Shown: piece by piece, positions 1 to 64,000 of the stretch
How the letters are laid out: each line of letters starts with the position of its first letter
How positions within the stretch are numbered: position 1 is the first letter of the stretch
DNA from: Takakia lepidozioides
Lineage: Eukaryota > Plantae > Bryophyta
Assembly: GCA_030704615.1 (NCBI GenBank)
Contig: CM060732.1
Coordinates: forward strand, 27,280,001 to 27,344,000
Length of the DNA stretch: 64,000 nucleotides
Direction of reading: 5' to 3'
Translations under genes and position numbers: made by a program
The notes under the pieces: model-generated
What the model saw: the letters and a program-made list of their open reading frames with translations, nothing else
The model's database searches: none
What the model was told of the DNA's origin: nothing

Positions 1-882
1 TGTTCTCCCTGATCCTCCACAGTGTGATGCCTCACCAACCATTCAGGCCATTGCCCCACCAGATCCTCTTCCTGAACCACCTCATCCTCCACAGACACTG
101 CAGTGTCTTTATATTCTATCCCTGGTACCTCCGTCACAGGTGTGGGTATTACATGCACAGCAGGGTTTTCCCTGGACAAGCGCTGCACCTCTGGAACCAC
201 TGATTCCCTTACCAAGGCAGAGTTTTCATAGAGAAGGTCACCGTTCTCAATTTTGGCCACGACCTGCTCTGTAATGGGAATGTCCAACCTTTCTCCGTCC
301 AAAGCAATTGGGGGTGGTGTCACAGCATGTTCTAACTGTGGAACCTCTAAGACAACTGAGTCAACTGGCTGTGGTGGCTGTGGTACCGAATTGACTTCCT
401 CTGTCTCCCATATACTACAGACTTGACGTAAGAATCTTACATCAACATTGTAAACAACCCCTATGTCAATCTTGTGAGGGCACTTGTCCTTTATGGCCAC
501 CGCCATCCCAACAGCATCGTGGAAGGACAAGTAACGCATATAGACGTCATGCTCCAAGGTGAACGAGGACTCCCTCCTCCCGAAAAAGAAGGGGGCCACA
601 CCCTCGATGCTTTCCATCTGCAGACCCCACACATGCAAAATTGCAGCCCCTTCTCTCCTGAGGACAATCCATCTCAAATCATTGCTTCAAGTGTAAACGG
701 CTACTAAAAGTCACAGCTCGTAGTTATAACAGCAAAGAAGTGAAAGTACGACTTGTAACAGCTACCGTTCCCTTACTACAATCATCCGGTCCACTTCAAA
801 TTCCTACAGGTCTCTTTATATGTTATAAATAAATAAATAAATAAACTTTGCTAAGTCCAAGGAAAGCTCCAAGAGCTTATAC

Positions 883-1315
883 AAAAGAAAACAGGGTACA
901 AGACAGAATGTTGGACATTGAACAATGAGTCCAAACACGGCTACTCTAAGGTAGTAAACAAACAAACAAAGATGACGAACTCCCGAGTCATTGACAAAGA
1001 CCACATTGTTTGGGAATTTACCTTGTCCATATGACAACCACTTGTGCATCTCTGTATAAGGAAACAACCTTCCTGGTAGCACATCAAACACGTGAGCTCA
1101 ATCTACGGGCCTGGAATGCGAAGGTACGAAAACAGACGATTCGCGCATCAATATCAACAATAGCGTCTGAATGAGGTGGCAAAGAGACCTAGCAACTCAA
1201 AATGGCAGACCAGGCAGATCAGACGCATTATGCGTGTACACGCGCTGAATTCATGTAGAGTCGACCGATGAGATTATGCTGATAGACCAGACAAACCAAT
1301 ATGGGAGAAGACATA
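883..1315. repeat. Dispersed repeat, copy 1 (probably TE/LTR-derived)
   Basis: Closely similar to 41932-42347, e.g. shared CTCCCGAGTCATTGACAAAGACCACATTGTTTGGGAATTTACCTTGTCCATATGACAACCAC. Confidence 0.8.
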
Positions 1316-1999
1316 ACTAGGTCCTGCAATTCATACTATCAGGCCCTCCAAGACTTACCATAATAAAGCCGCAGATAGTCAGGGCTAAATCCTTCACACA
1401 GCTGGCGAGTTTCTGCAGTGTCTTTATTTGCATCATCTTTCTCGTCAAATTCCGCGCGGTCCTCATCCATGGGCTCCAGGGGTTGTTCTCCCATGGTCCT
1501 CGATTCAAGTGAACACAAAAGACTCTAGAGGTGAGGTAAATGAAGGTACATTTTAGCTACCGTCCAATCCCTCCCAGATTGGTGAACAATGTTGTGTACT
1601 CTGCGGCTACATTCATAGCAAACAGCAGACACTAGATTTAGAGACATTCTCAAAATCCTCCTCGGAGCTCTAGTGTAACACACAATGGACCCCTTTCTCA
1701 CAAGCGGACTAAGAAGAAAGGAAGAGCGGCAAGAGAGGATGGAAAAAGTGGGAAATGATTGTACTGGCTGCGCGGGCTTCCTTAGGGATGAGCTCACTAG
1801 ACCCCGCCCATTCATTTACTTTTGGGTTTTAGTACTTCAATGTGCAAAGAAACATTGTTTTTGGGATTTAGGTGGGTGGGCATAGCTTTGTGTAGTCTAG
1901 TGGAGGAGACAATAGCTCCATGAAGAAAAAGCACACAATATTTACAAGTGACATGTTGTCATTTGCAATATATATACATATATATATTTTGTGACGGCG

Positions 2000-3205
2000 C
2001 TTGTTTGTATAATTACTTCATCTTGGTTATATCATATACTTATTATAAATGACCCACATAATATTGGGGGGTACATGTGTCATGTACATTGTAGAAATGA
2101 AAATTAAATTGTTAAATATTATACGTATTTATAAATGATGCTATATAATCTTTTATATTTCGTTTGTCACGTCCCTGTGATTTTTTATTGAGAACATTGC
2201 ATATACAAAACATTCTAAGTTTTATGAACACAATATTTCAAACATTTATAAGTATTTAAGTACAGAAATGCATTGACTATATATCTATACATCATCTCTA
2301 AATCATGCAGCCTATGTATAGGTCACTCAGGATATTTTTGAGTTCATACGATACACATAAATGATCAATATAACAATAGGAGGTCCATGTTAGAACTTAG
2401 AATGAATATTGAATTATAAAACGAATCTACATATTAAAATGATATTTGCTATTCATTTTTTCAATTTAATCTCCCAAATCCATGTGTTTTTTTTAAATTT
2501 AAAACAACTTATGCACGACAATGAAAAATATTCTACTTATGAGACTCCAAGCACATAAATGATCAATATAATAATAGAAGGTACATGTAAGAATGAACAG
2601 GGAATTGTGAAATTTTACATGCATTTAAGAAGGCTGTTATAGAATAGATTTTAATTGGATCTGTCACATATTTGTAATTCTTTTTAGTTAAAAATATTTC
2701 ATTGCATATCTGTCAATACAAAAATTCCAAGTATTGCGAACAAACTAGAAAACTATAGAGTATATGTGCACACATGTTATTAGATCCAATTGTTCTTTAT
2801 CACAATTCCTATGCATCCATCCTATGCATAGGTTACTCATAATCTTCTCGAATTCATGGGATACAAATAAATGATCTATATAATAATAATAGCAAATACG
2901 TTTATGAGTTAATATTAAATTATGAAATCTTCTCTGCATTTTAAAATAAATTGTTATTTTTTTATAATCCTGTCTCACACATCCTTGTATTTTTAATTAA
3001 AAATAACTTATTGCAGGACAATGAAAATATTCTACTTATGAGACTCTGTACACATAAATGACATGAAAACACATGTAAGAGTGAACACTGAATTGTGATA
3101 TTTCATATGCATTTAATAAGGCTGTTATAGGATAGATTTTAATTCAATCTCTACCCTTTGTGATTTTTTAATTTGCAATATTTTATTGCATATCTCATAA
3201 TATAA
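2000..3205. repeat. AT-rich tract with degenerate internal duplications
   Basis: e.g. ACAATGAAAAATATTCTACTTATGAGACTC near 2520 recurs near 3020; very low GC. Confidence 0.45.
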
Positions 3206-3214
3206 ATGTGGGCT

Positions 3215-3490
3215 TTGACAACATCACCCCATGGACCTCTTTGCTCTTTTGTAGGACTGCTGCAGACTCACAAACGCATTACAAACATGACCTGGTCCAG
3301 CTTCAATCCTTCCTGCATCTATTGCTGATCATAGGTCTCAAAAGCCTCCATCCCGCGCCCTGTTGTGCATGCCCTACAATTATCACGTTCCACAACAAAA
3401 CATCTTGTTTAGCCATATTGTCGAACATGCTCTTCGCATCCTCAAATTTCAATGCTTGAAACATTTGGCATACATTTAAGGCAGTGTTCA
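3215..3490 (-). pseudogene. PLS-class PPR gene fragment
   Basis: Translation FEDAKSMFDNMAKQDVLLWNVIIVGHAQQG matches the PPR S/P motif pattern; frameshifted and without context. Confidence 0.7.
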
Positions 3491-4382
3491 GGAATGCTCT
3501 CAGGGAAATGTGACGCACCTTGTTGGCGCCCCCGTGCCTTACTGGCGCCAATAACCTTGTTGGCGCCAACTGCCTTAGTGGCGCCACCTACATTGTTTGA
3601 GGGCCATGTCGTCAACAAGTGGTGTGAACAACTAAGTTGATTTGTCGAGGGACGCGGTGGTCATACGGTATTCCTTCGTGTACCAAATGCCCCAGAAATC
3701 AAAGATGAAAACATCTAAGCGTAAAATTGAAGGGTCTAAGAATCTATTAGAGAATATTGGTTGAACAAGTGGGATGAAGACATGGGCATTTGGTATTCCA
3801 ACGCATATGTTTGCCCACAAAATCAACGATGGACAAATCATCTACAACCAGTAAGTGGTTGATTTGTCGAGGGTTGTAGATGATTCGTCGATGGTCGTAG
3901 ATTATTTGTCGAGGGTCGTAGATGATAGTAAAATTGTCGAGCATTTGGTATTCCATACAAGAGAACCTGATCTCCGCCGGATCTCTGCTGTAAGGAGTAA
4001 GGACCCTGGACCGGCCCCGGAGTCTAGACCATCCATGTTTTGCTCTTTCAGCAGAGTGACGCTCCTTGTCTGAGGAGCTCACGTCCCCTTTCCTCTCTCT
4101 TCACTTCGCCCTTTCTTCATCAGGCTCCGCAATTCCGTCGTCGCCAACTCCGCCTTCTCGCTCAGGTACCTTGCTGGCCCTGCTTTGGCCTGCGTTGGTG
4201 TGTGTTTGGGAGCGGCGGCGTGGTTCCGAATTTTACTCCCGCATGATTTGCTAATCAGCTTTCGATTTCTGCTTGTATTTGCTCCGCTTTCTTTCTTTCT
4301 TTCTTCCTTGTGGTGTATGAATCTCAAGTTCTCTGTGTTTGGAAAACCAGTGCATTCACTTGTTCAGGGTCAGGTTTTCACC

Positions 4383-4641
4383 ATGGTCTCTGTCTACTTC
4401 AAGACGGATACATCTGCACCCGTTAAGATTTTCTGTACCCCTGATGGTAGGATTGATTTCGGTGCACTTGGGAATGAGTTCGGGTTGCGTCCAGATACTA
4501 TCAAATTGGACGGAGGTCGGTTTCCTGAGAGAGACCTCGAGTCAAAACATGCCTGGGAGGAGATCAAGAAGGCCAAGGCCGTCAATCATGCAGGAACGGA
4601 AGACGATCCTTTGATGGTCACTGGTGATGGAGCGTCTACAG
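4383..4641 (+). CDS. CR/Crinkler-like gene 1, N-terminal header exon (possibly ubiquitin-like)
   Basis: ATG at 4383, MVSVYFKTDTSAPVKIF...GTEDDPLMVTGDGAST, then phase-1 donor ACAG|GTATAT, compatible with the phase-1 acceptor at 7490. Confidence 0.6.
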
Positions 4642-4772
4642 GTATATGTTTCTTGGTAGCACTAGTATTATTTTGCATGCGATATTTCTCTTTGAATGTC
4701 AACGGATTTCTGGACTTGCTCCCTGGAAGCTTCCTTCAGTGATTTATTTGAGACGGTTTGAATATGTCGCAG

Positions 4773-4814
4773 GCCTGAAGGACGCGTTCCTACGAGCTCC
4801 TGCTCCTGCTCCTG
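4773..4814 (+). CDS. CR-like gene 1, 42-nt phase 1-1 linker mini-exon (GLKDAFLRAPAPAPG)
   Basis: GCAG| acceptor and G|GTATG donor; frame-preserving. Confidence 0.45.
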
Positions 4815-5254
4815 GTATGTTTCACTCCTAGCTGCTTTATTGGATAGGTTTTGTAGACTCTTAACTCGTTTATTGGATAGGATTTGTAGACTCTTTGCTA
4901 CTTTATTGGATAGATGTCTTTTTGCTCATTTCTTATTCACGATGATGCTGTGAAATCATCTCTTCTTGCCCTTCTTAACCCGCTGATTCTGCAGGTGAGA
5001 TTTCCTTACTAAAAAGTGGACTAGAAAGTGTTAGCAATTCTTGTTCCTGGGTGGGACATGGTTGTTTGTTATTTAGATGTGGAATTCTGGATGTGCACTC
5101 AGGGTTGCGCTCTCTTGGCAACTAGGTGTGGTGTAAGTTTCTTCGCGTTCACCCATCAGGGTGTCAGCTAGTGCGTCACGGGATGCAATTGTCGCATGTT
5201 GATGTCCAATCCAGCACCTTGGACATTTTTTTTTGTCATTTCAGTGCATGGTCC

Positions 5255-7240
5255 ACTATGTTGATATCTTGTTTTGTTTTTACAAGCACCTGATCCTTGT
5301 GGTGGTCTGAGTTTCTTAGGGCTCTGCGGCCTGAGTTTGCTGATAGTGAGGTTCAAGTACTTAGAGTTTGTCGTCACCAGATCATTTGCTCCTTTTGAAG
5401 AGGAAATGATAATATTAGTTATGACTTCAGAATCCTTGGTTATTATTTGTATGTGGAATTCTGGTGCCGACACACTCGTTTTGGAGTAAGGGTTTTCGCA
5501 AGGATTATATGCATTGCACTGCTTCTTGGAAATGTCTGGCCGTGAACCTTTGTGGGCACTTTTCGTGCGAGGCAAGCCCTTCTGAATCTCTTGAAGCGCA
5601 GTGGTCGGTCAGATTGCGGCAGATGATGGCAGGTTTAAAGTGTTGTGTGGCCTGAAACCCTAACTCTAAGCTGTCATTTTGGTAGTTCACTTGTGAGTGA
5701 TTGCCGTCCTTGCATCCACTTCTATTTTTATTGTGAGGGAGAGGGAGTCTTCCTTTGTGTCTCTGGAGCTCTCTTGGATATTTTGCATCCATAACCATAA
5801 CCGGAACAGTTTTGGACGTTCTCAATGGCATCCCAAGAGTATGTACAGGGTTAGGGTTTCAAATCTTCATCTGATTTTTGTGACGTCTCTTGCTTCTTGG
5901 TTGAACGGTGTTGTGTCTGTCTTCGCAGCTTACTTTCTGTGTGGGATTGTTGGTTATGGAAACCATGGTTGTGGTTTAGGGTGTCAGATAGTGCGTCAAG
6001 GAGGGAGTCTGGTGAGTGTAAATTTGTAGGGTTTGCTACCAATGTGTGAAGAATGAGTTTCTGTTCTCTCCAGTACTTTGATGCATGTGACCTGCGAATC
6101 AGTAGTGTTGTTCAAACCTTTACGATTTCTTGAGTACCATCTTCAGAGGATAGAAAGCTCTAGCCGAAATTGTGCGCATGTTTTGAGCCGTTAATTGGTC
6201 GATGACAGAATGTGGTTGTTGGTGACTTATGTGAGTTAACCAAAACCGCCTTGGCTGCAGAACCTTCTCTGACAGTGTTCACCCATTAGCTAGGGTGTCA
6301 GATAGTGCGTCATGGAGAGAGTCTGGTGAATGTCGATGGGCTGCCTAGGGCAGTCTGAGCCCGTTTGTGTTTATGTCTGCAATTCTGATGATAGGCAGGC
6401 ACATTTGAATTCTTGCAAGACAATTGGGCAGTTGATTGTTGAACCCGCTGCAGTTGCTGATTTGTTCAATGATTCGTTCAATGCGTAGCTTGGAGTCAAG
6501 TGTTTGCAATTTTTTTGGTTTCTTGGCTGCGTTGTGCCCTCAGGGTTTCAACAGCTTCTCCCAATCCCGTGTGTGATCCTGTGTACAGTTGATACACGCA
6601 GTTTATTCATTCGATAGATCCATGTTAACAAGTAAAGTATGAGGAGGGTCCTTTGAAAGACACGGTTGTTTGTTATTTATATGTGGAATTCTGGTTGTGC
6701 ACTACATGATAGATGCAACTCAACAACATGGGTTGGCTGTTGTGGGGATACTTCTCAAAGCTTTTGAGCACCTACAGCAGATGGCAGGGTTTTGCTTTTC
6801 TTTCTGCTTTTGTTGCTTTTCTTTGTTTTTCTGTCTTGAGTTCGAGTAGTTTAAGCAGTCAATGAACACAAGGTCAGGTGCTTAAGGTTTGCAAATTATT
6901 TATTTATTCCGTAGGATGGAATCTACTCAGATTTCAAGATTGGATTGGATTGGATTGTAAGGAATCTCTGCATTTCAGTAAGGTCTGTGATTGACCCTCG
7001 TGCTTTTCTATACCTTCTCTCTTGCTTTTGTTGCTTTTCTTTGTTTTTCTGTCTTGAGTTCGAGTAGTGCAAGCAGTCAATGAACAGAAGGTCAAGTGCT
7101 TAGGGTTTGCAAATAATTTGTTTATTCCATAGGCTGGAATCTGCTCAGATTCAAGATAGAACAACAATAGAACAATAGTGGAAAGAAAAGGGACAATTCT
7201 TCATGATTAGTTTGGGTTTTGGGTTTAGGGTTTAGGGTGG
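5255..7240. repeat. Intronic mosaic of repeat blocks shared with 19553-21750 (inverted) and 28950-33500
   Basis: Near-identical blocks: 5260-5440 = 30866-31040; 5445-6260 = 31070-31910 and 31910-32670; 6260-6860 = 32670-33260; 6920-7210 = 28960-29260. Confidence 0.85.
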
Positions 7241-7243
7241 AAG

Positions 7244-10200
7244 GGACAATGATTAGCTAGAGTAACGAGTTGCCTTGTGGTGGTTTGAGATTCTTAGGGT
7301 CCTGTGGCCTGAGTTTGCTGATAGTGAGGGGTTCGTTTGTCACCGGATCGTGGTAACTTCTGCCTTGATATTCTTGTAGTTGGACCGTCATTTTGGTCGT
7401 TCACTTGTGAGTGCTTGCCGTCCTTGCATCCACTTCTATTGTTATTCTGAGTCATTTTGTTGCTGTTGTTTGTGATACATCTCAAGCAGGTTACCGCAAA
7501 GATCGTTCCGAAGCTTGGATTAGGTACATGCTGCTCCCACAGCTACCTGAGCTCCCCCAAAATAAGGCCGGTCTTGAAAAGGTATTGTTCCCTGAGCAGC
7601 ATCGGAAGCTTCCTGTAACGCCGCAGACCTACGAGTATGTATCAGCAACAATGCCCGAGTTGGCGGCGAATGTTTTAATCGAGACAGATGGTTCAAGACT
7701 TCCTTGTTTAGTGGGAGCCTTCCTATCGCGCAAACTTGAGGAGATAGTCACCGAGATACAAACATCGTTCCTCGTTGCATGCGGCGGGTTGCAAGAGTTC
7801 TTTGGCGTTTTCAAGCAATATGTGGCCGGTTTTAAGGTCACGTTTTCATTCAATTCTACTGACAGGGCGCGGTACAGTTTCTCCCAAACTACTGCACACA
7901 GGACAAGGCCTGATACGATTGGCATAGCCTTTGGATGCACCTTCCTAGTAGGTGAAGACAAGGTTGGCAACTTGCATGCAGCTGAAGGCGATCTTCGTTC
8001 TAAGATGAGGTCGCTTAATCCGATGTTTTATGGGGAATTGAAATTTATTCTAGGCTACATAGCAGCAGGCACTGAATTTCAGTGGGTGTATATCGGCAGG
8101 AGAGGTCCAAAGGAGTTGTATCCAGTGGGTCGACGTCTTAACCTATCAGATATTTCTGATCGCTGCCATTTTTTACTCAGCGTAGGCTATGCCTTCCAGC
8201 TAATGAAGAAAATGCATGACTCTGTTCCGGTAGTCCCAGGTCGCCGTGCCATGTTTTCTATGGAAAAGTCACCGGATGGAAGGAGGAGTATTTACTTTTA
8301 TGATGACAAAGTGGCGAAGCACATTAGAGACTTTTCTAGTTATAGTGCTGACCAGGGGACGGATATTACCGTGATAAAGAGGGCTTATGTTGCTGCGAGA
8401 ACATGTAAGTTTCTGCCGCAGATGGTGGCATTGCCTGTCGAAACTGCTCATGGATCCTACAGAGTTGAGTTTGGTCCTCTTGGATACCAATGCAGATTGG
8501 AGTCTGAAGAGGAATGCAGGTGGATGGCTCAGTGTGTCTGCCGAGCCTTATGTATCCTCCACAGTGCGGGCCTGGTGCACAGGGATATCCGACTCCCAAA
8601 TATTGTGCGCCTTTCAGATACAGATTTCATGCTCATCGACCTCGAATCTGTAGCAGATTTTCCTTTCAAATTGTTTGATGGATTTCAGCCTTTCTCAGCC
8701 TGGTCTCCGGAGATGTGTGAGGGCAACCAGTATACGCCCTTTTCAGACATGTATAGTGTTGGCAAACTCCTGGATGAGTATATCCCCGTTGCAAGGACAG
8801 CACATGCTGAAGATTTTATAAGGAAGCTCACTGACAAACAACTCAGTTCATTACAGGCATTACAACATCCTTGGCTATCAGAGCTCATGCTGTGGGTTTA
8901 TCCTAATTCATCTCTCATTTTGTGACCTTGATGTTTGCTGATGTTTGCTGATGTTTGTGCAAGTTGGTAAAACCTTGTCCTTAGTTGCTACATGTTTGAG
9001 GCTCAGCTCTTAAATCTGCAATTGGATTCTCTTTAACCTATATTCTCTGATTGACCTTTTGTACACTGTTTTATGGCACCTCCAGTTTTTCACATAATTC
9101 TAGATGATCTAATCAAATAGACTAAAAAGAATGAGAGGTAATTGTTGCTGGCCAAATGAGAGGGAATCCCAGAAAACTGGAGCTGTTGGAATTCATTCTG
9201 ATTGCACTGTAATTCTTGGTAAAAGGCGAAAGAGTTGTCTGCTCTGAGCTGGGCATCCCGCTTATTTGGTCTGCGGTTCTTGCTTAAGCTTGTAGCAAAG
9301 TGGTTGTCTAATATGTTGGATGTGTCGTTTGCAGGAGTTTTGACTAGAGGCGGTGGAAGCGACTGTTGATGCACTTGCTGCTGTGCACTTTTTCATGGGG
9401 ACATTCGATGCCCTAATATCTTGGTTGATTTTAGGGGGCATTAAGGTGTTTGTTTGATCGATTTTGGTATTTCACGACCCATCACCAGTACTGAAGATCG
9501 CAAGAGGGAGTGTGTGCAACTGGAAGTCATGTTGGAACATGTGCAGAAACTCGGCGATCTTGCTCATAGGGAGGGCATCCCTGCTGGGCGTGTACACTGA
9601 ATATTGATATGTGCAGAATGTTGCTACGAAGAACTTAGTTCTTGGAGACAAGTGTTGCTGGTTTTATTTTTGGAAACCCATGAACCTCATTCTGCTATCA
9701 TGTACTCTAGGAGAATGAACCAGAGATTCTTGTACCCAGAGTGTATAGAGGTTTTTTTGGTCAAGGTCCAATAGATCTGTACAGTGACAGCACTGTTTTT
9801 CTTAATGTTTAGGAGATGTCTTTGTTGGCCTTACTGGATTTTTTGGACTCTGCAGATAGCCTTGGCCATGACAGCCTCAGTTAGTGACTCCATGATTTCA
9901 AATTCGAGTCAGCAATCCCTTGATGCACTCTTATCTTGTTCTCCGGCACGTCGTGTTGAATGTTGCCATTGAGGCAGGATTTGACCTCCGCAACTGCATA
10001 GGTGGTTTCACCAATTCTGAGAACATCCCTGTTTCTGAGCTTCCCGTGTAATCGTGATTCCATGTTGAACTCACAGTTCACTCTTCAAGCTTAGCTTTCC
10101 ATCAGATAACGCAGATGTGATAAAGACAAAACTAAAACTTCCGTTTCAGTTTTCGCTCGAGTAAACAAGATATTCATTTTTGTTGATGTGTCATTATTAT

Positions 10201-10732
10201 TCCTCGGAACAAAACAAGAAAAGAGAAAGGCACTTCATTGTATATGAAACCAGAGGCTGTTTACAGAGCAGTACTTTTCAATTTGACAACAACGCTGTTT
10301 CATGCTATAAATTTCAAATGCTAAAACTTTCACTAAGTTTACGAAAAACAAAGATATTGCTTCAATGCTGAATCAAAATGGGGGGTTTAGGGTGAAGTGC
10401 CCTAAACCCTAAAACTTTTGAGGACTCGGGTGGTTTGTTTAGATTAAAATCTTTAATGAATCAGAACACGATTTCTTGAAACTCTAACTAGGAGGAACTA
10501 ACAAGCCAACCCCTACAAGTGTCTACTTAAAGGTAATCCATCAGTCGCACCAAACAAGATAATATTTGTAAAGGACACTCTGAGAGATAGCCCTCTGAAC
10601 TCACAAATTTGAACCCCAAAGTTCAAGGCATGTGGAGAGGTTCAGAAGTTTATTGCATGTATTAACCATGCTAAGTATAAGCAACAGTAGAATGATACAA
10701 TTTCTATAATTGACCTTACAAATTTTAGGCTT
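7244..10732 (+). repeat. 3.5-kb segmental duplication, copy 1 (copy 2 at 33878-37358)
   Basis: Near-identical from GGACAATGATTAGCTAGAG to TTTTAGGCTT; most ORF-track translations are identical or near-identical; offset about 26.63 kb. Confidence 0.95.
7490..8925 (+). CDS. CR/Crinkler-like effector exon: PD-(D/E)xK restriction-endonuclease-like domain plus protein kinase (intact)
   Basis: RPDTIG...LVGEDK nuclease-like motif; kinase motifs LVHRDIRLPNIV, LIDLE, SPE, SDMYSVG, ALQHPWL; acceptor AAGCAG|G at 7489/7490; ORF track 7411-8925. Confidence 0.8.
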
Positions 10733-11131
10733 GCGGCACCGCATTCCATTGTCCAATACAAAATTTTGATGACGGACATGGAAATGCAGTGCCGCATTTC
10801 CAGAACAAACATCGTTGATTGTCCAATTCCAGACCCGTCGACGGAAATGCGGCACCGCATTCCATTGTCCAATAAGAAAATTTGATGACGGACATGGAAA
10901 TGTGGTGCCGCATTTCCAGAACGGACATGGACTTGCATTGACGATTGGACATGCTTGGACAATTCAAGGTCCAATATGGAAATGCGGTGCCGCATTTCCA
11001 ATTCGAAGTATGATAATGCCATGTCAAGAAATGAAATGCGGTACAACATTTCCGTTTCGACCACAACGGAGGAAAGGGAGCTGCCAGAAATCGCTGCATG
11101 GAGAAAAATGAAATGCGGTGCCGCATTTCCG
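10733..11131. repeat. Cluster of about 7 palindromic motifs GGAAATGCGG(TG/CA)CCGCATTTCC, probably DNA-transposon subterminal repeats
   Basis: Motif recurs every ~55-70 bp and starts exactly where the segmental duplication ends. Confidence 0.7.
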
Positions 11132-11283
11132 AGCTTTTCCTTTTACTCATACATGGATTTCCTTCACCTCAGGACTCTGATATCGCTGACTCTGGTATAT
11201 TCATGTGGACAGACACATTGTACAAATGAGACCACAAATTGTAAACAATGGGCCAATTACAGCATTTCTTGAACACAATGAAA

Positions 11284-13449
11284 TGTAGTGTGAATGCAGG
11301 GGAGAGAACATTACATATGTTTACCATTACGACCTACATCACTATGACGGAGTGCCCGTCATCCCAACTGCAGAAAGGATGTATCCCTTCATGTAGGTCA
11401 TTTCATGAGCGCACTGAACTTATGCTTTGCCAGGAGAAAATGGCTAAGTCATGACGGTACACATTTTCATCCATGCGATGAACGTTTTCATCACTGGTTC
11501 TTGACCTAAAAGATCGCGGGTTGAGAAACACGAAGAGGAAGATGATGGATGGCTCATAGCGGCTGTTGCAAGCAGTGGTGTCGGCAGGGCAGCCTGTGTT
11601 AGGAGGTTGTACTTGCGCGGTGGGATCTTGCTTGGCTTAGGAAGCGGCATTAAGACGCCTCTGCTTGGTATTCTGTGTAGAAAGAAGCGGTGCCGCCTCT
11701 CTCGTAGTGATGATCAATTCCAAGAGATAGAAGCATGTAAGGAAAGCGGCGCACCACCACTGCCGCCAGTGCCTTGAAGATGATAGTTATGGGCAGATAA
11801 ACAAGCAGGGAAAAGGCCAGCTGCTGAAAGCACAGGGAAGAGAGTCTGGGCACAATCAATGGGGGGGAGGTAAAGCATGTGGAGTTCTGGCTGTATGGTA
11901 TCTCAGGTTCTCTGTCATTAAGCTTCTAGCTGCTTTGTGTCTCCTTGTTATAGGACCAGGCCAATTCAAGAGGAAGAATTGCATAGCGTAATCTGGTTGT
12001 CAGGCCACAGGATGGTCCAAGTGAAGAAGGGGAGCCATCATGGCGTCATAAGGTCTGGAATCAAGACAAAGAGAAAGGGTTGAAGTGGCTGCTGACGGGC
12101 GATGGCAAGGTGCCACCTTGACAGGCAGACCCGCCGCTTCACTAGTGGATAAAAACAGATAAGTCGATGAACAGTGGCTTCTTTTTGGGTGGACTTAGAA
12201 ATTGCTTTGGTAGATTTAGGACTGCCATCTTGGCAGAAGAGAAAAGGTAGAGACATGTGACAAGAAAAAGTTTTTGAAATGGGAATGGAGACTTTGGACT
12301 TCAGACCAGAACGTGGAAAGGATGGATGCACCTGATGTTGTGATGACAGTGAGAGAAATAAGTGAAGAGAGAGAGAAAGAGAGAGCCTGTTCGTCACTGA
12401 ATTCAGAATGGTCACTGTTGTCTTCATTCTTGCATTCTGATTCAGTGTCATAAACCTGGACACCATGCTGCCGTGTGTAGTGATAACCTGGAACCAATGT
12501 AGATCTGGCTTGTTTGTTTGGAGAGATCAATGATGGTTAGCTGGAGTTGCAAAAAAACATGGAAAGGATAAGGTGATTTCACTATGGGATCAGGATCTGA
12601 ACAACTGCGTTCCACAGTTGAAGGGAAAAGAGGGATGTTGGGGTATTTGGGTTGAAGTCTGACAAAAGAGATGAGAGCTGTTTGAGCGATGGGTCATTGG
12701 AAAAAGGAAAAGAGAGAGAGACTGATGGATGGGATGGTTGTGTCTTGAGAGACCGAGGATGACTTCAAGGCTGGCCGCACTGGATGCCTAGCAGCGTGTG
12801 CATTCACATTACATGACAGATCTGCTGCTGTGAAATAGTGGGGAACCTGGGGACATAGACAGAGATAGTGAAACAGACAAAAAGGGAAAAGAAAGAGAGA
12901 GAGTGAAAAATGGGATTTGGGTAAGGAGAGAGCTGCAATTCAAAAGGGCTGTTGGGGGGGTTGGTCAATTTGGGGAGATGAGATGAAGAAAACCTGAAAC
13001 CTGAAAGAAACCAGTGCCCCTGCAGACCATGAAGATCTGAGCTGCCTCCTCCTAAATCTGTGTCACCACTACAAAAAGGGGATTTCCGACCTGTCACTGC
13101 TCAAGTGGGCTTCACATAAAGGATCGTGTTTACCGCTGCCATTGGGCTGATTTGCATCACTGAATACATCGCACCAGCATAGCTGGTGCTGTACCTGCTG
13201 ATAGGGGATGTTGTGTAAAAGGTAGAACCAAGAGTGAACAACAAATTGACTCCCCATCCATGTCTTCCCTTCCGCTGCGGCGTGGATGAGGATTGCTTGA
13301 ACTCTGATCACGGAGGAGCTGAGGGAAACCCACAGCCAAGTGACGACAGTTGGACAGATTAGAAAGAACGCTTCTTTCCTCTTGCTCCGCAATCAATGGA
13401 GGGGAGCACAATTAGAATTATACAGAAGGGGATTCACGCCCCTTCTTTT
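11284..13449 (+). mobile_element. LTR (5' LTR-like) of a Gypsy element, lacking the terminal 9 nt
   Basis: Starts TGTAGTGTGAATG; reverse complement of 15261-17426; followed directly by a PBS. Confidence 0.75.
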
Positions 13450-13460
13450 GGTATCAGAGC
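13449..13460 (+). other. Primer-binding site complementary to initiator tRNA-Met
   Basis: TGGTATCAGAGC immediately after the LTR. Confidence 0.75.
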
Positions 13461-13488
13461 TACGTTGTTAAATCTTGATTTCTACTTG

Positions 13489-14013
13489 CTAGGGATCTTG
13501 ACTGGTACTCCAGGTAAACTGGATTGTAGCCGTTGTACCGCCCCTGTTGATGTTCACCACAATGTCGTGCCCTTCAATCATACCACCATCGAATATGGAA
13601 AGCTTCACGTTTACGTCGTCCACACCAATTCGAATGTCCCCATACAATGGAGAAGAGGAGCGCACTCCTTCAGGAGTATACGTCTCTCCGATGGAGTCCA
13701 CCCACGTCCACTGGCAGCAGTTCCACCGCAACAGCATAGCAGTGCGCATTCTTCTGTATGGGTGCCCGTCGTAGCTGGGAAAATTGGAATCAAGGATGCG
13801 CAGGAGCCACGGTCTCCTCAGACCAAGATCGTCACCCCGCTCGAAGGCGTAGTGGCCTGGGATATACTCAAAAGCGGACAATGTTTCCACATTCGAACCA
13901 GTATCTTCTGTGTAAACTGTGTACCAGATAACGATGTCTCCCGATGTGGCCGAATACATTGCATAATCGAAGCCTCCATAAGGGCAGTCGTCCCGGTTCC
14001 GGAAGCACGACAT
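13489..14013 (-). CDS. Unknown 174-aa protein, paralog of 14570-15148
   Basis: Open ORF sharing DYAM, SGDI, FERG, PW, RWNCCQWT, PLYGDIR, GHDIVV and QFTW with the neighbouring ORF. Confidence 0.65.
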   Translation of the reverse strand: MSCFRNRDDCPYGGFDYAMYSATSGDIVIWYTVYTEDTGSNVETLSAFEYIPGHYAFERGDDLGLRRPWLLRILDSNFPSYDGHPYRRMRTAMLLRWNCCQWTWVDSIGETYTPEGVRSSSPLYGDIRIGVDDVNVKLSIFDGGMIEGHDIVVNINRGGTTATIQFTWSTSQDP

Positions 14014-14569
14014 CCTTGCAAAGGAGGACCTGAGGACGTCTTTGATGCCGATGACAATGACCTTGCGGACAACAACGAAGCCCTTTGATTTTCAAAATGA
14101 TGAGAAGCGGAAGAGCAGTGCGGGCTCCAATAATGGAGCATATGGGTCCCACGTACCCACCAGTCATCGTGTAACATGTTCATGGCGCCAGCGGTGGATG
14201 AACCGATACCTCTTTCTCATCCACGGGGTATAGTTTGAAATCTGCAACCGAAGTCCATCCCCCGGATGGAAATTCGGCGCCGCATTTACATCGAAGGGGG
14301 GATAGACTTCGTCGTCTTGAGTGGCTATAGGCCCCCCTGGCACTTACTGCCCATAGTTTGCATGGCACGGAAGGAAACTGAAACGGCTACATTCATGGAG
14401 CAGCCAATCTTCATCCGTGCAGGTTCCTGTAGGGGGGAAATTTAAATGTGCCCTGGAGTGTTAGTGAGGAATTGCAGCGTTTGCTTCAACTTCTTCCAGC
14501 CACCGTGCTGCTGCCTCCTCCATCCGGGAGCTACTGTCATTGAGCGTACTCCGGTAATCTTTTGCAAGG

Positions 14570-15148
14570 ATGTCGTGCCGCCGCAATCCTGCTGACTGCC
14601 GTTATCATGGCCACGATTATGCTATGTTCAAACTTGAATCAGGAGACATCATTGTCTGGCTCTCTGTTTTCACAGATGCTTCTGGAATCAAGCGGGAGTC
14701 TATGCGCGCAATGGAGTATTTGGAGGGCTATTACCGCTTTGAGCGAGGTGAGGGCAAGGGTCAATGCGGTCCGTGGGTCTTGAAAATTGTTGACCTCAAT
14801 ATACTAAACTGGAATGGGATGCCGGACAGATCACGCACGGCCTCACTTTGGCGTTGGAACTGCTGCCAGTGGACCAGGGAGGACGGCACTGGGGAAATCT
14901 ATATTCGTGGAGTTCAATCCGCTCTTCCACTATATGGAGACATTCGGCTGAGTTGCAAAGACGAATTGCACAGGCACATGAGGCCCACAGTCAGCTTGTC
15001 AATGTATAATGGTGGTATCATTGATGGGCATGACATTGTCGTCAGCTCCACCAAGGGCACCAGAACGACCGCATTGCAGTTTACCTGGAGATGCCGATTC
15101 AGTAATGAGCTTGTTTTGAGGGCTATCGAAGTTCCGTCGACTTGGTGA
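14570..15148 (+). CDS. Unknown 192-aa protein, paralog of 13489-14013
   Basis: Open ORF; protein-level conservation despite strong DNA divergence indicates real coding history. Confidence 0.65.
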   Translation: MSCRRNPADCRYHGHDYAMFKLESGDIIVWLSVFTDASGIKRESMRAMEYLEGYYRFERGEGKGQCGPWVLKIVDLNILNWNGMPDRSRTASLWRWNCCQWTREDGTGEIYIRGVQSALPLYGDIRLSCKDELHRHMRPTVSLSMYNGGIIDGHDIVVSSTKGTRTTALQFTWRCRFSNELVLRAIEVPSTW

Positions 15149-15260
15149 CGCCCATGTAGAAGGCGGAAGGGTTTAGATTTGTCTGGAGTTGCTAAATGTT
15201 AGACACCGTGTTCGATCAATAAAACAACCCCTCGTACCTCACTTATGTGTGATGTGTTTC

Positions 15261-17426
15261 TGTAGTGTGAAAAGAAGGGGTGTGAATCCCCTTCTGTATA
15301 ATTCTAATTGTGCTCCCCTCCATTGATTGCGGAGCAAGAGGAAAGAAGCGTTCTTTCTAATCTGTCCAACTGTCGTCACTTGGCTGTGGGTTTCCCTCAG
15401 CTCCTCCGTGATCAGAGTTCAAGCAATCCTCATCCACGCCGCAGCGGAAGGGAAGACATGGATGGGGAGTCAATTTGTTGTTCACTCTTGGTTCTACCTT
15501 TTACACAACATCCCCTATCAGCAGGTACAGCACCAGCTATGCTGGTGCGATGTATTCAGTGATGCAAATCAGCCCAATGGCAGCGGTAAACACGATCCTT
15601 TATGTGAAGCCCACTTGAGCAGTGACAGGTCGGAAATCCCCTTTTTGTAGTGGTGACACAGATTTAGGAGGAGGCAGCTCAGATCTTCATGGTCTGCAGG
15701 GGCACTGGTTTCTTTCAGGTTTCAGGTTTTCTTCATCTCATCTCCCCAAATTGGCCAACCCCCCCAACAGCCCTTTTGAATTGCAGCTCTCTCCTTACCC
15801 AAATCCCATTTTTCACTCTCTCTCTTTCTTTTCCCTTTTTGTCTGTTTCACTATCTCTGTCTATGTCCCCAGGTTCCCCACTATTCACAGCAGCAGATCT
15901 GTCATGTAATGTGAATGCACACGCTGCTAGGCATCCAGTGCGGCCAGCCTTGAAGTCATCCTCGGTCTCTCAAGACACAACCATCCCATCCATCAGTCTC
16001 TCTCTCTTTTCCTTTTTCCAATGACCCATCGCTCAAACAGCTCTCATCTCTTTTGTCAGACTTCAACCCAAATACCCCAACATCCCTCTTTTCCCTTCAA
16101 CTGTGGAACGCAGTTGTTCAGATCCTGATCCCATAGTGAAATCACCTTATCCTTTCCATGTTTTTTGCAACTCCAGCTAACCATCATTGATCTCTCCAAA
16201 CAAACAAGCCAGATCTACATTGGTTCCAGGTTATCACTACACACGGCAGCATGGTGTCCAGGTTTATGACACTGAATCAGAATGCAAGAATGAAAGACAA
16301 CAGTGACCATTCTGAATTCAGTGACGAACAGGCTCTCTCTTTCTCTCTCTCTTCACTTATTTCTCACTGTCATCACAACATCAGGTGCATCCATCTTTCC
16401 ACGTTCTGGTCTGAAGTCCAGAGTCTCCATTCCCATTTCAAAAACTTTTTCTTGTCACATGTCTCTACCTTTTCTCTTCTGCCAAGATGGCAGTCCTAAA
16501 TCTACCAAAGCAATTTCTAAGTCCACCCCAAAAGAAGCCTCTGTTCATCGACTTATCTGTTTTTATCCACTAGTGAGGCGGCGGGTCTGCCTGTCAAGGT
16601 GGCACCTTGCCATCGCCCGTCAGCAGCCACTTCAACCCTTTCTCTTTGTCTTGATTCCAGACTTATGACGCCATGATGGCTCCCCTTCTTCACTTGGACC
16701 ATCCTGTGGCCTGACAACCAGATTACGCTATGCAATTCTTCCTCTCGAATTGGCCTGGTCCTATAACAAGGAGACACAAGCAGCTAGAAGCTTAATGACA
16801 GAGAACCTGAGATACCATACAGCCAGAACTCCACATGCTTTTACCTCCCCCCATTGATTGTGCCAGACTCTCTCCCTGTGCTTTCAGCAGCTGGCCTTTT
16901 CCTTGCTTGCTCATCTGCCCATAACTATCATCTTCAAGGCACTGGCGGCAGTGGTGGTGCGCCGCTTTCCTTACATGCTTCTATCTCTTGGAATTGATCA
17001 TCACTACGAGAGAGGCGGCACCGCTTCTTTCTACACAGAATACCAAGCAGAGGCGTCTTAATGCCGCTTCCTAAGCCAAGCAAGATCCCACCGCGCAGGT
17101 ACAACCTCCTAACACAGGCGCCCTGCCGACACCACTGCTTGCAACAGCCGCTACGAGCCATCCGTATCTCCTTCCTCTTCGTTTTCTCAACCCGCGATCT
17201 TTTAGGTCCAGAACCAGTGATGAAAACGTTCATCGCATGGATGAAAATGTGTACCGTCATGACTTAGCCATTTTCTCCTGGCAAAGCATAAGTTCAGTGC
17301 GCTCATGAAATTACCTACATGAAGGGATACATCCTTCTGCAGTTGGGATGACGGGCACTCCGTCATAGTGATGTAGGTCGTAATGGTAAACATATGTAAT
17401 GTTCTCTCCCCTGCATTCACACTACA
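15261..17426 (-). mobile_element. Complete LTR (3' LTR) of a minus-strand Gypsy element
   Basis: TG...CA termini with inverted ends TGTAGTGTGAA / TTCACACTACA; lies downstream of a minus-strand integrase, with a purine tract (AAAAAGGAG on minus) nearby. Confidence 0.8.
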
Positions 17427-17429
17427 TAT

Positions 17430-19052
17430 GTAGTGTGTCTCCTTTTTAAGTGTCAGGGTCCTCACTGACCACCTTCACTGGCTGATCACACACTGGTGGT
17501 ACGAAGGGTTTCAAGTCCCTCCTACTTCTTGTCCATTCCTTGTTTGCCCCATCTCTTAGCCTGTCATCTGCGTGCGCTTCCCCTATCCTTGTGGTGTTTC
17601 CTGCATCTTTGTACCCAAAAAGTCATAAGGTCCCTCCCATGGAGATATCATGGAGATCTCTTTCCAGGCCTCAACATCATAACCTTGCTGTTTTCCATCA
17701 CTTGCAGTAGGTATGCCCAGTTTGATGCCTCCTTTCATTCCCTTGCCTGCTGCCGCTGCCCTTCTTCACATTTTTTCGCAGCTTTGCCTTCATCTCTGTG
17801 AGAAGCTGGATTTTCTGCTGCATCATAAGTGTGACCTCTGCTACAGATCCATCAGAATTTACTGGTGTTGTAAGAAAATGCAACCTGTTGTCAATTCCCA
17901 GCCTTGGAATTCTACCAGTAAGTACCTGAAAAGGTGAGAATCCAGTGGAAGCATGGACACCATTCTGTAACCAAACAGGGCTTATAGAGATTCTGATCCC
18001 ATTCAGTGTCGTTTCCAACTCCTAGGGTGGTGATGCTCTGTTGAGAGACTTAATGACCCTTTCCACCATACCGTTACACTGAGGCCAGTAGGGGGCGCTA
18101 TGCTCCCTCTTTATACCGTATTCGTGGCATGTATCTTCAAACTCACCTCCCCACTCTGTGCCATTGTCAGTGAGCAACGTATGTGGGCAGCTATACCTGT
18201 CAATTACTTCTTCCTCAAGAAAGCGGGCAGCAAGGGCTGCTGTATGATCTCCACTGGTGCAGCTTCTATTCCATTTTGAGAAGTGATCGATTGCCACCAG
18301 AAAGTACTGATTGCCCTGCTGGTTATAGGTAATGGTCCTGCAGTGTCAATTGCAACTCTGAAAAAACAGATCTACTACTGGAATGCTGTGAAGTTTTGAG
18401 CTACCTGAGCGCAACACTCCGTTCTGTTTGGCCATCTGACATTTACCACAGCCCTTGAGAACTTTCCTGATGAGTTTTGTTCTATCATGCCAGAAATAAC
18501 GTCGGCATATCTCCTCTTGAGTTCTTCTGACTCCAAAGTGGCCAGTGGCTTCATGTACTTCAGTGATTATTGCCCCTCTGTCAGGTTTGGTGGAACTACC
18601 CTTCCATCAAAGTAGACCTCACCTTTGAGATAGGAGTACTGCCTTGCCTGCCTCTTGGCTCTCGTGCTCTCCTCTTTTGTCAGGTAGTCATTGACTTCTC
18701 CAAAACATAAGAGGTGCATGACTTCCACATCATCAAGCACATCAGGTTGCCTTTCCTCCTTAACAGCTGCTGTATGCTGGTCAGAGCTGATGAGAGAGCC
18801 TTTTCCCCCATCTTTCAGCCTCACGTAATAATGACATCTGAGTAGCTTTTGGTGGGTGCGGTCCATGGTACCCAGTCCCCTTCATCAATCTTGTTGCAAG
18901 AAGAAGTGGTGGTTCTGAACCACTTGTTCCATCACTGTCTGAAGAACAAACGTCTTGGTGGAACACTCACCCCCATGTTTTCCTTGGCTGGGCATTCTGA
19001 TGAGGAAGTCACCCGCGTTCTTCTTGTAGTTGGAGTGCTTGTCAAGTCTTGA
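17430..19052 (-). pseudogene. Degenerate Ty3/Gypsy integrase region
   Basis: HHCC motif (HEATGHFGVRRT...CGKC), AIDTAGP, AIDHFSKW, LLTDNGTEW, PQCNGMVER; frameshifted; runs into the gap. Confidence 0.85.
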
Positions 19053-19552
19053 NNNNNNNNNNNNNNNNNNNNNNNNNNNNNNNNNNNNNNNNNNNNNNNN
19101 NNNNNNNNNNNNNNNNNNNNNNNNNNNNNNNNNNNNNNNNNNNNNNNNNNNNNNNNNNNNNNNNNNNNNNNNNNNNNNNNNNNNNNNNNNNNNNNNNNNN
19201 NNNNNNNNNNNNNNNNNNNNNNNNNNNNNNNNNNNNNNNNNNNNNNNNNNNNNNNNNNNNNNNNNNNNNNNNNNNNNNNNNNNNNNNNNNNNNNNNNNNN
19301 NNNNNNNNNNNNNNNNNNNNNNNNNNNNNNNNNNNNNNNNNNNNNNNNNNNNNNNNNNNNNNNNNNNNNNNNNNNNNNNNNNNNNNNNNNNNNNNNNNNN
19401 NNNNNNNNNNNNNNNNNNNNNNNNNNNNNNNNNNNNNNNNNNNNNNNNNNNNNNNNNNNNNNNNNNNNNNNNNNNNNNNNNNNNNNNNNNNNNNNNNNNN
19501 NNNNNNNNNNNNNNNNNNNNNNNNNNNNNNNNNNNNNNNNNNNNNNNNNNNN
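19053..19552. other. Assembly gap (500 N)
   Basis: Run of N. Confidence 1.
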
Positions 19553-21112
19553 ATCTGGTGACAACAAACCCTAAGTACTTAAACCTCACTATTAGCAAAC
19601 TCAGGCCGTAGAGCCCTAAGAAACTCAGACCGCCACAGGAAAACCTAAATTATCCCGATGACAAAACCCCGATGACAGGGAGAAGGGTTTACCACTGCCT
19701 TTACATGTGTCTGTTGTTGAAGGAGCATCCTGGGTCCAAGGAATCGCTTGACTGCTTAAACTACTCGAACTCAAGACAGAAAAACAAAGAAAAGCAACAA
19801 AAGCAGGAAGAAAAGCAAAACCCTGCTACCTGTTGTAGGTGCTACAAAATCTTTGAGAAGTATCCCCACAACAGATGTATGTGACCAACCCATGTTGTTG
19901 AGTTGCATCTATCATGTAGTGCTCAACCACAATTCCACATATAAATAACAAACAACCGTGTCTTTCAAAGGACCCTCCTCACATTTTACTTGTTAACATG
20001 GATCTATCGAATGAATAAACTGCGTGTATCAACCGTACACAGGATCACACACGGGATTGGGAGAAGCTGTTGAAACCCCGAGTGCACAACGCAGCCAAGA
20101 AACCAAAAAATTGCAAACACTTGACTCCATGCTACGCATTGAACGAATCATCGAACAAATCAGCAACTGCAGCGGGTTCAACAATCAACTGCCCATCAAG
20201 AATTCAAATGTGCCTGCCCATCATCAGAATTGCAGACATAAAAACAAACGGGCTCAGACTGCCCTAGGCAACCCATCGACATTCACCAGACTCTCTCCAT
20301 GACGCACTATCTGACACCCTAGCTAATGGGTGAACACTGCCACAGAAGGTTTTGCAGCCAAGGCGGTTTCGGTTAACTCACATAAGTCACCAACAACCAC
20401 ATTCTGTCATCGACCAATTAACAGCTCAAAACATGCGCACAATTTCGGCTAGAGCTTTCTATCCTCTGAAGATGGTACTCAAGAAATCGTAAAGGTTTGA
20501 ACAACACTACTGATTCGCAGGTCACGTGCATCAAAGTACTGAAGAGAGAACATAAACTCATTCTTCACACATTGGTAGCAAACCCTACAAACTTACACTC
20601 ACCAGATTCCCTCCTTGACGCACTATCTGACACCCTAAACCATCAACCATGGTTTCCATAACCAACAATCCCACACAGAAAGTAGGCTGCGAAGACAGAC
20701 ACAACACCGTTCAACCAAGAAGCAAGAGACGTAACAAAAATCAGATGAAGATTTGAAACCCGAACCCTGTACATACTCTTGGGATGCCATTGAGCCAGTC
20801 CAAAACTGTTACGGTTATGGTTGTGGATGCAAAAAATCCAAGAGAGCTCCAGAGACACAAAGGAAGGCTCCCTCTCCCTCACAGTAAAATAGAAGTGGAT
20901 GCAAGGACGGCAATCACTCACAAGTGAACTACCAAAATGACGGTTTAGAGTTAGGGTTTCAGGCCACACAACACTTTAAACCTGCCATCATCTGCCGCAA
21001 TCTGACCGACCACTGCGCTTCAAGAGATTCAGAAGGGCTTGCCCTCTGACCTCGCACGAAAAGTGCCCACAAAGGTTCACGGCCAGACATTTCCAAGAAG
21101 CAGTGCAATGCA
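19553..21112 (-). repeat. Inverted near-identical copy of 31909-33460 (intron mosaic)
   Basis: Identical or near-identical translations on opposite strands, e.g. 20024-20302(+) = 32711-32989(-); 20643-20969(-) vs 32044-32370(+). Confidence 0.9.
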
Positions 21113-21836
21113 ACAAGCTCAACAAAATGGCAACTCAAAACCATTGAACATGATCCGGCAACTTTTTCTTGAGCCATTCTCTGCGGGTAGGAGGCGCTGC
21201 CAGCAGCAATCTATCAACCAACAAAATGACTAGGAATATAAATTGGACGCTGCCATACAATAACACAAACCCTACGGAGCTTTCGGAGAAGCTTAGAAAG
21301 GAAATCTAAGGGGACATACAAGATGTCGTGCAGCAAAGAAAGTAGGCTACGAAGACAGACAGACATAACGGCGTTCAACCAAGAAGCAAGAAACCCTAAT
21401 CGGCATGATTTCAGCACATAGGCTCTATCTATTACGCAAAACAAGAACACAAACTAACCTTCTGTATATGTAGCTGGCTTCAAAGCTAACCCTACAAAGG
21501 AACACATACCTTAGGAACAACAACACCGGGTTCAAAGGAAACATCTGAACGAAATAACAACAACCAAAGGAGCCTCCTCCTCATCAAACTTTATGACATA
21601 AAAAAAGACAAGCTCAGACTGCCCTAGGCAACGCAATCTCACACTCTAACCATCATCCCATGTTGTTGAGTTGCATCTATCATATAGTGCACAACCAGAC
21701 TTCCACATATAAATAACAAACAACCGTGTCTGTCAAAAGACCCACGCATCTCCAAAGCATCAAAATACTAAAGATAGCTGCTAACAACAAGAATTGCTAA
21801 CACTTTCTTGACCATTCTTTAGGAAAGAAAACGCAC

Positions 21837-22008
21837 CTGCATCAGCAGCGGGTTCAATAAGGGCAAGAAGAGTTTCTGTCACAGTATCATCGTCATCATC
21901 AAATATTGCATTCCGATACTCATCGTTTTGCTGGAGCAGCTTCAGCTTGATTCTTGCCCTCTTCCTACCGTTTGGGATGAGTGACTTCAATGTATCTTTC
22001 CAGTCCAT
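21837..22008 (-). CDS. CR-like gene 3, N-terminal header exon (effector exon missing or in the gap)
   Basis: MDWKDTLKSLIPNG...LLALIEPAADA then phase-1 donor GCAG|GTGCG, followed by the same intron blocks as genes 1 and 2. Confidence 0.5.
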
Positions 22009-23517
22009 GCTTCCGATCGAAATTACAAACGCAATGTTGAACGACCTGAAATTGGAATTTGAGCTGATTAGGGTTTAACCAACCGGTGCAGTGACGGACA
22101 ACGTTTTCGAAAGGCACCAAGAGAGAAAGCACACAAAATTCACTTGGAAAGAGCACAACGCAAGGAAGGGCTACAGAGAAAAGGCGTAAAGCTGCAACCA
22201 CTACAAGTCCGAAGACTTACTGAATGAACGCATCCAGATCATATGACAGTGCAGCGCAAACCTCGCCTCACCTGACACAAACACTAAGAGAAACTTTGGC
22301 GAGCAATCAGAGATCGGAGACCAGAAAAGAGCGATCTGAGAGCGAGACAGCTTGAGGGACTATGCGAGCACATATGTTAGCCTCCCTCCCGAGGGTAGTA
22401 ATAACCCTCAATCCGCACCATTGGATCATTACGAATCTGACGGCATGAAGTTACAAATGAATTCGTCCATTCTGTGCACCAATTTGTCCACTAACGAAAT
22501 ATATATATGATACAGGGAACCAAATTATACTATTCCTCTCATTTTTTAATAATTGGGACTTGAATGCACATATGGGCCTGCGAGTACGGCCTATGGGGTG
22601 AGCTCAAGAACCCACCCCCTTTCACCGGGTCTAGATTCTGAATTTTTTCTAAGTCCTAGTTCTTTAACGACGGTGGACCTTCTAGCGGACTGGCCAAACC
22701 CTCAACAGACTGACTCCAACTAGCGAGCGGACTGACCAGCAAACTGGCGATTGGCGAGCGGACCGACCGACCAACATTGGACTCCAACTGGCGAGCCCCT
22801 AACTCCAACCTTCAGACCCTCCTCAAACAAAATATATATTTATAATTGACACACATTACCGCTACAATGTCAGCTGCCAAGATTTGAACAGCAGACCTCA
22901 CGTTCGTCACAAATGCTCTTTACCATCACACTAACCGCCGCTTTCTCCAAACCCTTGAAATAATTAATTACTAGGGTTTCGCGTTGCTCCGCACTACTAG
23001 CGACGATTTCTGAGAAGGACGTCCGGACGGATGGGCCATACTCGAGGATCATGAGAGAGAGTATGGATCATGTAGCCTGCCAACATGTCAGTCACGTAGT
23101 TCCGATTGGTGGGAGAGGGGAGAGGGGAGGGGGGTTGTTGTGCACGTTTTAAACTCCTTTTCGAGTGTTGCATGTTAGATCTGGTTCTAAGAGTGTTCTT
23201 TAGTGTGTCTATTCTCTTACTTAGAGATAGGTTACTATTCTCATGTCCTTACAGTGAATCAGTTTCATCACACACACTTGCCTCTTGCATATCTTTGCAT
23301 TTGCACTTTAGAACGTTGCAACATCACTCCCACTCTGTTCTATTCTAGTTTTATGTGTCTCAGGATCGATTCTTTTAGTTTTGATTCACAGGCTAGATAT
23401 TTCTACAAGCTTTCTAAGGTGTCCATAACCCGGTGCATTCGTAGCAAAGAGGTTCGAACTCTGTTGCACTGCTACATGTATTTGTTTCCGCTCTTTTGTA
23501 AACCCTAAACATTTGTT

Positions 23518-24200
23518 ATGATGTTAGCTGCAACTTCTGAACCTTCTTCTTCCAAGCGTCCTAGGATAGAGATGAATAGTGATGGTGCTCCTGCAGAAGA
23601 TCGACCGTCTTGTTTGTCTCCAAGGGGTTATTCTCCTACTCCAAGGCCGCACGTTGGGATTTTTTTCAACCAGAATGATCATTCTCCAGACTTTGTGGAT
23701 GCTATTCGCAAGTTGTTGGACAACTCTTTGGCTCAGTACAAGAAGGATTTCAAGAGACTTCAACGTCTCAAGGCAACTTTCGACAAACTCAGATCTCATA
23801 AAGTTGCCGGTGAAATTCCTCGGAAAGAGGTGCAGAAACAACTTTCCAACTCAGGAAAAAAAATTTCTCTCTCTCCTACTCGCCCTAAGCAACATCAACG
23901 AGCGCGTTCTTCCTCTCCTAACCACAAGAGGCAACAACAGCGTGGCCGCTCACCTGCTCGACGAGTCTTCAAGACTCAACCTACCGGTCGAGGCACTTCA
24001 GCAAAAGCCAAGGTAACTTCCTCCAATGCAAACTCTTCAAAGCAGCAGGGAAATGACCAACATCGAAATGGGACTGCTCGCACCCGTTTCGCTGCATCGC
24101 GTTCACCTTCTCCGAGCAAATCTGCCCTACGTTCTCAGACCCGTTCTGAAGATAACCATTTGATAGATTCTATATCTTTGTTCTGTCGGATAGGCAACTT
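23518..24200 (+). pseudogene. PLE N-terminal basic, Ser/Arg-rich region
   Basis: ORF-track 254-aa ORF (23518-24282) with RSSSP/RSPSP-rich low complexity, directly upstream of and overlapping the RT; the junction to the RT looks deleted or frameshifted. Confidence 0.5.
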
Positions 24201-24209
24201 CCTGGCGAC

Positions 24210-25178
24210 GTGCTTTTGTTCACCTTTGATGTGGAGTCATTGTATCCTAGCATTCATACTGGGGACGGGCTTCGACAATTGAAGGAGATGATTGCCGGCA
24301 AGTTCAAGTCGCTTCGGTTTGAAAGATTCGTTGTGAGTCTTTCTCGCATGATGTTGGAGAATAACTATCTTCAATTTGGCTCAAGCTATTGGCATCAGAT
24401 CCGAGGCACAACAATGGGTAGCAACTTTGCTATTGTTTATGCTTGTCTCTTTCTTTGCAGCTTAGAAAGAGAGTTGGCTGGTGCTGGAGGAGGTATGTGG
24501 CCTCTATACTACAAGAGATACATCGATGATGGATTTGGAATTTGGGCAAGATCTCGAGCAAGTTTGGAGGCTTAGCTCGATGGATACAACTCTCTTCGTC
24601 CCACAATTTGGAATCAAAGGGTAATCTCTGAGTCTACGGTTGACATTCTTGATATTCAGTTCTTCAAGAGAGTTGATTTTGTCAACCATGGGATTTTATT
24701 TTCGAGATGTCATCAAAAGACACTCAACACATACCAGTATTTGCCATGGACCTCGTGTCATCCACGACACCAAAAACGAGCATTCATCATTGGCGAATTA
24801 CGACGTTACACTTTGAGGGAGAGCACACGGGCAGGTTTTTCCGAGATCAGGCAACTGTTCTATGAGCGACTGCATGCTCGAGGCTATCGAAAGTCTTTTA
24901 TCTTGGAATGTTTTATGCTTTGTGACTATACACAACGTGCTACACTGTTGACTTCGGAGTCCACTCGTAAGTTGACGGGCAAGCGGGCCCCCTTGGTTCT
25001 GAAACTTGAGCATTCGCGTTATACTCGAGCTCTAAGCTTTGAGGGAGTCCTAAACCCTAAACTTCATGTGGGCTTTTTGAAAGATCCGCAGTTAGCGTCA
25101 TTTGACAGACCTATGGTATGTTGGAAGAGGGCACGGAACTTGCGTTCCTATCTAGTTCGTGCTATGTTACAAATCTAG
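24210..25178 (+). pseudogene. Penelope-type reverse transcriptase (degraded)
   Basis: FTFDVESLYPSI, QIRGTTMGSNFA, YKRYIDDGFGIW, thumb SCHPRHQKRAFIIGELRR and RARNLRSYLVRA; stop at 24573-24575 plus a frameshift; no GIY-YIG follows. Confidence 0.85.
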
Positions 25179-25483
25179 AGGCTAGTTGTATTTGAAACAT
25201 GCAGTTAGCTTCTAGTTTGGATGATTATCCATTTTGGAGAGAACATTATGATGTTTTTCATCTAGAATTTCATGCGTTGGATATTTCTCTCATGCCGAGA
25301 AAACTTTGGATGTTTTTTCATCTAAGTTTTCATGTGTTGGACGATCTCTCCAGCCGAGACAATTTTGGATGTTTTCCATCCATTAGATATTTTCTTTCCC
25401 CCCCCCCCCCCCCCGAGACAAATTCACTTTCCGTAGTATATAAGCTGGGTGAGGGGTGCACATTGTATCTCTTTTCCTTCTAT

Positions 25484-25527
25484 TTCCCACTGATGAGCTC
25501 ACGTGCTGAGCGAAACTAGTTTGGGGA
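25484..25527 (+). ncRNA. Minimal type I hammerhead ribozyme
   Basis: Stem I TTCCCA/TGGGGA; core CTGATGA (25490-25496); stem II GCTCA-cgtgc-TGAGC; GAAA; palindromic stem III region AAACTAGTTT; predicted cleavage after GUU at 25521. Confidence 0.8.
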
Positions 25528-26140
25528 TTATAGAGATTCGCTTTGCTGCATCTGTGTTCTTGTCTCTTTGTCTCATTGGCGTTGTTGTTGTTGTTGAGTT
25601 TTAGATTTGATCTTCTGCATAGTTCATTGCATTCATTTGCTTTGTGTCTATTGTAGTGCATGTTTTAAACTCATTTTCGAGTGTTGCATGTTAGATCTCA
25701 TTCTAAGACTGTTCTTTAGTGTGTCTATTCTCTTGCATAGAGATAGGTTACTATTCTCCTGTCCTTACAATGAATTAGTTTCATCACACACACTTGTCTC
25801 TTGTATATCTTTGCATTTGCACTTTAGAACGTTTCAACATCACTCCCACTCAGTTCTATTCTAGTTTTCTGTGTCTTAGGATCGATTCTTTTAGTGTTGA
25901 TTCACAGGCTAGATATTTCTACAAGTTTTTTAAGGTGTCCATAACTGGCCCCCCCTAAAAACTTGTTTGCACTTTGTTTCTATTGCACCCGGTGCATTCG
26001 CGGTTCGAACTTTGTTGCACTACTACATGTATTTGTTTCCACTCTTTCATAGACTTGGAAGTTTGGCTCCATGGATACAATTCTCGTAGTCCCACAATTC
26101 AGATTCAAAGGGTAATCTCTAAGTCCGAATTTCTGAGTCG

Positions 26141-26358
26141 GAGGCAGTCCGCATCAGCATTTCCTACCTGTCTGGCCCCAAGCCCCACTGTTTCTTTTTC
26201 AAGAACTCGTTATACCTGCATTGCTGCATAATTGACCTCACAATGTCATCCGTTGTGGCAGTGAGGATGTCCACCAGATGCGCCGCAGAGGAGGCACGCT
26301 AGGAAGAATGCAATGATTTGGCCATGTTTGCTGTCGGTGTCGGAGTCGAGACACATTT
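26141..26358 (-). pseudogene. Captured fragment of the Mutator-type transposase seen at 61331-61560
   Basis: Reverse complement closely matches AAATGTGTCTCGACTCCGACACCGAC...GCTGATGCGGACTGCCTC. Confidence 0.85.
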
Positions 26359-28541
26359 GTAAACCCTAAACCCCACTCTTTTGTAAACCCTAAACCTGTA
26401 ACCTTAAACCCTAAACCCAAAGACTTGGGGATTATAGAGATTCGCTTTGTTGCATCTTGTGTTCTTGTCTCTTTGTCTCATTGGCGTTGTTGTTGTTGTT
26501 GAGTTTTAGATTTGATCTTCTGCATAGTTCATTGCATTCATTTGCTTTGTGTCTATTGTAGTGAATGTTTTAAACTCCTTTTCGAGTGTTGCATGTTAGA
26601 TCTCCTTCTAAGACTGTTCTTTAGTGTATTTATTCTCTTACTTAGAGATAGGTTACTATTTTCCTGTCCTTGCAGTGAATTAGTTTCATCCCACACATTT
26701 GCCTCTTGCATATCTTTGCATTCGCACTTTAGAACATTGCAACATCACTCCCACTCAGTTCTATTCTAGTTTTCTGTGTCTCATGATTGATTCTTTTAGT
26801 TTTGATTCGCACGCTAGATATTTCTATAAGTTTTCTAAGGTGTCCATAACTGGCCCCCCCTAAAAACTTGTTTGCACTTTGTTATTAATGCACACCCGGT
26901 GCATTCGCGGTTCGAACTCTGTTGCACTGTTACATGTATTTGTTTCCATTCTTTTGTAAACCCTAAACCCTAAACTCCCTTTCGAGTAGCACATGTGAGA
27001 TCTGCATCTAAGTTGTTCCTAGTGTGTCCATTCTCTTGCAAAACAGAGATAGGGTTCTATTCTCCTGTGCATCCAGTGAAATAGTTCTCATACGCACATT
27101 TGCCTCTTGCATAGGTTTGCAGTTGCATTTTAGGACACCTCGCATATTTCTATTCTACTTTCATGTCTCTTAGGATCTTTCCTTTCAGGTTTGATTCACA
27201 GGATCTGAAATTTTTCCAGGGGTGCATAATTGGCCCCCCTAAAACTTGTTTGCCCGGATTGTGTTTATCTTGCACCCGGTGCATCCGCGTTGTAGTGCTA
27301 CACTTGTTTGACACTTTATGTAAACCCTAAACCTAAACCCTAAACTTCGTTATGGGTGTGTGATTAATATTCAACTTTCATAACTCTTCATAACTCTTCA
27401 TAACTACAATTTTAAATTAATAAGTGAAGTCGATATAGATGATTATTATGAATGCTAGTAAATAATGGAGTTGGTGAGTGTCATCATTAATGTAACCAAC
27501 ACTACTGATCAGTAATACAATTTTGTTTGATTTGTAATAAACAATGACAACCTATATATTTTGTCGGTTTCTGTATATTTGGTCAACACAGTTTGTAGTA
27601 ATGAATGTTACATGTGGTTGGTGTGATTTTAGTTTTCATAAGTATTTACAACCACTACTTATTATATTATAACTTAGAAGTTTGATTTATATGTTTATTT
27701 AATAGTATTATCTTAAAGAGTATATATAGGTATGTTAACTTCACAACGAACTCACAACTTCTATAGTCTTTCACCGTCTTCCATTTTGTTGCTTTCAATC
27801 TGTTATAGTCTTTCAGAGTGTTTCACAATCTTTTAGAATTTTCCAGTCTCTCATGATCTTGCTTATCCTCTTTCAACATTTCTGTTCATCTTTCGTAGTT
27901 TTTGACAAGGTCGCCTATAATCAGACTCTCTTAATTGATTACAGCAGAAAGAAAAAATAGATTGAAATACTTAGAATCAGATGTTACATGTTTAAGAGTA
28001 GTGTGTAGTTACAAATGAATAACTTTTTGTATAAAAGTTAAATTTTGAATAACTTTTGATTATTTTTAATAGTAAATGTGTCGATTTAATTCATAAAGTA
28101 ATATAACTTTTAATACAACTTTTAATAATTCTAATTTAGAGGATGACTAAAAAGATGAAAACCAAAAATAACTAAAAATATTATTAAAATATAAAAGATA
28201 AACAATTAAATCTTTTATTGCTATATGCAACTCGTTCTTCCACTTAAGTCTAGAAGTGGTCTCTCCTGCTGCTCTCATTCTCTCGTTCACTGATCTCACT
28301 CACTCTCATTCCTTCTTATCTTTCAACTCTTTGGCTCCCACCAAGATGGGATAGGAGGATGTATCTCAGATGGGAGGCCCTAATGGGAGGGGGCGGCAAA
28401 CTTTTTTTTGTGTAGCAGACGCAAAAAACACAAAAGGGATGAGTTGAGGTTGTTGGTACAAGACGGGAATTGGATTCGAGATCACAGAATTGCGCACGGA
28501 CAAGAGAGGATACCACTTCCTTATTTGCCTTGTTGTTTGGA

Positions 28542-28773
28542 ATGGAGACCCTGCATGTGTATTTGAAGAAAACCTTCAGTGACAAAGAGCAGTTAGACCT
28601 AACATTACTATTTCTCAAGTCCGAGGGAGTGCCGGAGACAGTTCTAGAGGCACCTTTGACTGACACAGTACGAAGAGGTCTGAGCGAGCTTGATCTTCCC
28701 GCCCGTTGGACTAATTACCACCGGGCTCTCTACAAGGGCTTGTGTCGTGTGACAGCAGCTTCCTCTTCCGCAG
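28542..28773 (+). CDS. CR-like gene 2, N-terminal header exon (unrelated to headers 1 and 3)
   Basis: METLHVYLKKTFSDKEQL...VTAASSSA then phase-1 donor GCAG|GTGCA; candidate 27-nt phase 1-1 mini-exon at 28872-28898. Confidence 0.5.
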
Positions 28774-28949
28774 GTGCAACTTCACCTTACCTTGAACTTG
28801 AATTGTAATTTTGTATTATTTCGGGGTTTGCAAGTGTTTCAAGCTTTGAAAACTTTCACTACTACGTTTAGGGGGGGTTAGCGACGCCGGGACCCCGGGT
28901 GAGCCGGACGTGCCGACCCCCTGCGACGCAAGAACCACAACAGTGACAG

Positions 28950-31900
28950 CCTTAAAGGACTCAGATTCAAGATTGGATTGGATTGTAAGGAATCTCTGCA
29001 TTTCAGTATGGTCTGTGATTGACCCTCATGCTTTTCTATACCTTCTCTCTTGCTTTTGTTGCTTTTCTTTGTTTTTCTGTCTTGAGTTCGAGTAGTGCAA
29101 GCAGTCAATGAACAGAAGGTCAAGTGCTTAGGGTTTGCAAATAATTTATTTATTCCATAGGATGGAATCTGCTCAGATTCAAGATAGAACAACAATAGAA
29201 CAATAGTGGAAAGAAAAGGGACAATTCTTCATGATTAGTTTGTTTCTTAGCTATGGCTAGTGTTAGGGTAGTGACGTGCGGTTAACGATCTCCCTTTGAA
29301 GGTGGGGTTACTTTATTTTCATACTTGCCCTCTAGACCCCCGATGACAATGCAAATCAATAATTCTATTGCCGTCGCAAGTGTTACCGCAGCACTATAGT
29401 TCATTGCTGCATGTTAGCCTCACCTTACCGTGGGCCCAGGTTATGTAGATTCTTGGCACCTTGACTTCAGAATCTTTGCTTGATTATGACCTGTTGTTCT
29501 ACGAGCCCACATACTCATGCAGGTATGCTTTAGGACCGTGTAGGCGAGATTCTTCCGGAGCTGTTAGGGTTTCGTGCTAAAATGTGTTTTGCCAGCTCTT
29601 TGAATGTCTAAGTTTTCCAGACTTAAAGGACTATTGTTTTGTTAAGGTCGGTCAGATTGCGGCAGATGAGGGCAGGTTTAAAGTGTTCTGCGTTCTTGTC
29701 TTCTTTTCTCTTCGGTGTGTTACGTTTTCCCAGTCTATATACATTGGCTGTCACTGTTGTGGTTCTTGCCAAGATCCAGGTAGGGTACATGTATTGGTTG
29801 TGCAATTGTTGGTGTTATGATGATTGGCTGTAAGGCCAACCAGAATCTTTTGTCATTACGGCCATGGTGGGTTAAGTTTATGTCACTGTACAACTTCTCC
29901 CAGTAAAGCCTCTTCTGATCCCTTACAAGCTGATTGACCTCTTTACGCAGTTGGTAGTATCTAGACCAGAGTCCTTATAGAGCGCCTGCCTCTCAGCAAT
30001 CTTGAGCTTGATCTCATGGGTCCACCAATTTACTGCTCTACCACAGATAATTAGTTTCCTTCCATGACTCGGGTTAGGGTTTCAAATCTTCATCTGATTT
30101 TTGTTACGTCTCTTGCTTCTTGGTTGAACGGTGTTGTGTCTGTCTTCGCAGCCTACTTTCTGTGTGGGATTGTTGGTTATGGAAACCATGGTTGATGGTT
30201 TAGGGTGTCAGATAGTGCGTCAAGGAGGGAATCTGGTGAGTGTAAGTTTGTAGGGTTTGCTACCAATGTGTGAAGAATGAGTTTCTGTTCTCTCTTCAGT
30301 ACTTTGATGCATGTGACCTGTGAATCAGTAGTGTCGTTCAAACCTTTACGATTTCTTGAGTACCATCTTCAGAGGATAGAAAGCTCTAGCCAAAATTGTG
30401 CGCATGTTTTGAGCCGTTAATTGGTCGATGACAGAATGTGGTTGTTGGTGACCTTTGTGAGTTAACCAAAACCGGCTTGGCTGCAGAACCTTCTGTGACA
30501 GTGTTCACCCATTAGCTAGGGTGTCAGATAGTGCATCATGGAGAGAGTCTGGTGAATGTCGATGGGTTGCCTAGGGCAGTCTGAGCCCGTTTGTTTTTAT
30601 GTCTGCAATTCTGATTGTGGGCAGGCACATTTGAATTCTTGCAAGACAATTGCAATTTTTTTGGTTTCTTGGCTGCGTTGTGCACTCAGGGTTTCAACAG
30701 CTTCTCCCAATCCCGTGTGTGATCCTGTGATTCATTCGATAGATCCATGTTAACAAGTAAAATATGAGGAGGGTCCTTTGGCTCTCCCTAGAATCTACAG
30801 CACCTTCTACCTCCCTCCTTGTATCACCATGGGCAAGAGGAGAGATCTTGAAGTGACTGTTGAAATCTTGTTTTGTTTTTACAAGCACCTGATCCTTGTG
30901 GTGGTCTGAGTTTCTTAGGGCTCTGCAGCCTGAGTTTACTGATAGTGAGGTTCAAGTACTTAGAGTTTGTCGTCACCAGATCATTTGCTCCTTTTGAAGA
31001 GGAAATGATAATATTAGTTATGACCTCAGAATCCTTGGGATTATGATCTCAAATGCCCATTAGCAGCATATTATTTGTATGTGGAATTCTGGTTACCGAC
31101 ACACTCATTTTGGAGTAAGGGTTTTCACAAGGATTATATGCATTGCACTGCTTCTTGGAAATGTCTGGCCGTGAACCTTTGTGGGCACTTTTCGTGCGAG
31201 GTCAGAGGGCAAGCCCTTCTGAATCTCTTGAAGCGCAGTTGTCGGTCAGATTGCGGCAGATGATGGCAGGTTTGAAGTGTTGTGTGGCCTGAAACCCTAA
31301 CTCTAAACCGTCATTTTGGTAGTTCACTTGTGAGTGATTGCCGTCCTTGCATCCACTTCTATTTTTATTGTGAGGGAGAGGGAGCCTTCCTTTGTGTCTC
31401 TGGAGCTCTCTTGGATTTTTTGCATCCACAACCATAACCGTAACAGTTTTGGACGGGCTCAATGGCATCCCAAGAGTATGTACAGGGTTCCTGTTTCAAA
31501 TCTTCATCTGATTTTTGTTACGTCTCTTGCTTCTTGGTTGAACGGTGTTGTGTCTGTCTTCGCAGCCTACTTTCTTTGTTGGGATCGTTGGTTATGGAAG
31601 CCATGGTTGATGGTTTAGGGTGTCAGATAGTGCGTCAAGGAGGGAGTCTGGTGAGTGTAAGTCTGTAGGGTTTGCTACCAATGTGTGAAGAATGAGTTTC
31701 TGTTCTCTCTTCAGTACTTTGATGCACGTGACCTGCGAATCAGTAGTGTTGTTCAAACCTTTACGATTTCTTGAGTACCATCTTCAGAGGATAGAAAGCT
31801 CTAGCCGAAATTGTGCGCATGTTTTGAGCTGTTAATTGGTCAATGACAGAATGTGGTTGTTGGTGACTTATGTGAGTTAACCAAAACCGCCTTGGCTGCA

Positions 31901-33877
31901 AAACCTTCTGCATTGCACTGCTTCTTGGAAATGTCTGGCCATGAACCTTTGTGGGCACTTTTCGTGCGAGGCAAGCCCTTCTGAATCTCTTGAAGCGCAG
32001 TGGTCGGTCAGATTGCGGCAGATGATGGCAGGTTTAAAGTGTTGTGTGGCCTGAAACCCTAACTCTAAACCGTCATTTTGGTAGTTCACTTGTGAGTGAT
32101 TGCCGTCCTTGCATCCACTTCTATTTTACTGTGAGGGAGAGGGAGCCTTCCTTTGTGTCTCTGGAGCTCTCTTGGATTTTTTGCATCCACAACCATAACC
32201 GTAACAGTTTTGGACAGGCTCAATGGCATCCCAAGAGTATGTACAGGGTTCGGGTTTCAAATCTTCATCTGATTTTTGTTACGTCTCTTGCTTCTTGGTT
32301 GAACGGTGTTGTGTCTGTCTTCGCAGCCTACTTTCTGTGTGGGATTGTTGGTTATGGAAACCATGGTTGATGGTTTAGGGTGTCAGATAGTGCGTCAAGG
32401 AGGGAATCTGGTGAGTGTAAGTTTGTAGGGTTTGCTACCAATGTGTGAAGAATGAGTTTCTGTTCTCTCTTCAGTACTTTGATGCACGTGACCTGCGAAT
32501 CAGTAGTGTTGTTCAAACCTTTACGATTTCTTGAGTACCATCTTCAGAGGATAGAAAGCTCTAGCCGAAATTGTGCGCATGTTTTGAGCTGTTAATTGGT
32601 CGATGACAGAATGTGGTTGTTGGTGACTTATGTGAGTTAACCAAAACCGCCTTGGCTGCAAAACCTTCTGTGGCAGTGTTCACCCATTAGCTAGGGTGTC
32701 AGATAGTGCGTCATGGAGAGAGTCTGGTGAATGTCGATGGGTTGCCTAGGGCAGTCTGAGCCCGTTTGTTTTTATGTCTGCAATTCTGATGATGGGCAGG
32801 CACATTTGAATTCTTGATGGGCAGTTGATTGTTGAACCCGCTGCAGTTGCTGATTTGTTCGATGATTCGTTCAATGCGTAGCATGGAGTCAAGTGTTTGC
32901 AATTTTTTGGTTTCTTGGCTGCGTTGTGCACTCGGGGTTTCAACAGCTTCTCCCAATCCCGTGTGTGATCCTGTGTACGGTTGATACACGCAGTTTATTC
33001 ATTCGATAGATCCATGTTAACAAGTAAAATGTGAGGAGGGTCCTTTGAAAGACACGGTTGTTTGTTATTTATATGTGGAATTGTGGTTGAGCACTACATG
33101 ATAGATGCAACTCAACAACATGGGTTGGTCACATACATCTGTTGTGGGGATACTTCTCAAAGATTTTGTAGCACCTACAACAGGTAGCAGGGTTTTGCTT
33201 TTCTTCCTGCTTTTGTTGCTTTTCTTTGTTTTTCTGTCTTGAGTTCGAGTAGTTTAAGCAGTCAAGCGATTCCTTGGACCCAGGATGCTCCTTCAACAAC
33301 AGACACATGTAAAGGCAGTGGTAAACCCTTCTCCCTGTCATCGGGGTTTTGTCATCGGGATAATTTAGGTTTTCCTGTGGCGGTCTGAGTTTCTTAGGGC
33401 TCTGCGGCCTGAGTTTGCTAATAGTGAGGTTTAAGTACTTAGGGTTTGTTGTCACCAGATCGTTTCAAGGTTATTGAAAGCTTTGCAAACTTTGTGAAGG
33501 CAGGCAGAAGCTCCACTTGCCTTCACTCCATAAATTTTTGCAAGGCTTTCGTAGCAAGGGTTGTAGGGTATGTCTTCTTGTACTTACTGGAGCTGTTTGT
33601 CCCGTAGGTTATGTTTACTCCCGCAGGGTCCCCTAAATCCCCAACGTCCCGTTTGGTGTAATTCAGAGGTTGTGTAGATTCTTGGCACCTAGGTTGCTGA
33701 TGCTGGGATCTTTTCTTGATTCTTTTCATAACTAGGGTTTGTTTGATGCGTGGCTGCAAATATGAGTAGTATCGTTCAAACCCCTCATTTCTCGTGAGTG
33801 CCTAGGGTTGTCTTTATTTGTTGCATCGAGTATTTGTGGAGTTCTTGATACTTAGGTTTTGTTTCTGGAGTTTGTCT
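28950..33877. repeat. Intronic mosaic with tandemly amplified blocks
   Basis: The core block occurs three times (partially at 30075-30500, and at 31070-31910 and 31910-32670) and matches 5255-7240 and 19553-21112. Confidence 0.85.
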
Positions 33878-36800
33878 GGACAATGATTAGCTAGAGTAAC
33901 GAGTTGCCTTGTGGTGGTTTGAGATTCTCAGGGTCCTGTGGCCTGAGTTTGCTGATAGTGAGGGGTTCGTTTGTCACCGGATCATGGTAACTTCTGCCTT
34001 GATATTCTGGTAGTTGACTGTCATTTTGGTCGTTCACTTGTGAGTGCTTGCCGTCCTTGCATCCACTTCTATTGTTATTCTGAGTCATTTTGTTGCTGTT
34101 GTTTGTGATACATCTCAAGCAGGTTATCGCAAAGATCGTTCCGAAGCTTGGATCAGGCACATGCTGCTCCCACAGCTACCTGAGCTCCCCCAAAATAAGG
34201 CCGGTCTTGAAAAGGTATTGTTCCCTGAGCAGCATCGGAAGCTTCCTGTAACGCCGCAGACCTATGAGTATGTATCAGCAACAATGCCCGAGTTGGCGGC
34301 GAATGTTTTAATCGAGACAGATGGTTCAAGACTTCCTTGTTTAGTGTGAGCCTTCCTATCGCGCCAACTTGAGGAGATAGTCACCGAGATACAAACATCG
34401 TTCCTCGTTGCATGCGGCGGCTTGCAAGAGTTCTTTGGCGTTTTCAAGCAATATGTGGCCGGTTTTAAGGTCACGTTTTCATTCAATTCTACTGACAGGG
34501 CGCGGTACAGTTTCTCCCAAACTACTGCACACAGGACAAGGCCTGATACGATTGGCATAGCCTTTGGATGCACCTTCCTAGTAGGTGAAGACAAGGTTGG
34601 CAACTTGCATGCAGCTGAAGGCGATCTTCGTTCTAAGATGAGGTCGCTTAATCCGATGTTTTATGGGGAATTGAAATTTATTCTAGGCTACATAGCAGCA
34701 GGCACTGAATTTCAGTGGGTGTATATCGGCAGGAGAGGTCCAAAGGAGTTGTATCCAGTGGGTCGACGTCTTAACCTATCAGATATTTCTGATCGCTGCC
34801 ATTTTTTACTCGGCGTAGGCTATGCCTTCCAGCTAATGAAGAAAATGCATGACTCTGTTCCGGTAGTCCCAGGTCGCCGTGCCATGTTTTCTATGGAAAA
34901 GTCACCGGATGGAAGGAGGAGTATTTACTTTTATGATGACAAAGTGGCGAAGCACATTAGAGACTTTTCTAGTTATAGTGCTGACCAGGGGACGGATATT
35001 ACCGTGATAAAGAGGGCTTATGTTGCTGCGAGAACATGTAAGTTTCTGCCGCAGATGGTGGCATTGCCTGTCGAAACTGCTCATGGATCCTACAGAGTTG
35101 AGTTTGGTCCTCTTGGATACCAATGCAGATTGGAGTCTGAAGAGGAATGCAGGTGGATGGCTCAGTGTGTCTGCCGAGCCTTATGTATCCTCCACAGTGC
35201 GGGCCTGGTGCACAGGGATATCCGACTCCCAAATATTGTGCGCCTTTCAGATACAGATTTCATGCTCATCGACCTCGAATCTGTAGCAGATTTTCCTTTC
35301 AAATTGTTTGATGGATTTCAGCCTTTCTCAGCCTGGTCTCCGGAGATGTGTGAGGGCAACCAGTATACGCCCTTTTCAGACATGTATAGTGTTGGCAAAC
35401 TCCTGGATGAGTATATCCCCGTTGCAAGGACAGCACATGCTGAAGACTTTATAAGGAAGCTCACTGACAAACAACTCAGTTCATTACAGGCATTACAACA
35501 TCCTTGGCTATCAGAGCTCATGCTGTGGGTTTATCCTAATTCATCTCTCATTTTGTGACCTTGATGTTTGCTGATGTTTGCTGATGTTTGTGCAAGTTGG
35601 TAAAACCTTGTCCTTAGTTGCTACATGTTTGAGGCTCAGCTCTTAAATCTGCAATTGGATTCTCTTTAACCTATATTCTCTGATTGACCTTTTGTACACT
35701 GTTTAATGGCACCTCCAGTTTTTCACATAATTCTAGATGATCTAATCAAATAGACTAAAAAGAATGAGAGGTAATTGTTGCTGGCCAAATGAGAGGGAAT
35801 CCCAGAAAACTGGAGCTGTTGGAATTCATTCTGATTGCACTGTAATTCTTGGTAAAAGGCGAAAGAGTTGTCTGCTCTGAGCTGGGCATCCCGCTTATTT
35901 GGTCTGCGGTTCTTGCTTAAGCTTGTAGCAAAGTGGTTGTCTAATATGTTGGATGTGTCGTTTGCAGGAGTTTTGACTCGAGGCGGTGGAAGCGACTGTT
36001 GATGCACTTGCTGCTGTGCACTTTTTCATGGGGACATTCGATGCCCTAATATCTTGGTTGATTTTAGGGGGCATTAAGGTGTTTGTTTGATCGATTTTGG
36101 TATTTCACGACCCATCACCAGTACTGAAGATCGCAAGAGGGAGTGTGTGCAACTGGAAGTCATGTTGGAACATGTGCAGAAACTCGGCGATCTTGCTCAT
36201 AGGGAGGGCATCCCTGCTGGGCGTGTACACTGAATATTGATATGTGCAGAATGTTGCTACGAAGAACTTAGTTCTTGGAGACAAGTGTTGCTGGTTTTAT
36301 TTTTGGAAACCCATGAACCTCATTCTGCTATCATGTACTCTAGGAGAATGAACCAGAGATTCTTGTACCCAGAGTGTATAGAGGTTTTTTTGGTCAAGGT
36401 CCAATAGATCTGTACAGTGACAGCACTGTTTTTCTTAATGTTTAGGAGATGTCTTTGTTGGCCTTACTGGATTTTTTGGACTCTGCAGATAGCCTTGGCC
36501 ATGACAGCCTCAGTTAGTGACTCCATGATTTCAAATTCGAGTCAGCAATCCCTTGATGCACTCTTATCTTGTTCTCCGGCACGTCGTGTTGAATGTTGCC
36601 ATTGAGGCAGGATTTGACCTCCGCAACTGCATAGGTGGTTTCACCAATTCTGAGAACATCCCTGTTTCTGAGCTTCCCGTGTAATCGTGATTCCATGTTG
36701 AACTCACAGTTCACTCTTCAAGCTTAGCTTTCCATCAGATAACGCAGATGTGATAAAGACAACTAAAACTTCCGTTTCAGTTTTCGCTCGAGTAAACAAG

Positions 36801-37358
36801 ATATTCATTTTTGTTGATGTGTCATTATTATTCCTCGGAACAAAACAAGAAAAGAGAAAGGCACTTCATTGTATATGAAACCAGAGGCTGTTTATAGAGC
36901 AGTACTTTCAATTTGACAACAACGTTGTTTCATGCTATAAATTTCAAATGCTAAAAATTTCACTAAGTTTATGAAAAACAAAGATATTGCTTCAATGCTG
37001 AATCAAAATGGGGGGTTTAGGGTGAAGTACCCTAAACCCTAAAACTTTTGAGGACTATGGTGGTTTGTTTAGATTAAAATCTATAATGAATCAGACCACG
37101 GTTTCTTGAAACTCTAACTAGGAGGCACTAACAAGCCAACCCCTACAAGTGTCTACTTAAAGGTAATCCATCAGTCGCACCAAGATAATATTTGTAAAGG
37201 ACACTCTGAAAGATAGCCCTCTGAACTCACAAATTCGAACCCCAAAGTTCAAGACATGTGGAGAGGTTCAGAAGTTTATTGCATGTACTAACCATGCTAA
37301 GTATAAGCAGCAGTAGAATGATACAATTTCTATAATTGACCGTACAAATTTTAGGCTT
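33878..37358 (+). repeat. 3.5-kb segmental duplication, copy 2
   Basis: Near-identical to 7244-10732. Confidence 0.95.
34123..35558 (+). pseudogene. CR-like REase+kinase exon, copy 2, with nonsense mutation
   Basis: GGA>TGA at 34347-34349 relative to copy 1; otherwise near-identical protein. Confidence 0.85.
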
Positions 37359-38084
37359 TCTCATTGGACCAACAATGCCCAAGGATGTGAAACCACAATC
37401 GGGAAAAGTGAATGATGGCCCTCAAATCATGTAGAAGGAACTTAATGAAATTTAGTCTTCAACTTGACTTGGTGCAAGAGCCAGACTCCCTTAGCCTGTA
37501 AAAGTAGACAAGGGTAGAAACATAAATGAGTAGAACTGACCAAGAATTGCCAAGAGTCCCTAGAATCCTGCACCAAAAACTTGCACAATGAGTAACTAAG
37601 AGAACATGCCAAAATTAACTGCCTTGAACATTACATTCAATTTTCCAAGCTCATTCTATAGAATACCAATACCTTTTTAGCTTACTAAAAAATTGAATAT
37701 GAAACATAAACAACCACAACGAGCTCTGAGAGATCCGACCTCCAAAGCTCCAAACCAGGGCGAGGTCTACATGCAAACAAGGGCATTTAGCATAATTGTA
37801 TCACGAAGCTTGGCAAGTCATTCAAAATTGGGTGATCATTCGGTTGACCTGATCACTCTTAAATACAAGTGGTGATCGCTCAACAAATATACAAGATTAT
37901 GTAAGGATCTCCACAGCAGTACTGAAGGGACCCCAACCCTCTTTGCCCATCGTTTATTGCAGTTGCCACCTCTTGCAACCTTTCAACCTCTACCTCTTTA
38001 CTTGCCACTTTCTACCTGCTCTAACCTAAACCCTAAACCTTAACTCATTCCTTATTCTATAATGAAAAGCTAGTTTGGCAACAT

Positions 38085-38420
38085 TTTAGGGTTTAGGGTT
38101 CAGGGTTCACAGAAAGTGTCAAAACAAATGTAGCAGTACAACGTGGATGCACCGGGTGCAAAATAAACACAATCCGGGCAAACAAGTTTTTAGGGAGGCC
38201 TGTTATGCACCCCTGGAAAAATTTCAGATCCTGTGAATCAAACCTAAAAAGAGAGATCCCGAGAGACAGGAAACTAGAATAGAAGTATGTGAGGTGTCCT
38301 GAAATGCAATTGCAAACCTATGCAATAGGCAAAAGTGCGTATGAGAACTATTTCACTGGATGCACAGGAGAATATAACCCTATCTCTATTTTGTAAGAGA
38401 ATGGACACACTAGGAACAAC
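38085..38420 (-). repeat. Inverted copy of the PLE-associated repeat (27010-27345) with a TTTAGGG tract
   Basis: GGATGCACCGGGTGCAA...AATCCGGGCAAACAAGTTTT is the reverse complement of 27240-27290; TTTTAGGGTTTAGGGTT at about 38085. Confidence 0.8.
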
Positions 38421-50154: not shown

Positions 50155-51324
50155 TGTGTCCCACAACAATGGCAAAGAAACAACTTGCACCGCCGGTATG
50201 AGTCCTCCTGATTCACAATCCGAATCAGAACCTTCCGTACAAGACACAGGAGGTGAAGGTGGCCTAAACCGCACACCTCGTCTCGTGTACCCACTAGTAT
50301 CGCTAGTGCTCGAACCGGCACTGTCCCAGCAACTAGTGGCACCTCCGTGTTGACACTCAACCGGTCATGAACATGTCCCTAACCCCCTCTCCACAAGGTA
50401 ACCGGGTAGAGAACCTGTTGCGGCTTATGGTTTGGAATACTAAGTTCCTAACATAGCCTACACCTGTACCTGCATCCATCGCAAGCACTCCTATGGTTGG
50501 CTGGTCGTCACCTCCAACCTTACCACAGGAGAAACAATGATGGTCTGGCTGGTCATCACCCCAGCCTCACCATCGACAGCATGCTCTAGGACTGGCCGAT
50601 GATCAAATCTGGACCAATCACCTATAAAAACAAGCGCCCACATAAAACTAGCATGGCGCACAGTCAAGCATGCAGGTATGGAGGGGATCCAAACACAAGA
50701 AATCAGAACGACAACTCCCCCACACCAAAAACAACTCCACGGTGTTGCTCCTGCAAGAACACCCCAGCCCAAACCCGGGCTGACTCTTGCCTCCACCTAC
50801 GGAAAGGTCTTGGCCTAATGAGAGGGTGGAAACTACGAGGAAGAGAAGCTAAAGCAATGCACTACAACAGATTGCGGCTTTTACGACTCCCATGGGTGCG
50901 CAGTCGTGACAGATTTGTGGCAGAAATGCCATTTGCAGTCGTAAAATGCTTTTGAAGTCATAATGCAGGTCTGGGGAAGGCGTATATGCGACTGCATGGC
51001 TCCGGACTTTGCGGAACACATGTCAAACATGTTTGACCACGAATATTGGCATGGCAGATATGATTACCAGTCACGGTCATGGCTACACTAGAATGACGTG
51101 TGTATATTGCTAGAAAGACATATGACTTCATGACTCTCACTCTAATGCATTCTGCCAGATCATCACATGGATGAATCACTACATGACTGCACATGTCAAC
51201 ACATGCTTTTCTGGTTATATATATAATATATGAGTATTTATATTTTGAAAAAACGGAGACTCTGACCACTAGAATCAATTCTTTTTAAAAACAAAATGCA
51301 ATTTTTATTAAAAAAAAAAACACA

Positions 51325-51530
51325 TCGGCTGGTAAGTGCACAATGTGTCGCCCTGGTGGTTTGGGGTTCAAACCCGCTGCCTTATCCCATGTGTGGGATT
51401 GTTCGTGACAGTATGTCTGGGCGTTGATCGTCCTGTACGTCTTATGGCCCATAAATGAAGGCGGGTGAATTTTCCCCCCTCCTCATGGACCTGTGGTTTC
51501 CTTTAAGAAAAGAAAAAAAAGAAAAAAAAT
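51325..51530 (+). mobile_element. Probable tRNA-derived SINE inside the CACTA element
   Basis: B-box GGTTCAAACCC near 51365 and an A-rich tail at 51505-51530; A-box weak. Confidence 0.45.
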
Positions 51531-51849
51531 CAAAGAGGGGCTTTTAGGGTTTACAAAAAGGTTAAAAAACTTAAAAAGTTGCCCATCACGGTAGCGTGAA
51601 CAGACTTAGAGCGAGCGGGAGGGAGAGAGAGAGAGGGTTGGGACTTAGAGCGAGCGAGCGGGAGAGAGGGCAAACATGCATGGGAGGCCCGCAGTTGGAT
51701 CAACCTTCGCATTTGGAGCAAGCAACCCTAGAAACGCTACGGTATGTGTGCGAGGAGGTTTCGGCTGGGAGCCCGCCGTTCTTGGGAGAGTCAGCTTCGT
51801 CTTAGCAGGCCGTGTTTCAATCTCTACCCGCTCGGCCCTGATTTTACAG

Positions 51850-54700
51850 CACGGAGCAGAGCTGGCATGAGTTTCTAAAAGATCCTTCACGATGGTGGGA
51901 CAACCGCAATCGCAAGGTGGGCTTTTTCTTAATGTACGATGTGAAGAAGTTTGTCCATCCTGCAAATGTGGGTTGTTGGCTCCTGTTAGTACCATGATTT
52001 GGTATTCTTCCTGATGTTTACAAGGTTCTTGGGAGAGTTAGCTTGGTCTTAGCAGGCCGTGTTTCAATCTCTGCCCACTCAGCTGCACCGTGGTGGTTCT
52101 CACTGACCAATCCGACATTACCTGACTACAGAAACAAGCAGCACACTGAAGAGGTCCTCTTGGGTTCATGGTCAGTCAAATCCTCCATGGGCCATGACAC
52201 AAGGTCGAGGACAATGTGGTGAGGGCACCTTCTTCTTCGACCTATTTCAGCCTGTTTTGCCCTCTCATCAGACTCGGCCCTTCATTTGCAGCACGGAGCA
52301 GAGTTGGCATGAGATTTTTAAAGATCCTTCACGATGGTGCGACAACCGCAATCACAAGGTGTGGCTTTTCTTAATGTATGATGTGAAGAAGTTTGTCCAT
52401 CCTGCAAAGGTGGGCTCTTGGCTCCTGTTAGTACCATGATTTGGTGTTCTTCCTGATGTTTCAAGGTTCTTGGGAGAGTCAACTTGGTCTTAGTAGGCCG
52501 TGTTTCAATCTCTGCCTGCTCATCTGCACCGTGCTGGTTCTCACAGACCAATCCGACATTACCTGACTACAAGACACAAGCAGCACACACAAGAGGTCCT
52601 TTTGGGTTGATGGTCGGTCAAATCCTCTATGGGTTCTTCTTCGACCTATTTCAGCCTGTTTTGCCCTCTCATCAGACTCGGCCTTGAGATGCATATTGAA
52701 TTATGTAAGTTAGCTCGTTGCTCATTGATAAGTAGGGTTGGGGGTGTTTGCTGGAATGATTGTTGTATGCATGATTTTGTGCAGAGGCATAGATAGCTGA
52801 AGGAGCAGGGATAGAGTGTGGAAGAGGGCCAGATTTCAAGCTCCAGATTATCTATGATTCCCTGTGGAAGGATAGATACAAGAAACCTGCATGGGTAGAT
52901 GGTCAATTGGAAGCCGCAGCAGCAGCAGCACAATTGATACAATCAAGCACTGCTAATGAAGGCACCTTCTGAAACACATTTCACCCTATTTTCCCCTCTT
53001 ATCAGAATCGGCCCTAAATTTTCATGTTCAATTCTGCAAGTTAGCTGGTTGAGTGAATCTAGTTGGAGTGACTTTGACATGATATTGCCAATGTGACAAG
53101 AGTATGCATTGAACCCATTGGTAGCGGGATATTGGGATATCTCTTGGCCATGTGCCATCGTCAAAGCTGAAACTGTACTAGTTGTCATTCTGACCACTGC
53201 CCTAGTGGACATGTATGCCAAATGTGGGTGCAGCAAGCCTGATGCAAAGGGAGAGTTCGACAACATGGCTAAATGAGATGTGGTGTTGTGGACTGCCAGG
53301 ATTGTAAGGTGTGTGTAGCATAGGTGTGGGAGTAAGGCTTTGGAAACCTAAGAACAAATGATGTGGGAAAGGATGAAGCCAAACCAGGTCATGTTCATTT
53401 GTGTTTGTTAATATGCATATGCAAGCCTAGCAGCCCTGGGAAGGGGCCAAGAGGTTCATGGTGACATCATCAAAGCTGGAATTGTACCTGATGTCATTCT
53501 GAACATTCCCCTGGTGTACATGTATGTCAAATGCGAGCCTGGTAGCCCTGGAAAGGACGCAAAGGTCCATTATCAAATCTGGAATTGTACCACTAGATGT
53601 CACTCTAAACACTGCCTTGGTGGATATGTATGTCAAATGCACGCCTGGCAGCCCTGAAAAAGGGTACAGAGGTCCACGGTGATATTGTCAAAGCTGGTAT
53701 TGTATTTGATGTGATTCTGAACGTTGCCGTAGTGGACATGTATGCCAAGGTTGTGGAATGGTGGGACAACCGAGGGAAAAAGGTTAATGCCTGTTAGATT
53801 ATAGAGGGCAGACGCAATTCAGCATATGAACTAGTGTGATAAGCTGAGTTGGGTGTTTCCTAGAACAAATGTAGGCTGTCATTATCAGCTGCAAGGCAAG
53901 GAAGTATGCATGATTTGTGTAGAAGCAGTGATAGCTGAAAGAGCAGGGATAGAGTATGGGTCCAGATTCATCCAAGAGGGCCAGATTTCAAGCACATGAT
54001 TACCTATGATTACCTGTGGATTTAGCTATAAGAAACCTGTATGGGTAGATGGTGAACTGGAAGCCGCAGGAGTAGCGGCACAATTGATAAAATCAAGCAC
54101 TGCTAATAAAGGCACCTTCTTCAACACATTTCACCCTGTTTTTCCCTCTTATCAGAACCGGCCCTAAATTTCAATGTCTGCAAGTTAGCTGGTTGAATGA
54201 ATCTAGTTTGGAGTGACTTTGACATGATATTGCCAATGTGACAACAGGAAAGTATCGAAAAACAGTTAACGGAGATGAGGGGAAGCTGTGGAATGAATAC
54301 TTTTCTGACCCCAGTCAATGGTGGGACAACTGAGGCAAAAAGGTAAATGCCTGTTGGATTACAGAGAGTAACAGATGCAATTGAGAATAGGAACTTGTGT
54401 GGTAAGTTGAGTTGGGTGTTTGCTGGAACAAATGTAGGCTGTCATTGTCAGCTGCTAACAGCAATGCAAGGATATATGCATGATCTATGCAGAGGCATGG
54501 ATAGCTGAAGGAGCAGGGATAGAGTGTGGGTCCAGATCATCCAAGAAAGCCGGATTTCAAGCTCCAGATTACCGATGATTCCCTGTGGAAGGATAGCTAC
54601 AAGAAACCTGCATGGGTAGATGGTCATGGGTAGATGGTAGATAGTTTGGAGTGACTTTGATATGATACTGCCAAAGTGACAATAAAAAAGTATCCATAAA
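51850..54700 (+). pseudogene. Captured fragments of OSB-type PDF-motif exons and a PLS-PPR gene
   Basis: WHEFLKDPSRWWDNRNRK, LWNEYFSDPSQWWDN, PRGPDFKH, KKPAWVDGQLE; PPR LVDMYAKCG...DVVLWTA...VHGDIIKAG at 53140-53750; stops and internal duplications. Confidence 0.75.
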
Positions 54701-55739
54701 CAGGTAACAGTAGCAGATGCAATTCAACACAGGCACTAAGGCAAACTCTCCTTCCCCGTAAGGGTGTGTTTTGGTATCTGAGCGAATAAATATTTTATCT
54801 AAGAATATAATTTCAAAAATTCGTTATTTAATAATGTGCCACTGTCCCATGTTGGTCAGTAATAATAATTATAATAACAAATAATTATAATAATTATTTT
54901 AGTAATTATAATAACAATAAAGTAAATCTACAACCCCCAACAGCGACGCGTGTCAATTGACATGAGGAACCACGTGTCAAAATCACGATGTGACACATGC
55001 TGACGTCAAATTCCCTCCTCTGCAGTCGGATGGCGTCGCAGTCTGACACGTGGCGTGTTTTGTAGAGAGCACGTGTCTCTATTACACAGCGGCTGACATG
55101 GACCCGTTCAGTCATTCAGTAATGCCAGCGTGTATGACTACCCCCACAACAGCTGCTCTGGCGCCACGTGACAGCCAGCCTGGAGAGTCATATCTGCCAT
55201 GTCACAATTGACTAGGTCTTTATGTCTGCAGAGTCAGGAAGTCATAAATGGCTTCTATGACTGCATTTGCAGTCATAACACAGAGACGTAAAAGCCGCAA
55301 TTTGTTGTAGTGATGCCTAACCCCAGCATGCCCTCATCCCAACACTCTTCCTCTCCTCTCTTCCCTCACTTGCATGACCATGGGAATATCATGAAGATAC
55401 TCCTCAAACCGCCCTCCACGAGCTTCAAAATTCGGCCTTCAAGACGGGGGGTGCTATTCCGTGAGCCCAGAGGCGTGAACCTATGAGCCCAGGAAACCGT
55501 GAGCCGAGCACAGGCTCACGCCACGTCAGCATGCATACAGGGCCTATTTCCGCGTGTGTCACCTATTACCGCGGGTTGAACAGCCATTTCCCGGGAATGC
55601 AGACTGGATGTGTTACATCCATTGTATCCATCCTTTGTATCCATTGCATCCATCTAGACGTTATCAACATACCAAGCCCTTGCATTGGAATGTGGGTACG
55701 TCGTGAGGAGGTGCACACTGACATCAACTAAAGCGGATC

Positions 55740-58348
55740 CCTGCGAAATCTTTTCTTACTCACCACCCTTGCGAACATGCCAGGTATGTGCGGGAGCATC
55801 ATGGATGCTCACCAAATTTGAGAATGCCTGAACGATCTTTGATCACGTGGACTTCACCTCGATGGATTTACCAAGCATTCTTCTAGCAGGAATGGTTTGG
55901 AGACAAGCGAGCAAATGATGCGAGAATGCTCTACACGAACCAAAGTCGATTGTTTGTTTTTGAAATGCACTCAAGCCTGTACAGTCCACAAAACTCTAAA
56001 TAGATTGAAGGAACAATCCGGGAACAATCCGGGCTGCTGCGGCGGTGGCTGCTATACGCTCATTCTCTCTCCTCAAAGACACCTCCTGAGTTGGGGTCTC
56101 AGAAGGAGGGCAATCCAAATACCAACCACAAGCAGAAAGATGGTCTGGGCCCCAGTCATGCAAGATCCCAGTAGTAAACATGGTCTGGTTGCCAGCAGGG
56201 ACAAGCCAAAGGTCCACGAAATCAGGATGTTTGCCCAAGCAGTTCTCTTCCATGTGAACAAACTTTACGTACCTGCAGGAACAGAGACGGCCTCATTATG
56301 CAATGCAATTATTGTCTCTCAGCTTTTCCATCACACCAGGAAGACCCCTTAAACAATATGCGGCACAGTACATTGCAACCACCGCACACAAAGTAATCTT
56401 AAGACCCCAGGGTGTGCACCTTGGTGTTACTACACAGGGATAGAACAAATGAGTGTGCGGCACCGCAAACTCATATAAGGGAGCCCAAAACAGGTTGGAT
56501 GGAGGAGAGTGTGTATTTGCAAAACAAAGAAGCACAGTCCATTTCGCACCTGTAAAGGCATCGTTTCCATGCTTCCTCTCCTTTCTCTTGCTGGTCAAGC
56601 TCATTTGTTCGACTAATGCCACCCTCCTTGCTGAACTCTCTAAAGAAACACAATTGTCACACTGTGGCTCTCCATTTCCTCATGTATGCTTGGAAGGAGA
56701 CCTTCGGTGCTATCATGGTGATGCCATAGTCATCCAGCTGAGTATGTAGAACCGACTGGGCCCTTTCTTCCAACTGCAAAACAATTCAAATGCAAGAATG
56801 AACCAAAAAACAATCACAGACAATGTAACAGCCAATGGAAAGAGAAGGACAGAAAAAGCGAAAAAAAAGTGACACAGCAAAGGACATCATACCTAGCTCC
56901 AGTAAGTGGCCTTGTGAAGCCATGTGTCCAGCACATTGTCACTGACATGAATGACACACTGGGTCTTCTTCTCTTTCTCCGGCCTGGAGAACATGTGGGT
57001 ATCCCTAACAGTGGGATCAAAATTTTATATCTGTAGCCACTTCACCTTCTGTTCTGAAGACACAACGGCGGTAGACAACCTGTGTAACTTCTCCTGGGCC
57101 ATCTCTAGCTTGCCTGGCTTGTTGTAATGGTTTTTTACCTCCAGAAGAAACTGCGATCCGAATGATGGGTCGGCAATTCTCAACTGCTTAACAAAAGCAC
57201 TCATAATAGTCCTTCTTGTGGCGGTCATCTCTTTCTGGATGTGACTCTCAACCCCCTTTGCTGTCCTTCTCTCCTCAGGGGTAGAGCTGTAGTATTCCAG
57301 TTTCCCACGCTCTCCTGCATGTGCAATGTCTTGCTGCAAGGGAATGCATGAGAGTTGCATCAACCCAAGGGCAAGGGAAACAAACAGAAACAAACAGAAA
57401 CAAACATGTGGAAGCAGGAATATCAAAAAGACCAGATGATGGAAGATGTATCTCACCGTGTACATATACTCCATGAAAGCCTCACGGGTCAACGAGTACC
57501 ACGTTTCTGATGTCTTGGAGCTTTCGCACTTCTTGTACGTCTCTGCTGAAAGGATGGTCTTGAAGTTGGTCAAGGGCATCTGCCCGATACTTTGTATCAT
57601 GTACAGTGTGTCAACCAGACTCGTTTTGACATGCGATGTCTCCGTCCTTCTGCAGAATGATGTCTGAAAGTCAGAATGAAATTCAAGGACCGTCAACAGA
57701 GGACTGGAACCAAAGAACCACGGAACCACAAGTGGAACATGTAGAATGAGAAACCAACATGTTCACATCAATCATTGCCGTCAGAAGACCCATCATGTTC
57801 CCGTCACAATCCAGCACCATCGATCAAACAGAGTAATGCCAATCTTCCTCCTGTGAGTGTAGCCTCCCAATGACAGCCGTCCATGCAAGCAACCGGTGGT
57901 TGCCATCCCAAACGTGAAACATCTTCCCTGAGAATGCCTGGGTGGAAGGTTTCCTGGAGAGAAGAAGTTCGAAGGATTCGTTCACCTGTCTCCAAATGGG
58001 ATCATAGGAGTCCACAATTGACTCATCCACAAGGACCTCATTGCCTCTGGAATCCCTTGTAGGAACGTAAAAAACTGCGGATCCATCCAAATACCCATGA
58101 ACAAACTCGGCCTCCAGCATCAGGATGTCCTTGACGAGGGGTGGACGAACGACGGGCATGGAAACCAACCTACACAGGGGAATCTTCAACCTCCCACCCG
58201 GGGCAAGCATACTTTGCACCACAAGCTGAGAGTTTACCTCCTGACCCCCCAGCTTCTCAGCGGCTTTGCTTTCATAGAACTCATCGTCTACATCAACAAT
58301 GATCTCTTTCCCCTGCCCCGAAGGGATCTCATCCGCCACACTTTGCAT
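55740..58348 (-). CDS. Multi-exon gene of unknown function with a ParB/Srx-like N-terminal domain (likely transposon-borne; exon structure uncertain)
   Basis: 57824-58348 encodes VVRPPL...FHVWDGNHRLLAW (DGxHR signature); downstream minus-strand open segments with GT-AG boundaries. Confidence 0.55.
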
Positions 58349-58369
58349 CTTCTCCTACAGGGTTGTTCA

Positions 58370-60766
58370 TTCAATTTGATAAAAGAGAGAGGCATGAAAC
58401 GATGGTGTTTTGAGCATGGCAAACAGGCCCTGTGTGCCCAATTTCTCATCAGAAAACAGGCCCTGTGTGCCCAATTTCTCATCAGAAAATTGTGGGGGCC
58501 AAAAACACCGTGCGTTGCCGCACAATGTTTCAGCTTCCAAATTCAGGTGTTTTGAACATGATATTTGGCCCCATGTGGCACATTTCCACAAAAAAAAACA
58601 GGCAGAGAGGGGGCCACAAGAGGGCACAAACAGTGTGCATTGCCGCACACTCTTCGTGCTTCCAACTATGGGAGTTTTGAGCATGCATACTGGCCCTGTT
58701 AGGCCCAATTTCACATAGAAAAACAAGCAGAGAGGGGGCTCAAAACAGTGTGTGTTGCCGCACACTGTTTGAGCTTCCAATAAGGGTTGGATTCAACCTG
58801 CCAAAGTGGCCCCAGGAGACCGATTTTCACATCAAAAGCAATCACAGAAGGAAGCTCAAACAGTGTGCGTTGCCGCACACTATTTGACCTTGCAATAAGG
58901 TGTGATTTTAATATGGCATAATGGCCATGAGTGGCCAATTTGAAATAAAAGAAAAGGCAGTGAAGGGGGCTCAAACAGTGTGCGTCGGCGCACACTGTTT
59001 GAGCTTCCATTTTGGAGTCGAATCAACCTGCCAGACTGGCCGTAGGTGCACAATTTCCATATCCATAAACAAGCAAATCAGGGGGCTCAAACCATGTGCG
59101 TTGATGCACATTGTTTGGGCTGCTAAGTAAGTGTGAATTCAACCTGACAGAGATGACATTTGTGGTCGATTCTAAAATGCCTGCTGCCAGGTAAGTGCAT
59201 TGAAGCTCAAAGAGATGCCCTATGTGGCCGATTTTCAGATAAAAAAAACAATGACATGGTGGGCTGGAACAGTGTGCATTGACGCGCACTGTTTGATTAG
59301 GTATGTCTGCATTGAACCTCAAATACATGCCCTACGTGGCTGATTTTCACATGAAAAAAACAATGACAAGTTGGGCTCAAACAGTGTGCGTTGACGCACA
59401 CTGTTTGAGCTGCCACTTAAGTGTGCATTGAAGCTCAAAGAGATGCCCTACGTGGCCGGGTTTCAGATTAAAAAAACAATGACATGGTGGGCTCAAACAG
59501 TGTGCGTTGACGCACACTTCTGGAGCTGCCACGTAAGTGTGCATTGAAGCTCAAAGATATGCCCTACGTGGCCGATTTTCAGATTTAAAAAAATGACATG
59601 GTGGGCTCAAACAGTGTGCGTTGACGCACACTTCTGGAGCTGCCGGGTAAGTGTGCATTGAAGCTCAAAGATATGCCCTACGTGGCCGATTTTCAGAAAA
59701 ATAAAAAATAAAAAATGACATAATGGGTTGGAACAGTGTGCGTTGACGCACACTGCTGGAGCTGCCACGTAAGTGTGCATTGAAGCTCAAAAATATGCCC
59801 TACGTGGCCGATTTTCAGATTAAAAAAACAATGACATGGTGGGCTCAAACAGTGTGCGTTGACGCACACTGCTGGAGCTGCCACGTAAGTGTGCATTGAA
59901 GCTCAAAGATATGCCCTACGTGGCCGATTTTCAAAAAAATAAAAAATAAAAAATGACATAATGGGTTGGAACAGTGTGCGTTGACGCACACTGCTGGAGC
60001 TGCCACGTAAGTGTGCATTGAAGCTCAAAAATATGCCCTACGTGGCCGATTTTCAGATTAAAAAAACAATGACATGGTGGGCTCAAACAGTGTGCGTTGA
60101 CGCACACTGCTGGAGCTGCCACGTAAGTGTGCATTGAAGCTCAAAGATATGCCCTACGTGGCCGATTTTCAGATTAAAAAAACAATGACATGGTGGGCTC
60201 AAATAGTGTGCGTTGACGCACACTGCTGGAGTTGCCACGTAAGTGTGCATTGAAGCTCAAGGATATGCCCTACGTGGCCGATTTTCAGATTAAGAAAACA
60301 ATGACATGGTGGGCTGGAACAGTGTGCATTGACGCACACTACTAGAGCTGCCACGTAAGTGTGCATTGAAGCTCAAAGATATGCCCTACGTGGCCGATTT
60401 TCAGATTAAAAAAACAATGACATGGTGGGCTCAAACAGTGTGCGTTGACGCACATTGCTGGAGCTGCCACGTAAGTGTGCATTGAAGCTCAAAGATATGC
60501 CCTACGTGGTCGATTTTCAAAAAAAATAAAAATAAAAATAAAAAAAACACTGACATGGTGGGCTGGAACAGTGTGCGTTGACGCACACTGTTTGAGCTGC
60601 CAGGTAAGTCTGCATTGAACCTCAAATACATGCCGTATGTGGCCGATTTTCACATGAAAAAAACAATGACAAGTTGGGCTGAAACAGTGTGCATTGACGC
60701 ACACTGTTTGAGCTGCCACGTAAGTGTGCATTGAAGCTCAAAGAGATGCCCTATGTGGCCGTTTTT

Positions 60767-60823
<57 letters not shown>

Positions 60824-61100
60824 AATGACATGGTGGGCTGGAACAGTGTGCGTTGACGCACACTGTTTGAGCTCCCAGGTAAGTCTGCATTGAACCTCAA
60901 ATACATGCCCTATGTGGCCGATTTTCACATGAAAAAAACAATGACAAGTTGGGCTCAAACAGTGTGCGTTGACGCACACTGTTTGAGTTGCCACGTAAGT
61001 GTGCATTGAAGCTCAAAGAGATGCCCTATGTGGCCGATTTTCAGATAAAAAAAACAACGACATGGTGGGCTGGAACAGTGTGCGTTGACGCACACTGTTT
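58370..61100. repeat. Tandem array of about 22 units (~115-125 bp), each containing a 36-bp palindrome
   Basis: GCTCAAACAGTGTGCGT-TG-ACGCACACTGTTTGAGC (perfect copy at 59375-59410); units are homogeneous at 59.3-61.1 kb and degenerate toward 58.4 kb. Confidence 0.95.
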
Positions 61101-62751
61101 GGATGATGCAGAGACACAGTTTGCATGTATACGGGCTTGGTGGACATCGTCAGGTGCTGTAAGGAAATCAGACGAGGGAGCAATGGTCAGTTGGCTAGCA
61201 TGGTGGCATTATTGTTTCCTCCAGTTCGGCGACTATATGCGGGAGGTGAGTTGCACGAATTCGCGTCCCGTTGAATATTATTCTTGGCTATATTTGTAAC
61301 TTGTTTGTAACCTCAACATGTGCTTGTGCAGGAAATGTGTCTCGACTCCGACACCGACATGCCCACGACAAACATGGCCGAATCAGTGCACTCTTCCTGG
61401 CGTGCCTTCTCTGCGGCGCATCTGGTAGACATCGTCACTGCCACAACGGAGGACATTGTGAGGTCAATAATGCAGCAATGCAGGTACAACGAGTTCTTGA
61501 AAGGGAAACAGTGGGGCTTGGGGCCGGACAGGCAGGAAATGCTGATGCGGACTGCCTCTAGATCGAAGAATCCTCGGAAGTGGGCGGCGGCCTTGCGAGA
61601 GGGCCTTCGGGACACGCCATTGCTGCGAAAAGGCCAAACATTTGGAAGGAGATGTTCATACCCGTCCAGTGAGACGAAGACTTGACGAGGCACCTGGCGG
61701 AGAAGAGGATTCATGGCGAGCTGACAAGAATATTCGCACGCTCCCTCGTGGTCCGGTGATGTTGCCCGAGGAGGTCTCGTCGAGCACCGCAAGTCCTGCA
61801 CGTTCAAGATCGCCATCTCCTTTGAGCACAGGGCGCATGCCCCGACAACATAACGAGCCATCTGTAGTAAAGCAATACAACATTCCCATTGTGGAGACAA
61901 GAGTGTCGGAGTCACAGTGGAGAATTGCGAGGACATTGCCGGCATTTCGAGGGAAGTGCTGCGCCATCCGGGTGGATACGAGAGCACGCTGTGGTGAGAT
62001 GATTCGGAGGAACCCACACGGTGCTGTACCTGCACCTTGTTTCAGCGGCAAATTTTTGACTCCCACATTTGCTCACGCCACAACGCAGACATTTTGGTTC
62101 TGTAGGCACGACATAATGACCTGTGTATTTGGCAAGCCCAAGTACGGGATTCAGGGAATGCCGGAGCCTCCGGGCGTCTGGCCTGTTGCACCGGGTTGCA
62201 GCCTCTCTCAGAATGAGGCAGATGCTCTATCTGCAACAGGATTTTGAATGGTGCAACGCACAGACATCCCGGCCCACGCATTTCCGGTTCCTTAGACCCA
62301 GCCATTGCAGACTGCTCGGTCCAGTAGAGACGGATTGGACAATTCTACACATCCCACAATGCGATTCGGAGGAGTGAAGAGACGACACCCTCCCAACAAG
62401 TTGAATGAGACTCGGATTGCCAATGCTCTTGGGATAGCTTGCACTATTCAGAGCTCCGTGGACGTACCCCCACCCGGCCTTGGGCGTGTATATCGGATGG
62501 CAATGGCCGGCTCGGCTGTACGCGACGATGTATACACAATTACGATTGGAGTGGAGCCGACTTGCAATTGTACGGACTTCTCGTTGATGGAAGCAAAGAA
62601 GGGTTCGAAGTATTATCCGTGCAAGCATCTGTATTACATTTACCTGAAGAGGTTGAGGATGAACGTGACTATTGATGACGTTATTCATGCACCGGCGTTG
62701 AGCGTGAACGAGCTGCACAAACTCCTCCTTAGGGATTCCAGAAATCATTGA
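61101..62751 (+). pseudogene. 5'-truncated Mutator/MULE-type transposase with C-terminal SWIM zinc finger
   Basis: TTNMAESVH (third catalytic E motif), intron 61246-61331, SWIM CNCTDF...PCKHLYY; frameshifts near 61640 and 62250-62300. Confidence 0.65.
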
Positions 62752-62907
62752 TGGGGCAAAGGGAATCCTCCATATGGATATTTTCAATTGCATTTTGCTG
62801 TATCAGACTTTTTTTTGCAGTGTAATGAAATGCACCCCAAAACTCCTGGAATGAGGCAATATTCCATTCAAACTGAGATCCAACAGAAGCAGTTGTGGGG
62901 CCATTTC

Positions 62908-63300
62908 TGGAAAAATGGCGCCGAATTTCTCTTTTTGGGGCCGAAAACTGGCAAAGTCCCAACATGCACTGGTACCTGTGTCTGGGAAAATGGCGCCGAA
63001 TTTCTCTTTTTTGGGCCGAAAACTGGCTAAGTCCCAACATGCACTAGTACCGTGTCTGGAAAAATGGCGCCGAATTTCTCTTTTTTGGGCCGAAAATTGG
63101 CTAAGTCCCAACATGCACTGGTACAGTGTCTGGAAAAATGGCGCCGAATTTCCCTATTTTGCGCCGAAAACTGCCTAAGTCCGAACATGCACTGGAAAAA
63201 TGGCGCCGAATTACCTGTCATGAGGGGACCTATAGCCGCGGAATTCGGCACCATTTTTCGCCAGAGAGACCTATTACCGCGAAATTCGGCGCCATATTTG
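62908..63300. repeat. ~72-bp tandem repeats (GAAAAATGGCGCCGAATT core) followed by inverted cores
   Basis: Five direct copies at 62908-63212; inverted GAATTCGGCACCATTTTT at 63241 and AAATTCGGCGCCATATTT at 63282. Confidence 0.85.
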
Positions 63301-63469
63301 CACATGTCGCTGGGAATTGGCATGAGCGGAAGACGAAATATCATGAGCACAACTGTCAAAACTGCAATTTTCCCTTCAAGGGGCCGATAAAATATTTGTT
63401 TTTCCTGACACATTGCATTAAATTATTGTTTTTTTATTGTTTTTTATTTTCGAAATTTGTACTTCTGCT

Positions 63470-63874
63470 CATGAAAACCGATTGTCTTAAACTAATGTGC
63501 TTTTCTCATTTGTATCCGTCAGTGACATATAAAAACTTGTGCACCAAGTCTGTATCCATGCACGAAATCAGTTTCCAATTTTGTATGTCATGGGAAAGTG
63601 GAGGACGCACAACAGGCATAGATATCATCCGGCATAGAGGGATGTCAAGACGTCCTCCAGAGACGAGCATGTCCCTAATAACCTCCTGGGAGTTTACCTT
63701 CTGGAATGACATGAGTTCTTTCACCTTGTCAAGGTAGTGCACTTCAGGTTCATCCGTTTCATCGTTATTCTCCGAACTCTTCGCAGAGTCGTCCCCATCT
63801 CCAGAACCTTTTGCCTCTGTTCCTGTCAGCTTGGTCTTCACAGTTTTCTGCATAATGCCATGCCAATCAGACAC
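63470..63874 (-). pseudogene. Truncated, frameshifted paralog of the ParB-like gene
   Basis: VNSQEVIRDMLVSGGRLDIPLCRMISMPVVRPPL, then shifted-frame KLETDFVHGY, matching 57824-58348. Confidence 0.75.
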
Positions 63875-64000
63875 TCAGGTATGTGCAAATAGTGATGGTC
63901 GGCACCGACAATCATAGTACATAGGCAAAAACAATGACATCACAATGACTTCAAAGTGATTAAAAATGTTCAATGCAGCTTCTTTACAACTGAAAGTGCT

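Follow-up and report, generated by a model that had tools for sequence, protein, structure and literature searches.

A putative type I hammerhead, identified by its core and stem pattern, lies at 25478–25535 (+) in the pLTR of a broken, endonuclease-less Penelope-like element (PLE), and a solo pLTR further downstream in the same cluster, termed copy B, starts at the predicted cleavage site without a hammerhead core. What is seen directly is the motif and its conservation, where the copies begin and end, and that the copy B junction is real. The explanation favoured here, though by no means firmly, is that slow, dimer-dependent cleavage occasionally sets the template's 5' end, copy B being the product of reverse transcriptase (RT) run-off at the new 5' end of a cut RNA. 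At most, a minority of copies would end at the cut by this route. The features of the cluster in the window, i.e., the whole 64-kb stretch of DNA that was analysed, are as follows; pLTR positions with a sign are counted from the predicted cut.

23135–23511 (+): copy C, upstream pLTR, 5'-truncated at +130, whose terminal telomere-type repeat runs into the first ORF
23518–24282 (+): basic ORF fragment after the telomere-type repeat, likely the 5' part of ORF1
24156–25178 (+): Penelope-like RT, C-terminal half, with an in-frame stop at 24573–24575 and no GIY-YIG after the thumb
25437–25443 (+): TATA box of a predicted promoter, 53 nt upstream of the hammerhead core, recognised by the TATA spacing in related hammerheads
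25478–25535 (+): predicted type I hammerhead with a 2-bp helix III and a palindromic loop, recognised by core/stem pattern and covariation
25478–25489 with 25522–25535 (+): hammerhead stem I, bulged, 12 bp
25490–25496 (+): hammerhead core CTGATGA
25497–25511 (+): hammerhead stem II, GCTCA/TGAGC, 5 bp
25512–25515 (+): hammerhead GAAA
25515–25520 (+): hammerhead helix III, A-C/G-T pairs around TA
25521/25522 (+): predicted cleavage site, after GUU, with T25521 as H17 in standard hammerhead numbering
25522–26047 (+): pLTR body of copy A, from which the telomere-type repeat at the end is missing
26048–26356 (+): patchwork of a 7-nt filler, an RT-region fragment, a further filler and a foreign fragment
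26357–26418 (+): telomere-like tract with short copies of the pLTR 3' end (26373–26397 matches from +518)
26419–26424 (+): 6-nt filler before copy B
26425–26970 (+): copy B, a solo pLTR that starts at the predicted cut site and extends to the telomere-type repeat, with no core and no ORF behind it
26971–27345 (+): copy D, pLTR of another subfamily (71–76% identity), 5'-truncated at +145, with telomere-type repeats at its end
38085–38420 (−): copy E, a separate D-type pLTR, 5'-truncated near +189

The array thus reads truncated pLTR C, telomere-type repeat, ORF fragments, 3' region, TATA box, hammerhead, body A, patchwork, solo B and divergent D. The cluster (23135–27345) is interstitial: 23 kb and 36 kb of other sequence flank it in the window, which is not a location at a chromosome end. 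Each pLTR has the telomere-type repeat as its 3' end, directly ahead of the first ATG and ~530 nt downstream of the cut; in 17 of the 50 relatives a tract is present, at 428–1377 nt downstream. The pLTR-to-ORF join of the copy C type recurs as a loose end at 26054 in two of four runs.

The RT of the window lacks the first ~289 residues of full-length homologues. A homologue search gave 73 matches among longer proteins, the best with 45–50% identity over 95–97% of the query; the best homologues are 602–636 aa long and 36–50% identical, and the named close ones come from Cryptomeria and Ginkgo. In a FastTree tree of 70 of the 74 rows, from which four long proteins were left out, the window RT clusters with proteins of ~600–660 aa, including two gymnosperm ones, with support 100. 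The RT frame stops 22 residues past the thumb motif, as in close homologues, and the Pfam GIY-YIG domain was absent from all four close homologues scanned and present in a distant control (P0047). The DKN motif occurs in all 16 full-length homologues aligned; its region is missing from the window copy. C-rich runs lie on the sense strand in most related loci, and reverse-complement telomeric repeats are located at the 3' ends of the units here. For the ORF fragment 23518–24282, no Pfam family and no match in 76 related loci were found. PLE-type RT matches and tree placement bear out the identity of the element as Penelope-like, as the preliminary description had it. Because the RT homologues lack GIY-YIG and the repeats are of the TTTAGGG type, the element is assigned, on these sequence features, to the plant-lineage, endonuclease-deficient PLEs.

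The segment 25478–25535 contains all elements that define a type I hammerhead (CUGAnGA ... GAAA ... UH; helices I, II and III; open at helix I). A strict hammerhead descriptor matched once in the window and not at all in 300 simulated 64-kb windows. Rfam, including its hammerhead models, gave no match at E≤1 across the whole window, and the folding energy of the motif is ordinary (z −0.85), giving it no support; the minimum-energy fold of the monomer pairs the core inactively. The core had been described as complete, which holds, and stem III as palindromic, which holds for part of the palindrome: only ACTAGT of the 10-nt palindrome is usable as helix III, the outer bases being core residues. 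In the minimal hammerheads of metazoan PLEs, helix III and loop 3 are absent, helix II is long and an unpaired base precedes stem II. The present motif keeps helix III (2 bp and a 2-nt loop), has a helix II of 5 bp and carries no extra base before stem II, and hence the term "minimal" does not apply to it. Standard hammerhead numbering places the predicted cut after 25521 (triplet GUU), the same site as proposed earlier. GUU is a slowly cleaved triplet. It is listed among the cleavable hammerhead triplets in the text of PMC3138052.

Dimer folding predicts an active dimer at −36.2 kcal/mol, a dimer in which the cleavage base is paired at −38.0 kcal/mol and a non-catalytic co-fold at −42.6 kcal/mol. 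The active dimer is thus less stable than both alternatives, which counts against the favoured explanation. U17 is able to pair with A14 in the dimer model, the inactive register being 1.8 kcal/mol more stable than the active one. This pairing suggests that attenuation may be built into the hammerhead.

Conservation was assessed in 76 related loci from a scan of metagenome contigs. The hammerhead motif gave 50 matches in 49 of these 76 loci, 69 of which belong to one accession series and are not independent; all matches lie on the RT sense strand and all carry a palindromic loop. Two extra loose matches in one locus (L076) had neither palindrome nor stem I and were discarded. Among 24 distinct cores, including that of the window, the loop region is CTAG in 14, TGCA in three, CGCG in three, CATG in two and CCGG in two, all of which are palindromes, and position 17 is U in 22. 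A TATA box is found upstream of 43 of the 50 related hammerheads, at 36–39 nt in 35 and at 51–53 nt in eight, and transcription of the window element would start near 25467. The core is unchanged in all 23 aligned rows. In an alignment of 23 hand-picked variants, pairing holds in 93.7% of cells, stem II being out of register in three rows, and two-sided change is seen in nine of 11 pairs, a result matched by none of 500 shuffles, which leave relatedness uncontrolled. Helix III, counted as in the dimer, is 100% paired in the 23 variants, with an inner pair of UA in 13, GC in six, AU in two and CG in two. Lacking a loop, this inner pair needs two molecules in order to form, and its covariation speaks for the dimer. 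The proposed dimer design via a palindromic helix III is thus strongly backed by covariation in the 23 variants, and there is strong evidence that selection maintains this predicted dimer-type ribozyme right behind the promoter. For the plant endonuclease-deficient clade, covariation in the palindromes and conservation of the TATA spacing add something modest but solid.

Several further observations concern the motif in the same data. A second hammerhead family is present in the same runs and, within the core region shown, differs only at N7 and loop II. Loose ends in runs X1–X4 carry additional hammerhead variants, pointing to further families with the motif in the sample. In these four runs, summed contig depth over the core (window 25490–25523) is several times the flank depth. 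Exact-pattern scans of metagenome contigs and of viral contigs gave no matches.

Copy B aligns to copy A from 26425, which corresponds to 25521, with 493 of 526 pLTR-body bases identical (93.7%). The alignment agrees with the earlier claim that this copy begins at 26425, within 1 nt of the predicted cut, and lacks the core. It had also been called the next copy. Copy B does lie downstream in the same cluster, but it is not adjacent to copy A, from which 377 nt of patchwork (26048–26424) separate it. In that patchwork, the RT-region fragment (26055–26125) is 85% identical to 24564–24634 and the foreign fragment (26141–26358) is 90% identical to 61333–61558, inverted; no special source was found in the window for the motif of the 7-nt filler. 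Likewise, a telomeric tract does end a few bases before copy B, with the 6-nt filler between them, but the tract consists partly of tiny copies of the pLTR's own 3' end. Telomere-like tracts hold TG-led pieces in addition to a short copy of the pLTR 3' end (26357–26418; joint of 26047 to 25637 in run X2), which suggests repeated short re-priming by the element's own RT, beyond telomerase alone.

The copy B junction is found in contigs of X1, X2 and X4 (three of three runs of one sample) and was not seen in the low-depth run X5; being present in contigs of three of the four runs, it is not an assembly error. Its exact position is less sharp. The 8-mer AGACTTGG (filler AGAC and the following TTGG) occurs both at this junction and at the junction at 26051, so that TTGG may be derived from the filler template and the start of copy B proper may lie anywhere from 0 to +4. 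Contigs that cross the cut with an intact core have a depth of 1467–2338, versus 75–126 for the copy B junction, which is ~1.4–2.1 times that of a neighbouring unique junction, depth being a rough guide and no copy number. No second junction at the cut was found among the contigs listed (17 of 27), and contigs drop rare variants.

The 5' ends of pLTR copies in this genome lie at 0/+1 (copy B), +116 (a read joint), +130 (C), +145 (D), +189 (E) and +518 (a mini-copy), one of six being at the cut. Under uniform truncation, the chance that at least one of six ends falls within 1 nt of the cut (a 3-nt window) is 3.3%, rising to 6.5% with a 6-nt window, in which the blurring of the copy B start by filler is allowed for. 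In related loci, none of 13 candidate 5' junctions (14 rows, one locus appearing twice) is at the cut; these junctions lie at −10, +323, +486, +496, +509 and +2287 to +3841. In the tabulation of copy 5' ends against the cut, which had been put forward as one check, 18 of 19 placed ends (six from this genome and 13 from relatives) are away from the cut. Because the depth of core-crossing contigs is far above that of the copy B junction and the other ends are off the cut, most copies come from RNA with an intact core. The idea that copy B is a genomic record of self-cleavage stays plausible, with one junction at the cut; the wider idea that cleavage defines the template's 5' end in general does not stand.

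Other patterns in these ends were noted. Four of the six pLTR 5' ends lie between +116 and +189 (window 23135, 26971 and 38418, and read joint 25637), and a splice-acceptor-like TGTAG is located at 25652–25656. The end at −10 (L022, at 996) lies inside the hammerhead and is preceded by a palindrome copy that is partly inverted. Contig starts at +5, +12 and +16 (L067, L040 and L066; three of 16 placed starts, far above the uniform expectation) were rejected as evidence, as two of the three are placed one overlap-length ahead of a branch in the assembly. The rise of contig depth across the site (e.g., from 1098 to 1467–1490 in X4) was not used either, as small sequence variants coincide with the contig breaks in X1 and depth does not measure copy number.

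In the favoured explanation, transcription, driven by a promoter at the preceding unit's 3' end, would begin ~55 nt upstream of the cut, as the conserved TATA box indicates. Two hammerheads would pair via the ACUAGU palindrome and cleave after GUU, a step to which the covariation points. A G-rich DNA end would then prime on the telomere-type repeat ~530 nt downstream of the cut, in line with the ends of the copies and with the published model; after cleavage, this priming repeat lies within the 3' product, hundreds of bases from its end, and cleavage therefore cannot create the priming end. The RT would mostly stop early or continue across a core that is uncut or re-ligated; a minority of events would end in run-off at the cut end and yield a copy without the core, as in B. 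The addition of filler bases and of short, re-primed pLTR-end copies would follow.

The strongest competitor, which is nevertheless rather unlikely, is that the hammerhead is real and that the start of copy B is a random 5' truncation that landed on the site by chance. The 18 placed ends that lie elsewhere are what this reading predicts, the filler blurs the boundary of copy B, and the probability of 3–6.5% for the six ends of this genome applies to a case picked after the fact. It has against it that an end at 0/+1 is, under uniform truncation, ~15–30 times less likely to arise than not to arise.

A still less probable reading is that the uncut ribozyme fold, or its palindrome at the DNA level, stalls synthesis or triggers a template jump, so that ends gather near the motif without cleavage. 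The near-full-length relative L022, whose 5' end lies in the core behind the partly inverted palindrome copy, is in keeping with this, as is the neighbouring patchwork, which shows repeated template jumps. A stalled RT would, however, be expected to leave ends near +14, where stem I has its 3' foot, or scattered across the fold, not at 0/+1; the end of copy B is neither at the probable transcription start site nor at the stem I foot, which argues against a structure-stalled RT. Finally, it is very improbable that the upstream part of copy B was lost at a later time, when a DNA break was repaired with telomere-like filler, making the junction silent on the RNA template: the cluster is interstitial and its fillers resemble templated insertions of the repair type, but the element-derived pieces all have the same orientation and the telomere-type repeat forms the end of copies B, C and D, as from successive RNA priming.

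Run-off at a cut RNA end, the favoured explanation, also has a bearing on which copies arise. If both hammerheads of a tandem transcript were cut, the linear unit RNA would yield only a solo pLTR like copy B, and copies with ORFs would need circular or uncut RNA; copy B fits this scheme, as one case. A broader proposal, offered tentatively and itself doubtful, is that in plant endonuclease-less PLEs an attenuated (NUU), promoter-proximal, dimer-only hammerhead acts as a switch. A tandem pair would cut out a unit RNA whose sole priming site lies ~0.5–1.3 kb from its 5' end; the linear form would give nothing but solo pLTRs starting at the cut (B), the circular or uncut form would give ORF copies with an intact core (C plus A), and copy B would be a fossil of the linear intermediate.

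Hammerheads in such elements have already been published, and the motif described here is of a known kind. Type I hammerheads were reported in the pLTRs of endonuclease-deficient, telomere-associated PLEs, including that of the plant Selaginella moellendorffii, and dimer cleavage and a cut-and-circularise role were proposed in the text of that report (Cervera and De la Pena, 2014; PMC4209133); hammerheads in PLE pLTRs are also described in the text of PMC6765202. The Selaginella element shares with the present one the type I topology, the pLTR location, a short palindromic helix III, the proposed dimer cleavage and a plant host; unlike here, genomic 5' ends are not mapped to the cut in the text of the report (PMC4209133). 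The conserved TATA spacing, the five palindromic loops and U17 in 22 of 24 cores are features found here, the Selaginella motif being compared by its published text alone.

Endonuclease-deficient elements attach to G-rich overhangs via telomeric stretches, according to the texts of PMC8557442, PMC6431247 and PMC13159263. As described in the same texts, the endonuclease-deficient Coprina and Athena PLEs and the Terminons have, like the element here, an RT without GIY-YIG, reverse-complement telomeric repeats at 3' ends and head-to-tail, 5'-truncated chains, together with the DKN motif, seen here in homologues. In Terminons as described there, the telomeric stretch is immediately downstream of the hammerhead; here it is ~530 nt downstream, and thus the 3' end is not of the Terminon type. 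Also unlike in those descriptions, the hammerhead here is located behind a TATA box at the start of a transcription unit, and the cluster is interstitial.

In R2, an HDV-like ribozyme at the 5' end sets the 5' junctions, which vary where cleavage falls at the end of the element (Eickbush et al., 2013; PMC3774820); this parallels the logic of the favoured explanation. Both ribozyme and element belong to other classes, and the link was shown there by assay and many junctions, compared with one junction here. In PAc, a Poseidon element of Anolis, insertion of ribozyme mutants was normal in vitro and RNA-seq gave no reads ending at the cut, as given in the text of the report (Frangieh et al., 2024; PMC11167929), and these results count against the favoured explanation. 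Like the present element, PAc has a pLTR hammerhead upstream of an internal start of reverse transcription, and most of its copies come from unprocessed RNA; unlike the present element, it has an endonuclease (PMC11167929, main text). In these texts, the job of PLE hammerheads is variously called unclear (PMC8557442), hypothetical (PMC4209133) and dispensable in vitro (PMC11167929). No PLE copy 5' ends mapped to a hammerhead cut were found in the titles, abstracts and text passages surveyed, which does not establish absence from print. If the 5' ends of many copies piled up at the cut, which any good assembly would allow to be counted, this would be in vivo evidence for a ribozyme acting on the template; one junction is insufficient to settle this.

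Other features of the window lie outside the cluster. C5 DNA methylases have been captured by charophyte and dinoflagellate retrotransposons, and a C5 cytosine DNA methylase domain (PF00145, E 5.6e-12) is found here at 46199–47215 (−), inside an LTR-retrotransposon-like pol region that also includes 43064–45967 (−) and whose integrase has a PHD finger at its end. Near-identical copies of an ORF for a protein kinase (Pfam Pkinase) occur twice, at 7411–8925 and 34044–35558 (+), in a duplicated block ~26.6 kb apart. A long inverted repeat (11283–17427) has arms that are 98–100% complementary and a 1.8-kb centre. Tandem arrays at 58497–61170 and 62901–63198 consist of units of 115–116 nt and 74 nt.

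Follow-up and report, generated by a model that had tools for sequence, protein, structure and literature searches.

We lean, on balance, toward reading this locus as a decayed and non-autonomous member of a plant DNA transposon family of high copy number, likely Mutator type, whose accessory protein has a predicted ParB/sulfiredoxin (Srx) fold, carries in relatives an additional predicted N4/N6 DNA-methyltransferase fold, and likely recognizes its own palindrome array, averting silencing. In the window, the 64,000-nucleotide stretch of Takakia lepidozioides DNA that we analyzed, a five-exon minus-strand gene, an array of 22 palindromes set in ~116-bp units, and the 3′ half of a transposase with a SWIM finger follow one another in that order (Table 1). 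We observed this anatomy, a divergent gene/array/transposase layout, a palindrome core upstream of related genes, palindromes specific to subfamilies, and decay; both folds, ParB/Srx and methyltransferase, are predictions from structural models. Copy number is high: in run X1, 20,598 and 12,332 contigs match the two halves, while run X8 gave no match, and 24 Riccia sorocarpa proteins belong to the accessory family. Our literature search found no account of a ParB-methyltransferase transposon. The window is a patchwork of repeats.

Table 1. Features of the element copy and its neighbor, in window positions (a dot marks features given without strand)
Feature	Position	Strand	Remarks
Probable left end: G-run start, short subterminal motifs	55446..55651	.	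Inferred from X3 and X5 contigs
Unassigned tail (four stops); relatives carry a linker and the methyltransferase domain here	55652..56019	-	
Accessory gene exon 5, conserved part, W-Y-L-D/E-C motif	56020..56272	-	Related-locus matches cover residues 1-85 only
Accessory gene exon 4	56550..56773	-	Matches in related loci; one premature stop
Accessory gene exon 3, helical middle region	56893..57333	-	Matches in related loci; two premature stops
Accessory gene exon 2	57457..57649	-	GT-AG borders; tblastn matches in related loci
Accessory gene exon 1, predicted ParB/Srx-fold domain (IPLCR..., DGNHR, M-x-D-x-N)	57759..58348	-	88 homologs ending at same intron position; premature stop 57824-57826
Palindrome array: 22 units of ~116 bp, palindrome up to 36 bp each, 16-bp core TGTGCGT-NN-ACGCACA, two CpGs	58499..61100	.	
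3′ half of transposase, likely Mutator type: W-rich block, intron 61246-61331, N-x-x-E-x-x-H block, C-terminal SWIM	61101..62751	+	5′ half deleted
Right arm: 74-bp repeat x 3.9, GGCGCCGAA half-palindrome, subterminal motifs	62906..63488	.	Cut at ~63488
Second ParB-like exon 1: truncated, frameshifted 5′ piece, related subfamily	63491..63874	-	Neighbor; stops before DGNHR

The accessory gene begins with an ATG at 58348 and is separated from the first palindrome by 151 bp, in keeping with the first-pass annotation, which had placed a DGNHR-containing ParB/Srx-like gene beside the array; its exon 1 is predicted to adopt that fold. The gene is a pseudogene, with eight stops in a 689-codon model, four of them in conserved exons 1 to 4. 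A rearrangement joint lies near 56022, by exon 5, where run X3 has a loose end. Searches of the window copy and its tail by tblastn, profile HMMs, and Pfam detected no methyltransferase homology, and a remnant of this domain suggested by eye in the tail failed all homology tests. The window subfamily may either have lost the methyltransferase domain or never have had one.

The transposase, too, is incomplete. All that is left of the DDE region in the window is the W-rich and N-x-x-E-x-x-H blocks, while in a related locus, L033, candidates for the D, D, x-x-H-W, and E motifs that make up the MULE transposase signature can be picked out by eye; Pfam gave no MULE match for the decayed frames. The plus-strand SWIM transposase remnant recognized earlier was upheld by a finger at ~62533-62634 (PF04434, E 0.001, 19.0 bits, just below the 19.6 cutoff), with equivalents of the region in L033, L026, and L041. 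C-terminal SWIM zinc fingers are common in plant MULEs (PMC6446971). The array does touch the transposase, at 61100/61101, as originally described, but this is not the original layout: because other copies continue the frame upstream of 61099, the contact is a deletion joint.

At the left end, X3 and X5 contigs match as far as 55445 and then pass into other sequence, resembling an empty site. A 12-bp subterminal motif of this end recurs in direct orientation near 63230-63280. Neither TIRs, which non-TIR MULEs lack, nor the 8-11 bp TSD typical of the superfamily could be identified: the terminal 16-mer of the left end occurs once in the window, with no partner, and 11 long loci yielded no convincing TIR pair. 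Loose ends at 63488-63491 mark the cut of the right arm, whose repeat, first given as 72 bp, measures 74 bp in 3.9 copies. We dropped a reading of these repeats as the start of a second element because internal deletions in other contigs join transposase positions to the right arm (e.g., 61375 to 63014). The diverged minus-strand ParB-like piece at 63491-63874 is present as reported, but a pair of ParB genes flanking the element is not supported: the piece is cut at ~63490, other copies of it continue in frame past 63491 (followed by hand), and a second copy was seen in 0 of 81 loci.

The predicted ParB/Srx fold held up in structure comparisons. An AlphaFold model of exon 1 (pLDDT 81) placed ParB/Srx-fold proteins at ranks 1 to 8 of 20 matches, with modest Z scores of 3.2 to 5.5; these included SerK (Z 5.5, rmsd 2.5, 70 aligned), Srx (5.3), KorB (5.2), SbnI (4.7), and PadC (4.1). 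A full-length Riccia model matched KorB with Z 7.6 (rmsd 2.8, 95 aligned). Foldseek on exon 1 gave zero matches at E ≤ 0.001, with Noc, Srx, SbnI, SerK, and ParB recurring in the weak rows, and Pfam matched neither the exon nor its 40-member alignment. A PDB sequence search with the exon returned a single ribosomal match, which we discarded as spurious. We also noted a weak Atlas link between exon 1 and clusters of fungal DUF3723 proteins, which account for 47% of the members in one cluster. Box II is of GxxR type, reading DGNHR in 139 of 179 proteins with the motif, EGNHR in 12, and NGNHR in 5. At the Box III position, for which the ParB consensus is ENxxR, the matching helix carries a conserved M-H-[D/N]-[I/L]-N, with the conserved Asn and without the Arg. 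There is no clear helix-turn-helix (HTH); in the full-length model, matches with Spo0J (Z 5.7, rmsd 5.9) and pNOB8 ParB (Z 8.0, rmsd 5.0) reach weakly into the helical region. Full-length relatives lack the C-terminal ParB dimerization domain and have a predicted methyltransferase fold in its place.

This fusion is new relative to the first-pass annotation. In relatives from the liverwort Riccia and the fern Adiantum, the ParB domain is joined to a predicted beta-class N4/N6 DNA-methyltransferase fold, and the methyltransferase exon is present in 18 of the 27 locus clusters that have 3 kb or more of downstream sequence. The full-length Riccia model matched CcrM (Z 17.6, rmsd 3.4, 214 aligned), MboIIa (17.4), PvuII (16.7), and rotifer N4CMT (16.4); Foldseek reached E 1.5e-8, PF01555 matched protein P0236 at E 5e-5, and all Atlas matches for contig L081 were PF01555. 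Initial iterated profiles picked up only 3 loci with methyltransferase exon B and a single locus with exon C, whose seed was out of frame. Motif IV precedes motif I, as in the beta class, and domain order is constant across liverwort, fern, and metagenome loci. Motif IV is altered to D-[L/M/I/V/Y]-P-[T/S/E/F], versus the expected (D/N/S)PP(Y/F/W): among 21 protein rows (4 unparsed or misparsed) we counted DLPT 6, DMPT 6, DLPS 3, DIPT 1, and DVPF 1, and loci carried DYPE, DVPE, DIPE, and NVPS. The motif I region (reference FxGxG) reads DFAGGWG in several Riccia proteins and D-x-x-A-x-[S/T]-G in P0264, L016, L021, and L081.

Exon 1 alone formed 1,204 clusters at 50% identity. From viral contigs 0 loci were recovered, with 2 stretches scoring as relatives, and the prokaryote genomes searched held no sequence-level relative besides L081, from a cyanobacterial bin. 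We rejected L081 as a prokaryotic member; it has introns, is nested among eukaryote-type rows, and was read as plant contamination.

The array contains 22 palindrome copies between 58499 and 61104, in line with the estimate of about 22 made before, each set inside a ~116-bp unit rather than head to tail as 36-mers. Arms pair at 17 of 17 bp in only 1 of the 22 copies and at 11 to 16 of 17 in the others, and the exact 16-bp core is kept in 13 of 22. Conservation of this core upstream of related genes is borne out by site counts: cores number 12 in 108.8 kb of upstream DNA versus 0 to 1 in five shuffles, and a decay-tolerant pattern, set after seeing the palindrome-positive clusters, found 22 sites in 67.9 kb upstream versus 1 in 255 kb elsewhere. 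One further clade has this core upstream of its gene, and a third lineage has a single site; the remaining clades have a different palindrome. The core is absent in 23 of 28 clusters, and the five core-positive clusters amount to one observation because all fall in one clade. Related palindrome arrays are present in other subfamilies, and in another clade a second palindrome makes up arrays that lie both within the accessory gene and upstream of it.

Palindrome type tracks the clades of the accessory-gene tree. This pattern, and the distance of the intragenic arrays from the element ends, the usual site of transposase action, argue against a rival reading of the same element in which the palindromes would be transposase or host-factor sites in a bidirectional promoter and the ParB-methyltransferase protein would have another role (non-specific chromatin binding, integration aid) or be an inactive passenger. 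We rate that reading as possible but not likely: the accessory protein shows no clear HTH, motif IV is altered, and the window array survives despite a dead gene, while the preservation of domain order from liverwort to fern and metagenome loci counts against it. It is also in line with the accessible portion of a preprint that describes a Mutator transposase binding and activating cognate copies by itself (bioRxiv 10.64898/2026.08.24.746577).

The reading we prefer, that the accessory protein recognizes its own array, is best modeled by analogy as a VANDAL/VANC-like self-targeting system with prokaryotic-derived parts. The protein would dimerize via its nucleotide-binding ParB domain and might plausibly be loaded at the symmetric, CpG-containing palindromes of the shared promoter region. 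More tentatively, the methyltransferase-fold domain may write 4mC/6mA, opposing host 5mC; if catalytically dead, it might instead cover or flip target bases to oppose 5mC. Like VANC on VANDAL, the protein would serve deleted copies, such as that in the window, in trans. An anti-silencing or chromatin function, among the roles first proposed, appears to be the best analogy. A fuller scenario seems unlikely to hold in all its parts: that an old, widespread Mutator-type family of seed-free plants acquired a phage-type ParB-methyltransferase and that this nucleotide-gated clamp loads on its own parS-like arrays, spreads, and writes 4mC or 6mA against 5mC silencing.

Gene and transposase also occur together elsewhere, in one divergent layout, as the first-pass annotation had anticipated. 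The transposase is present in 7 loci, representing 6 of the 15 clusters that have 5 kb or more of upstream DNA (5 of 12 once clusters with shared flanks are merged), and missing from the other 9. In all 7 loci it lies upstream and on the opposite strand, and in none downstream. L033 repeats the order of gene, palindrome array, and transposase seen in the window, with ~4 kb between the points equivalent to the window junction. Such constancy of side and orientation, the order in L033, and core enrichment far above shuffles make it improbable that an unrelated ParB-like gene family, satellite, and Mutator fragment were nested by chance in a transposon-rich region, even though the window is a repeat mosaic, the array-transposase contact and second ParB piece are rearrangement joints, and the majority of related loci have no transposase.

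A true ParB/parS-like partition or clamp system, tethering or segregating excised element circles, could draw on the ParB fold, the GxxR-type box, the Asn at the Box III position, and the parS-like 16-bp palindrome, but is highly improbable, as ATP-using SerK, Srx, and SbnI are among the closest folds, the C terminus is a predicted methyltransferase fold rather than a ParB dimerization domain, and orphan ParB folds are described as differing in nucleotide and function (available text of PMC12704722); the partition-like role suggested at the outset found no support.

Together, a predicted ParB fold and amino-methyltransferase fold beside subfamily-specific palindromes form a directly testable protein-site pair, bearing on transposon escape from DNA methylation, the origin of plant 4mC/6mA writers, and ParB-type clamps on eukaryotic chromatin. 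Even with a dead methyltransferase, the family would represent an unannotated domain architecture and an unrecognized transposon family. Were the clamp/writer reading true, the transposon would encode an epigenetic writer addressed by sequence; this would be the first system of ParB/parS type in the nucleus of a eukaryote, and host 4mC enzymes might have been drawn from such a pool. Few eukaryotes are known to have 4mC, and outside Arabidopsis the accessory genes of Mutator elements are little understood.

Like bacterial ParB/parS, Noc, and KorB, the system combines an N-terminal fold of this predicted type with a GxxR-type box and adjacent 16-bp palindromes; unlike them, it shows no clear HTH and no C-terminal dimerization domain, ends in a predicted methyltransferase fold, and sits in a eukaryotic transposon. 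Phage and prophage ParB-N6_N4 methyltransferase fusions (PF02195 plus PF01555), as described in the accessible parts of PMC12704722 and PMC4738411, likewise pair an N-terminal ParB fold with a C-terminal beta-class amino-methyltransferase fold, and a phage ParB/Srx-named protein was among our viral structure matches. In contrast to those fusions, the gene here is eukaryotic, intron containing, and about 1,100-1,200 aa long, with a long helical insert, an altered motif IV, and a DNA transposon as carrier. Marchantia DN4MT1 (bioRxiv 10.1101/2021.02.12.428880) and rotifer N4CMT (PMC8885841) are also beta-class prokaryotic-type folds in eukaryotes. Both belong to the host, carry SPPY-type motifs, and lack a ParB domain in the portions of these sources consulted, which mention DN4MT1 as having no extra domains (PMC8885841), whereas the present family is multicopy and transposon linked. 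Retrotransposon C5 methyltransferases of dinoflagellates and charophytes resemble it in that a mobile element carries a DNA methyltransferase domain but differ, as far as the excerpted text indicates, in their C5 chemistry, in the placement of the domain within a polyprotein, and in having no ParB domain or palindrome array (PMC5890265).

The closest parallel may be VANDAL non-TIR Mutator elements with VANC, for which the text available to us reports an accessory gene on a Mutator-type element and short, subfamily-specific target motifs multiplied in non-coding tandem repeats, both within the accessory gene and upstream of the gene for the transposase, much as here (PMC5735166). VANC is a DUF1985/DUF287 protein with 9-bp non-palindromic motifs (same partial source), and neither domain had a Pfam match in the window exons or full-length relatives; here the predicted architecture is ParB/Srx, helical, and amino-methyltransferase fold, and the motifs are palindromic. 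Unlike VANDAL, the present family has a liverwort and a fern as its named hosts.

The window contains a dead copy of a plant transposon family, likely of Mutator type, that carries palindrome arrays and an accessory gene with predicted ParB and methyltransferase folds, an identification of the element that we regard as very probable. Here the accessory gene lies on the minus strand in five GT-AG exons, and its 689-codon model carries 8 stops. Positions 57826 and 57026 are stops in the window and sense codons in other copies (aligned contigs of runs X1, X3, and X5); the window gene has therefore decayed. The first-pass annotation described about 22 tandem 36-bp palindromes beside this gene. That count stands, but the copies are spaced 112 to 178 bp apart within units of ~116 bp, the first lying 151 bp from the gene start. 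Perfect 17-bp arms occur in 1 of the 22 and the exact core TGTGCGT-NN-ACGCACA in 13.

The two folds of the accessory protein are predicted. Exon 1 has 88 close homologs, most of which terminate at the same intron; grouped at 50% identity, its family comprises 1,204 clusters. ParB/Srx-fold proteins take ranks 1 to 8 of 20 structural matches to its model (pLDDT 81), with modest Z scores (SerK, 5.5; Srx, 5.3; KorB, 5.2; SbnI, 4.7), which supports, as a prediction, the ParB/Srx-like assignment made earlier; neither Foldseek nor Pfam returned a significant match for this exon. The model of P0264, a Riccia relative (mean pLDDT 66), matches KorB over residues 110 to 265 and shows no clear HTH. The second ParB-like copy, previously taken as a flanking part of the element, is not supported in that role: this piece stops at a joint near 63490, ahead of DGNHR, and none of the 81 related loci has a second copy.

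These loci (the best 80 of 315 from metagenomes and one from a genome bin, in 53 clusters) revealed a component absent from the first-pass annotation, as their downstream exons encode a predicted beta-class amino-methyltransferase. An exon profile detects it in 28 of 81 loci, always on the strand of the accessory gene, which corresponds to 18 of the 27 clusters whose downstream DNA reaches 3 kb or more. Relatives with a named source belong to a liverwort, Riccia sorocarpa, for which one search gave 24 long proteins, and to a fern, Adiantum nelumboides; the Riccia proteins P0236, P0247, and P0264 are naturally intact. P0236 matches PF01555 with an E value of 5e-5, short of the curated cut-off, and residues 790 to 1067 of the P0264 model match CcrM (Z 17.6), MboIIa, M.BceJIV, PvuII, and rotifer N4CMT (Z 16.4). 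Motif IV in the relatives reads D-x-P-[T/S/E/F], in contrast to (D/N/S)PP(Y/F/W), and only some of them keep an intact motif I; judging from these motifs, methylation by the family is doubtful. No methyltransferase sequence is detectable in the window copy, and a joint near 56022 suggests that this part may have been lost. Riccia proteins P0234, P0236, P0237, and P0247 bear the UniRef name "Trimethylguanosine synthase," probably a misannotation, because the modeled fold of the family fits beta-class DNA methyltransferases. An apparently intact ParB-methyltransferase gene with introns (L081:552-4161) lies on a contig in a cyanobacterial genome bin, probably as plant contamination.

The pairing of gene and transposase recurs outside the window. 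Upstream of the gene and on the other strand, L020, L026, L033, L041, L064, L070, and L075 carry the same transposase. They represent 6 of the 15 clusters whose upstream DNA reaches 5 kb or more (5 of 12 once three flank-sharing pairs are merged), and the transposase never lies downstream, with ~90 kb of distal downstream DNA as the control. Either the remaining loci are old copies with deletions, or the gene is also mobile without the transposase. In L033, gene, array, and transposase all occur in the order seen in the window.

The palindromes are both conserved and subfamily specific. With up to 3 mismatches, the window core has 12 sites in the 2 kb preceding the gene (108.8 kb over 80 loci; 0 to 1 in shuffles) and 10 in the remaining 538 kb. 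A transition-tolerant pattern, defined after the arrays had been seen and applied to 33 loci chosen to represent the 53 clusters, has 22 sites in 67.9 kb upstream versus 1 in 255 kb elsewhere; 5 of 28 loci with at least 1 kb upstream are positive, and these five clusters group in a single clade, whose long branch is separate from the window. L001, of a third lineage, has one core site with one mismatch. The clade of L046, L053, and L075 instead carries arrays of a different palindrome, upstream of and within the gene; its GGCGCCGAA half, which also occurs in L031 and in the window's 74-bp repeats, has 79 sites versus 17 to 29 in shuffles.

The transposase remnant retains a W-rich block, an N-x-x-E-x-x-H block, and a SWIM finger. 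The array does run directly into it, as first noted, but this contact was produced by a deletion, since 15 contigs of run X1 extend the transposase frame upstream of 61099; in L033, ~4 kb, including the rest of the transposase, lies between the equivalent points. In L026, L041, and L064, only the transposase 3' end remains, 550 to 1230 bp upstream of the gene, a 5' loss like that in the window. Because internal deletions in other copies join the 74-bp repeats to the transposase, both belong to one element. Aligned contigs diverge at 55445, likely an empty site, so the element probably begins at 55446. The CACTA-type end at 55301-55312 is part of a different insertion. A search for a TIR partner and a TSD found neither; membership in Mutator is likely.

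The surroundings appear to be repeat-rich land-plant nuclear DNA and include TAAACCC runs.

Features of the window
Feature	Position	Strand	Remarks
Duplicate, 3.5 kb	7244-10732 and 33878-37358		98.9%; kinase-domain ORF (PF00069, E 2e-10)
Inverted repeat, 2.2 kb	11283-13449 and 15270-17427		98.5%; encloses two diverged ORFs in opposed orientation, neither matching Pfam
Assembly gap (run of N)	~19030-19570		between inverted and direct duplicates
Presumed Penelope-type RT tail	24576-25178		near transposase fragment; zero Pfam matches
Transposase fragment	26131-26358	-	90% identical to 61333-61558; adjoins TAAACCC telomere-type repeats
Ty3/Gypsy-type retrotransposon	43064-50364	-	C5 cytosine methyltransferase domain PF00145 (46199-47215, E 5e-12) upstream of RT; integrase, then PHD finger
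PPR-like and WWDNR/KPDFK-type tandem repeats, decayed	51800-54720		very high copy in run X1; PPR-like remnants at ~52-54.7 kb read by eye
CACTA-type element, right end	54760-55312		subterminal motifs are palindromic; the host sequence of the insertion is a higher-copy repeat; loose end at 55313
Palindrome array	58499-61104
Transposase remnant	61101-62751

The accessory protein would read the palindromes and counter silencing. This is suggested by symmetric sites that suit a dimer, by where they lie, in the shared promoter region and within the gene, by their change with subfamily, and by the precedent of VANC, whose targets are tandemly repeated before the transposase gene and within introns of the accessory gene (PMC5735166, accessible text). 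The lack of a clear HTH and the altered catalytic motif argue against it, and binding by the accessory protein is tentative, at somewhat below even chances. A Mutator transposase can also act as its own activator (bioRxiv 10.64898/2026.08.24.746577, accessible text), which weighs against a role for the accessory protein.

The family is a real and apparently undescribed variant: literature searches turned up no description of it, though subscription journals, Repbase/Dfam, or supplements might contain one. In the accessible portions of the papers cited here, ParB-N6_N4 methyltransferase fusions are typical of phages and prophages, and nucleotide preference is unpredictable from sequence (PMC12704722). 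A survey of eukaryotic adenine methyltransferases names clades of phage origin in haptophytes, chlorophytes, and chytrids but does not name this family in those portions (PMC4738411). A survey covering the groups of MULEs names PMD, FAR1, SET, and OTU as well as extra ORFs of unknown type, and the word "methyl" is absent from its accessible text (PMC6446971). Marchantia DN4MT1 and rotifer N4CMT are, in the accessible sources, host enzymes. Retrotransposons bearing C5 methyltransferases are already known (PMC5890265, accessible text), and the window's Ty3/Gypsy-type element resembles them, here in a probable land-plant host. The accessory protein is not of the canonical ParB type, and the element, lacking VANC domains and thus not a member of VANDAL/VANC, is like that system in its anatomy.
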